A stretch of DNA of 64,000 bases from Octopus sinensis. Lineage: Eukaryota. Made by a program: the position numbers and the translations under genes. Numbering within the stretch: the first letter of the stretch is position 1; each line of letters begins with the position of its first letter. The stretch covers positions 205,344,001 to 205,408,000 of the forward strand of contig NC_042997.1 of assembly GCF_006345805.1 (NCBI RefSeq), in the 5' to 3' direction. Shown one piece after another: positions 1 to 64,000 of the stretch. The notes under the pieces were generated by a model that saw only the letters and a program-made list of their open reading frames with translations, was not told the origin of the DNA and did no database searches.

Positions 1-499
1 ATCCAGATTTTCCTTTATGCAATTTAGGGATAAATAAGATTTTTTTCAGTTCCTCGAAAATCAAATATATTAAATCATGTCTCTGGATATTTTGTTTTCT
101 ACAGTGTATATTGATATCAATCCTTGGATTAGCAATGTAGACATCTAACAAATGAAAAGAGTGAATTGAGAAATCATAGAAAAACTTTTTATATGCTATT
201 AAACCATCTGGTTCATCTGGAATCCAGGTAAAATGTCTCGCATTTGCAAAATAATCCAAAGGTATAGGGTTTAGTAGGTTATCAAATTTTTTATCAGATA
301 AATGAACTTCAAAATTGAAAATCTTTTTTTCTAATTTTACTAAACGAAATAAAATCTCACTGACATTGGGAGAAATTTGAATTTCACAATCATTGTCGAG
401 TTCCTTCGCATCGATGTTTAGTGATGTCAGTGTGACAATAAGAATGACTGAAAGAATAAGAGAACTGGTCGCTGCTGTTATCGTCTGCATGGCAGCCAT
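1..499 (-). CDS. 5' part of an unidentified secreted or membrane protein with signal peptide; open to the window edge
   Basis: ATG at 499 then 166 codons with no stop (MAAMQTITAATSSLILSVILIVTLTSLNIDAKELDNDCEIQISPNV...FANARHFTWIPDEPDGLIAYKKFFYDFSIHSFHLL...). Hydrophobic N-terminus. Acceptor-like tttatttacag about 10 nt upstream of the ATG. Missing from the ORF track because it has no stop in the window. Confidence 0.6.
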   Translation of the reverse strand, partial: MAAMQTITAATSSLILSVILIVTLTSLNIDAKELDNDCEIQISPNVSEILFRLVKLEKKIFNFEVHLSDKKFDNLLNPIPLDYFANARHFTWIPDEPDGLIAYKKFFYDFSIHSFHLLDVYIANPRIDINIHCRKQNIQRHDLIYLIFEELKKILFIPKLHKGKSG

Positions 500-1591
500 A
501 TTTGGTTATCTGTAAATAAAGAAAGATTGAACAAGTCAAATTAATGAAGAATAATGTATTTTCTTCATTTTGTAAGTTTTTGAAATGGAGAATATTTATT
601 TAAAGTAAAATGTAAATTAATTAATATACATAAATATTTTGGTCGATATATCCCAGGAAATCTTGTTTTGTTGTTTCCATTTCTCCATTGATTTTTGTTG
701 TATTCATTCCTCATTTACCATTAAATGGGTTCTGAGAAACTTTTAATTGCAAGAAATTCCGGAAAGTATTCATTATAAACTGAATGTAAATCTATTTTAT
801 TGTTTATTTTTCTAATAAAAAGAAGTATTGTGGCCAGCGAGGCAGAGGAATTGTTTATATTTTGCTGTAACGAACTTTCTCTCTATTTTTTGTTGTAATA
901 TTTTCTAATTTAAAGTTTAGTGAATTCTTGAGGATTTTGTGATTGCAATCAATCTTTGGATTTACTCTGTTCCTAATTTATAAATGTTAATAATTGTATG
1001 AAAACCTGTGAAACTGGAATGACATTTGAACGAGGCCATATTCGAATTGAAAACGCAGATGTATGAAGCTAGGAATAATTTTGAATTAATAAAGTTTCTT
1101 GTGGCACTGTGTTCTCATGCGAACTTTCGAGTCCATGCTTCACTGAATGTCTTGTAACAGGCAGAGGATATTCTATGTTGCACTGTTTATAGGGGTGCAA
1201 AGGACAATTCTCCTGAGCTCCCTTGATATTGGCAGACCCCGCGATATTGGGATCCCACGCGATATTTGAGGACTCATCGATATTGGCGCTCCAATGATAT
1301 CGGGGGCCCATTTCTAAGAAGGATACGGAACACTCAATACAGGGAGGCTCTCCACTTCCCTGCCGTCTTGCAAGAAGAGGCTGTCTTTCAAATTACAAAC
1401 ATCACAGCTTCTTTTAAAATGGAATGGATTCTCTCTAATGCTAAATAACCATAGATTTTTCCACCACAGCGACATCAATTTATTCAATTCAAACAAGCCC
1501 CAAATGTTGCTAGAGATCTTTCTACTTTAGGGACACCCGTCTCAATACAATGACAGACATCAATGACGTCTCTTGAAAATGTATGTATATA

Positions 1592-1599
1592 TGTATGTA

Positions 1600-1652
<53 letters not shown>

Positions 1653-2100
1653 TGTGTGTGAATCTATAGAGATAAAGAATCTCATTAAAAGAAACAAGTT
1701 TTATAAATCTTTAGTTCAAATTCTTTCTTTCAACGAATGATGGAGCAGTGACCTTCGAATGACCACTTGCAAATATAAAGGTACACACGCACATGCACTC
1801 GCGCACACACGTACACACACGCACACACACACACGAACACGAACACACACACTAACACACACACTCACATACTTACACACCCATGCACACACAAACACAC
1901 ACACAAACTCACATACACACACCCCCACACACACACATGCACACACTCACACATACATTCACACACATGTTCCCACACATACAAACAAACACTCACACAC
2001 ACACACATATATATATATACAAACACACACACACACGCATTCACATACATGCACAAACACACACACACACGCGGGCATAAGCATTTACAGACACACGCAC
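1592..2100. repeat. (GT)n followed by degenerate (CA)n microsatellite
   Basis: Directly visible dinucleotide repeats; source of the spurious C/V and T/H-rich ORFs. Confidence 0.95.
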
Positions 2101-2630
2101 AAACATATCGTCTGGAAGCCGTTCAGCGACGTGCAACCAAGGGAATTCCCTCCATCAGGCGTTTGCCATATTCTGAACGCCTTACTTCCCTGGGCAAGGA
2201 TACATTGAAACCCCGACGTCTGGCAGCTGACTTGGCAGACACCCATAAAATTATTAACCATCTCACAAACAATAACTCTGAGCACCTCTTCAAACTCCAC
2301 CTGTCTAACACCCGTGGACATGTTTACAAAGTCAGAAAACAGCACAGCTCCTTCCATGACTTTCGGAAACATTTTTTCACGCTAAGAGTTGCTGAAGCAT
2401 GGAACAAACTGCCAGCATCAGTTGTTAGTTGTTGGAGCACTGCATCCTTCAAAACTTCCATGCTTCCTGAGATTCGCCAACACTACACCTGATTTTCTCT
2501 CCTCCATACACACGCAAGCATGTATCTGACTCATACACTGTTCACTTCCCAGACATTTGTACATTACTGCAGATGCTTTATACGCACTTTTGACAAGTTG
2601 TGGTGCACCTGAGCACTGTATACAATAATT

Positions 2631-2689
<59 letters not shown>

Positions 2690-2690
2690 G
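2095..2690 (+). mobile_element. CR1-type LINE 3' fragment with (ATT)n tail
   Basis: ORF 2049-2492 ends in ...TRGHVYKVRKQHS...RKHFFTLRVAEAWNKLPASVV...SFK, a typical CR1 ORF2 C-terminus; then 3' UTR and ATT tail. Confidence 0.8.
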
Positions 2691-2799
2691 ATAAGACACG
2701 ATCAATCAGCGTCCGAAACCATGTTCTTGGAATCTTGGTCATGACTGTAGCAATTGTTATTGTTTTTACTGAAAACTACTATATTAATTAAGTAATGAT

Positions 2800-3385
2800 A
2801 AATAATAATACTAATTACAGAAAAGAATATTACGAATGTAGATGACATTTATTTTCGAATAAATAAATGTCATCTCGAACAATTAAACAAAAGGTTTAAT
2901 GGGCACAGATTCGACGTCAGGCACAATAACAGTAGTTCGACAAAACTTGCAGAACATTTCGCTGCAATTTTGAAGAAGACTTGAAAGTGCATATTCTCAG
3001 AAAATATTCTGAATCTGCTTCACTTTCACTTCTCAAAATGCATGAGGAGAAATATGTTTGTGGGTTATTAGCATCACACTCTGGAGGAGTGAATGAAATG
3101 ACAGGAGAATATCATCAAATTCATACAAAACTGTTTGATTAGATATTCTTCTTTCTCTCCTTTTCTTTCCTTTTTTCTGTCGTCTTCTTTTTTCTGTTTT
3201 TTTCTGTCTTTTTCTTTTCACCTGTTATAAAATCGTAACTTAAAAACTGATGATGTTATCCCATCAACGTGTGGACGCTGGCTGCTCTCGTTCATACTTT
3301 ACGTTTAAATTTCTGTAATTTTGAATTTTTTTCACCTCTTATTTTGAACTTGACAAAGACAGACATACTGTTGAAATATCGTTCA
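2800..3385 (+). mobile_element. Penelope-like element 3' remnant (GIY-YIG endonuclease end plus pLTR)
   Basis: Frameshifted translation RFNGHRFDVRHNNSSSTKLAEHF...LKVHIL...GVNE resembles the PLE endonuclease; followed by a pyrimidine tract and a decayed hammerhead at 3344-3386. Confidence 0.6.
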
Positions 3386-3386
3386 G
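3344..3386 (+). ncRNA. decayed minimal type-I hammerhead ribozyme motif
   Basis: ttgaac-TTGACAA-a-gacag/acata/ctgtt-GAAA-ta-TC-gttcag. P1 and P2 pair; the core is altered by C>T and G>A transitions, mostly at CpG sites. Confidence 0.5.
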
Positions 3387-3586
3387 TTGTCGGAGCACTG
3401 CATCATTCAAAACTTCCATGCTTCTTGAGATTGGCCATCACTACACCTGATTTTCTCCCCTCCATACATATGCAAGCATGTATCTGAGTCATACACTGTT
3501 CACTTTCCAGACATTTGTACATTACTGCAGATGCTTTATACGCACGTTTGACAAGTTGTGGTGCACCTGAGTACTGTATACAATAA

Positions 3587-3626
<40 letters not shown>

Positions 3627-3680
3627 GTTGTTATTGTTATTATTATTGTTGTTATTGTTGTTGTTATTATTATTATTATT
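3386..3680 (+). mobile_element. second, 5'-truncated CR1 3' tail with ATT/GTT repeat
   Basis: Roughly 90% similar to 2440-2690. Confidence 0.8.
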
Positions 3681-3681
3681 A

Positions 3682-4655
3682 TATGTTTGATTTTGCTTTA
3701 TATTTGTACAAGTTGGCTCCAAGTCTCACCCGGAGACCTCAAGAGACAACAGGCTGGAAGTTCACGTTGTTGTTATGCCTAGTGTGCCATATATTTGGTT
3801 GTTTTTTGTGTTGTACTGGTGGATGTCTGAAAAAAAAAAGAAAACAAATGTTTGTTTTAAACCTTGAGATTACATAGAAAGTATTTTGCGTAGGATATGA
3901 GCAGTTCCCATGAGCACTATCTTTTGAATTTCTGCCATTTTGGGGTTTCCTGGTATCTGAGTTAGGTAGCTATCAGCCCCTTTTGCTATCATTCCCAGGG
4001 AACCTATGACAACAGGTATTGTTTTAGTCTTCAGGTTCCACATTTTGCTGATTTCTATTTCAAGATCTTTATATTTGCTCAGTTTTTGGTAGGTCTTGAC
4101 AGATACGTTTATATCGATTGGGACAGTCATATCAATGAGGAGGCATGTTCTTTGTTGAAGTCTTTCAATATGATGTCTGGCCTATTTGCATCTATCTTTC
4201 TGTCAGTTTGAATGGTGAAGTTCCAGAGGAGTGAGATGTGGTCATTTTCAAGCACTGGGGGTGGTTTGTGTTCCCGCCAGTTTTTTTCATGGGGTAAATC
4301 CAGGTTTTTGCAGATTACCCAGTGAATATATTGTGCAGCTCTATCGTGCCTGTTGAGATACTCTGTAGGCGCTAGAAGACTGCACTTGGAGACCACATGA
4401 TCAATGGTTTCATTTTGTTGTCGGCATACACGACACGTTGGACTGCTGCTGGTATTTAATATGTTGGCCCGGTAGTTTCTTGTTGGTAGGCATTGATCTT
4501 GAGCTGCTATGATAAACCCCTCTGTTTCAGATTTTAAGCCAGAGGCCACTAGCCATTGATGGGTCAGGGCTTTGTCAATATCTGCATTATTCGCTCTCTT
4601 TGGGTATTTGCCATAGAGAGGTTTTTCTTGCCATTTATCATTCAGAATATCTAAG
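3682..4655 (-). mobile_element. R4/Dong-type non-LTR retrotransposon 3' fragment (CCHC plus restriction-like endonuclease)
   Basis: CRVCRQQNETIDHVVSKC...RHD...NRPDIILKD and KLSKYKDLEIEISKMWNLKTKTIPVVIGSLG; (TAA)n on both sides. Confidence 0.85.
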
Positions 4656-4687
4656 GCCGCAGATTATTATTATTATTATTATTATTA

Positions 4688-4724
<37 letters not shown>

Positions 4725-4889
4725 GATAAGACACGATCAATCAGCGTCTGAAACCATGTTCTTGAAATATCGTTCAACTAATAAAATATCTTACAATCGA
4801 ATCGCGCTCTTCGTCTTGACTGTTTACCTTTGGGAAGAGTTATGTCAATCCTTTTTTAAATATATTAATAATAATAATAATAATAATAA

Positions 4890-5290
4890 TAGTGTTCATT
4901 GAGAAAGAAAGCAAACGAATATCGTTGAGAAAGAAATCAGACGTTGCTGGATCATAGATATAGCTTGCCCAGCTGACAACAAGGTATGCGATAAAGAAGA
5001 AAGAAAAGTCGATTGCTATGACGGGTTAGCTTGGGAGGTTAAGCAGTTGTGAGCGCTGAAAAAGGTGGTAGTAGTACCAATAATTGAACAGTGAGTAAAA
5101 ATCTTGAGAAGTACATGGAACAAATAGAGACTGCAAAAAGGGTGGAGCACTTGCAAAAAACAGCACTGCTTAGAACCGCTCGAATACTCCGGATGGTACT
5201 CGAAAAATAAGGGGGTGTTACCTTAGTTTACTGGGAGTGAACAGCTGACACCGTAGCATATCTCCAGCGTTAGAAGCTGAGTAAAGACAA
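4890..5290 (+). mobile_element. R4/Dong-type 3' fragment, degraded
   Basis: Broken translation DVACPADNKVCDKEERK...QKTALLRTARILRMVLEK; flanked by (TAA)n. Confidence 0.65.
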
Positions 5291-5343
5291 TAAATAATAA
5301 TAGCAATAATAATAAAGATTCAGATGGAATCGCATACTTGAAA

Positions 5344-5515
5344 AGGCGCAGGAGTGGCTGTGTGGTAAGTAGCTTGCTAACCAACCACATGGTTCCGGGT
5401 TCAGTCCCACTGCGTGGCATCTTGGGCAAGTGTCTTCCGCTATAGCCCCGGGCCGACCAAAGCCTTGTGAGTGGATTTGGTAGACGGAAACTGAAAGAAG
5501 CCTGTCGTATATATG

Positions 5516-5566
<51 letters not shown>

Positions 5567-5735
5567 TTGTGTGCTGGTGTGTTTACATCCCCGTCACTTA
5601 GCGGTTCGGCAAAAAGAGACCGATAGAATAAGTACTGGGCTTACAAAGAATAAGTCCCGGGGTCGATTTGCTCGACTAAAAAAAAGGCGGTGCTCCAGCA
5701 TGGCCGCAGTCAAATGACTGAAACAAGTAAAATAA
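5344..5735 (+). mobile_element. tRNA-derived SINE with internal (TA)n
   Basis: A-box-like TGGCTGTGTGG, B-box-like GGTTCAGTCCC and a GGGCAAGTGTCTT core; homologous copies at 8325-8875 (-) and 46550-46935 (+). Confidence 0.85.
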
Positions 5736-5850
5736 AAAATAAAAAATAAAAGAATATGCACCAGGTAGGGTTGAATAAACCTGCGCTCATCTTCGAATTA
5801 AAAAAAATTAGTAAGAAACAGCTGTAATGAGCTGATAATAATCCATCGTC

Positions 5851-6079
<229 letters not shown>

Positions 6080-6149
6080 GCCTTTCCATGATAGAAAACT
6101 CAACAAAAAAGTACTCCATCTAGTGAGGGATAAATACTATTTATTTAAA

Positions 6150-6250
6150 AGCTGATACAATACATTTATTTAAACGCGGACACAATACATGTATTTAAAG
6201 GCGGACACAATACATGTATTTAAAGGCGGACACAATACATGTATTTAAAC
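6150..6250. repeat. 25-bp minisatellite (GCGGACACAATACATGTATTTAAAG), about 3.5 copies
   Basis: GCGGA recurs at 6176, 6201 and 6226. Confidence 0.85.
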
Positions 6251-6554
6251 ACTACCAATAACTAGAAGTTATTCAAATGGTACAATACATGCATTTAAGC
6301 GCTAATATATATATATGAGATGTATTGGTGTCTGGAAAACCCAAAGAGTGGGAGGTAATGCTAAGCGCTATGGACAGACCGTAATTATACTCGTGGTTGG
6401 ATAATGATACGAGTGAGGAGACTAAAGTGGGTCACTCGTGTGTGTGTGTGTGTGTATGTGTGTGTGCGCGCGTACGGCATGTGAGCGTGTGCATGTATGT
6501 ACGTATGAGCATGTCGTAGACCTCCGTTCTTTCTTGCTGCGGGTGATTTGTTTG

Positions 6555-6968
6555 TTTGATTGTTTGTTGAGCGAAGCGGTCTTCGGCCCAGAGCTCGCAA
6601 GATCGCGCCTCAGGATTGTCTGTAGTGGGAGAAGTCCGAAACGTGGTCCTTTGCTATTCGTAAGACCCGCAAGAGAGAAAGCAGGTCAACCCCCCCCCCC
6701 CGACACCGAGAGCATCGACGGATGGATGAATGCGCATCCAGGCTCAGCGGTTGCGTAGGAAGTCGGGGGAAAAATAAACAGGAAGAAAGAGTGAGAGAAA
6801 GTTGGAGCGAAAGAGTACAACAGGGTACGCCACCACCCCCTGCCGGAGCCTTGTGGAGCTTTAGGTGTTTTCGCTCAATAAACACACACAACGCCCGGTC
6901 TCGGAATCGAGACCGCGATCCACCAACCGCGAGTCTTCTGCCCTAACCACTGGGCCATTGCGCCTCCA
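6555..6968 (-). mobile_element. tRNA-derived SINE, second family
   Basis: The minus strand begins GGAGGCGCAATGGCCCAGTGGTTAGGGC...CTCGATTCC (A and B boxes) and ends in AAAC repeats. Confidence 0.7.
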
Positions 6969-7699
6969 CTGCTGCGGGTGATGAGAAATGGCTGGCGACT
7001 TATCGAAACGTTGCACGTTACTTAAGTGTATGTGCATATACACAGATAAGAAAATTAAAAGGGAAAGAATTAGAGAAAGTAAGAGAGGTGGGGAGGGAGT
7101 CTTGAAAAATTGACAGTTAAAACGTATCATAATTCAAACTTACAGTTTAGCTGATTGATAAGTCGTCTCACCGATCACGTTGACTCTGAGTAGACATTCA
7201 AAATCATTGAAGCAATTATGAGATCACCATGATTAAATATATAATTAGTCTGATGAAATTAAACTGAATTAATATCAGTATTATGTTTCCCTATCCACGG
7301 TAAAACTAGGGTAAACTTTCACGTAATATATACTGAAGCCTTACTCCTCTCTGTGATGTAAACAGGAATAAAAATGTTTCAGAAGCTTATCTAGACAAAT
7401 ATGTGGGTTTTTCCGCTTTTTTGTTTACTGGTTGTCACTGCAAACGAAATGCACGACAGTTAATTATTTGAAGTGCCGATCTAGTAACATTGTTAAGTTC
7501 CGTCTTCTTTAACAATATGACAACGAGAAAAAAAAAGAAAGACAAAAAAAGAGGTACTAGTTGAATACTTCAGATCACTTAAATGAAATACAAGAGCAGC
7601 ACTTGAGATAATGTGACCCAACACAAGTTTCATTTGTGATACAGAAATATCTATAATACAAAGAGATACATATAAGATAATTAAATTATTTTTAATAGC

Positions 7700-8055
7700 C
7701 CACAGAGCGCTAAAAATAGCGGGGACAAACAGGGACAGACAAATGGATTAAGTCGATTATATCGACCTCTACTGCGTAACTGGAACTTATTTAATCGACC
7801 CCGAAAGCATGAAAGGCAAAGTCGACCTCAGCGGAATTTGAACGCAGAACGTAACGGCAGACGAAATACCTATTTCTTTTCTGCCCACAAGGGGCTACAC
7901 ACAGAGAGGACAAACAAGGACAGACAAACGGATTAAGTCGATGTAATCGACCACTAGTTCGTAACTGGAACTTATTTTAATCGACCCCGGAAGGATGAAA
8001 GGCAAAGTCGACCTCAGTGGAATTTGAACTCAGAACTTAACGGCAGACGAAATAC
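7700..8055 (-). mobile_element. tandem pair of partial SINEs, third family
   Basis: Two adjacent copies of ...GATTAAGTCGA...GAAAGGCAAAGTCGACCTC...GGCAGACGAAATAC; the same family occurs at 12260, 43735, 47100, 59800 and 60205. Confidence 0.8.
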
Positions 8056-8324
8056 CATATTTCCATATGCCATATTTTCCCGCTTTGCTTGAATATTCTA
8101 TCCTGTCTCTGCCGTTCTATCAGAGCTTGTGCGTTTGAAAGTATATTACTATCTTATTTGTATCTCACAATACATATTTCAGCGCGTCTAAGGCAAACAT
8201 TAGTTTGTTTACATTTATCGTAACATAATATAAACTGTTGACTCATGCTTCTGGTTATTAAAGCAGAATCGTTAGCACGACGCACAAAAATCGTTGGCGA
8301 GATTTCTTTCATTTTTTAAAAATA

Positions 8325-8875
8325 TATTTCTGTTACTTGTTTCAGTCATCTGACCGCAGCCATGCTGGAGCACCGCCTTTAGTCGAACAAATCAACCCAG
8401 GACTTTGTAAGCCTAGTACTTACTTATTCAGTCATTGTAAGCCTAGTACTTATTCTATCGGTATCTTTATGCCGAACCGCTAAGTTAATGGGACATAGAA
8501 CACGCCAACATCGGTTGTCAAGCGATGGGGAGGGAATAAACACAGAAATATAAATATGACACCACACCGGATGTTACCTTCGTCTGTGGACACTGCTCAC
8601 GGACGTGCCTTTCCCATATCGGACTTGTCAGTCATGAGCGTGCATGCACGCGACGTGGACAGCCTTCCTGAGATTCGTTCGCGAAGCCGAGCCATGATAT
8701 ATATATATATATATATACGACGGGCTTCTTTCAGTTTCCGTCTAGCAAATCTACTCAGAAGGGTTTGGTCGGCCCCAAGCCATAGCAGAAGACACTTGCA
8801 CAAAGTGCCACGCAGTGGGCCTGGACCCGGAACCGTGTGGTTGGTAAGCAAGCTTCTTACCACACAGCCACTCAC
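8325..8875 (-). mobile_element. tRNA-derived SINE nested in an older SINE
   Basis: Reverse complement of the 5344 family. The flanks (about 8265-8315 and 8875-8974) belong to a third-family SINE. Confidence 0.75.
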
Positions 8876-8974
8876 GTTCTGAGTTCAAATGATGCTGAGG
8901 ATGACTTTGCATTTCATCCTTTCGGGGTCAGTGAAATAAAGTACCAGTCACCCATAATCAACGTGTAATCGATT

Positions 8975-9578
8975 TGTAGTGATACTATAACGGTGCGCGC
9001 GCGCGCACCGTCCATTTTCTATTTCGCGCGTGTTGGTGCCTTCACCAAGGCACAGAAAGGAAGGGCCCTCTCGCGCATGCGCGAACCACCGGAAGCACGA
9101 CCCTTTTGCCTACCTGGTGGTTAGCCAAGGTAAGGGGGTCGTAGAACGTTTGACCGCTGGCAGCAGCAGCGGCGACTTGGGACAGCAGCGATTGAAGGAG
9201 ACGGTCACGCATATTTTCTCTCCGTTCGAACTTGCTTCTAGCAGTCCTTACCAAAAGGCCTTTAACCTGGATTGTTGCAGACATCATCTTCTTCCTCCGG
9301 ACGCCATTTTGACCCTTTTCTGTTTTGGTGGCTGAACATTGTAAATATTACAATCGATTAACTTTCAGCATTGCGCGCCCAGAACCAAGGACATCAGATA
9401 ACACACTTATTGTTATTGTTACCAAGAAAGAGAATAAAGTAGTATATATATATTTTACGTCTGCGTCTTGTTGTTTCTGACTGGTAGAATTCTGGATTAT
9501 TAAAGCAACGGCTAGTGATTGCTTTCTTGTACCCCGAAAGTACAAGACAAGATATTCACCCTCGCTAAGCTCGTTACA
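8975..9578 (+). repeat. 5' LTR
   Basis: Direct repeat of 11122-11723, about 7 differences by eye. Confidence 0.95.
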
Positions 9579-9579
9579 C

Positions 9580-9598
9580 TGGTGACCCCGACGTGATT
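9580..9598 (+). promoter_or_regulatory. primer-binding site complementary to tRNA-Trp 3' end
   Basis: TGGTGACCCCGACGTGATT, 1 nt after the LTR, is the complement of eukaryotic tRNA-Trp ...AATCACGTCGGGGTCACCA. Confidence 0.9.
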
Positions 9599-11121
9599 CT
9601 GGTCTAAAACCAGAGATCACTTAACAACAAAAAAATCCAGTTTTTCTGCGAAGTCGGAACACGATTTAACTCTACGCATTCATCTTTCGACGATTTGTTT
9701 CCGGCCACCACAAACAGTTGTAGAAGGAGCCTCTTTCTTATTCTACAGCCAATATGACGGACGCCATCACATCATCGATGCTATTTCTCTGCCTTCGTCA
9801 TCATCATCGTCGTCTTTCTACTTCACGTCGTCGCTATCTTCGTCGCCATCATCACTAAGCACGATGTTGTCTCAAGTCCACTACAGTCGCCACCACCACC
9901 GTCGCCTTTCAACACCGTCGACCTCCACCAAGATGTACATAGCAAGTCGCGGAAGTTTGGTCCACTTGCCGTTTGTGCATTAGCACACCAAGAATTCACA
10001 GCCCAGCACTATCTACGAGATTTCTTCTGTTCCAGTTAACCTGTCACAGCATTGAAGCCACAACCGCTACACGATATGTGTTCAATCGGCATCTGCATTT
10101 GTGATTTCAACATTTCTGTTACAGAACGAACTGCTATTGTACATCAGGCTATTACAGACTAGTAAATTAACTCTTGTCTGGAATAGCCTTGAGAGACATT
10201 TTTTCTATGCGCTGTATTTATTTTTTTGCTCGCATTCACCTTGTATGTATTTCTGTCGCACACACGTACACACACATAAATGCTCTCTCTCACATACATA
10301 CGTCACACATGCTTTTCTCGCTTGTTTCTTTTCCATGCTAAATTTGCCTTTTGTGGACACACCTCATTTCTATAGACCCTAGGTCGGTCACGTATACATA
10401 GAGAGGGTTGTTTGTCCATTATAACGCGCCGGCATGCCATACCTTTGTTCCTGTACGGACGAGGCATATAATCGCTCAACCACTGGCATATTCTTGCTGT
10501 TTTTTGGTCTGGCAAGCACTATTGCATTTCATGCGCCTTGCTTCGCACGTGTATTGCCTTGTTTTTTGCAACACGTTTGCGCTAGCTTAATTCTTTTCCC
10601 GACTCATGGGGCGTCGGATGTTCACATGCGCTGCGCCATGTTTAGGCGTAATTATTTTTCCCTGTTAGACCACTGTTGGTCACGTAATTAACAGAAAGTT
10701 ATCTGTGTCGCGCATCACACCAGCATGTTTGCACCTTTGCCTTTTGTGTTACTAGCGAGCTTCTGTCAATTCCATTTCCTCTCCTGCAGCAATTGATTTA
10801 ACTGCTATTTTGCAGGATCAACCACCTTTAGAGAAGTTGGATTTTAATTTCGTCTAGGTTCAATAACTGTGAGTTCTGCCTTTTCTTCCGCTTCCTTCAG
10901 CGGAAGGTTCTATACTTTGTGACGTATACACTTTCATGCATGCACTCTTGATTTTTGCTCATTGAGTATTTTTTTCTCTTTTTCCTTTAGTAAATTTCTT
11001 GTGTATGTTATAAATTTTGCCATTATATTATTGTGTGCTATTTGGTTATCTGGTGTCCACCTTGAGTTTTGCAGTCACTACAATAAGTTTCCTTTCGTGC
11101 GTACGCACTGGAGGGGAGCCT

Positions 11122-11723
11122 TGTAGTGATACTATAACGGTGCGCGCGCGCGCACCGTCCATTTTCTATTTCGCGCGTGTTGGTGCCTTCACCAAGGCAC
11201 AGAAAGGAGGGCCTTCTCGCGCATGCGCGAACCACCGGAAGCACGACCCTTTTGCCTACCTGGTGGTTAGCCAAGGTAAGGGGGTCGTAGAACGTTTGAC
11301 CGCTGGCAGCAGCAGCGGCGACTTGGGACAGCAGCGATTGAAGGAGACGGTCACGCATATTTTCTCTCCGTTCGAACTTGCTTCTAGCAGTCCTTACCAA
11401 AAGGCCTTTAACCTGGATTGTTGCAGACATCATCTTCTTCCTCCGGACGCCATTTTGACCCTTTTCTGTTTTGGCGGCTGAACATTGTAAATATTACAAT
11501 CGATTAACTTTCAGCCTTGCGCGCCCGGAACCAAGGACATCAGATAACACACTTATTGTTACTGTTACCAAGAAAGAGAATAAAGTAGTATATATATATT
11601 TTACGTCTGCGTCTTGTTGTTTCTGACTGGTAGAATTCTGGATTATTAAAGCAACGCTAGTGATTGCTTTCTTGTACCCCGAAAGTACAAGACAAGATAT
11701 TCACCCTCGCTAAGCTCGTTACA
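11122..11723 (+). repeat. 3' LTR
   Basis: Preceded by the polypurine tract and followed by GATT. Confidence 0.95.
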
Positions 11724-11852
11724 GATTAAACTCCTCTCGTTGCTGACCTTGTGCCAAAACTTGAAATATTTAATGTCTCTTGCAGTGAATACCTTAACTA
11801 TAAAATACATAATATATTCGGCAGTAAATCTTCTGATCTCGGTGGGACTTAC

Positions 11853-12090
11853 TTTATCAACATAAAATATTTAATTGTTGAATGGGGGCCACTACTCTTT
11901 CTGACTGATGTATTGTTGTAGAGTGAAACTGCACAACCCTCTCGGCAAAAAAAAGTGGTAGAAGCCAGACATTATAAATAGCCCAGTCGCCGGTCGACAG
12001 GAAGGGGTCGAGAGTACGTGACTTCCGGTTTATGGTTGTTCAGTTGCATTCTTGGATTTGTTTGGTAGTCACGTGCGCCAATTATTATTG
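11853..12090. promoter_or_regulatory. possible promoter or non-coding first exon
   Basis: Cluster of an ETS-like ACTTCCGG, TCACGTG, CCAAT and TATAAATA in non-repeat CpG-richer DNA; minus-strand donor GTAAGT at 11847-11852. Motif evidence only. Confidence 0.25.
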
Positions 12091-12099
12091 GTGTAAATT

Positions 12100-12450
12100 T
12101 GTAATCCAGATATAAAATCTGGTGGTTTCCAAGCAGTTGTCCATAGTTATTATTTCTCTCTGGTTTTTAAAGAGATATTCACATCAGCAGGACAGCTGAC
12201 CTCTATGAGGGTACATACCTTTTCTTGTTCTCCAGGCACAATATTTTTAAAAGGCGGCGAGCTGGCAGAACCGTTAGCACGCCGGGCGAAATGCGTAGCC
12301 GTATTTCGTCTGCCGTTACGTTCTGAGTTCAAATTCCGCCGAGGTCGATAAATTAAGTACCAGTTACGCACTGGGGTCGATGTAATCGACTTAATCCGTT
12401 TGTCTGTCCTTGTTTGTTCCCTCTGTGTTTAGCCCCTTGTGGGTAGTAAA
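12100..12450. mobile_element. R4-type endonuclease fragment (-) interrupted by a third-family SINE (+, about 12260-12450)
   Basis: EKVCTLIEVSCPADVNISLKTREK on the minus strand; SINE head GGCGGCGAGCTGGCAG...GAGTTCAAATTCC on the plus strand. Confidence 0.65.
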
Positions 12451-13234
12451 GAAATATATTTCTATTGGAGAATCAGCGTTAAGCAATGATGAGGAAAAGG
12501 CGAACTTTACGTTCATAAAAATATGTCTGGAACATATTTTGACTTCTGAAGGAAAATTCACTGCGGTTACTAATAGAGAGAAATCCCTACTTATAGCTAA
12601 AGGTATAAGCGTCAATACTACTGTATTTATTCTGCCCATGTGGTGCGTGAGTGCAATTGGTCACTATTTGAAGATGAAGCTACGACTTGGGAATTTATCC
12701 AGAGTTGCCTCTCCTTGGTGTCTCCTACTGAGGAAGTCTAAGGAGCCAGAAACACGCCTGGCAGTCTGCTAAGGGAAGCAGATACTGAGCAGATATGGTG
12801 TTTTTACACCTTTTGCCATAAGCGACAAATTTTCTTTTTCTTCGCGGTAATTGCAATGAATTTGCCTTTAGATGTTAAAATACATCACGCACATATTTTA
12901 ACTAACATACTACTACTACTACAACTACTACCACTTCTAGTAGTAATGGTAGTAGTATACAGCTTCTGCTGCCACTGTATTCATTCTAAAAGCAATGCGA
13001 AAGGAAAAGAGAAAGAATAAGTGAAGAAATAAGTAAAAACTAAATACCCAACTATCAAAACTCTACACCAGCATACAAGCTATAAGCACCCAACTAGAAC
13101 GACTGGTCTGGGCAAAAAAAAACAACACCACCACAATCTGCATATATATATGTGTGTGTGTGTAAAAATACAAACTGGGACAAGAACGCAAAACATTTAG
13201 GAGACGAAACAAAAAACACAGACGAGACATTCGA

Positions 13235-13300
13235 AGCCTTCAATCTTCAGTCAAGAACTGGATCATCCTCGCAATTTCAGCTGATTAATCTTGAGATTGC
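13235..13300 (-). ncRNA. candidate non-circularly permuted hammerhead ribozyme (variant 2)
   Basis: gcaa-UC-ucaaga...agcu-GAAA-uugc...ucuuga-CUGAAGA-uugaa-ggcu; P1 6 bp and P3 4 bp perfect, P2 weaker. Confidence 0.55.
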
Positions 13301-13781
13301 TCCAATCTGGCCAGCCCTAAGGAAAAACTAAGCTAAGCGCATTAGATTCCTTGGATGAAAGCTTCGAATGTATACAAAACAAGGATGTAAAAATGGACGA
13401 TTTTACACGAATAAGAATACAAAAATGATACGTTAAAACAATAATAATAATAATACGTAGAAACAATGATAATAATAAAATAACAATAACAGGACATCAT
13501 ATATATATACATATATATAACAATATAATAAATAAATAAAATATATGCATATATACATACATATATGTACATACTTACATCTACATGTATATATACATAC
13601 ATATATGTACATACTTACATCTACATGTATATATACAAGCATATATATATATATATGAGTACAGGACACCACAAATAAACGTAGAACACAACGAGAAACG
13701 AAAACATAAAATCAAACAAGGAAACGGACTTATTTTAACAACGAAAAATCAGCGTACAGGACAAACAATACAAGGAAAATT

Positions 13782-13843
13782 CCCCTTCATCAGCTGCCCA
13801 TGGTTCGACTCAATGCGTGTTTCGAAGGTAAGGGCAGAACACG
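13782..13843 (-). ncRNA. candidate non-circularly permuted hammerhead ribozyme (variant 1, inverted copy)
   Basis: Reverse complement of 14400-14461, identical over the motif. Confidence 0.6.
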
Positions 13844-14399
13844 GCCAGGCTGAAGCAGTCCTTCCTGCAAAAGGAATTAAATAAAATTCTTTTGCAGAGG
13901 GGTAAACAAGTGACAAGAACAGGACCTCCAAGTAAGTTTTTATTTGAATAATCATGACACGCACTCTTACTCTTTACTTCACCTTTCCTCCCTGCCTGTC
14001 TGTCTTCCTCTCTACTTGTCTCTCTCCTTCTTATTTTTCACCCTTTCTGGTTTCTTCCTCCCTCTCTCTCTCTCTCCTCCTCCTCCTCTCTCTGGTTCGT
14101 TGACTAGAGCGCTACTAAAAACTTTCTTTCAGCTCTGTGCCTTCAACAAGCATAGATCAACCTCCCTGTCTTTCGCAAGCCGATTTTTCACATGCGTTTT
14201 AACTAATTTTTCCACCGTCTAGGCCTAAAAAAGCACTTTTTGTTGGTTCCCTGTCCTGTTATTCCTTATTTGTACTGTTTTTTCTACTGTTTTTTTCTTT
14301 ATTTGTATTGCTTTTACGTCTTGTTCTTGTCACTTGTTTACCCCTCTGCAAAAGAATTTTATTTAATTCCTTTTGCAAGAAGGACTGCTTCGGCTTGGC

Positions 14400-14461
14400 C
14401 GTGTTCTGCCCTTACCTTCGAAACACGCATTGAGTCGAACCATGGGCAGCTGATGAAGGGG
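14400..14461 (+). ncRNA. candidate non-circularly permuted hammerhead ribozyme (variant 1)
   Basis: cgug-UU-cugccc-uuac-cuuc-GAAA-cacg-(16 nt)-gggcag-CUGAUGA-a-gggg; all core nucleotides are flanked by complementary strands. Confidence 0.6.
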
Positions 14462-14772
14462 AATTTTCCTTGTATTGTTTGTCCTGTACGCTGTTTTTTC
14501 GTTGTTAAAAAAAGTCTGTTTCCTTGTTTGATTTTATATTTTCGTTTCTCGTTGTGTTCTATGTTTATTTGTGGTGTCCTGTACTCATATATATATATAT
14601 ATATATATATGCTTGTATATATACAAGTAGATGTAAGTATGTACATATATGTATGTATATATGCATATATTTTATTTATTTATTATATTGTTATTATATG
14701 ACTGAACGCACGCGTCGTTTCTCTTCTTCAAGTAAGTTTTTATATACATATATATATGTGTGTATATATATA

Positions 14773-15910
14773 CTACCAGAGATACCCGGCTTTACTCATG
14801 ATTAAAATGCCATAGTTTGTATATAATATATTACAGTTATGTTGAAACAGGTGATATGGGAAAGTGCAGCATTGACAACACAACATTTGTGGAGTAAATG
14901 ATGGGTTAATTCAACTAAGCAACATGCTATGCGTCCGTTTGGAGTATTTCAGGCCCTAACCTGTGGGAGTTATGTGATTTTGGAATGCACTGAAAAGCTG
15001 TCAGTGGATATACTCTCTTTTACAGGGGTCGGCGATGTGTCTAACACGACCCATCACCTGAAATGTTGACACCTCCTTCGGGTTTGTTGTCCTACGTTAC
15101 TCATAAAGTAAATTTGGAGGAACTATGGTTGTTCATTTGTGGGTACCAGGGAACCAATGAGGTAATAGACTTGCCCTTGAACTTTGACCTCGTTGTAAAT
15201 TCATGTTTAGCTATCTTCTTAGACGCACCAAACGATGTCATTTGAAATGTAGAGTTTATTGCCTGATATTGTTCGGAAAATCCTTTGACTGGATGGAAAT
15301 GCCTTCTAGAAGATCCATAAGAGGTTGAGAAGGAGCTGGTATAGTGCTGGCAATGTTACCTGACAACCTGAGCAGCACATACCATTTGTTTCATTTGAAA
15401 ATTTTAAAGCTCTACAGAAAAGACAATTTGTGTTTAGCACACCAATTTGGACAGAGTTATTATTTTTATAAGAATGGGATGGATCATATCTGAAAACAGC
15501 TTCAGGAGTTATAAAGAACAAATTTGTCTGTAGCCTGTTTCCGAGAGCTATTCTATTGAACTTCTGTCTAATCATTAATTTAATGATCCAGCATTAAGTG
15601 CTGCAACATGTATTTGCTGATGTTGAGAAAATCTCATCTAGTTTCTTCAGACTCTCGCCTTCGGTTTTCTACAATCCTCCTTGCTTTATACTTGTTTCTG
15701 GAGTGATTACGTATTTTCTTTGATGGCATATTTTTTCCAATATCATAAACAAAATATTATGAAAATAGAAAGAAATTATACATTAATCCTTATTTTCGTA
15801 AGCAATTGTATCCGTAATAATTTTATTTGATGAGAGCAGAAATTAGAAGAGAAAGCGAAAAGAACAGAAAGAAATTGAAAGTTGTATGTACGTCTATATG
15901 AAATGGATGT

Positions 15911-15947
<37 letters not shown>

Positions 15948-16225
15948 AGACATAGAGTGAGTGAATGACAGTGTATGTCGTGATGATTGATGTCTTTTAA
16001 GGTACACACACATATAGAAAATGTGACGTCATCGTATAAAATGTTTACAATAGTTGATTTATGGAAAAGATTATGTTAAATTTTTGAAATGCAAATATGT
16101 GAATGGAAATTAAGTTAAATTCGTAGCCGAAATAGTACTGAATCTTTTGGTACCCCATACGTCAAAATCTGTAACTCATTATTGGAATGCGTAAAGAATA
16201 TGTATGTATATATATATATATGAGA
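14773..16225 (-). mobile_element. internally deleted, degraded Helitron
   Basis: Rep N-terminal motifs FCRALKFSNETNGMCCSG.QVTLP and QGQVYYLIGSL...FLQIYF; 3' end GAGTAAAGCCGGGTATCTCTGGTAG resembles the hairpin-CTAG end at 56661-56690; embedded in (TA)n. The 5' boundary is approximate. Confidence 0.75.
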
Positions 16226-16279
16226 AATATATATATATATATATACAAAATAAATAAATATAAATATAAATATAAACTA

Positions 16280-16407
16280 CATCTTACAGGTGTTTCAGCC
16301 ATGCAGATATGGGTATCTCATTATGCTCATATTAGACAGGTGTGATAAGTTAATATGTGGTTATAAATGAGACACTTACAAAAATATCCCAAGGCCTCTT
16401 CAGGGAT
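16280..16407 (-). ncRNA. possible decayed type-I hammerhead with about 90-nt loop II
   Basis: aucc-CUGAAGA-ggcc...ggcu-GAAA-caccug-UA-agau; one mismatch in P1 and a CpG-type change at 11.1. Confidence 0.35.
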
Positions 16408-16559
16408 TATAAAGTACAAACTAAACTAAATATGAATATCAGAGGAGGTACACCCATACAAGAGTGGGTACATACCCATAATATATAATATACACATACA
16501 TATGAGTGCATATACCCATACTCCTATATACGGCAGATGCTCAGGAGCAATAATCTCTG

Positions 16560-17895
16560 AAAATCTGCAGAAAACAACTTCCGTCACTTTCCAGGTGAAA
16601 AAACTAGAAGTAGTTGATAGCTTCCGTTATCTAGGTGACCAAGTCAGTAGTGGGGGTGGGTGCATTGAAAGTGTAACTGCTAGAGTAAGAATAGCCTCGG
16701 CAAAGTTTAGGGAGCTCTTACCTCTGCTGGTGACTAAAGGCCTCTCGCTCAGAGTAAAAGGCAGACTATATGATGCATGTGTACGAACAGCTATGCTACA
16801 TGGCAGTGAAACATGGGCCGTGACTGCTGAGGACATGCGTAAGCTCGCGAGGAATGAAGCCAGTATGCTCCGATGGATATGTAATGTCAGCATGCATACT
16901 CAACAGAGCGTTAGTACCCTGAGAGAAATGTTGGACCTAAGAAGCATCAGTTGTGGTGTGCAAGAGAGACAATTGCGCTGGTATGGTCATGTGGCGAGAA
17001 TGGATGAAGATAGGTGTGTGAAAAAGTGCCAATCCCTAGCAGTTGAGGGAACCCGTGGAAGAGGTAGACCCAGGAAAACCTGGGACGAGGTGGTGAAGCA
17101 TGACCTTCGAAGCTTGGGTCTCACTGAGGAAATGACCGGCGACCGAGAGCTTTGGAAATATGCTGTGCGTGAGAAGACCAGGCAGGACAAGTGAGTCCAG
17201 CCCACTTATGCATGTCTTTCCTCCCTTGGACACACAAAGACCTGTTGAGGCAAGCGAAGTCAATATCGAACCTCATCCAACGACAGGCACCTATGGCAAC
17301 CCCCCTTGCTTGCGAAGACCTGTTGGGGCAAGTGAAATCGAAATCGAACCAATCCTATGACTAGCACCCGGCAGATGCCAGGGCCCTGCGACTGGAGGTA
17401 CATAAAAAGCACTATCTGAATTGTGGCCGATGCCAGCGCCGCCTCGTCTGGCTTCTGTGCCGGTGACACGTAAAAAGCACCATCCGAATCGTAGCCGAAG
17501 CCAGTGCCGCCTCGGCTGGCTTCCATAAAATGCACCATCCGAATTGTGGACGATGCCAGCGCCACTTCGACTGGCTTCCGTGTCGGTGGCACGTAAAAAG
17601 CACCATCCGAATCGTAGCCGAAGCCAGTGCCGCCTCAACTGGCTTCCATAAAATGCACCAATCCGACCGTGGCCGATGCCAGCCTCGCCTGGCACCAATG
17701 CAGGTGGCATGTAAAAAGCACCCACTACACTCACAGAGTGGTTGGCGTTAGGAAGGGCATCCAGCTGTAGAAACATTGCCAGATAAGACCGGAGCCTGGT
17801 GCAGCCTTCTGGCTTCCCAGATCCCCGGTCGAACCGTCCAACCCATGCTAGCATGGAGAACGGACGTTAAACAATGATGATGATGATGATGATGA
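16560..17895 (+). mobile_element. RTE-clade LINE, 5'-truncated, with tandemly repeated 3' UTR and (GAT)n tail
   Basis: ORF 16502-17194: VDSFRYLG...RLYDACVRTAMLHGSETW...LRWYGHVARM...GRGRPRKTW; tail contains the palindrome CCATGCTAGCATGG. Confidence 0.9.
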
Positions 17896-18215
17896 ATATA
17901 CATACATATGTTCTATATTCAAGGTTACAGTTGGTCAAAACAATATATTAGAATATTACAATATACAAACATACACATATCTATATTCAAAGGCACACAT
18001 ACAAAGTCAAGAGTTCATTATATTAAGTTACAAAATGCCATAATATTATCATCATTATAAACAGGAGCGGTTTCTACACAAAATTACTATCTGTGCAGTC
18101 CAGACAATCTCAGAAATGTAATAGTAAGAATAAAATGAAAACAACTGGGCCTTAGAAGGCCAAAAAGATTACAAACAGTATTTCAACTTACGGAGCTTCA
18201 AATTTCCATGAAAGC

Positions 18216-18247
<32 letters not shown>

Positions 18248-18278
18248 TAATAATAATGATAATAATAATAATAATAAT

Positions 18279-19364
18279 ACCTACTTCAGAAGGAAGGAAA
18301 ACTGATCCAGATAGCAGCAAAACACGAGCAAAACAAAAAACTGTTCTCAGTATTAAAGGAAGCTGACAAATACAAACAAGAAATCATACCACCTAATAAA
18401 CACAAAGAAGAAGAAGAAGATGATGAAGAAACAACAAAAGCTATAAAACAAATGAAATCCAAACTAAAAATAGAACAGCAACGAGCCATGATAAAACAAT
18501 GGCAAGAAAAGCCCCTTCATGGTAAATACTGCACTAAACTAAACGCAAAAGAAATAGACAAAGAAAAATCCTAGCAATGGTTGAGAAGCTCAGGACTCAA
18601 AGCAGAAACAGAGGGATTTTTAATTGCAGCACAAGACCAAAGCCTCCCCACCAGAAATTACCAAAAACATGTAATGAAAAGAAATATTACAAGTAACTGC
18701 AGAATATGTGGAGATGGACAAGAAACAATAAATCATATTATCTCTAGCTGCCCAGTCCTGGCTAAGAAGGAATATATTCACAGACATGACAGAGTTGGAA
18801 CCTACATACATTGGAAGCTATGCCAACATTATGGAATAACAACAGAAAAAAGATGGTATAGGCACACACCAGAAAAGGTCACAGAAAACGAGAAAGCAAC
18901 CATACTCTGGGATATGCCGATACACACAGATAGAGAAATTAAGGCCAACAGACCAGATATAGTTGTCAGAGATCATGAAGAAAAAAAATGCTTTCTAATT
19001 GATGTATCAATACCGGCAGATGACAACGTGTCTCTAAAAGAAATGGAGAAACTCTCAAAATACAAAGACCTGGAAATAGAGGTAACTAGAATGTGGAACC
19101 TGAAAACAGAAACAATTCCTATCATAGTAGGTGCATTAGGCATGATAAAAAAATATTCAGACAAATACATAACAAAAACACCAGGACTTACAAACACATA
19201 TAACATACAGAAAATTGCACTACTAGGCACTGCACACATCCTACGCAGAACACTTTCCATACAATAACCATCAGAGCATCACAACAAATCACAGCACATA
19301 CCCAAGGCACACAGAGCTGTGCTCGGTAGTGAAGTGAAAGCACGCTATAAAAATAAAACTACTG
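18279..19364 (+). mobile_element. R4/Dong-type retrotransposon 3' portion
   Basis: ORF 18581-19267 with CRICGDGQETINHIISSC, RHD and NRPDIVVRD...FLIDVSIP...KLSKYKDL; (TAA)n at both ends. Confidence 0.9.
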
Positions 19365-19400
19365 AATAATAATAATAATAATAATAATATAATAATAATA

Positions 19401-20030
19401 AAGGAATTTGATAAATTAAGCAAATATAAAGACCTGAAAATTGAAATACAAAAGATGTGGCATCTTAAAGCGAGAACTATTCCTGTTATTGTAGGTACCC
19501 TAGGTATGATTAAAAGACATCTCAATAAGATTCCAGAACTGTGTCTCAGAGAAATCCAAAAGAATGTGGTGACAAGTACTGCCCACATCCTTAGATAAAC
19601 CCTATCCATTTAAATGAAGTTATTTTGGAACTGCCCTTGTCACTTCTCCCCAAGATTTCAATCATACTGTAACATCTCTTATCCTTTACTTGCCCCAGAA
19701 AACTGGGTGTGTCTTGGCAAGTGATTGTAACAAACATGCAGATTAAAAGTAAAAAATAATACTAAAAAAAAAAAAGGAAGAAAAATGAAAGGAAACGTAA
19801 ATTCTTGCCAAGAGAACCGCTTTCCGTCAAAGAAACACTGCAACAAAAATTCCAAGCAAAAGCTCAATGAATATGAAGATTTGAGAAGAGAAACAAGTTT
19901 TACAAGCAAAATAAGCTGTTCACATCCAAGCTGAAAACATTCTACAGAGGAGAAAATAACTGTTGAAGACCTCACTCCCACGGAAGAAGTTAAAAACTTT
20001 TGGAAAAATATTTGGAGAGATGAAAAGACT
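19401..20030 (+). mobile_element. further R4/Dong-type fragments (3' end 19401-19615; pre-RT region about 19800-20030)
   Basis: KLSKYKDLKIEIQKMWHLK...IVGTLG; KFYKQNKLF...EEVKNFWKNIW. Confidence 0.7.
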
Positions 20031-20039
20031 TAGAATGAT

Positions 20040-20365
20040 CTATACCTGACCCAACAATTTGATACCTCTGTAATTATTCCTATTTAATGCATCACCTTTA
20101 CCTTTGTAGCAGTTGACTATGGTGCTGCTACAGCAGTCTTTAGGTATGACTCCTTCATGTATCACCTTGTTGACTATACAAGTGACAAGACTATAGCCTA
20201 CACTGTCAAATATTTTAAGCATCCCAGTAGTGATTCCTGATGGGCCGGGGGTTTTCCCTATCTTCATACCCTTAATTGCTTTATCTACCGAGGTACTGTC
20301 AATTAGAATAGTGGTCCCTCTGTTGGTCAACATTATAAAATCAAAACTGCTGACAAATGGCACTA
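20040..20365 (-). mobile_element. RTE RT fragment
   Basis: MKIGKTPGPSGIT...YKGKGDALNRNNYRGIKLL. Confidence 0.85.
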
Positions 20366-20413
20366 ATTTCTTCCCAAATAATATTCAACAAAAGTAAAAA
20401 AAAAACAATTTAC

Positions 20414-20468
20414 CTGATTATGCAGCAGAACCATTTGCCAGAATTTCTTGGAAATATTCATTAAATTT
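20414..20468 (-). CDS. macrodomain gene, post-macro linker exon 2 (KFNEYFQEILANGSAA*), in-frame TAA at 20418-20420
   Basis: tttgtttctaacAG acceptor, GTAAAT donor, 55 nt (phase 0 to 1); paralogous to exon 33758-33803. Confidence 0.75.
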
Positions 20469-20953
20469 CTGTTAGAAACAAACAAATAATTTATCATCAC
20501 TCAATCAAAAACATAATTGATTTTCTATGTAACAGTAAAAAATTAGTCAAGATTCCATGTTGTGTCCAAACACCAGCTTAATAATGACCGATTTTGCTTA
20601 ATTCTTCATTATTTTCAAAACTGATTAAAACAAAGGAAGAACATTTCTGTTGAAACAGACTGGCTTTGAGTAAATCTCAGTGAATTACTGGTATGTCAAC
20701 AGTGCTTTACTTCAATGCTATATATACTGTCCTACAGAGTATATCTGCAGATGTGTACCCAACACTGTGGGTATAGATAAAAGGAGAAAGAAGAAAAGGA
20801 ACGGGTCCAGCCAAACAATCTTTTCCTGTCCCCAACACATATTGTATACAGAAAGTGTTTATATGACGCTCAGTTTATATACAGCTTGCTTACATCCATC
20901 TACGCATACAAAGTAGAGTATATAAATACAAGACATTCACAATAGTCTATATA

Positions 20954-22401
20954 CAGGGTGTATCAGCAAAACTGTTACACTCGCAAATTCTTAAAACTTC
21001 CCCAAACCAATAAACTAATCGATTTGCAATTTCCCATGTTTTCCAAATAAGATGTCTGGCCATATTGACACAAGTTTTTGTAAGAATCAGTGAAATATCC
21101 ATTGAGATACTTAGCTAGAACAGGCTGAAATCGTTTGTGCCAACCTCACCATGTCTTCCTTACTGATCAATGTTGAAAGGGCTAAGATCATCCAGCTCTT
21201 AAGTAATGGTACCAACATTCATTCTCTGGCTTCTATCTTCAATGTCCATTCAAGAGCCATCAAGAGAATTGTTAATAAGTTTGAGAAAGTGGGGATAGTG
21301 GAAGGAAAAAACTGGATCTGGAGGTCATATCCACAAGAGGGCTCATCATTTCAATCTGGAGCTGAAGAGATCAATCAGAACAGATCCAACTCAATCCAAA
21401 AGATGCTTAGCATATGAGAGAGGAGTTTCAGCTATGACAGTTTAAAGAGCAGTGATAAGGGACTTGAAAATGAAATCGCATGTGAGACCTATGAGGTATC
21501 TTGTTACTCCAGAACAAAATGTTAGAAGGTTGGAGAGGATCTTGAACAAAGTGAAACAATCCTGGAGTCATTTTCAGGTGCACAAGCTCTGCCAAGGTGA
21601 TGATTTTCGCCTGTACAGCCTTTGATGGTAAGAAGATGCCACTGATCATGTTTGATAAGGTTGAGAGACTGATAGGAGTTTGTTATGTTCAGGTTTTGAA
21701 AGATGTAAAGACCTGGATTCTTTGTGAATCAAGAAGCAAGAAACAAGGGAAACCCCAAATCATTAAGGACTTCAAATTTACATTCCAGCAAGATGAAGCT
21801 CCTTTTCACACAAATGCAATGGTACAAAAATTTTGGGGATAGGAACACTTGACCCCTTTCATCACCTGATTTTAACCCTTTAGACTTCAGTATCTAGAAT
21901 GAACTGGTTAGAAAAGCTTGTGAGAAGCCCCACAGTAACCTTCAAACCCTCAAAAACCCTATGATGTAGGACGTAGGAGGAAGACATTGATGAAGAATTC
22001 ATTAAGAAAGCTTGTGGTATGGTCAGGAAGTGGGGTGAGGAAGGCATTGCCAAAAGAGGAGAAACTCTTGATGCCTAAAAGATAGAATTTTGGTTAGAAT
22101 TTTCTCAGGCACTTTGAAATAAAATTTTAAGCTTCCATTTAAAATTTATTCCAATCCTTTATGAGATCTCCATCCAAAGCTATGGTTAATTATTCATGAA
22201 AATGTCATTTTCGTCCATAATCAACTTCATAACGATACTTCTGGTAAGTTTTGTGAGTAATTAACATTTTTCTTACTCAAAGTAGAGTCCAATAGCATTG
22301 GAAAAACCTCTGATAGTTTCATTAAGTTATCTTTAAGCATTCCTGAGATACAAAGGTTTAAAGCTGACTCTAAAATGTGGACAATTTTGGTTGTACACCT
22401 G
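20954..22401 (+). mobile_element. Tc1/mariner DNA transposon (probably DD37D/maT-like), transposase pseudogene
   Basis: TA|CAGGGTGTATCAGCAAAACTG and an imperfect inverted copy at about 22382-22401; HTH-like N-terminus and FTFQQDEAPFHT...PLDFSI motifs, with stops and frameshifts. Confidence 0.75.
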
Positions 22402-22799
22402 GCTCAGTGGTTACAGCATCAGACACACAATCATAAGGTAGCGAGTTTGATTCCTGTGTTGTGTTCTTGAGAAAGACACTTTATTTCACATTGTTCCAGT
22501 CACTTAGCAGTAGAAATGAGTTGCAGCATCACTTGGTGCCAACCTGTATCAGTCTTTTCTCTTGGGCATGGTATGGAAAAGAGAAACTGGTATGCATAGG
22601 CAACTGGCTCCTCTCCCACAAAACAACCTTGCCTAGACTTCTGCTTTGGAGGGAAGCTTTCTAGGTGCAATCCATGGTCATTCATGACCGAAGGATGGGG
22701 GGGGTCTTTACCCTTTTTACACAAGACTTTACATTACTTTACACATATATATAACAAAACAGACATTTGGAATATTTATTGATATTATTTAATCACCAT

Positions 22800-23600
22800 T
22801 ACGCACTTCATTTGCTAACAGGATGCCCAGAATTTTCAACTGGATAACTACAGTGAGAGGATAACTACAGCCACCTGAAGAACCATAAGAAGAGAAGGAT
22901 TAGACATACAGCTAGCCCACTCCGGCCCCTCTCTGAGAGGACACCTTGCAAAGAAATGAGCAAGGGACAGCAATCAATGCACACTAGCTAACTGCCCCGT
23001 CCATGACACAGATTTATGCCAATGGCTAAATGTTGTGTATAGAACATAATGTAACAGATGCAACAAGTTCTATGTGGGTGGCACAACAAGACTGTTACAC
23101 GGCCACATCAAAGAACATCTGAACACGAGAGCCTCCTTTTTCAGAAAACATCTAGACAGATGCCGGAATACCGGCAAAAGCATAACAGTCACAACTGAGG
23201 CCAATGAAAGAAATTTGGGTAATTTAAGAATTAAGGAAGCTATTTTCAAAGAAAGACTAGCACCCCAAATTAACAACAGGCTGGAAATTAGCAAAGAATA
23301 TATTATTTAGCTACATCTGGATGCAAGTAAGTGCATTTCTGGTAACATGCTCATGATTGCATGTATAATACATAACTTAGAAGCACCGCTGCAGATATGC
23401 CAATACACTTGAGACATAGCCGTCCTCATGCACTTCTAATGAGGAACTCCAGAAGGAGCTTCATGAGACCACTGCAGAGACACTTCCAAAAAAAAAATTC
23501 AGTAACCATTGGAGAACCGATTATAGTAGTGACTTGATCAGATCAATTTCTAGCGATATCTGAAGAAAGAATTTTTGTATTCCAAAATATTATATCAGAC
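22800..23600 (+). mobile_element. Penelope-like element 3' remnant
   Basis: CNRCNKFYVGGTTRLLHGHIKEHL...LRIKEAIF...PQINNR (GIY-YIG endonuclease); decayed minimal hammerhead gatat-CTGAAGA-a-agaat...attcc-(A)AAA-ta-TT-atatc at 23555-23596. Confidence 0.75.
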
Positions 23601-23819
23601 TATGGATAATTAAATTATAATTAGTTATTATAGTCCACTCTGCATTGTTGCGCCATTCAAGACACTTTATATTTTATAAACAATACACAACGCTTCAAGC
23701 GATCTACAATACTCTGCTATATATATATATTTCTTTACTACCCACAAGGGGCAAAACATAGAGGGGACAAACAAGGACACACAAAGGGATTAAGTCGATT
23801 ACATTGACCCCATTGCGTA

Positions 23820-25092
23820 ACTGGTACTATGTTTGCTAAGGCGAGATCTTTGTAACTCATCTTTGAAGTAGCCTGCAGAAAAATATCATAAAAGTGGTCC
23901 TTCTGTACATTTGGTAGGCCCACTTGTGAGGTGTAGGCAAATATAATTGTAGCTATACAATTCTGCAAAACTAGCCCGAACTTAAGTATTCTATCATCAT
24001 CATCATCATCATCATCATTTAACATCCGCTTTCCATGCTAGCATGGGTTGGACGGTTCAACTGGGGTACTAGTGGAGCACTAAGAGCACCTTCTGAGCAT
24101 GATCATTGCCAGGGCAGCTGACTGGCTCTTGTGCTGGTGGCACGTGAAAAGCACCATTCAAGCATGATCATTACCAGCACTGCCTTATTGGCACTTGTGC
24201 CAGTGGCACCTGAAAAAATATTCGAGTGAGGTTGTTGCCAGTGCAGCTGGACTGGCACCTGTGCAGGTGGCATGTAAAAAATGCCATTTGAGCATGGCCG
24301 TTGCCAGTACCGCCTAACTGGCACCTCGTGCCGGTGGCACGTTAAAGCATCCAGCTGTAGGAACTCTGCCAGATCAGATTGGAGCCTGGTGCAGCCATCT
24401 GGTCCGCCAGTCCTCAGTCAAATTGTCCAACCCATGCCAGCATGGAAAGCAGACGTTAAACGATGATGATGATGATATACATACGCATATGCATATATAT
24501 ATACAGAGAGTGAATATATAAAGTCAATCTACACATCCATCAAGAGATCTGAAGCATAAACATAAAAAAAATATCATGGTGAGATGAAATAAAAACAAAA
24601 GCAATCAGAGAGTGCCAAGGCAACACCAGCGTCCTCTCAACGATTGGTCAGAGATGATTTTTGAAATGAGAATATCTGAAATAAACTCGACTGCTCTCAC
24701 AAACGAAAATACTAAAAATGGACCCTTCGCTTTCAAAAATTAAGTAAAAAAAAAAGAGGAAAACGTAATCCAGAATCCTTGTCTGGTACCAGATTAGTTT
24801 GTGCTAGCCATGGTGCCAAACATCCCTGAAAGTTTTATCCGGATCCATTCAGCGATTCTCGTGATATCTTGTCCACAGACAAACAAACACAACTGAAAGC
24901 AGGGTTGGATGATTTGACTGAGGACTGGCGGACCAGATGGCTGCACCAGGCTCCAATCTGATCTGGCAGAGTTTCTACAGCTGGATGCTTTTATGTGCCA
25001 CCGGCACGAGGGCCAGTTAGGCGGTACTGGCAACAGCCATGCTCAAATGGCATTTTTTAGATGCCACCTGCACAGGTGCCAGTCCAGCTGCA
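23820..25092. mobile_element. cluster of RTE fragments: APE piece (-), head-to-head 3' tails 23993-24475, inverted duplicate 24902-25092
   Basis: Similarity to the 17400-17895 tail and to the APE region at 34850-35000. Confidence 0.75.
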
Positions 25093-25519
25093 AAGCAAAA
25101 AGAAAATGCAGCCAGAAATTCCAAATCTGCGCCTGGAAAAAAGACAAGGGTTTCTATTTTGCCTGTAGAAAGGACGAGAAATGTCACTATATAAAGGACT
25201 AGTATACAAGGCAAATTAATATTAGAGCTATGTATAAATAAAGGGAAAAAAATAAATGCAATGTATTTCAAAATGAAATAAGAGGGTTTTTCTCTCTTTA
25301 TTTCTCCCTGTCCCTCTATTTCCCTTCTTTTTTCCATTATTATTAGAAGACAAAAAATTGATCATCTTTAACTTTAGTTTTGAAATAACTTTATATAAAC
25401 TAGTTTTAAAATCTCAAGTTGTGCCATGCTGAAGTGCTAAAACCAGGATGAAATGATATCATACATAACAACCATAATAATAATAATAATAAAAGAATTA
25501 TATACAAAAATATATAAGG

Positions 25520-26500
25520 CAGTGGTTATTAAACTTTTAGAAGCCGTGGCACACTTGAAGCCTTACAAAAAATTGTGGGCACACTACACACAAAATACTA
25601 AGAAGTATAATGCAAAAGAAATAACTGAAAACAAGGGTATCTACCATTATTCCTCATCTGTTTTGCACTATTGTGAAGTATAAGCCTAGCATGTCTTAGC
25701 AATTTCTTCAATGTTGGGACGTATGTATGATAAACAAACTCTCTTTTCCTTGTCAATAGACTGAAGATTTGTTCTCTTTTTGCACTTGATGTTGGTGAGA
25801 ATGGAAATTCCTAATTCGAATAAATATGATGTTGAAAATTGCAGTAAAATGGCTAAAGCTTTTCAGGATATTGACTGGTATTCTTCTCTGATTGAAATCC
25901 AAAATTTTTCAAGACTAGATTCTTTATATTTAATCTTCAATCCACCATTGGTGGATATAACTGCTAATCTTCTTTGGTTAATGTTAAACTAGCATCATCT
26001 GAAATTTCAATGAATGGATTTCAAATCCAAGCATATTGTTCAGTGTTAAGTGATGGAAAATAATAATTTAATTTATCTTCCAAATTTGTGAAATTTTCAA
26101 GTATTAAAGGAAAGATGTCATTTATGCAAGTTCTACTTATCAAAGGAAACATTTCCAGATTACCCTTAGTAGCACTTTTCTTCCAGATAAGTAGTTTTTT
26201 TCTGAAATGCTTTCATTTTATCAGTAGATATCAAAATGTTTTCTTCATTTCCTTGCATGCTAGTATTCAAAATACTGAGGTGCTGAAATATATTAGCCAA
26301 ATACACTAATCTGCTAATCCAACATTTACATCGAAGGAGCTCACAAAAGTGGTTTTGTTCCATTTCTTCAAAAAACTTGAGTAGCTCTTGTAACTCATAT
26401 ACACGATCAAGTGCTTTCCCTTTTGAAAGCCACCTCTCTGTGCAAAAGCAGGGGTCTGTTTTGTGAATCCATATCAATACAAAACTGCTTGAATAAACAT
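25520..26500 (-). mobile_element. hAT (Charlie/ZBED5-like) transposon, C-terminal transposase remnant
   Basis: ERWLSKGKALDRVYEL...RLVYLANIFQHLSILNTSMQG and RVCLSYIRPNIEEI; terminus CAGTGGTTATTAAACTTTT at 25520. Confidence 0.8.
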
Positions 26501-27840
26501 CACTTTACTAGTCTTGTTTTTATAAAATTTACAATCTCAAAACCTTGATTCAAAACTTTGCTTAATTTGTCTCCTAATGTTTTTGCCATCAATGCTTCTC
26601 TATGAAGAAAGCAGTAAGTTATTGGGCTTCCTGGAGGCAAAACAGCTGAGTTCCTTTTGAGTGTTGGGCCTGATAGAGGTAATGACCAAGACTTTTGGTA
26701 TTATGTCGTGCTTGAGAAAAAGACCCATCAAGCCAAGGAAAATTGCAGCTGTGGCAGATACCAGTTTCATGCAAATTTGCACCCATACCAATGGGACATA
26801 AACCCAACCCAGTGCCATGCAAACAGCACCCACGCTAGTGGCACATAAAAACCCCATTATACTCTCAGAGTGGTTGGCATTAGGAAGGGTATCAAGTCGT
26901 AAAAAAGCATGCCAAATCAGACTGAAACCTGGTACAGCCTTCCAGCATGCCAGCCCAGTCAAACTATCCAACCCAATCCAGCATGGACAACAGATGTTAA
27001 ACAATGATGAAGTTGATATTCCACCCATCTCTGCTATCGATGCTCAAACACAGAATAGGGTTTGCTGACCCCTGCTACTTTGTTGAACTCTTGACCAGAT
27101 CAGATTTTATATTTTGGAGATTTCCACACTCCGACAGGAGGTGAGTTCCACTCAGTTACATTGATATTCTTGGAAAAGACACAGAACAAGAAGCAGAGTA
27201 AGGGGGGGTGCAGACAGAGATTATTGGTGTGGAATTGTGAAATGTGTCTTGATTGTGGCAGCTTGGAAGAAGAGGAAGAAAAGAGTGAAAGGAAGACAGA
27301 CATCACTGACTTCAAATCTGCTGAATCAGAACCGACTCGGGGTTAAATAAGAACAATAAGATCAGCAGCCAAACTGCAAAGAAGACCTTCAGTGTTAGCA
27401 ATTCTTGTAGAGTTGGTTTTGGATACAACAACAACAACAACAAACAAAACATTCTTAGCTTCAAATGTTACAATGGAATATTTCAGAAGCAAGAATTTGG
27501 TGATGGGAAATGGTATAATGAAAGGATAAAGCACAACAAAATATAATGAACAGCATTAAAGGTAGCATGAAGAAAGGTACCCAGGACATGCTGTGAAGTG
27601 GTTGGCATTAGGAATGGCATCCAGCCATAGAAACCATGCCAAAGCAGACACTGGGGTTCAATAAACCCTTGTGGCTCATTGGAGCCAGTCAAAATGTTGC
27701 ACCCATGAAAGTATGGAACAAGGGCAGTAAATTATTATGAGGGTCATTTCTATTTTCTTTTCTTTATTGCGGAATATTGGTTTTTGGTAAATTCCAAGAA
27801 TATCAACATCAAACAACAAACAACAAATACATCAACCAAC

Positions 27841-28068
27841 CTTTGCTATTTCTTTGTCTGGAGGAAAAACAACGAAGTTTACAACTTTGATCTGGTTTGA
27901 ATTTAGATTTGAGTAGCTTTTCACTGCTTCATACATAGTTCTAGGTAGTTTTTCAATGGGGTACTTCAGTACTCCAGATCCTATTATAGGAAATGCAAGG
28001 CTCTTTGCTCCCATTCTCTCAGCATTTTCCAGACAAGTGGTTATTATTTGAGTCAAGTTTGCCAGAAT
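27841..28068 (-). CDS. PARP14/PARP15-like macrodomain, module A exon 3
   Basis: AG/GT bounded, 228 nt, phase 0-0: ILANLTQIITTCLENAERMGAKSLAFPIIGSGVLKYP...VNFVVFPPDKEIAK (macro SxAFPxIGxG motif). Confidence 0.92.
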
Positions 28069-28667
28069 CTAAAAAAAATAATTGTTTAGTAATTGATAAT
28101 GAACATTTTATTAAATTATTTTCTTATTACAGGAAGAAACCATTAAGTTGTAATAAATATATCCTCCTCTCACACCTACCACTTCTAAACACAACTGTCA
28201 TTCCTATCACTCTTTAGTCCTGCAAGGGACAAGGTAACCTCACTCATGTTGCTGCTACAATAAGTCAGACCCCCATCCACCGTGTAAAATGGTTGGTGAA
28301 TGAAGAGAGACAATGCAGACCCAAGAGGAGTCTTTAGTGTTGTTGAGGACATGACAACCTCTCTAGTGCTCGTGCCATGACAGAGAAAAACTCACCAATA
28401 CAGACAGTAAAACAGAGAAATATGTTTTAATATAGTCTTATTTATCAGTCACATAACTGTTGTTAGGCCATGAGGCTTTTTTCCTTCTATTTATATATAA
28501 AAGTGTCCTGTTCATCGATATCTTCTGCTTCCTTCCAACGATAACTTGGAAGAACAAATATTAAACAGGATGCTGACATTTGCTTTATGATTCTCACACA
28601 ACATGCATAAGGTTCTCTTCAAACATTAACTGTTTCAATAAATCAATATCATATGATTGATACTTAC

Positions 28668-28895
28668 TAAATCAGAGGAATTTTCATCCCAGGGAGGTAA
28701 TGCCAGATGAAATACATTCTTACATTTGAGGTTATATCCTTTAGTGATGGCAATTTCTGATGTAGAAATACCTTGAGGATATTTCTGGTTACATTCATCT
28801 TGTATCTGTGGACCAGCAGAATTGAGAATAAATTTGGAGATAGAACCATCATTAAGCTGGAGGATTTTATTGGTGCTGTTAATGATGACATCAAC
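28668..28895 (-). CDS. macrodomain module A exon 2
   Basis: 228 nt, phase 0-0: VDVIINSTNKILQLNDGSISKFILNSAGPQIQDEC...ITKGYNLKCKNVFHLALPPWDENSSDL; GTAAGT donor. Confidence 0.92.
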
Positions 28896-29176
28896 CTACA
28901 AAAGTAATTAATGGTAAACAACTAAGGAACATTCCGCGGAGAGAAGAGAGATACATTGTTGCAGTTGATATTGTTGTTAAGAAAGGCTCTACAGAATGGC
29001 TGTAGTAAGTTTGAGGTTGTTAAAGTTCGCAAAAGATATACTCAGGATATCAGATGTGAAGGAAATAAAATGTTTGAGTTTGATTGAGAAAATGTTTTAA
29101 TTAACTTTAATGATTCCTCATTTGGAAATGAAATAACAATTAAATACAAATATGTTAAGTGAATCTATTTACTCAC

Positions 29177-29313
29177 AGATGCATTAGAAATTGAATCAGT
29201 CATTAGGTTTATTTCAATGCCAGCATTTTCTCCGGATGCCACATTAGTTCTGGGTGTCATAGGGGCTGCTTTCTGTTGTGGACCAGGAAGGGATGGGTTT
29301 GGTGATGCAGTGT
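29177..29313 (-). CDS. macrodomain module A exon 1 (linker plus first strand)
   Basis: 137 nt, phase 1-0: TASPNPSLPGPQQK...GIEINLMTDSISNAS; tttttttcAG acceptor and GTGAGT donor. Confidence 0.85.
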
Positions 29314-30349
29314 CTGAAAAAAATAAACAAATATCAAGGTGTATGTTGTATGTTATGTATACATATCATCATGATGATAATTGTTTAATGCCTGCTTTCC
29401 ATGCGGGCATGGGTTGGATGGTTTCACTGAGGACTGGCAAGCCAGGAGGCTGTACCAGGTTCCAATCTGATCTGGCAAGGTTTTTACAGCTGGATGCCCT
29501 TCCTAACACCAACCACTCCGTGAGTGTTGTGGGCGCATTTTGTGTGCCACTGGCATGTGGGTCAATCAGGCAGCACTGGCACTGACCATGCTAGAATAGT
29601 ACTTTTTATGTGTCACTGGCACGTGAGCCAGTCAGTTGGTAGTAGCATCGACCACACTCGAATGGTGCTTTTTATACATGTATCTATATTCTTTTATTTG
29701 TTTCAGTCATTTCACTGAAGCCATGCTAGAACACCACATCTAGTTGAACAAATCAGCTACAGGACTTACTCTTTGTAAGACTAGTACTGATCTCTCGTGG
29801 TATTGATCTCTCTTGCCGAGCAACTTTGATTTCCAACCTAGCACACATCTAAAACCTGTTTTTACAGTGCAAATTATGATTACTTTATTATTTCATTATG
29901 TATGTCAGCATAGTCTTCCAAGCTGTATGTTTCGAGAAAGAAACTTAAGATCCCTATGCTCAATCCAGCTCTCCCTTTTTCTTACACTCATTTATTATTG
30001 CCATTCAGCCATTCATTCATTTAATTTTGTCATAGTTTGGCTGACTGAAAACTGTTGCTTATAGCTCTAGTTAAGAATGCAAATGTCCAATTCTATCTCA
30101 TTATTATTATTATTATTATTATTATTCCACACCAGCAGCCAGAGTGTTTGCCGTTTCACAGAAGTCTTTATTCTCAGACCTCTATCGGATGTCTTTCCCC
30201 TGAACATTTCCAAAGGCTTAATGCTCTCCCGTCCCTACTTAGGGTTTATCTCCTATGTAATGTAGTGATTATGTAGCACATAAAATGATGGTGTAGTGTA
30301 TGAAGGGTGAAGGCTAATGTATGTTTATGAGTTCAACCAAATGCGAGCT

Positions 30350-31480
30350 TTCTTTTCAGGTACATGATACTGCTGTCCCCCATCCCAGGGTTTCTCAGGC
30401 CCACACCTCCCACATCCATAGGGTTGGCACACTGACAGATAGGTCTGGTGAGATTCTTGAAATGCTCGAGCAGAGACATGTAGATTTGTGCTGCATCCAA
30501 GAAGTAAGGTGGAGAGGAGGTTCTGCTAGGTTCCTCACAGGCAAAGAACATAGGTGTAAGATTTTCTGGGTAGGGAACACACATGGGGTCGGGGGCGTGG
30601 GTATACTTCTTGCAGAGAAATGGGTTGATAAGGTAATCGAGGTAGTCAGAGTCTGTGATAGAATACTAAGGATTAGATTAGTGCTGCAACATGGATTAGC
30701 AACCATTATCTCAGCTTATGCTCCTCAGCCAGGGCTACCAGATGAACAGAAAGACTAATTTTATGACACCCTTCCTCTTGCAGATTACCTTGTGGATGAA
30801 CAACAGGGACCTTCTCTTTGTGGCTGGCAACTTCAATGGACAAGTTGGACAACATGCAAGGGGCTTCCATGGCATACACTGATGCTACGGTTTTGGTTCC
30901 TGTAATGAGGAGGGAACCAGGCTGCTGGAGTTCTACGATGCAAATGATCCTCTGGTTTGTAATGATAACTTCAGGAAACCTGCCAGTCATCTATTCACCT
31001 ACTGATCTGGTGGACACACTAGTCAAAATGATTACACCCTCACCAGGAAATGGGAAAGATGGCTACCTATAAATGCCAAAATGTTCCCATGTCAAGAATG
31101 TACCTCACAACATAGATTAGTAGTTAGTGACTTCAGGATCAGGGCTAAATGGATGCCCAGGAGATGACCAGCATGGACAAGAAGGGTCTGGAAGCTTAAG
31201 GATCTTGTGAATGGATAGAGATTTAGAGACATATTAGTCAAAGCTTTTGACAAAATAGAGGGGGACATAGCATCACATGATGTTGAAGACAACTGGAGGT
31301 TCCAACAGGACAACATGTTGAGGACCACGAAACAGATCTGTGGATGGTGCAAAGTCCCCTCTCGACCCAAGGTAATTTAGTGGTGGAACAATGTAGTTAA
31401 AAGGGCCATTAGGGAAAAGAAACAGGCTTGGAAGGACTGGAAGAATGGTGGTAGCAGTGAATTGTTGCAGGAAGAATGCT
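30350..31480 (+). mobile_element. RTE LINE 5' portion (APE endonuclease), degraded
   Basis: VDLCCIQEVRWRG...GVGILL...IISAYAPQ...GNFNG motifs. Confidence 0.85.
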
Positions 31481-31582
31481 AGAGAAGCACATGATCTATT
31501 ATATACAGATAATTCAGTTCTAAATAAAGTAAAATCTAGAAAGAAAAATTTAACAATAGCATGGATAGATAATAAGAAAGCC

Positions 31583-32613
31583 AGATCTGTTCAATCTGGC
31601 TCACAGATTTTTTATTAATTTTTTTTTAACTAAACAGTTTGAAATTTTGTATACTGGTGAAATTTCTCATGCAGAATATGGTTTACTTTAAACATTTTTG
31701 ACAAAATTTCGTATTTTAGAAGTTATTTCATGTTAAAGTTGTTGCATTTGGGTAACTCTAACCAATCAAAAACATGTATTCAGTTGAAGAAAGCTACTGC
31801 TGTTTGCGATAGTAATTGAAGAGGAACAACTTCCAGGTAATTTCTACTAAATGTCGCCACTCTGCACTATTTTATTTATTGTTTACTGTCCATGTTGCAT
31901 ATTATACACATTTTTTTTTGTTTTAGGTTCTTGCATCGGAGTAACACTGATCAACACGATGAGATATATTATTATTGTTATGATTTTATCTTACTATAAT
32001 CATCAACAAACACTTTTCATCAATATGAAAGTCTCTATTAGATTAAAAATAACATTATAAAAACATGACGGTAAAACAAAATAAATATGCTGTGTTTTCT
32101 TCCAGGCACCAATGTACTGAAGCCGTAGTCTTTCACATTGTTCACCAACCAATCTTTCCTTGAAAAATTCAGCAGAATCAGTCAATCTCCAGTAATTGTA
32201 GTGGTAGAGACAAGTTCACTCACTGGTTGCTAGTTGATAGTGTAGAAGTGGCTGTCTGCCAGTAGGGAGGGAAAGAGTAAGGAATGCATGGTGCTAACTA
32301 GGAAGGAAGAAAGGATAAAGGTGACATTGTCTTCGCTCGACATACGAATAGAACAGAGTGGTGACATTTAGTAGAGATGACCCGTAAGTTGTTCCTCTTC
32401 AATTACTATCACAAACAGCAGTAGCTTTCGTCAACTGAATACACATCGTTGATTGGTTAAAATTACCCAAATACAACAACTTTAACCTGAAATAACTTCT
32501 AAAATATGAAATTTTGTCAAAAATGTTTAAAGTAAACTGTTCTGACTGAGAGATTCTACCAGTATACAAAGTTTCAAAAATTAAAAAATTTGTACGCCAA
32601 ACTGAACAGATGC
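31583..32613. mobile_element. non-autonomous long-TIR DNA element inserted in an R4 RT fragment
   Basis: Inverted arms at about 31583-31867 and 32357-32613; 8-bp duplication AGAAAGCC (31575-31582 and 32614-32621); the flanks rejoin as RKKNLTIAWIDNKKA|YDMILHTWIM. Confidence 0.8.
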
Positions 32614-33124
32614 AGAAAGCCTATGATATGATTCTACACACATGGATAATGAATGTTTGAGAATATTCAGTATTGCAGACAACATAGAGAGACACCTACC
32701 TCTTACCCAGGGACACAGGGTAAGGCCATCTGGTTGCTTTCTGCCATTGCCATCATAATTTAACATCCTCCTTCCATGCTTGCATGAGTTGGATGGTTTT
32801 ACAGAAGCCTGCACCAGACTTCTGTAATTGTCTTGGTTGGATTCTTACAGCTGGATGCCCTTCCTAACACCAACCACTTAGCAGTGCTTTTTACATGGCA
32901 CAATCACAGGTGAGGTCAGTTTTGGCAAGATTTTTACAGCTGGATGCCCTTCCAAATAGCAACCACTTCACAGCGTAGACAGGGTACTTTTTAAGTGGCA
33001 CCAGCAGGGTAACCAAGTAACCTTGCAAGGCAAAGGAGAGGCAGCACTAGAGGAGGGGAGCTTGTGCCAGATGATGAATGGTTGGAGAGAGACAGAAACA
33101 GATGTCTTGCTGTAGAGGAGATAC

Positions 33125-33345
33125 ATGGTTACAGAGAGAGAGAGAGAGAGAGGGGAATTGAAGAAAAGGAGAGAAAGTGAGAGAAAGAGAAGAAGGGGTG
33201 AGAGAGGAGAAGGGGAGAGAGAGAAGAAAGGGAGAGAGAGAGAAGAAAGGGAGAGAGAGAGAAGAAGGGGAGAGAGAGAGAAGAGGGGGAGAGAGAAGAA
33301 AGGGAGAGTGAGAGAAGAAAGGGGAGAGGGAGTGAGAGATAACAT
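33125..33345. repeat. GA-rich polypurine tract
   Basis: Directly visible. Confidence 0.9.
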
Positions 33346-33757
33346 GAAAGAAGGTAGTAACAGATGTTCTGGTGTAAATGAGATGAATGGTTACCTAGTT
33401 GGAAGGAAGAGCAAGGGAAGGAGAGAGGGAGAGAGGGAGAGAGAGGGTGTATGGTTAAGAATGAGAGCAGAAACAGGCATGCTGCTGAAGAGGAGATACA
33501 CGGTTACCCAATGTGAGAGAGAAGACAGAAGGAGGGAGATACGTGGTTACCCTACCAGAGGGAAAGCAAAGGGAGAGAGGGAGAGTGGGAGTGGAAGAGA
33601 GGTGCTAGGGTATCCTGGCAAAGGATAGGGACCATGGCCTAGATGGGATGGTAAAGTAAGAAAGATAGAAGTAAATGGTGGAAGGCCAGGTGCCAGGGCA
33701 CACCCCACAGGTATAGAGGTCATAATAATATTCAATATTAATGAACAAATTATTTAC

Positions 33758-33803
33758 CTTTTGAATGAAATTCTTCAGTTTTTAAGAGATATTCACGAAA
33801 TTT
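33758..33803 (-). CDS. macrodomain gene, linker exon 1 (KFREYLLKTEEFHSK)
   Basis: ttttttgttttaacAG acceptor, GTAAAT donor, 46 nt, phase 0 to 1; this is the phase needed to join 42501 to 29313 in frame. Confidence 0.85.
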
Positions 33804-34539
33804 CTGTTAAAACAAAAAAACAATCAGAATTATTTTTATGCTTAATTTTTTCATTTTTGCAAATAGAAGAGATTTAATATAACAAAAGCATGACAAAATA
33901 TTTGAAATATTTAATGGTTCATTTCTAATCAGTAACAAACAAGAGGGGAAAATTACTTTGTCATTCAGATCAAAGTTATTCTGTGTATGGCCTGCCTGTC
34001 TTCTGAGAGACATGAAACCTATGTCAATATGGTATTATAGTGAATGCAGCAGAAAAAACTCCCACACTTTACATGGCCACTGATGTGATGTTAGTGAAGT
34101 TAAACATGTGGCAATGGTGTCTTCATGTAGCTGAAGTTGTATTGTTTCTTCTCTCCACTCACCATTCTGATTAAAACTGCTGAGTCTTGTGTTTTCTGTT
34201 GAAATGTCTATCAAGAATGTTGAAGTTGAGGTTATTTTTCTTGCATCTCATATGTCCAAAAACATTTCAGTAACAAAACCAGAGTACAAGTGTTGTTGGG
34301 AATTAGTAATAATGGTATACCCTTCCCATGTGACCAATGGAATAACCTAGTCACTGTAAGTAAAGAGAAGTACGTGAAGTACCAGAGTACACGGTAGGTG
34401 GTCAGAGATAGTTGTGTCTTAATTAGTTTTACTAAATATACTGTATCCCAAAATAGGCATTAAAACAATTCAACATTTTAAGAATTATAACAGGATAAAC
34501 CAATTCATGTGGGGTTAATAGAAACTTGAAGAGGAGTTA

Positions 34540-37300
34540 ACAAACTCACAAAAGTTTTAGCTGTGCGAATTTTAGAGTTGGCACCCACAATGTAGACACA
34601 CTGAAAAGTAGGTCTAACTAGATTGTAGAGATACTTGAAAGGAGGCATGTTGAGATATGTTGCATTCAAGGGGTAAGGTGGAAAGGAGCTTCAGTCAGAT
34701 TCCTCACAGGCAAGACTCAAGGGTATAAAATCTTCTGGGAAGGTAACAGTGATGGGGCAAGTGAGGTGGGCATACTTCTAGATAATAAATGGGTGAATAA
34801 GGTCATAGAGGTAGTTAGAATATGTGATAGAATACTTAAGTTCAGGCTGGTCTTACAGAATTGTATAGCTACAATTATATTTGCCTACATCCCACAAGTG
34901 GGCCTACCAAATGTACAGATGGACCACTTTTGTGATATTCTTCTGCAGCCTACTTCAAAGATGAGTGACAAAGATCTCGACTTCATGGCTGGGGGATTCA
35001 AATGGGCATGCCAGATGGCTGCCCAATAATTTCCATGGTGTACATGGGAACCATAGAATTGGTTCCTGAAATGAAAATGGAAAAAGGCTACTGAAGTTCT
35101 GTGATGCAAATAACCAACTGATTTGCAACACCAACTTCAGGAAGCCAATCAGCTACCTGATAACCTATCAGTCAGGTGTTTCTGCTAACCAGATTGATTA
35201 CATCCTGACCAGACAGTGGGATGTATGGTTGCTCTTAAATGCAAAGACTTTCCCTGGTGAAGAATGTACCCCCAGCATAGACTAATCAATAATGTCTTTA
35301 GACTCCAGGCCAGAAGGATGCCAAGAAGCAGACCAATCTGGATAAGAAAAATTTGGAAGCTTAAGGACCCTTCATATGGTCAGAGATTTAGGGACATCCA
35401 AACTGAGAAATCTGATGAGAGGGAGGAGGAGGAGCTACAGACTTGTGACATACAGAGCAACTAGGAATTCCTGTGAGACAGCTTGCTGAGTGCCACAGAC
35501 CAAATCTGCAGCTGGTGTGAAGTCCCTTCCAGACTTAGGGTAACATAGTGGTGGAACGATGCAGTAGACAGGGCCATTAAAGCAAAGAAACAGGCCTGGA
35601 AGACCTGGAGGAGTGGGGATAGCAGGAAACTGTTTAAATTGCCTGAAGGGAAGCTAGGAAGCTAGGAGACAGGTATATCTAGCCAAGGGAGAAGCAGAAA
35701 AGAAGTTTGCCTCTGTTCAGTGATGTGAGGACCAAAGAACTGATGTGTTTCAGATTGTAAGACAGTGAGTGAGATAAAATTGTGATGTTATAGGAGAGAA
35801 ATGTATGTGCATCGATGATGGTGCACTTGAGTTTAATGATTCTGCAAAGAAAGAGGCATGGAAATGCTATTATGAAAGACTGCTGAATGTGGAGAATGAA
35901 TGGGAGGAGGGGAGTCTATCCAAATTGACAGTACCTTGATGGATAAAGCAATTAAGGGTTTGATGACAGGGAAAGCCCCCACCCCATCAGGAATCACTGC
36001 TGAGATGCTTAAAATATCTGGTGGTGTGGGTTATAGTTGAGTTACACGTATTGTAAATCAGGTAGTTCATGAAGGAATCATACTCAATGACTGGTGTAGC
36101 AGCACCATAGTCAACAGCTACAAGGGTAAAGGTGATGATTTAGATAGAAATAATTACAGAGGTATCAAATAGTTGGATCAGGGGATGAGTCATGGAAAGG
36201 GCCGTAGCCCAACTACTTAGGGAGGGAATTAGTTTAGATGAAGTGCAGTTTGGTTTTGTGCCAGGCAGAAGCACCACTGATGCTATATTTCTGGTAAGAC
36301 AGTTGCAGGAGAAATATATAGCCAAAGATAAACCTCTGTACCTGGCTTTTTGTTGACATGGAAAAGATTTTGACAGAATTCTCTGATCCGTTATCTGGTG
36401 GGCAATGCAGAAACTAGGGATAGATGAATGGTTGGTAAGAGTTGTACAAGCCCTGTACAGGGATGCTATCAGTAAGGTGAGTGTTGGTAACGAGTACAGT
36501 GAATAATTCAGGGTGCTCAACCCCGCTTGATCATCATAGTCCTCCAGGTATTAACGGAGGAATTCTAGACAGGCTTCCCCTGGGAGCTCTTCTATGCTCT
36601 CATAGTAGAATCACTACAAGAACTAGAGAAGAAGGTTCAGGTATGGAAGCAAGGTCTAGAATTGAAGAGCTTTAGAGTTGATCTAGCAAAAACCAAAGTC
36701 CTAGTAAGTAGGAAGGCAAACAAATCACAAATCCCTTCAGGTAGATCGCCTTATTTGATCTTTAAAAAAGGCATAGGCAGAAATTCCATAAGATGGACCT
36801 GGTATAAGCTTTGGAAATATAAAAGATGCAGCAATGCCAGAGGAAGGTTAACAGGGAAAAATAGGTTTTGTGTGTGGAAGATGTACAGGTACAATAAGCG
36901 CTGAAAGTGTGCAGAATTTAGGCTCCATCAACTAGGGGTATACCAGAGGTAGTAGATAGCTTCTGTTACCTGGGTGACCAAGTTAGTAGCGAAGATGGAT
37001 ACTCCAAGAGCATAGCTGTGAGAATAAGATTACGCTGGGCAAAGTTCAGAGAGTTCCTACCTCTACTGACAACAAAGGGCATCTCCCTCAGAGTGAAAGG
37101 CAGATTGCATAATGCTTGTGTGTGAACAATTACACTACATGGCATTGAAACATGGGCTGTGATAGCCGAAGACATGTGTAGAGTAGAAAGAAATGAAGCC
37201 AGTATGCTTCCATGCCAGTGTCAGTGTGCATGTCCAACAGAGTAGGACAAATAAAGAAGCACTGTAGAATGCAGATGACAAAATGGTACAGCAAAGGAGA
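34540..37300 (+). mobile_element. near full-length degraded RTE LINE (APE, RT, C-terminus)
   Basis: APE motifs at 34650-35300; GKAPTPSGI, NYRGIK and QFGFVPGRSTTDAIF in the RT; C-terminus homologous to 16600-16900. Confidence 0.85.
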
Positions 37301-37369
37301 AAGAATAAATAGTATGCCATCAGAAGAAATTGGCAATATAACAATGAGGAAATTCATGAAGGTGAAAAT

Positions 37370-38600
37370 CAGTTAAAATGCAGTTGGACATGGTTAGTGA
37401 TATCACCATTATAAATGAAAAACCGTGGAAATATGTTGGTAAGCTGAAATTAATTAAATCAAAAAAGGCAGTACATGGTGTAACAGGAAAAAGATTATAT
37501 TTTTTCTGTGAATTTGTATGTAATGTAACATTTCAAGGTCAAATGAAAAAGGCAAAATTTGTGTTAAAAAGTTCAGTTAATTTATTCGGCACAGGGTGGA
37601 TGGAATTATTCAAAGTATGGAATACACCCATAAGTGCTTTGTGTGGAAATATCGTTGGATCAGTCAAAGGTTTGAATGTGGCTGAGGGACTGAAACAAAA
37701 AACTGCAGTAAAACAGAGTGGAACACTGGTATGTAAGCCAAAATGAAACAAAAAATTGCCGACAATAAAATCTAAACATTGGTCTATGGTGAAGACTGCA
37801 CGCCGATTTTGCTGGTCCTTTAAATGGTTCTTACTACTTAGTGGTAGTTGATAGCTTCTCAAGATGGCCTGAAACTATAAAATGTAAAAAAGACCAACCC
37901 CCTCAACTGTGATATATTTTTTACACCCAGACAAGACAATGTCTAACAATGGAATGCATTTTGTGTCTAGTGGATTATAAAAATTTTGTGAAACATTCAC
38001 GGTAGAACATATAAACTACAGTGCAGAACGCTTTGTCATCACCTTCAAGAGAACCCAAAGAAAGTTGAATAAGGAAGTTACAAATGAAGTAGCTCTACAA
38101 CAATTTTTAAGAGTGTACCGTGTGACACCAAATCCAAATACACCAGCCAGTAGCTCACCAGTGGAGCTGATGTTTGCAAGGAAAGTTAAGTCAGTCTTTG
38201 ATAAATTGCTCCCTGGCAAGAAAACAAAACGTGCCAGGGAAGACATAGCAAGACTCTTTAAAGTTGGTGAAAAGGTGTATATGAGGGCATACAAGATTGG
38301 AAAGCAGAGTTGGGAAGATGGCGTAATTACCAAATGAATAGGTAAAAATAATGTATTGGGTAAAAAGTAGAAAAGGCATACAAAAGAGACACAGGAACCT
38401 TCTGAAAAAGAGATTCGTGGAAAGTGAACCAAAGAAGTTGGAGGAGTCAATGGAATGGTTGTATGATACGTTCCAAGTACCAACACCACAGCAGGTGATT
38501 GAACCTAAGCATACAAGTGAGAGGAAAAGAATACAAGTGCCAAAAATATTAAATTGTATGGAAAAAATTTTATGGACTCTGTGTCCATATGAGAGGTCCT
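37370..38600 (+). mobile_element. internally deleted Ty3/Gypsy pol remnant (protease plus integrase)
   Basis: MQLDMVSDITIINEK (aspartic-protease-like), DFAGPLNGSYYLVVVDSFSRWPE and FLRVYRVTPNPNTP...SPVELMF. Confidence 0.8.
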
Positions 38601-39084
38601 CTCAAGGTAAATAAGGCAGTATTTGGTGTTCTAACACAACATTCACATTTAGTTGGATATAAAGATTGCCTTTTGGTATTAATACTGCTTCTGTTGCTAT
38701 TACTTTTAATTGCCTTAATTTAAGTTGTCTCAATGTATGGTACCTTCGGAAAGTCTCTTTAACTACAGCCTTAGGCCAAACAAAGCTCTGTGAGTAGGTC
38801 TGGTAGGCAGAAAATGAAATAAGCCTCCCCAATACACAATCAACCTAGACAACTCACAGGCACCGTCTACCTTGGTTTCCTTCATTCAATCGTTTCAGAA
38901 AAACAGTAGAATGATTATTTCTCTCTCCATCATTTTTTCCATATTCTTCACCAGTTTCATGAACTAAAGTCCCTCTTTCAAGACATCACAAGATGGCAAT
39001 GTGCTTCTATGAAAGTAGACTCTATTCCAAAACTAATATGCATTTTCATTCTCAAATGTTTCTTCTATTTCAATATTGGTTTAC

Positions 39085-39900
39085 AAAGTGCTATCAAAAA
39101 CTTTCCGGACTAATCATGTTCAATAAAAAATAACTTTTTTGCCTATGTTTTAAAAATCATTTTCTTTGAAATAGTTACCTTGCACAGCAATAAACTGCAC
39201 AGCAGATCGAGGACCTTCAACAGTTTACTCTGAATCATGACAATGGTATTAAAATAGCAACCTTTGATTGCCTCTTCATTTGGGGAATAGATGGAAGTCA
39301 ACAGGTGGTAAATAGGGTAGGGAGGAGAGCTTGATGGGATGCAATGTAGTCATGAAGAATCCTTGTTTGGGCCCTTTATTAGCAGTGTCACCGTTCTTCG
39401 ACTCACAGAATTGGAAATTCTCCTATTCTTCAGCCAGTCATGGTAGATATCTGCTGAAAGACCACCAAATAAGTGTGGCATATAAAGTAAAGACCATAGA
39501 GCAGACCATCCAAATCAAGCAATTTGCACCTCCCCCACCTATGCAACCCATTATCACATCCCATATTTTTGCAGCTGTTATCAACATTTTGTAAGGCTAT
39601 GCCCCACTTACCAAGAGTTATGGTATGTCTGCAAGGTAAGCACTGAAATTCATCCTGCGTTCTGGACTGCCATTCATTCCAAACTGTTGGGTGAAGTGCT
39701 GTTGAAATGCCACACACCTCTGCTTGGGTTCGAATACCATGTACCCCATTTTGGTCCACCAAAAACCAAATTGTGGCTTTGTTGCTAGTATTGGAGCTCT
39801 GCCACTGAGGTCCATTGGATGATTTTCATTCTGACTTGTCTCAGTGCAAGCATTTTAGCTCTGACAATGCAACTTTTGTGTTTAGCATTGAAGAAGTGAC
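39085..39900 (-). mobile_element. degraded mariner-like element
   Basis: TIR-like ATCAAAAACTTTCCGGACT and a remnant LLHD...DFHLFPQMK-like stretch; heavily mutated. Confidence 0.45.
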
Positions 39901-40049
39901 CCAGGGGCCAATCTCACAGCCAGTATGTCAGTTATGATACATTTTCTAATTGCCTTTTCTAAGTTTCTAATTTCCCTTCTATTTTATTTCTTTCTAACAC
40001 TAATCTTTACTGGCAATTGATTTTACTCTAACTGGTCTTTTCAGTGCAA

Positions 40050-41420
40050 GCTACCATGTGTTGTCGATGATTGCCCCTGTCAATGCTTAACTAATTCTTT
40101 AATCCAGTCTCTGTAAGCCTGACATGCCAACAGTGACACATTCAGCTCCCAGTAGCCGAGTTCCTGCCTTCTTAAGCCTATCTAGGTCAACTGTAGAAAT
40201 CATACATACGTGGTCGATGTAGCCAATGATTTTTAAAAGTGGACAACTTACACTATCCTTATCTACTGACCTACAGAACATCCTGTCAAGATGCGATCTG
40301 AATGACCTGATGCGATTCATCCAAAATCCATACTGGCACTTTCAATAAATCCAGTCGGTACCTATCAGACAAATACAAACATGGAATGGACATGTTTAGA
40401 GGAGATTTTTGTTTTTTTGCTAAGAATAAAGTTCATGTTTTGGCAAATTCTGATGCTGTTGCTTTTGCTACTCCCTGGCATATTAAAGCCATAGACGTTT
40501 GTGAGTTCTCTGTTCTGTTTGTTGCTGTTGTTCTTGTTGTCAGTGTTGCTGTGATTGCTGTTGCAGTTGCTTTTATATCCATAGTAGTCACTTGCATCTG
40601 CTGTTGTGGTTGTGGTGGTAGTGGTGATGGTGTTGGCAGAAGTGAGGGTCTCCCTTCTCTCATTTGTTGTGGGCAGAAAACCTTTAGATGATTTGTGTCC
40701 CCACATAGGTGACACATCAGATTTCTACCTTCGAAGGGTATCTGGAGTTTGGTGTCATGTGGTAAATTTATGATGTCCAGAATTGTTTAAGTTTTGTAAT
40801 CTATTTGCACCCACAACTCTAAGTCTTGCCCAACTTTCCACACACGTACGATGTTTGTTTGACCCTCAATGTCCAGAAGGACAACTGCCACCAACCAGCA
40901 GATGTTTATTTCTGGTGGTATGTCTGCAGTTTTTATTTTCACCACTCTCTAACCCAAGTATATGGGTAACAGAAGCAGGTTTCATTTTTTAGGTTCAAAG
41001 TGAAGTGCTTCCTTGCCTTCTCCTGTCAGAAAAATTTCACCTCTACGGTGCCATATCTCTTCCCTCTTGCAACACAAGTTTGTTTGTGTCCTAAACTGGA
41101 TGTAGACACTTTTCCATTTGATGTTGCATCATTCATTCTTATCGATGACTTTTAACTCCTATTGTTTTATGGGCTTTTGTTTCTCTCAGTGTGTCCTGTA
41201 CGATGGCTTCGAGAGCGTTAAGGGTTACCATTCTTCTATTACTTAACACATCAATCCTTGCCTCATGAAGTGGAAGTAAGTAAAAGAAAATGTTCAGATA
41301 ATCAACTCTTGTTTGTCCAACCTGGCATACATCTAATCCTCGTTTTGTACTGCTAATTATAATTACTACAAGCAGAGGTACTTGGGGTTGCAAAGGGTTT
41401 GAATGCTTCGTCATTCTAAG
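40050..41420 (-). mobile_element. degraded LINE ORF1 (CCHC knuckle), possibly with start of APE
   Basis: IPFEGRNLMCHLCGDTNHLKVFC (Cx2Cx4Hx4C); broken frames upstream. Confidence 0.55.
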
Positions 41421-41954
41421 AACACTTATTTTCTAGTCTAACAACTTGGGCTGCCAAAGCTTTTTTGAAAAATGTATAGAATTCCATACCAAAATGTACC
41501 AAAATTCACAAAAATGTACAAAATATTTTTGAAATATGTCACAACTGCAAAGACAGAGAAAAATACTGGTTTTTCTTTGGAAATTTGAAACATATGGGTA
41601 TATAATGACTTGAAATTGATGAAAATACATATAAAAAAGAAAGACTATCGAATGGCATGCTGTTCTTCATTCTCTGCAGCTCACGTGGCTGCAGTTGATG
41701 TAGCATCCCTATTACAAAGAATAATGTGCTGTGACTGACTCAGGTTTGTGTGTAATGAAGCTGTTAATGCAGCATTTCTGATCAGGCAACTGCTACTCTG
41801 CCCCTCGCTTCCATGGCTCTCGCATTGGCTGTGTAAGCAGCATTTTGTGAATGTCTTAGTGCAGTCCCGTGTGAGGATTCATTTGCTCTCCTTCTCTTTA
41901 ATGTCTCTGCTCTGACCAGTTTTGTGACCAATACGAGCTCTTTTCTAAGGTGGC

Positions 41955-42190
41955 ATTCATCATCATCATCATCATCATCGTTTAGCATCCGCTTTCCATG
42001 CTAGCATGGGTTGGACGGTTCAACTGGGGTCTGGGAAACCAGAAGGCTGCACCAGGCCCAGTCTGATCTGGCAATGTTTCTACAGCTGGATGCCCTTCCT
42101 AACGCCAACCACTCTGTGAGTGTAGTGGGTGCTTTTTACGTGCCAGGCGAGGCTGGCAACGGCCACGATCGAATGGTGCTTTTAACGTGC
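41955..42190 (-). mobile_element. RTE 3' tail with (GAT)n
   Basis: Reverse complement of 17720-17895. Similar tails at about 26720-27010, 27550-27720, 29370-29660, 32750-33010 and 45080-45270. Confidence 0.85.
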
Positions 42191-42500
42191 CAACATATAA
42201 GTGAGAATTTGTCAGAAAGCCTCATCACATCTTCCCCTCTCATTCGGAACTTCTACTACAAAATACAATGATTAAGTATGGAATTAACTCCAACAGGGCC
42301 AATGTTTCATCTGTAAACAAACACAATGTGACAAATCCACTTATAAGTTGGCAATTACTAGAAATTTACAATTGTTTAAAGTGGCCAAAGACTTTTGCAC
42401 AGTACTATATTTTTGTTTCTATTTCCTTCCTTTGTTGCAGAATATTTTTTTCGATGAATTCCAAAAATATCAACATAAAACAACAAATACATCAACCAAC

Positions 42501-42728
42501 CTTTACTATTTCTGTGTCTTCTTCAGGTAAAACCACAAAGTAAACATCTTTGATCTGGCTTGATTTTTGATCCAAGTAGTTTTTCACTGCTTCATACATT
42601 GTTCTGGGTAGTTTTTCAATGGGGTATTTCATTTCAGCCCCTAATATAGGAAATGCCAGGCTTTTTGCACCCATTCTCTCAGCTTCTTCCAGACAAATGG
42701 TCATTATTTGAGTCAAGTTTGCCAGAAT
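42501..42728 (-). CDS. macrodomain module B exon 3
   Basis: 228 nt open, AG/GT: ILANLTQIMTICLEEAERMGAKSLAFPILGAEMKYP...VYFVVLPEEDTEIVK. Confidence 0.92.
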
Positions 42729-43201
42729 CTAATAAAATATAATTGTTTAGTAATTGTTAATGAACATTTTATTAAATTATTTTCTTATTACAGGAAGAAA
42801 CCATTAAGTTGTAATAAATATATCCTCCTCTCACTCCTACCACTTCTAAACACATCTGTCATTCCTATCACTCTTTAGTCCTGCAAGGGACAAGGCAACC
42901 TCACTCATGATGCTGCTACAATAAAACAGACCCCATCCACCGTGTAAAATGGTTGGTGAATGAAGAGAGACAATGCAGACCCAAGAGGAGTCTTTAGTGT
43001 TGTTGAGGACATGACAACCTCTCTAGTGCTCGTGCCATGACAGAGAAAAACTCACCAATACAGACAGTAAAACACAGAAATATGTTTTAATATAGTCTTA
43101 TTTATCAGTCATATAACTGATACAGATCTATATTTAAGAGATGAGGAATTATGTACATTATTTACATTTGACAGATATTTGTCCTCATCTTATTTGTTGT
43201 T

Positions 43202-43247
43202 AACACAACGTTTCAGCTGATATACCCTCCAGCTTTCATCAGGTGTC
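43202..43247 (-). ncRNA. minimal type-I hammerhead ribozyme motif (inverted copy)
   Basis: gacac-CUGAUGA-a-agcug(10 nt)cagcu-GAAA-cg-UU-guguu. Confidence 0.7.
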
Positions 43248-43306
43248 TTGGGGAAATTTCGAAGCTGGGTTCTCATTCCTAAGGTATTTTTCAATGTTAT
43301 TATTAG

Positions 43307-43368
<62 letters not shown>

Positions 43369-43584
43369 TCACTGTCTCGAATTGAACTCAAAATCTAGGG
43401 ATTAGTAGCCCACACTTTAACCACTATGCCGTATGCCTGTAGGCATACGGCATGGTGATAGAGAGTGCGGGCTACTAACCCCTTTATTCCGAGTTTGATT
43501 CCAGGTAGTGACCTGAATAGTAATAATAATAATAACATCGAAAAATACCTTAGGAATGAGAACCCAGGTTTGAAATTTCCCCAA

Positions 43585-43630
43585 GACACCTGATGAAGGC
43601 TGGAGGGTATATCAGCTGAAACGTTGTGTT
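43585..43630 (+). ncRNA. minimal type-I hammerhead ribozyme motif (dimer type)
   Basis: gacac-CUGAUGA-a-ggcug(10 nt)cagcu-GAAA-cg-UU-guguu; palindromic ACGU in place of helix III. Confidence 0.7.
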
Positions 43631-43734
43631 AACAACAAATAAGATGAGGACAAATATCCGTCAAATGTAATAATATAAATAATGAACATGCATAAGGTTC
43701 TTCTCAATTATTAACTGTTTCAATAAATCAATAT

Positions 43735-43949
43735 CCTTTTTTACTTTAGGCACAAGGCCTGAAATTTTGTAGGAGGGGTCCAGTTGATTAGATTTACCCC
43801 AATACACAACTGGTACTTAATTTATTGACCCAAAAGGATGAAAGGCAGAGTCGACATTGGTGGAATTTGAACTCAGAATGTAAAGACAGATGAAATATTG
43901 CTAAGCATTTCGCCCAGCATCCTAACATATCTGCCAGCTCACCGCCTTC
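43735..43949 (-). mobile_element. third-family SINE with 14-bp target duplication
   Basis: CAATAAATCAATAT at 43721-43734 and 43950-43963; the element is absent from the paralogous intron near 28640. Confidence 0.85.
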
Positions 43950-43981
43950 CAATAAATCAATATAATATGATTGATACTTAC

Positions 43982-44209
43982 TGAATCAGAGGAATTTTTA
44001 TCCCAGGAACGTAATGCCAGATGAAATACATTCTTACATTTGAGGCAATATCCTTTAGTGATGGCAATTTCAGACGTAGAAATACCTCGAGGATATTTCT
44101 GGTTACATTCATCTTGTATCTCTAGACAAGCAGCATTGAGAATAGATTTGGAGACAGCACCACTGTCAAGCTGGAGTTCTTCATTGCTGCTGTTAACGAT
44201 GACATCAAC
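43982..44209 (-). CDS. macrodomain module B exon 2
   Basis: 228 nt open: VDVIVNSSNEELQLDSGAVSKSILNAACLEIQDEC...ITKGYCLKCKNVFHLALRSWDKNSSDS; GTAAGT donor. Confidence 0.92.
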
Positions 44210-44503
44210 CTACAAAAGTAATTAATAATAAACAGCTAAGGAACATTCCATGGAGAGAAGAGAGATACATTGTTGCAGTTGATATTGTTGTTAAGAAAGG
44301 CTCTACAGAATGGCTGTAGTAAGTCTGAGGTTGTTAAAGTTAGCAAAAGATATATTCAAGATATCAGATGTGAAGGAAATAAAATGTTTGAGTTAGATTG
44401 AGAAAACGTTTTAATTAAATGTTTTAATTAACTGTAATGATTCCTCATTTGAAAATGAAATAACAATTAAATATAAATAAGTTACATGAATCTATTTACT
44501 CAC

Positions 44504-44640
44504 AGATGCATTAGAAATTGAATCAATCATTAGGTTTATTTTAATGCCAGCATTTTCTCCAGATGCCACATTAGTTCTGTGTACCACAGAAGAGGGTTCC
44601 TGTTGTGAACCAGGAAGGGATGCTTTCGATGATGCAGTGT
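44504..44640 (-). CDS. macrodomain module B exon 1
   Basis: 137 nt, phase 1-0: TASSKASLPGSQQEP...GIKINLMIDSISNAS; the upstream exon was not located. Confidence 0.85.
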
Positions 44641-45929
44641 CTGAAAAAAATAGACAAATATCAGTGTGTGTGTGTGTGTGTGTGTGTGAGTGTATCTTTT
44701 ACTTGTTTCAGTCATTCGAATGTGGCCATGCTGGGGCACCACCTTGAAGAATTTTTAGTCAAATGAATCAACCCAATACATTAATATTTTAAAGCCAGAT
44801 ACTTATTCTATCAGTCTCCTTTGATAAACCACTAAGTTATGGAAAGTGTGCTCTGGAACCCTATTACCACCATCTTTCTCCCCTCCAGATACTGTCATGC
44901 ACCCTTGCATAAATATGAGGAGGCCATGAGTCTCCCCTATATCCAGACAACTATGTTTGACCCTCTAGCAAACTTTAGAATTTCTACCCAAGGCATCAAG
45001 GCATTTCCCCACCCCAATTCCATTAGGGGTTTTTATCCTTTTCCATTCTTTGCTTTGTTTTGCAAGATACTTGGTGACCTCACCAGTGCTGGTGCCATGA
45101 GAAAAGCACACTGTAAAATGGTTGGCAATATGAAGGGCAACCAGCCAGCCAGCCATAGAAACCATGCCAAAGCTGAGCGTGGAGCCTAAAACAGATCTGG
45201 TGGTCATCAGATCATGTCAAACTGTGTAACCCATGCCAGAATAAATGATTGACATTAAATGAGGATGAGGATAATGATACAGTCCGTGAGTCTGTAAGTC
45301 AGAAAAACACGCACTCGTACATTTTTCAACAGTGTGGGTATATTACTTACTTGTACTTGTGGCAACATTCTCTCTGGGTGGGTTGTGTCGGCTTCTTCTA
45401 CTAATGGAAGAAGTTTCGTGGGGATATGTGGATTTCACAAGCGGTCACCAACAATCCCACATGTGGAGACATCTTGTTTGCCACAGATTGTACGCAGACA
45501 CAGAGACAGAACGACCGAGGAGCCGCCAGTTACTGAAGCATACACTCCAAGGATTTTCACCAGAGCCCTGTCTGCCGGGTTGTGTCCCTAATACCACTCG
45601 GTGTCAGATCAATCCGCCTTGGGTGGCCCTACCAGGAACCGAAGTTCCCGACGGCATAGCTCTGACACTACCCGTTGCCAGTGTCCCCACCATGGAATGG
45701 GCATATTAAGCATAAACTATTCAGTATTATAAATCTATTTCAACCATTCTTACAAAGTTGTTTTGCACCTGATATTGGGTAATTAGGTGATTATCTAAGA
45801 GTGGTTGGTATGGAAAAGTTGCAGTAGCTTTCTGTCAGCAAGTTCCACATCTGGTTTGTGGAAGCTGTGAAAATAATGCATTCCATTTTAATGAATGATC
45901 TGTGCATGTGGGGAGTGTCAGTGCAATAA

Positions 45930-46285
45930 GAGAGTCAAATCCAAGATCTCCTGGTCAAGAACAACACACCATTTGTTTGACAGGCCTCCTACACTCCTGA
46001 CTTGGCACCACGTGACTTTTGGCTCTTCCACAAAATTAAAAACCATGCTAACCATGCTGAAAGAGACACAATTTCAGCTGCGAGAGGAAATGATGTGAAA
46101 AGTAACAACAGAGTTTCATAGTATTCCAGGAAAGGCACTCCAGAAGTGTTACCAGTAGCAACAGAAGGTCTGGGAGAAAATTGTGAACTCCCACTGGGGA
46201 TATTTTGAAGGTGATTAAATAAAATTTGTGAAACGTACAAAGGGATTTTCTGTATGTCTAAAGGTCAGACATCTTCTGAACACAT
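45930..46285 (+). mobile_element. mariner 3' remnant
   Basis: YTPDLAPRDFWLFHKIK and WEKIVNSHWGYFEGD* motifs. Confidence 0.75.
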
Positions 46286-46549
46286 TTTGTTTACGTTTAT
46301 ATTCATATGGTTAAAGTAGCTCAACTGTGTCGTGGACTTTCACTTGTGGTAGTGGAGAGACTGATAGTCAAAGTCCTAATGTTTATAATCCTTTCATATG
46401 GGCCTGAGCATTAAACCTCACCCTTGCAGTTTAGGTTTTAGTTAAGTGTGTGGATGAAGAGAGTTCTTGAATGTAATGCTTTTTCTTGACAAGACATATC
46501 TTTCATCTTCCGCTGCTATTGAACTACTAAGTCTTGCTTTTCTTCAACA

Positions 46550-46935
46550 AGGAGTGGCTGTGTGGTAAGTAGCTTGCTTACGAACCACATGGTTCCTGGT
46601 TCAGTCCCACTGCATAGTACCTTGGGCAAGTGTCTTCTACTATAGCCTTGGGCTAACCAAAGCCTTGTGAGTGGATTTGGTAGACAGAAACTGAAAGAAG
46701 CCCGTCATATATATGTATGTGTGTGTGTGTGTGTGTGTGTATGTTTGTCCCCCCAACATCACTTGACAACTGATACTAGTGTGTTTACGTTCCCATAACC
46801 TAGTGGTTCGGCAAAAGAGACCGATAGAATATGTACTAGGCTTACAAAGAATAAGCCCTGGGGTCGATTTGCTCGACTAAAAGTGGTGCTCCAGCATGGC
46901 CACGGTCAAATGAGTGAAACAAGTAAAAGAGTAAA
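46550..46935 (+). mobile_element. tRNA-derived SINE (5344 family)
   Basis: Aligns along its whole length with 5344-5735. Confidence 0.85.
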
Positions 46936-47411
46936 AAAGTGTAACCATATGTGCCAAGCCAAGTCTGGGCTAGTATGCCTCTCCTGGACCGTTAGCAATG
47001 GTTTTGGGATTGTTAATATGCTGAATAGTAAAGCAAAAGATACAACCCAAACATAAAAGCTCTGTGTTAGGGAACAACAACAACAACAATAATAATAATC
47101 CTTTCGATTATAGGCACAAGGCCTGAAATTTTAAAGGAGGGGGCTTGTCCATCACATCAAAATGAATACTGGTCAGTGCTTGACCAGTATTCATTTTATT
47201 GACCCTGAAAGGATGAAAGGCAAAGTTATTCACAGATGACTGAACTCAGACTGCATAAATGGATGACATGTTGCTAAGCATTTTGTCTGGCGTGCTACTG
47301 ATTCAATGAGCTTCTCACATTACAACAACAACAACAAAATAATAATAATAATAATAATGATAATAATAATAATAATAATAATAATAAAGACCGATGGAAT
47401 ACCATCAGGCA

Positions 47412-47619
47412 TTTTGCCTGACCTGCTAACAATTCTGCTAGTTCGCTACCTAAATCATCATCATCATCATCATCATTTAGCGTCCGTTTTCCATGCTAGC
47501 ATGGGTTGGACGGTTCTACTGTCCAACCCATGCTAGCATGGAAAACGGACGCTAAATGATGATGATGATGATGATGATTTAGGTAGCGAACTAGCAGAAT
47601 TGTTAGCAGGTCAGGCAAA

Positions 47620-47620
<1 letters not shown>
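47412..47620. repeat. perfect 100-bp-arm inverted repeat, 9-nt spacer
   Basis: 47412-47511 is the exact reverse complement of 47521-47620, including the same number of ATC units. Confidence 0.95.
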
Positions 47621-47650
<30 letters not shown>

Positions 47651-48021
47651 GCCGTGTGTTGAAAGGAATTCTTGGAGGTTTGGATAATTCACCTTTGGAA
47701 ACATGGGTGGATCGTTCAACATCCTTAAACAACCCTTATTCAGAGACCTTTTGAGCGGGATGGGCTACTCAACCTGAAGAAAATTCTAACTGGGCCCCAG
47801 CTGCAATGTCATGTGCTGTTTATCTTGATAGGAGATCACCATGTCGCGTACATATGCTTGTGCCTGGTGTACCCTTATCAGATGGGTACTCACGATGGGT
47901 ATACTGGGCTTCGTATATTTTACCACAGTGTCACTTTGATGGCATGTACTGCTCTCTCACTCGATAATGATAATGATAATAATAATAATGATAATAATAA
48001 TAATGATAATAATAATAATAA

Positions 48022-50026
48022 GTAAGAGTTATGTCGTAAGAATACAATGATAACCATCAAGACATAGTGAGGATACTGTGCTAATATATTAGAGAAGACC
48101 AAGTACCCCACCATAATCTGAGGTTGATCAACAGAAGCTCAAAGTTGAAACTGAAAAGATAGATTCAGTTGTTGGGCTGTTCCATACGAGAAATATCACT
48201 GAAACCAAGAAGATTATTTGGGGTGCAGCAACTGTTGCTGCAGATAGACTTGGATAGAAAAGGAAAGAACAAACAGAACGTAAAGAACCGTTCTGGTGTA
48301 GAGGAATTTGTGAGGAACAAAGACATTTAGGACAAGTTGATAGATTGAGAAGAGGGGAATTGCAGAATGAAAGTATAAGAATGATGCTGGAAAGAACAGA
48401 TGGAATAAGAGATAAATTGTATGATGAGATATTGGAAGAATTGAAACAAAGAGTTGGAGCAATCAAAGCAAAAGAGGAAAGATAGAAGAAAATAATTCAA
48501 GCAGAACAGATTGTTTGAAGCATATGAGAAGTAACTGTTTCAGGAACTGGATGGGCAATTACACATAACAATGATACCAGAAGCAGAGGAAAGTAGGGCA
48601 TTTTGGAGAGGGATCTGGGACCAATCTGCAGATGATAATAATGAAGCAGAGTGGCTGCTTGAAATCCAAGATAGGTTAAGAAATATAGAAGGCAAAAAAG
48701 ACATAAAAATAACTACAGAAATGATAAAAAAGCAGTTAAGAAAATTCCCAAATTGGAAAAGCCCAGGACTGGATGGGGTTCCAGATTATTGGATGAAGAA
48801 GCTGAGAGGGATCCATCAAAGAAGAGTGCAACAGCTAGATGAGTGCTCGCAGGAAGGTGCAGTACCCAGCTGGAAGACAAAGGGAAAGACATTGTTACGT
48901 GCCAAGGATCCTGGAAAGGGAAATGTTGCATCCAACTTTAGAACAATAACATGCTTTCTGCTCACGTGGAAACTAATGTCAGGTAATTTGGCTGCTTAAC
49001 TGTACAGATGCTTGGGAAAAAGTGGGCTGCTACCCATTAAACAGAAAGGGAACCCTAAAAGGAGCCAGGAAATGAAGGATCAGCTCTTGATTGCTAATCT
49101 AATTATCAGGAAATGCAAGAGAAGACACACAAATCTGAGCATGGCATGGGTCGACTATCGCAAAGCAGAGGATATGATACCACACACCTGGATAATAAGA
49201 ACAATGGAAATGTATGGAGTAGCAGAGAATATGAGAAGCCTTATATGGAACAGTATGAAATGGTTGAAAATGGAATTGACAGCAGGGAATCAAGTATTAG
49301 GAAAGGTGAAAATCAAGAGAGGAATCTTCCAGGGGGACAATGTGTCCCCACTGATCTTTGTGCAGAAAATGATCCCCTTGAATGAAATGCTACAGAAAAC
49401 AAAGTTGGGGTATAATCTGGGAAGGGTTAAGGGAAAACTGGACCACATACTATTCATGGACGACTTGAAGTTGTTCACAAAAAGTGAGGCAGAACTGGAC
49501 AGCCTAGTCTGGTCTGTGTAGATTTTCTCCAATAATACTAAGATGGAGTTTGGACTCTCAAAATGTGCTACAAAGGTGATGAGATGAGGAAAGCTTGTCA
49601 GGACAGAAGGCATATGGTTACCAAGTGGTAAAATGATGAAGGCAATTCAACCTCAATCCAACTATGATTACAAGGGAATACTTGAGGCAGATGGAATCAG
49701 ACACAATGACATGGAGGGAAAGACAAAAAGTGAGTACCTGCGGTGAGTGAGAAAAGTACTGGCTTCAAAGCTGAATGTTAGAAACATAATTTCGGCAATA
49801 AACTTGTGCACAGTCGCAGTAGTTTGGTATGGCCCTGGAATCCTGAAGTGGACAGAGGGAGGGCTAAAAGAGATGGACAGGAAGTTAAGTAAGCCCCTAA
49901 TGATGCATGGAGCCCATCATCCACTGATCGCCTATACAGGAAGAGGAGAGATAAGTGTGGAAGACTGCGTGCATATCGAACTCAAGAGATTAATGAGATA
50001 AGTAACCCAAAGCAGGGAAACCCTGC
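48022..50026 (+). mobile_element. R4/Dong-type retrotransposon RT region, degraded, cut by the gap
   Basis: NWKSPGLDGV, NFRTITC, WVDYRKAEDMIPHTW, RGIFQGDNVSPL and HILFMDDLKLF; begins after (TAA)n. Confidence 0.9.
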
Positions 50027-50126
50027 NNNNNNNNNNNNNNNNNNNNNNNNNNNNNNNNNNNNNNNNNNNNNNNNNNNNNNNNNNNNNNNNNNNNNNNNNN
50101 NNNNNNNNNNNNNNNNNNNNNNNNNN
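50027..50126. other. assembly gap (100 N)
   Basis: Run of n. Confidence 1.
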
Positions 50127-53006
50127 AGTTTGCTGCTACTCTCATTTACCCTGAAGTACCGGAATATTACACATACAACAACAATAATTGGAAGCGCAGG
50201 TCACATGGAACAGAACTTGACAATGGCCCGGTGTTTCTAGGAGAACGTCATGAGCGTGTGTATAATATCATCCTACCAAACAGGAAATCTTCTTTTGAGA
50301 ATGCTACTTCATGTAGTTACTGGACCGAAGTGCTTTTGCTGATCTTCGCATGGTTGATGGTATATCTGCGCCACTTACAGGAAAGATGTTTGAGGTGCGG
50401 ACTTCTTCTCAATGACGACCACTTACACAGGACATTAGCAGAGACCTCAAATTGTAAACTGCCATGGCAAATGCGTCGATTGTTTTGTAGCATATTAATC
50501 CACTGTAATCCCAGCAACCCTCTTAACCTTTGGGAATCGTTCAGACAGAGCCTATCAAAGGACATACAGGCTAATTTAGTGCTACGTGATGGCAACGACG
50601 ATGTTTATAATGAGGCATTAATCGACATGAACAGACATATCAGACGCTATGTTATACGCGGTTTAAGTGAATTCCATCTGCCAACACCTGTCCATCATGA
50701 AGCGCCTTTGGATGTTGAATACATGTCAGAAAAAAACTACAACATTGCCGAATTGACGGAAACAATTACGCGAGATGAACCAAGACTTTTGCCTGAACAA
50801 AGAGAGATTTATAATGAATTATTGACAGCGTTAGATTGAACCAAGGAAAGCTTTTCTTTTTGAATGCTCCAGGTGGTACTGGTAAAACTTTCGTTATCAA
50901 TTTGATTCTCGCAAAGCTGCACGCTGAATTGCCATTGCATGTGCCTCAAGTGGTATTGCAGCGACACTGCTTCAAGGCAGCCGTACGGCACATAGTGCAT
51001 TCAAATTGCCCATGGACATTGGAAAGAAAGATAATCCTATATGTTATATAGATCGTAGTTCCTCAAGAGCAAGACTTCTTCGTGAATGCAGTCTTTTTAT
51101 TTGGGATGAGGCTACAATGAGTAATAAGGCCATGTTTGAGGCTCTTGACAGAACTCTCCAAGATTTGCGTCACAATACAAAAATAATGGGTGGAGCTACG
51201 TTTCTCATGGCAGGAGATTTTCGACAAACTCTTCCTGTTGTCCGAGCAGGCACTAGAGCCGATGAGGTTAATGCATGTATAAAGCATTCTTATGTGTGGC
51301 ACACTGTTATCAGTCGCCATCTTCAAACAAACATGAGAGTCCACCTACATGGTGATGTGGAGTCTGAGGCTTTCGCAAAACACCTATTAGATCTTGTGAT
51401 GGAGTTTTTGCCTTTCGTTGATGATGAGCATATTCGGTTGCCTTTTGGGAATTTCGTTCCAAATGTAGAAGAACTTATAAGAGCCGTTTTACCTGACATC
51501 GAAACCAACTTCCAGGATCTCGATTGGCTAAGAGCAAGAGCTATTCTATCGCCTCATAATACAACAGCTCATGCTACAAATAAACAAGTACTTGATATGA
51601 ATCCTGGTGAGATAGTTTCTTTCATGTCCATCGATACAAATAAAGATGAGAATGATGCAGTCAAAATCCACCCGAGCTACTCAACAAGCTAACACCTCCG
51701 GGACTTTCCACCTCATTATTTGTGTTTGAAAGTTGGTGCTCCAATCATGGTGCTCAGAAATATGGAAACGCCTGAAATATGCAATGGAACCCGAATGGTT
51801 ATTAGGAGGATTCAAAGCCATGTTATAACTGCTGAAATTTTGAGTGGACCATTTGTAGGAACAATCAAAATGATACATAAAATGAGTATTTCACCCTCTG
51901 ATGTTCCCATTCAGTTTAAACGCTTTCAATTTCCGATAAAACTATGCTTCGCGATGACAATCAACAAGTCACAAGGACAATCACTGGAAATTGTAGGCAT
52001 TAACCTGTCACAACCGGTTTTCAGTCATGGTCAATTGTACGTAGCCTGTTCTCGAGTTGGAAATCCACATAAACTCTTCATTCTTGGCAATCATGAGCGC
52101 ACAAGGAACGTGGTTTATCAGGAGGCTCTGACAAAAGAAACTGATTGTAAGTCATGAAATTTTGCTTGATTTTTATTTTGCACCTCTTCATTCTTGAAAA
52201 TAAAGACATTAAAAAGAACATGGTTCATAAAGAACATTGAGTTCAGATGTTGCAAACATTTGATCCAACTCATTCTCTTTATTCCTCATTTTCCGATTCC
52301 TTCTACGTCTCATTAAACGGTTTTGTCAAGTTATTGTTTCTTCGCTAACATAAGACATTCATAAAGTGAATGAGTTGTTAATTACATTTTATACACTATT
52401 CCATTGTTTAGGTGGTGTCGAAAGGACTGGCATGTGTCACCATATAAACTCTCTCAGTCAAACTCCCAACTCATGAGTTCACATCGTGATACTCTTTCTA
52501 CAAAACTAAGCTGGGTGTGAATTCTAATTTCATTCACTATTACAGATTTTTAAAGTTTTGAAACAAACACATTGCCTCTTTCGTTTTAAAACAATAAAAC
52601 AATACTACCTTAATACATTGGTCCAACAAACAAAACATCCAACACTCTCATTCTTTTATGTATCTGTCTTCCTCCATCACTCACTCACTTTTCTCCCTTC
52701 CTTTCAATTTCTATCTATAACGTCGTTTCACAGCGTCTACCTCCCTTACATTCACTTTCTCTTTATAACGTCATTTCACAGCGTCCGTTATCCCCCCTCC
52801 CTGCCTTCCACAGCGCTTTCACACACTCTCACTCTCTACGTCTGTCTGCATTCATAGAGAATTGTCATTGCCACCACCACAACTCAATCATGACAACAAA
52901 TATTATGAATCAGATATTTATTGGGTTAATTTATATATGTGTGTGTGTATCTATATATAAATATGTATATATAATAATTTTTATATACAAAGTGCATATA
53001 TCTGTA

Positions 53007-53048
<42 letters not shown>

Positions 53049-53075
53049 TATATTATATATATATATATATATATA

Positions 53076-53122
<47 letters not shown>

Positions 53123-53154
53123 TATAAATATATATATATATATATTATATATAA

Positions 53155-53209
<55 letters not shown>

Positions 53210-53272
53210 GTATACATTTATATATATATACCACACTCTTACCCGTGCGTAGAGCGGGTCACCTTCAGCTAG
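50127..53272 (+). mobile_element. Helitron 1, 3' half: PIF1-type helicase pseudogene, 3' UTR with (TA)n, hairpin and CTAG end
   Basis: APGGTGKT, IWDEATM, AGDFRQTLPV and QFPIKLCFAMTINKSQGQSL...HGQLYVACSRV across frameshifts; ACCCG...CGGGT hairpin at 53241-53259 and CTAG at 53269-53272. Confidence 0.92.
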
Positions 53273-56200
53273 TCTCTTATTATAAAAGGCAGATTTTATC
53301 TGCCTCCCAAACCATTTGTCTATTATACAAATCTACAATATAGAATTTCTTCAATTAGAATTTACCTATCATTTTTACGAGTAGAATCCATCGGGTCGTG
53401 GCAGGTACAGTTTTTCCAATTTCACCCCCAATTTTTCAAAAATTCGAGAAAACTCAATATTTTTAGATTTCCCTCTTTCATTTTAACTGCTTCACTCATA
53501 CCATTACCACCACACTTTCTGCTACTTTCTCTTTGCAAGTGTGCAACAATTAAAGTGAAACTTTTTATATAACAGGGATGAACTGCTTCACTCATGCTAT
53601 CACCCTAATTTCTCCTACTTTCTCTTTGCAAGTGTACCTTAAACCACTACTCAAAAAAAAAAAACAGCAAACAGAAACAAATAAATACATAACGATTTAC
53701 TCCTCACACAATTTCTTCAATTAGAGTTTACCTATGATTTTTCCAAGTACTTCCATTCGGTCATGCCATACAAAATTTCTTTCAATTTCACCCCCAATTA
53801 AGAAAAAATTCGAGAAAACTCAATATTTTACCATTTCACTCTTTCACTTCAAAGCCTTTACTCTGCCTATTACTCCCACTTCCTCTTTACACACATAGAC
53901 ACGCAAATATATACGACAGTGTCAATTGTTGAAAGAAATTATAAGCTAACGTGCGTGTGTATGCGTGTGTGTGTGTGAGTGTGTGTGTGTGTGTGAGACA
54001 GGGATGAGCCATTCAGACTGGTCATCCCTTTTTGCTAGAAGAAGATCCCCTGTGGTCTTATATGCTACACCACTGGTTTTCAGTTCAAAAAGGACTATTC
54101 ATTATAATACATCAGTTCCACACATTTACCCTGGTTCCATTTCGGACAACTGCACAAACATTTGCCATTTGACACGTGTATGTAAACAAATTCCTTTCTT
54201 AAAAATTTCAATTCATTTTCTTTTTCAATTTACGTTTCTATACACTTTACGCAAATATTTGATTAAACAACTAAAACACTTCATATTTCGAACATGTACG
54301 TAAACTACTTCCATTCTTGCAAATCTAACTTTCTTTTCTTGCTTTTAACTGAAATTTCAATACATCTTACACACTCTGTCACTATACTTGCATAAAAAAT
54401 TTCTTTCAGCTGCTAATATTTATTTCTTTTCCTTCCACAGTTTACATTTTTCCACATTTCATTCACATTACAATTTCTATCTTTAAGCAACTTTCACCCT
54501 TTCTTTTTCACATAAAATGCCACCGAAAAAGAGAAGTCGCCTCGGCCACCATACTGCAGCAGCAGCGGCGCAAAAGGCGATTATCGCAAACGAGTCTTCC
54601 GACAAAAAGGCTTTCAGACTTTCACAGACCGCCTTACGTTCAGCACAATCACGAGCTGCTGAAAATTTACAACAGCGCAACCCACGCCTAGCAAAAATGG
54701 CTTCATATGATGCTGCTTCCACGGCTTCAGACGGTCCGGAAACAAGGTCAAAGCGCAGCGCCATAAAGGCTTCTGCTGTTGCTGCACAAAGGGCTTCAGA
54801 GGACCCACAACAAAAGGCCACTCGACTGGCTACAAACGCTGCGGCTACTGCTGCTTCAACATTTTCGACACATTCCCATGACTCAGACCAGCAACGTTCT
54901 ACATTCCAGCGGAACAGTCGACGCCACGGTCTGACGAGTCCAAACAGCCCTTACTGGCATCTACGGGCTTTCAAGTATGACCCCAACTTCAATTACTCAA
55001 TGCACGCTGACATAAATATTGGGGAAATGTGCTTCAATTGCCAATTCTGCAATACTAAAAAGTGGGCTGGGGAACCACCTGCGATGTGCTGTTTAAACGG
55101 TAAGGTCAGCTTGCCCCCTCTTCGGGAGCTGCCAGACCCTTTGAAGGAATTATTTACTGGTTCTACCTCAAGGTCATCAAAATTCCTTCAATTCATCAGG
55201 AAGTACAATTGTGCATTTCAGAATACTTCTTTCGGGCCTAACGTTGTCAGAGAAACTGGTTGGATGCCTACTTTCAAGGTCCAGGGCCAGGTGTACCACC
55301 TTATTGGGTCACTCCAGCCACTACAAAATTGCAAACCTTCGTTCCTTCAAATTTATTTCATTACAAATTACAATAGGCAACTTGATTTGCATTTCGACGT
55401 AATTCCACAACCCGCAAACACTGACGCTGACAATTTCGACAGAGACGTGCTGCTCACTCTGCAAAACATGCATCATGACCACAACAGGTATATTTCCAGT
55501 TTCAAATACGCCTTGGAAACAGCCCCTTCACCAACATTCACCATTGTCGTCGATGCTGACAAAAAGCCTTCTGGGGAGCACGCACGCCAATATAACGCTC
55601 CTTCATGCAATGAAGTGGCCATAGTTCTCCATGGTGAACAGCACAAGCAGCGAGACATAGTTCTTCAAAGCCGCGACAGTGGTCTTCAGCATATTAATGA
55701 GACGCATCGGTCATATGACACCCTGCAGTATCCCCTTCTTTTTCCGTATGGAGAAGACGGGTACCATTTCAGCATTCCTCACCACAAACCAAACGAGCCC
55801 TCGGCTGCGACATCTAAAACCGTTTCATGTATGGCTTTTTACTCATACCGCTTCATGACAAGGCATAATGATTTCAACCCCCTGCACAGATCACGGGAAC
55901 TGTTTCACTGTTTGCAGTTGACATGGCTGAAAAAGATGGAGTCCGAGAGACTGTGCTTCATCAAATTGAATCAGAAGCAGCTGCACTCAGACTCCTACAT
56001 CCATTTGCGTGATGGCATCAGGAATGACACTGACGCCCGCAATATCGGCAAAATGTGCATTCTCCCCTCAACCTATACAGGGGGCCCACGGTACATGCAC
56101 GAGCGAACACAAGACGCTATGACTTACGTTCGGCATTATGGGCGACCCGATTTATTCATTAACTTTACATGTAACCCAAAGTGGGTTGAGGTAACGCGAG

Positions 56201-56690
56201 AACTTCTCCGAGGGCAGCAGTACTGTCATCACCATGATATTATTGCAAGGGTTTTCAGGCATAAACTGGCTAAGCTCATTCATTTAATTAAAAAAGGGCA
56301 AGTTTTTGGCCCTGTCTCTTGCCTACATAGGAAATCCACTCTCTTTTAACACAGCATGAAGTTTTGTAACAGCACATCCGCTGCCATTCGTGCAAAACGA
56401 AGAGACCCTATTCACCTGTGAACGTTTTACATCGCCTTCCACGAATATCAAATTCTTACAATTATGAGAACAATAACATGGCTCTTTTCAAGGTAACCTC
56501 GCATTCAATTCTTACACCATTCTACGAGGGGGTAGGAACCCCTTTACACGGCTTTCTTTACACTTACAAATACATTCATTCGCCGTAAACTTATATCAAT
56601 ATTTGCCTGAATAATCATCATAATTCAGTGCAATATTTAACAGTACTTTCAAGCAATTCAGCCCCGAGCAATGCCGGGCAATTCTGCTAG
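53273..56690 (+). mobile_element. Helitron 2, internally deleted, with both ends
   Basis: Starts TC at 53273 and ends with a CCCG...CGGG hairpin and CTAG (56687-56690), followed by T(AT)n. Confidence 0.9.
54517..56349 (+). CDS. N-terminal 610 aa of Helitron RepHel, truncated before the HUH motif
   Basis: CQFCNTKKWAGEPPAMCCLNGKV, FKVQGQVYHLIGSL, YDTLQYPLLFPYGEDGY, GGPRYM and GRPDLFINFTCNPKW; ends before EWQKRGLPH. Confidence 0.85.
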   Translation: MPPKKRSRLGHHTAAAAAQKAIIANESSDKKAFRLSQTALRSAQSRAAENLQQRNPRLAKMASYDAASTASDGPETRSKRSAIKASAVAAQRASEDPQQKATRLATNAAATAASTFSTHSHDSDQQRSTFQRNSRRHGLTSPNSPYWHLRAFKYDPNFNYSMHADINIGEMCFNCQFCNTKKWAGEPPAMCCLNGKVSLPPLRELPDPLKELFTGSTSRSSKFLQFIRKYNCAFQNTSFGPNVVRETGWMPTFKVQGQVYHLIGSLQPLQNCKPSFLQIYFITNYNRQLDLHFDVIPQPANTDADNFDRDVLLTLQNMHHDHNRYISSFKYALETAPSPTFTIVVDADKKPSGEHARQYNAPSCNEVAIVLHGEQHKQRDIVLQSRDSGLQHINETHRSYDTLQYPLLFPYGEDGYHFSIPHHKPNEPSAATSKTVSCMAFYSYRFMTRHNDFNPLHRSRELFHCLQLTWLKKMESERLCFIKLNQKQLHSDSYIHLRDGIRNDTDARNIGKMCILPSTYTGGPRYMHERTQDAMTYVRHYGRPDLFINFTCNPKWVEVTRELLRGQQYCHHHDIIARVFRHKLAKLIHLIKKGQVFGPVSCLHRKSTLF

Positions 56691-56692
56691 TA

Positions 56693-56760
<68 letters not shown>

Positions 56761-59700
56761 CTATATATCTATATATTATATATATATAAGAAAAATGTGT
56801 GTGTGTGTTTATCATTTAATTGACTGAGAGACACGGCAAAAGAAGCAGCATCCTTTGTTTCCAATCTTCTACAGAAACATGTTTGTTATTAGAGGAATAT
56901 TATCTTGCTTCAAAACAGGTGAAGGTTGGTGACAGGAGAGGCACCCAGCCATCGAAAATGCTGCCTCAATGGATTCCATCTTATCTATGCAAGCAAAGGA
57001 AAAGAGGCTGCTAAAGTAATGATGATTTTTATGATGATGATGATGATGGGTAAAGGTTTTATTTCTGTAATTTTTCACAAGTCTTATTTTTGAAAATTTA
57101 AGTCGAAAAGAGAAAATTTTACAAAACTATGATTAAAAAATAAATAAATACCTTTCTCCGCCATGATTTCAACGGGTATTTTTGCTCTGCAAATGAAAAT
57201 AAAATAATTAGGAAAAACATTGTTACGGTATTAAATACATCATTTGTTGTCAAAGTAAATTCTCTCTCTCTCTCATATAATTACAGTTAAGAGAGAGATC
57301 AGAACAACTGGGCAGGACTCAGACAGGAATCCATCTCCCCCCTTTACCATTCAGATTCCTCAGTCAAATGCAATGCTTGTCTATTCACATTGTTTTGAAT
57401 CGATGCCATTATCTCATAGCTTAAACATTGTGATAACGTGATTATTTTTTTAGCATGACATTGTAGGGCAGGTGTTCCAGGGGCTGGATCTTGCCAGTTT
57501 AAATATAAAACAAGTTATATGTTTGGGCCAGTTTAAACGCTAAAAGGTTAATTGTCAACATTGTGCAAGGTAATAAGGTTTACGTGTGTTTGTGAGAATG
57601 TACAAAAGATATTTTCACATTTAACAAAGTCAGCTGAATAACGTGTTAGCCAAACGTGTGATAGAAAATGAATGCACAAATGCCTGTGTTTATAAAATCA
57701 AAATGTTTACCAGTTGACAATGGTTGACAGCAAGCAAAAACACTGTCCAGTTTTTAAGCTGGTAAGAGGTATTGTCATGGAATGTGCAAACAAGGGGCTC
57801 TGTATGATTTTGCTCAAAATGCAAGTGAGTCTGCAGTGTGTCTACCATCAGCAAGTGAAGTCTGCATATGTGTGTAGTAGGTTCAGAGAAAGATGTGCAG
57901 CAGTTGGACAGTCTTTTCCCAGTGTGTTTTCTGCCAACAACACCTTGGTCTTGAACCACATAATACAGCAATGGTGATTGGTCAATTGTTTCGTTGGGGT
58001 TGTGGTACTCCTGTCACAATGCCAGTCACCGTGACTCCAGCTAAAATGTGGAAAGCAAAGAAACCAAAACCTGCTGCGTTTCGTTTTTTAACAGATTAAT
58101 GTGCAACTTTTGGGTTACAACTGGCCAATCAACAAGGCTCAGCAAATTCTCAACAAGCCATTCTTTGATGCCTTACCAATGCATTACATAAAGAATCTTC
58201 AAAGTTGAATGTAATTAGGAGTAAGTTGACTGTGCTTGAGGTTGTTTTACCAATCTTTGTGCATATAACATGAATAGACATTCTCTCTTACTGCTTTGAT
58301 CAACCAACTTACAACACACATACACACACACAGTGTCTCTCCCCCTCCCCCCTCTCTCGTAATGAAACTCTAAAAGGCAACATATTATTAAAGACAAGCA
58401 TTTACATTAAAATTAGATTTAGACAACTTATTTTCCTGTGCATACACTTGATAAACCTCATTCAGATGTTTTACATGTTTTGTAAATACAACTATCTTAC
58501 AACTTACGGAAAAATAGGTGTTCTTTCTGTTGTACAATGCCAAAAGTTCTGGTTTCAATTTCACCAATTGTATTTCATTTGGAAAATGAAAGGCTGCCAC
58601 AAAATGAGTAAGACAAGGTACTATGTGCTGCTTCAGTTCTTCAGAAAACAGACTCATACACATCAATATTCATTCGAAAACATCAGAAACATTCAGACAT
58701 GCCAAAAGAATAACATTTTAAAATCTAAATCAAATGAAAGAGGATCAGGGAAAAAATGGCACAGGATATGAAATTAATGAAATTAGACTAAATATAAGAA
58801 AACCCAACATAAAATATTCTTCTTCTTCTTCACGATCTGCTGGAATGTTCTGTTCGTGATACATTTACCCACCATGCAGTTAAAGAGAAGAAATTACTGA
58901 AATTAGTCATTACTCGTAACTTTTGGGAAACTTGAAGATTATCAAATTAGACATTAGTATGAGGAAAAATTGACTTGGAATCCAGCAGAGAAATCAATAT
59001 TGATTGTTTAGCATGAAAAATTATCCAGATATTTTATTAGCAACCTCAATTACAATTGCAGAGAAATTTCTTGACAAAAAAAAGGGGACCTGCCCCTTGA
59101 CTATGCTTTGTACTTCCACAACTTCAACAGCAACAACCAGTTTTTACCCCCAAGTATAATGTAATCTCTATTTTTCTATGTGGATTTTAAAAAAATAATT
59201 TTGAAAGAAGTTAAAAATTCAAAATTGGGGTGGGGGGTGGGGGGGAGTTAAGGTTATTAACATTTTGAAAACGTATTTTGGAGACAAAATCCTAATCTTC
59301 TATATGGAAGACAGGAACCGAAGAAATTTTGGTAAAAAAATAATGAGGGGAAGATAAAGTTTCTAAATACACTCATCACAAATACAAATTGCAACATTAA
59401 AAAAAAGGTCATTTCAATTAAAGTTGAGCTGTAATTTTTTAAGTCATACTGAAATTTTACAAAATTCCGTTTATTAAATCTACAAAAATTTATTTATTTG
59501 AGCAGTTCAATAAATAAATTTTTTCCCAACCATTATTTCCAAATTCATTAGCAGATAATTAAAGAAAAAATGGCAGTTATTTGCAGCTATTCCAAAAGAC
59601 CACCTGCCCCTTTCTCAAGAGTCACATGTCTAAGTAAAAATGAGTGGTGCCCTTTCCATGACAAACATTAAGCAGATGATATTTAGCTGTCTGCAATATT

Positions 59701-59999
59701 ATTAAAAAAAATTGATTTCAATTGGAGTCAAACTGAATCTTTCTCCCTTTGAACATCAAATTTACACACCTATGTCAATTTTAATCCCTTCAAGACCTGA
59801 AAATTTGGGGGAGGGGGATGAGTCGTGTACATTGGCCCCAAAACTCAACTGGTACTTATTTTATTGACCCAGAATGGATGAAAAGCAAAGTCGACCTCGG
59901 TGGAATTTCAACTCAGACTAACAAAATATGTATATAGATATGTGTGTGAGTGTGTGTGTATACACATACACACACACACATATCTATATGTGTGATATC

Positions 60000-62060
60000 T
60001 AACCAGTTTTCGCTATTTAAATTAGCTTTTCAAGGGACATTGTACAGTAATCAATACTTGTGACAAAGGGGTCTCGCCATTTTGGATGCTTGAAAAATAA
60101 GAGTGTGGACCGAGGGAAGTAACAAGGGGCAAGGGGGCAACTAATTCCTAAGTATAATTTTTGAAGTTGTCAAGTTTGTTTATTAAGGTGTGGTCTGTAC
60201 TTTTGTATGTATTTCTTTACTACCCACTAGGGGCTAAACACAGAGAGGACAAACAAGGACAGACAAACAGATTAAGTCGATTACATCGACCCCAGTGCAT
60301 AACTGGTACTTAATGTATCGACTCCGAAAGGATGAAAGGCAAAGTCGACCTCAGAGGAATTTGAACTCAGAACGTAACGGCAGACGAAATACAGCTAAGC
60401 ATTTCACTCGGCGTGCTAACGTTTCTGCCAGCCCACCGCCTTTTGTATGAACAGGTTTTCCTTGTTTAGGCGTTCTGGTAAGGAGATCGAATCTTTGAAT
60501 TCGTATACTGGAAAGATTTGGAAATTCAGCATTTTATTTCTTGCACATCTATCAACATGTTCGCTAAGGGCTATCTGCCTGTATTGAGGAAACGAATCTG
60601 TTCTTTATGCAGCGTGACTCTGCATCTCAAAGTAAGGCTCATTTGGCTCACATAAATGTGGCCACATCCTGAGCAGGTTTGGACATAGTTAAGGTTCTGG
60701 GAAGCATATGTGAAGTTGGTCTTAATTGAGAATTTTACTCCTTGCTGGAATATAAATTCTGAGCCTTCAGTTAGGTATGGGCATGTACCACAATTAGGTC
60801 ATCTGCATTTTTAACTGTTGGTATCATATGTATTGAGTATAGTTTTGCATTTGTTAGGAGTCTCTTGAGTGATTTGTCTTGTCCTTTGCATTTTAGTAAT
60901 TTATGTGGATTTAGGATGTTGTTCATTTTTGGGTCTTGAGTGAGCAGAGAGAGATTTTGTCTAATTGTGTTGTATGCTTCATTGGTTGTGGGTTGATATG
61001 TATGGGAGTGATTTAAAGTGAGGTGTGGTGTTTTGTTTTGTTGCCCTTAGTATGTCTGTGTCCAATTTCTTGGCACATTCAATTCCATGGTCTATAAGTG
61101 TAGGTGGGTATTGACGTTCAATGAGTGTTATTCTGAGGTCTTGTAGGCAAAGTTCCCGAGTGGTTGTGTCAGATACAATTGTACAGATCCTTTTTGCAAG
61201 ATTGAATGGGATACTTATTTTGGTGTGTTTAGGATGGCATGAACTGAAAAGGAGATACTGTTTTGAGTCTGTTGGTTTGTAGTAAATGTCAGTTGCAATT
61301 TGGTTGTTGGATTTTTAAAATCAAAATGTCCAGAAATGGGAGCTGTTTCTTGCTATATTCCATTGTAAATTGAATGTTGGGGAAAATATTGTTCAGTGTG
61401 GATATAAAATCCAGGAGTTTATCATAGGTTTCATTCCAGATGATAAAACAATTGTCTAGGTACCTTTTTCAGTTTTCCCTTATATACTGGTGGAATGGGG
61501 TTCCAAATTTTTGGAGCAAAACTTCATATAAGGTAGATTCAAAGAAAACCATTATTAGGTTTGCAAGGACAGGTGCTGCTTTTGTTCCCATCGCAATACC
61601 GTATTTTTGGTGGTAGTATGTTGCATCGAATAGGAAGTAATTATTTTGTAGGATGAACTTCAAGGATTCAATGACAAAAGTCTGGTTTATGCGATCCAGG
61701 AGAACTTCAGGGTATTTTTCTAACCAGAATTTTATTGCCTCTATTCCGTAGTCATGTGGAATGTTGGTGTAGAGGTTGATGACATCGAAGGAGACAAATA
61801 GAGCTTCTTCATTGGTGGTTTTTGGTAGATGCTCTAGCATGTCCAGATTGTCTCTAATGAAACTTTTAATGTATTTGAGGAAAGGTTTCAATAGTATGTC
61901 CAGAAATTTGCTTAGGCAGTGTGTTTCACAGGCTGGGCCCACAATAATAGGTCTTCTGGTGTTGGGATATTTATGTATAGACCTGGATTTCATTTGCAGG
62001 CATTGGTAATAATTTGACTCTTGTGGATTTTGAGGAGGCCATAGAAAAGGCTTGGTTTGC
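60000..62060 (-). mobile_element. Penelope-like element (RT plus GIY-YIG), degraded, with a SINE inserted at about 60205-60440
   Basis: RPII...SFDVINLYTNIPH...GIAMGTKAAPVLANL...RYLDN, KPTDSKQYL...HP, CGTC and an endonuclease ending ENLFIQK|YRPHLNKQT*; SINE target duplication CTTTTGTATG. Confidence 0.9.
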
Positions 62061-62069
62061 ATGTCATCA

Positions 62070-64000
62070 ACCTCTACACTTCTCAACATGTTTGTTTCTG
62101 TAGCTGCTCTTTAGCAAAGCAGTTCCTTCCTTCACCACAGTCCTCCATGTTGTTCTGTCCTCAGCCCTCTCTTCCCAGGTGCTGACATCCACCTCACACT
62201 TGGAAAAACTAATTTTGCAAGTGTCCTTATGCCTCAGTTTTGGTCTTCCCCTTGGTCTCTTGCCCTGAGCCAGTTTTCCATAGAGCAGTTGCTTCAGGAT
62301 TCGATGGTCATCCATTCTCCTAACATGCCCCAGCCACCTCAGTCTTCTCATACACAAGAAAGCTGTCATGCTTTGAAGATTTGCCTGCGCCAGCACTTGA
62401 ACACTGGTAACCTTGTCACGCCATGTTAGCCCTAAGATCTTGCGGAAGCATCTGAGATGGAAAATGCCGAGGCACCTTTCCTGTCTGCTGTACAAGGTCC
62501 ATCTTTCAGATCCATAGAGGAATGTGCTGAGAACAAATGCTTCATAAATCCTGATCTTTTTATCTTGATGTCTAATCTCTTCTTCTTCCATACTCGTTTT
62601 GTCAGCCTTCCAAAAGTTGTTGCTGTCTTCCCTATCCTGACATTAATCTCATTCTCAAGTGTAGTAGTAGAGGAAATGGTAGACCCTAGATAGAAGAACC
62701 TGTCCACTGTCTCAAGCTGTTTGTCATCAAGCTTGATATGGTCCTTCACTGTACCCTCCAGAGTGAGGATGACTGTCTTCTTTACACTGATGACCAAACT
62801 GAAGGTTTTGCATGCTGATGATAGGTGGTCCATCATTATTTGTAGATTTAATTCAGTGTGAGCAACAAGTGCCACATCGTTGGCGAAGAGAAAATCTCTT
62901 ATTGTTGCTCTATTGATCTTAGTCTTGGTCTGAAGTCTAGAAAGATCAAAGAGAGACCCATCAGTTCTCCAACAGAGGTAGACATCTGCAACTCTTGAAA
63001 TGCATACTGCAGCAATACAGCAAAGTAAATGCTGATTGGTGCGAAGACACAACCTTGTTTTACTCCGATGTTGATGTTGAGGCTATCTGATATTAAACTC
63101 TCAAACTGAATGGTGGCCTTCATGTCATCATGGAATGAAACAAAGAGCTGCAGTAGTACTGGGGGACAGCCACATTTTCCAAGCACCATGTACAGTCCCG
63201 ATCTGCTGACTGTATCTAATGCCTTTGTCAGATCGACAAATGCTATATATAGTGGGAATTGCTGCTCCCAGCATTTTTCTTGCAGTTGACGAATGGAGAA
63301 GAACATATCCGTTGTTGAGTGGTTAGATCTAAAACCGCACTGGCTCTCTTGTAGTACTCTTTCTGCTGGCTTTTGAAGTCGTTTCATAATGATCCTCACA
63401 AAAGCTTTTCCAGTGATGCTCAGAAGTGAAATGCCTCTGTAATTATTGTAATCTACCTTGTCCTCTTTATTTTTGTAGAGAGTGATGATCTCGGGATCTC
63501 TCGTATCCTGTGGAATTTTCACTTCCAACCAACACGTCTTTAGTAACTTGCATAAATGTGGAAGGAGGGCATCTTTGTTCTCTTTCAATACTTCAGCAGG
63601 TATATTGTCATTTCCAGGTGTTTTTCCGCTGGCAAGTTCATTGATTGCAGTGGAGAGTTCTTCTTCCGTTGGTGGTATATCAAGTTCTGTCATTTCGGGG
63701 AGTTGAGGAATGGCCTCATCAAGCTGTCTATCAACATCTTGCTCCTTTGTGTCTTCTTGTCAATCAGCTGGTTACCTGTTGCAGACTTGAGAGGTGCCAC
63801 TTTACTCACTGTTGGTGCGATAGCAACTCTAATCTTTTCAAACATTTTCCTGACGTTACCCATGTCACTCACCTGTTGAATTTCTAAGCATAAGTTATCC
63901 CACGCTGGTTGGCACATTTTCTAGTTTCTTTTGGAAGGTTGGATTTTGCAGCACGTAGCTGTTGCTTTCTACTTTCTATTGGCTTTCTCTTGTGCTTTAT
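62070..64000 (-). mobile_element. RTE (BovB-like) LINE RT and C-terminus, degraded
   Basis: GKTPGNDNIPAE, NYRGISLLS, ESQCGFR, AFVDLTKALDTV, GVKQGCVFAP and LRWLGHVRRMDD...GKRPRGRPK. Confidence 0.92.

What the first reader, a model, noticed from the sequence alone, without database searches (positions are those of the whole stretch)
27841..44640. Recent internal macrodomain duplication in a PARP14/15-like gene, with exons more diverged than the intron
Modules B (42501-44640) and A (27841-29313) have identical exon sizes (137, 228, 228) and alignable introns, and the 46-nt exon at 33758 joins them in frame. By-eye count for exon 2: 26 nucleotide differences in 228 (about 11%), 19 codons change amino acid and only 2 are purely silent. 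The adjacent intron differs at about 17 of about 280 sites (about 6%) plus one indel. Changes cluster in loops that line the ADP-ribose pocket of macrodomains (NKILQLNDGSIS versus NEELQLDSGAVS; IGSGVLKYP versus LGAEMKYP), so module B has lost the GxG phosphate loop. Established: mammalian PARP9/14/15 macrodomains are antiviral and rapidly evolving. Inference: positive selection or a ligand switch in an invertebrate immune macrodomain array.
Basis: partly seen in the sequence, partly recalled or inferred. Interest (0 to 1): 0.75.

Follow-up and report, generated by a model that had tools for sequence, protein, structure and literature searches.

The report
Octopus macrodomain repeats with homogenised introns
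Two macrodomain-coding modules in an annotated, expressed Octopus sinensis PARP14-like gene do differ more in their exons than in their introns, but the cause is most likely that gene conversion has kept the introns alike across a large gene family, not that a recent duplicate was driven apart by positive selection.

Summary
Modules A (27841-29313) and B (42501-44640), on the minus strand, have 137/228/228-nt exons with canonical splice sites. Exons differ by 12.9% and internal introns by 4.6% (p=1e-7). The 46-nt exon joins them in frame, matching XP_029635758.1, a protein detected in octopus skin mucus.

The interpretation mostly fails.
- dN/dS for A versus B is 0.85-1.09. Exon 2 alone is higher but not significant (p=0.28).
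- Synonymous divergence (0.15-0.27) and the noncoding flank after exon 3 (about 20%) match the exons. The introns are the anomaly.
- The 1.6-kb cassette is family-wide: in 55/55 module pairs exons exceed introns, and A and B are not sister modules.
- True orthologues in O. vulgaris differ by 1% or less in exons and introns alike.
- Introns evolve near neutrally between orthologues and do not align to Argonauta, so constraint is excluded.
- Recombination tests are significant.

Best reading: old modules whose introns are homogenised by gene conversion while exons stay distinct, as in primate L/M opsins. B's lost GxG loop is confirmed and is conserved in O. vulgaris, so a ligand change remains possible. 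The gene stops before any PARP domain.

The parts
57152..57186 (-). First coding exon seen in the window. It contains the in-frame ATG GCG GAG AAA G (MAEK) start shared with paralogues. The annotated N-terminal 'MC(R)' would need a further upstream exon, which was not found in the window.
   Evidence: tblastn of P0002; sequence read; no ATGTGCAG|GT in the window
44504..44640 (-). Module B exon 1 (137 nt): Pro/Ser-rich linker plus the first strand of the macrodomain
   Evidence: AG/GT sites and frame; 100% match to P0002
44210..44503 (-). Module B intron 1 (294 nt). It has 16 mismatches to A's intron 1 plus a 13-nt insertion.
43982..44209 (-). Module B exon 2 (228 nt): loop 1 / helix 1 region (NEELQLDSGAVS)
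42729..43981 (-). Module B intron 2 (1253 nt). The last 391 nt are 96.9% identical to A's intron 2. The middle holds inserted elements: a SINE-like repeat and a MITE-like inverted repeat with arms 43162-43316 and 43516-43670. These are shared with O. vulgaris B copies.
42501..42728 (-). Module B exon 3 (228 nt): carries the altered phosphate loop FPILGAE-MKYP (GxG lost, one residue deleted)
33758..33803 (-). 46-nt linker exon (KFREYLLKTEEFHSK plus 1 nt) joining B (ends in phase 0) to A (starts with 2 nt)
   Evidence: identical to XP_029635758.1
29177..29313 (-). Module A exon 1 (137 nt)
28896..29176 (-). Module A intron 1 (281 nt). This is the most uniform part of the cassette across the family (mean pairwise 3.8%).
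28668..28895 (-). Module A exon 2 (228 nt): NKILQLNDGSIS loop-1 region
28069..28667 (-). Module A intron 2 (599 nt)
27841..28068 (-). Module A exon 3 (228 nt): intact FPIIGSGVLKYP loop
27747..27840 (-). Noncoding flank downstream of A exon 3. It is still homologous to B's flank (42416-42500) but about 20% diverged, like exons and unlike the internal introns.
20418..20468 (-). Terminal coding exon KFNEYFQEILANGSAA plus TAA (stop at 20418-20420). A GT donor follows 4 nt later (20412-20413). Paralogues read through this point into a PARP catalytic domain. The stop is identical in the O. vulgaris locus L001.

Best explanation
The window holds Octopus sinensis LOC115211026, a truncated macroPARP-family gene on the minus strand. 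It encodes two PARP14-macrodomain-2-type modules joined by disordered linkers, and it stops before any PARP catalytic domain. Each module is a 1.6-kb, three-exon cassette that recurs within and between at least a dozen PARP14-like genes in O. sinensis and O. vulgaris. Modules A and B are old relative to the species split: about 13-20% diverged at exons, at synonymous sites and in the edge flank. Their internal introns were made alike more recently by short-tract gene conversion among family cassettes (concerted evolution). The exons stayed distinct. Either conversions that erase module-specific residues are selected against, or the diverged exons themselves block conversion tracts. Exons still exchange short patches, which gives a mosaic. 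'Exons more diverged than introns' therefore reflects homogenised introns, not accelerated exons. Shown: the divergence pattern, its family-wide extent, recombination signals, near-neutral intron evolution between orthologues, and stability of A and B since speciation. Inferred: that conversion is the homogenising process for the A-B pair specifically, and that selection keeps the exons apart.
For: 1) dS exceeds intron K in all 28 intact pairs by 1.6- to 7-fold: mean dN 0.14, dS 0.20, Ki 0.054. For A-B, dS is 0.15-0.17. 2) The roughly 90-nt noncoding flank after exon 3 diverges 15.1% on average among modules. Exons diverge 12-13%, intron 1 3.8% and I2b 4.1%. For A-B, flank versus internal introns gives p=1e-5 and flank versus exons gives p=0.23. 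3) Exons exceed introns in 55/55 module pairs. 4) True orthologues show no exon excess: As-A7 5/593 exon versus 7/712 intron; Bs-B7b 3/593 versus 4/725. A constant exon acceleration is disfavoured (Poisson p=5e-4, binomial p=0.02). 5) Module introns differ by 0.77% between orthologues against 0.9-1.4% for unique DNA. Neutrality is not rejected (p=0.14), but the 3.7-fold constraint needed to explain the pattern is rejected (p=0.004). Octopus introns do not align to Argonauta beyond about 20 nt at splice sites. 6) Recombination: PHI p=0.0015 for E2 and 0/2000 permutations for E3, and 45% of informative site pairs are incompatible. Sawyer-type tracts pass Bonferroni in 3/21 pairs, and most of the longest runs lie in intron 2. 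Exon and intron NJ trees disagree. O. vulgaris module Cv has an intron 2 that is 1.1% from Av next to an exon 3 that is 21% different. 7) In the duplicate locus L001, two-thirds of exon differences use alleles present elsewhere in the family. 8) The same signature has been attributed to intron conversion plus selection on exons in gibbon L/M opsins (PMC3213168).
Against: The A-B pair alone does not give a significant conversion tract (Sawyer-type p=0.086). The edge flank is short (about 90 nt), T-rich and harder to align, which could inflate its divergence. Only 13-16 cassettes out of a larger family were sampled, all taken from assemblies. pN/pS exceeds 1 locally in the linker and in the loop-1 stretch (windows up to 3.4), so some diversifying selection on exons may add to the contrast. 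I could not separate selection against exon conversion from a purely mechanical barrier caused by mismatched exons.
Confidence: 0.6

Rival explanations
1. One reading: A and B arose by a recent internal duplication dated by the introns. The exons then diverged faster through positive selection on the ADP-ribose pocket.
For: Exon 2 of A-B has 19 replacement and 2 silent codons, with omega 1.8-2.8. Family-wide pN/pS exceeds 1 in the loop-1 stretch. A-B differences in exon 2 cluster (p=0.019). Vertebrate macroPARP macrodomains are under positive selection (PMC4038475).
Against: Whole-module omega is 0.85-1.09. The exon 2 excess is not significant (p=0.28). Exon 3 has omega 0.48 with dS 0.27, far above intron K. 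The noncoding edge flank is as diverged as the exons. A and B are not sister modules. There is no exon excess between true orthologues. The 'new' loop variants (NEELQL, LDSGAVS) also occur in other paralogues.
Confidence: 0.08
2. Exon-import model: the cassettes, introns included, are young. The exons acquired extra divergence by receiving short conversion patches from older, more diverged family members whose introns are no longer homologous.
For: Exon variants are largely shared patches: 42/68 variable sites in E2 and 49/103 in E3 are informative. Differences between L001 and the window are clustered, for example 11 in 30 nt (perm p=0.0000, 0 of 5000 permutations), and two-thirds of them use family alleles. 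More diverged paralogues exist at 47-63% identity.
Against: This model does not explain why the noncoding edge flank, which is not an exon, is also 15-20% diverged. Patches from 50-60% identical donors would look more divergent than what is seen. Nothing has been imported into A or B since the species split.
Confidence: 0.2
3. The internal introns are functionally constrained, for example by splicing control, an embedded RNA or an RNA-editing partner, and so evolve slowly in every copy.
For: Intron 1 is remarkably uniform across the family, at 1-5.7%. Orthologue intron divergence (0.77%) is slightly below the neutral estimate of 0.9-1.4%.
Against: The 3.7-fold constraint required is rejected by the orthologue counts (p=0.004). 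Introns do not align to Argonauta. There is no Rfam family in 27000-45500. Low divergence applies to several separate intron stretches, not to one element.
Confidence: 0.05
4. Assembly or polishing artefact in a repetitive gene family, such as collapsed or chimeric copies.
For: L001 lies next to a 100-N gap. O. vulgaris has two B copies where O. sinensis has one, so collapse or haplotig problems exist in this region.
Against: Two independent assemblies agree on A and B at 99% or better, with the same A-B contrast in each. The spliced product equals an NCBI model and a protein found by mass spectrometry.
Confidence: 0.03

Closest known systems
Primate L/M opsin genes (intron homogenisation by gene conversion, exons kept apart by selection)
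   Same: Paralogue divergence is significantly higher in exons than in introns. Synonymous sites are more diverged than introns. Exon and intron trees disagree. Conversion tracts lie mostly in introns (PMC3213168, compared).
   Different: The opsin case has two tandem whole genes and a few known tuning sites. Here a 1.6-kb three-exon cassette is repeated within and between many genes. The exons themselves are also mosaic. No functional sites are known.
Vertebrate macroPARPs PARP14/PARP15 (positive selection, birth and loss)
   Same: Tandem macrodomains of the PARP14 macro2/3 type. Lineage-specific duplication, truncation and decay: frameshifted modules, and a macro-only gene. Paralogues with a two-macro-plus-PARP architecture resemble PARP15 (PMC4038475, PMC10221186).
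   Different: PARP15 proper is mammal-specific (PMC10221186), so the octopus genes are an independent expansion. This gene lacks a PARP domain. dN/dS above 1 was not demonstrated here.
MHC class I/II genes (introns homogenised, peptide-binding exons hold old mosaic diversity)
   Same: This rests on my own knowledge, not on a tool result. Introns are more uniform than adjacent exons, dS is elevated in the variable exon, and there is patchwork sharing of motifs.
   Different: MHC diversity is mostly allelic and under demonstrated balancing selection. Here the diversity is among paralogous modules, and selection is only suggested by local pN/pS above 1.
Snake-venom PLA2 and conotoxin 'accelerated evolution' genes (introns more conserved than exons)
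   Same: This rests on my own knowledge. Exon divergence exceeds intron divergence, with dN roughly equal to dS.
   Different: Those cases are usually read as exon acceleration. Here the diverged noncoding edge flank and the quiet orthologues argue for intron homogenisation.

Membership tests
Macro domain (Pfam PF01661) | Significant match to the Macro profile above the curated cut-off | tested here: met
   A scores 74.4 bits (profile 1-113) and B 54.0 bits (profile 1-106) against a cut-off of 22. P0002 has two matched stretches.
Macro domain (Pfam PF01661) | Macrodomain fold | tested here: met
   AlphaFold2 model of P0002: both modules have pLDDT mostly 75-96. Foldseek top hits are PARP14 macro1-2 (3vfq, E=7.5e-29) and macro2 (3q71, TM 0.85, rmsd 1.6 A).
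PARP14 macrodomain-2-type ADP-ribose reader | Closest sequence and structure relative is PARP14 macro2 | tested here: met
   phmmer gives 3vfq domain 2, 3q71 and 5o2d at E=1e-24 to 1e-37. Foldseek agrees.
PARP14 macrodomain-2-type ADP-ribose reader | Intact phosphate-binding loop 2 (G-x-G, aligned to PARP14 m2 IGTGNLGFP) | tested here: inconclusive
   A has IGSGVLKYP, so the feature is met. B has LGAE-MKYP, with the second Gly changed to Glu and one residue deleted, so it is not met. Among 16 modules this form is found only in Bs, B7a and B7b. Binding itself was not assayed.
MacroPARP (PARP9/14/15-like) | Two or more tandem macrodomains | tested here: met
   B-linker-A in one ORF, identical to XP_029635758.1.
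MacroPARP (PARP9/14/15-like) | PARP catalytic domain (PF00644) in the same protein | tested here: not met
   A TAA stop lies in the terminal exon before a conserved donor. tblastn with the PARP halves of P0004 and P0005 finds no PARP exon in the window or in L001. Paralogues P0004 and P0005 do carry PF00644.
Gene under pervasive positive selection | dN/dS significantly above 1 | tested here: not met
   A-B omega is 0.85-1.09. Family mean is 0.66-0.70. The exon 2 excess has p=0.28. Local windows above 1 are only suggestive. Site models were not run.
Paralogues with conversion-homogenised introns (opsin-like) | Exon and synonymous divergence significantly above intron divergence | tested here: met
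   Exons 12.9% versus introns 4.6%, p=1e-7. dS/Ki is 1.6-7 in all pairs.
Paralogues with conversion-homogenised introns (opsin-like) | Introns not under constraint (neutral between orthologues) | tested here: met
   Module introns 0.77% versus 0.9-1.4% neutral. Strong constraint is rejected at p=0.004. No deep conservation.
Paralogues with conversion-homogenised introns (opsin-like) | Statistically supported conversion tracts located in introns | tested here: inconclusive
   At family level, 3/21 pairs pass Bonferroni and the longest runs are mostly in I2b-I2c. The A-B pair alone gives p=0.086.
Paralogues with conversion-homogenised introns (opsin-like) | Exon tree and intron tree incongruent | tested here: met
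   NJ trees and nearest-neighbour lists differ between partitions. PHI is significant.

The most novel reading that the evidence does not exclude
The expanded octopus macro2-type cassette family may work as an MHC-like diversified repertoire. Conversion would shuffle loop-1, helix and loop-2 variants among dozens of modules while selection preserves pocket diversity. That would give a panel of ADP-ribose readers or decoys for conflicts with viral macrodomains or ADP-ribosylating factors. Module B, with GxG lost yet conserved intact in two species and duplicated in O. vulgaris, would then be a variant with a changed ligand rather than a decaying copy.
Probability: 0.2. Interest if true: 0.7.

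Novelty: new member of a known kind. Interest (0 to 1): 0.35.

Why it matters
The case shows that comparing exon with intron divergence in one paralogue pair can mislead. In multigene families, introns can be younger than exons because of gene conversion. dN/dS, and dating from introns, then give wrong answers. On the biology, it documents a lineage-specific expansion of PARP14 macro2-type cassettes in Octopus, with birth, decay, truncation to macro-only proteins and mosaic exchange. I did not find this described in the papers searched, though that library is incomplete. One member, this gene, is a mucus-associated protein whose abundance changes with husbandry. If diversifying selection on the pocket loops were confirmed, it would extend the macroPARP host-pathogen conflict known from vertebrates to a mollusc.

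Tried and rejected
1) I first took O. vulgaris locus L001 (OX597842.1) as the orthologue and read its patchy exon differences as post-speciation change. The cluster look-up then revealed P0029 and locus L007 on the homologous chromosome, which is collinear with the whole window. I corrected this: L001 is a second copy or a diverged haplotype, and the true orthologues are quiet.
2) RNA-editing or retro-conversion signature: coding-strand A/G differences (63) versus C/T (49) show no clear excess. Rejected.
3) CpG hypermutability of exons: 7/76 exon differences versus 5/33 intron differences are at CpG. Rejected.
4) A known RNA or tRNA inside the conserved introns: none found.
5) A PARP catalytic exon downstream: none in the window or in L001.
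6) An upstream exon supplying the annotated 'ATG TGC AG': not found in the window.
7) Loci for P0005 (gene range too long) and P0004 (not on record) could not be fetched.
8) The ML dN/dS run for all pairs timed out, so NG86 and YN00 were used instead.


Full report
WHAT IS THERE. The window is a transposon-rich piece of an Octopus sinensis chromosome. [quoted passage not shown]

The gene runs on the minus strand:
- a first coding exon at 57152-57186, containing a MAEK start that paralogues share;
- module B exons 44504-44640, 43982-44209 and 42501-42728;
- the 46-nt linker exon 33758-33803;
- module A exons 29177-29313, 28668-28895 and 27841-28068;
- a terminal exon 20418-20468 that reads KFNEYFQEILANGSAA-TAA, with a GT donor four bases after the stop.

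Paralogues such as P0004 and P0005 read through the equivalent point into a PARP catalytic domain. Here the stop is present, it is identical in the O. vulgaris locus L001, and no PARP exon is detectable in the window or in L001. The product is therefore a macro-only protein. It is made: A0A6P7SCI3 was a high-confidence protein in O. vulgaris skin mucus, and it was more abundant in aquarium-kept animals (PMC11431876 supplements).

CHECK OF THE OBSERVATION.
- Exon sizes are 137/228/228 with canonical AG/GT sites.
- Exon 2 has 26/228 differences, with 19 replacement and 2 silent-only codons.
- Intron 1 has 16/281 mismatches plus one 13-nt indel.
- The last 391 nt of intron 2 are 96.9% identical.
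- Over all regions, exons differ at 76/590 sites (12.9%) and internal introns at 33/711 (4.6%), p=1.1e-7.
- The loop sequences are as quoted.

Module A keeps FPIIGSGVLKYP, which aligns to IGTGNLGFP of human PARP14 macrodomain 2. Module B has FPILGAE-MKYP.

THE PROTEIN. Both modules match Pfam Macro. A scores 74.4 bits. B scores 54.0 bits, and its match ends just before loop 2. The closest solved structures are human PARP14 macro2 (3q71, 5o2d) and macro1-2 (3vfq). An AlphaFold2 model folds both modules with pLDDT mostly 75-96, separated by disordered Pro/Ser linkers. It superposes on 3q71 at TM 0.85 and 1.6 A. Macro2 and macro3 of macroPARPs are ancestrally non-catalytic readers (PMC10221186).

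WHY POSITIVE SELECTION ON A RECENT DUPLICATE IS NOT THE ANSWER. Five results argue against it.
1) A-B dN/dS is 0.85-1.09 by four methods. Exon 2 alone gives 1.8-2.8, but from 3.5 synonymous differences (one-sided p=0.28). Exon 3 gives 0.48.
2) Synonymous divergence is itself far above intron divergence. For A-B, dS is 0.15-0.17 overall and 0.27 in exon 3, next to an intron stretch that differs by about 3%. Selection on amino acids cannot raise dS.
3) The cassette is not special to this gene. Modules in other PARP14-like genes (loci L002, L003, L004, L006) align to A through both introns at 89-93.5%. In all 55 pairs of 11 modules, exons (mean 13.4%) exceed introns (mean 5.5%). The A-B intron 1 distance (5.7%) is the largest in the set. 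Among intact modules, mean dN is 0.14, dS 0.20 and intron K 0.054.
4) A and B are not sister modules. By introns, L3b, Cv and L6b (2.9-3.8%) are closer to A than B is (6.0%). By exons, L2a and L2b are closer.
5) The 'pocket' variants of B (NEELQL, LDSGAVS) also occur in other paralogues.

THE ORTHOLOGUE TEST, AND A CORRECTION. I first used O. vulgaris locus L001 as the orthologue. The cluster look-up then turned up P0029 (CAI9716701.1) on the homologous 225.7-Mb chromosome. Its locus L007 is collinear with the whole window at about 98%. In L007 the A module is 99.25% identical to the window's A.

Exon and intron differences between true orthologues are equal and small:
- As-A7: 5/593 exon versus 7/712 intron;
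- Bs-B7b: 3/593 exon versus 4/725 intron.

If exons always evolved 2.4 times faster than introns, about 22 exon differences would be expected, and 8 are seen (Poisson p=5e-4; conditional binomial p=0.02). The same A-versus-B contrast (13% versus 4.6-4.8%) exists in O. vulgaris. B's LGAEMKYP loop is present in both O. vulgaris B copies. So the divergence, loop loss included, predates the species split and has been stable since.

WHICH SIDE IS ANOMALOUS? The noncoding flank just after exon 3 is still homologous among cassettes. It diverges 15.1% on average, and about 20% for A-B. That equals the exons (12-13%) and dS, while intron 1 averages 3.8% and the 3' half of intron 2 averages 4.1%. For A-B, flank versus internal introns gives p=1e-5, and flank versus exons gives p=0.23. 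The internal introns are therefore the unusual part.

They are not constrained:
- between true orthologues they differ by 0.77%, against 0.9-1.4% for unique DNA;
- neutrality is not rejected (p=0.14), while the 3.7-fold constraint needed is rejected (p=0.004);
- they do not align to Argonauta hians beyond about 20 nt at the splice sites;
- no Rfam family or tRNA lies in them.

EVIDENCE FOR CONVERSION AND MOSAICISM.
- PHI is significant for exon 2 (p=0.0015) and exon 3 (0/2000 permutations), and 45% of informative site pairs are incompatible.
- A Sawyer-type run test gives 3 of 21 pairs past Bonferroni, with most of the longest runs in intron 2. The A-B pair alone reaches only p=0.086.
- Exon and intron trees disagree.
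- The sharpest example is O. vulgaris module Cv. Its 610-nt intron 2 is 1.1% from Av, while the adjoining exon 3 differs by 21%.
- L001, a second copy of the whole locus about 2% diverged in unique flanks, differs from the window and L007 by 6-11% in exons and 2-3% in introns. The exon differences are clustered, and two-thirds of them use alleles found elsewhere in the family.
- Argonauta's own two modules are 97.5-98.6% identical including introns. Exon 3 has 8/222 differences against about 4/608 in the adjoining intron. That is a weaker, independent echo of the pattern.

MECHANISM. The modules are old. Conversion among the many cassettes keeps the 300-400-nt intron stretches alike. The edges of the homology block escape conversion. 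Exons stay apart for one of two reasons: homogenised exons are selected against, or their mismatches stop conversion tracts. I could not separate these two. This matches the explanation given for gibbon L/M opsins (PMC3213168).

Family-wide pN/pS exceeds 1 only in the linker and in the loop-1/helix-1 stretch at the start of exon 2, with windows up to 3.4. It is 0.3-0.8 across exon 3, including loop 2. That leaves room for some diversifying selection on loop 1 but does not demonstrate it. Three of 13 paralogous modules are frameshifted, so the family also decays.

VERDICT. The gene identity, the in-frame join and the GxG loss in B are confirmed. This is a new example of a known phenomenon in an annotated gene, within an octopus macroPARP expansion that I did not find described in the papers searched. 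Interest is moderate to low.

Noticed in passing
L007:25694-55620 (equivalent to window about 47387-32192): O. vulgaris carries a roughly 15-kb tandem duplication of the segment holding module B, its downstream intron and the linker exon. This gives B-linker-B-linker-A (P0029, 705 aa). The two B copies differ at 11 of about 1340 sites. O. sinensis has one copy, either through loss or through assembly collapse.
   Followed up: partly
L001 (O. vulgaris OX597842.1, 31.76-31.83 Mb), whole locus: This is a second copy of the entire locus, collinear with L007 and 97.4-98.5% identical in unique DNA. It has three modules whose exons are mosaic (6-11% different). It starts next to a 100-N gap at 10899-10998. 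It could be an older segmental duplicate or a diverged haplotype placed on another chromosome record.
   Followed up: partly
window 20412-20420: The stop codon TAA sits two codons before a well-formed GT donor, at the point where paralogues continue into a PARP catalytic domain. The same bases occur in the O. vulgaris locus L001. The gene looks like a macroPARP that lost its writer domain yet is still expressed.
   Followed up: yes
window 50231-52157 and 54517-56349 (+ strand): Helitron remnants, with Helitron_like_N, PIF1 helicase and Pif1 2B domain ORFs. They lie inside the long first intron of the macrodomain gene, on the opposite strand.
   Followed up: partly
window 48571-49521 (+), 61469-63693 (-), 18581-19267 (+), 16502-17194 (+): ORF fragments that look retrotransposon-derived. 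Pfam reverse-transcriptase matches: RVT_1 for 49012-49521, 61469-62089 and 62899-63693, and zf-RVT for 18581-19267; no Pfam match for 48571-48999 or 16502-17194.
   Followed up: partly
window 43120-43947: Insertions specific to B's intron 2: a MITE-like inverted repeat (arms 43162-43316 and 43516-43670, 95% complementary) around an (ATT)n tract and a palindrome, plus a SINE-like element (43753-43948) with copies near 59791-60442. All are shared with the O. vulgaris B copies, so they are old markers of the B lineage.
   Followed up: partly
window 29359-29549, 41955-42145, 17705-17897, 24347-24476, 26828-27017: A roughly 190-nt SINE-like repeat family. One copy lies immediately upstream of module A and another just downstream of module B, in the same orientation. 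This could be chance given its abundance, or it could have mediated unequal exchange.
   Followed up: no
L002:26864-27267, L004:27886-28285, L006:24460-24689: Three paralogous cassettes carry frameshifts or stops: exon 3 of L2b and L4b, and exon 2 of L6b. NCBI models P0006 and P0007 end in the shifted frames.
   Followed up: partly
L005:2501-8500 and 15696-18471 (Argonauta hians): The two macro modules of the Argonauta gene are 97.5-98.6% identical including introns. Exon 2 is identical, and exon 3 has 8 differences that change 6 residues. A PARP-domain gene fragment follows at 28078.
   Followed up: partly
window 8974-9578 and 11121-11723: A 605-nt direct repeat at 98.8% identity, with the two copies starting about 2.1 kb apart. 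It could be the LTR pair of a small retroelement.
   Followed up: no
window 57186 and upstream: The annotated N-terminus 'MCR' of XP_029635758.1 needs an upstream exon ending ATGTGCAG. No such exon with a GT donor is in the window. The MAEK ATG at 57162-57164 matches the start of paralogues and may be the real start.
   Followed up: partly
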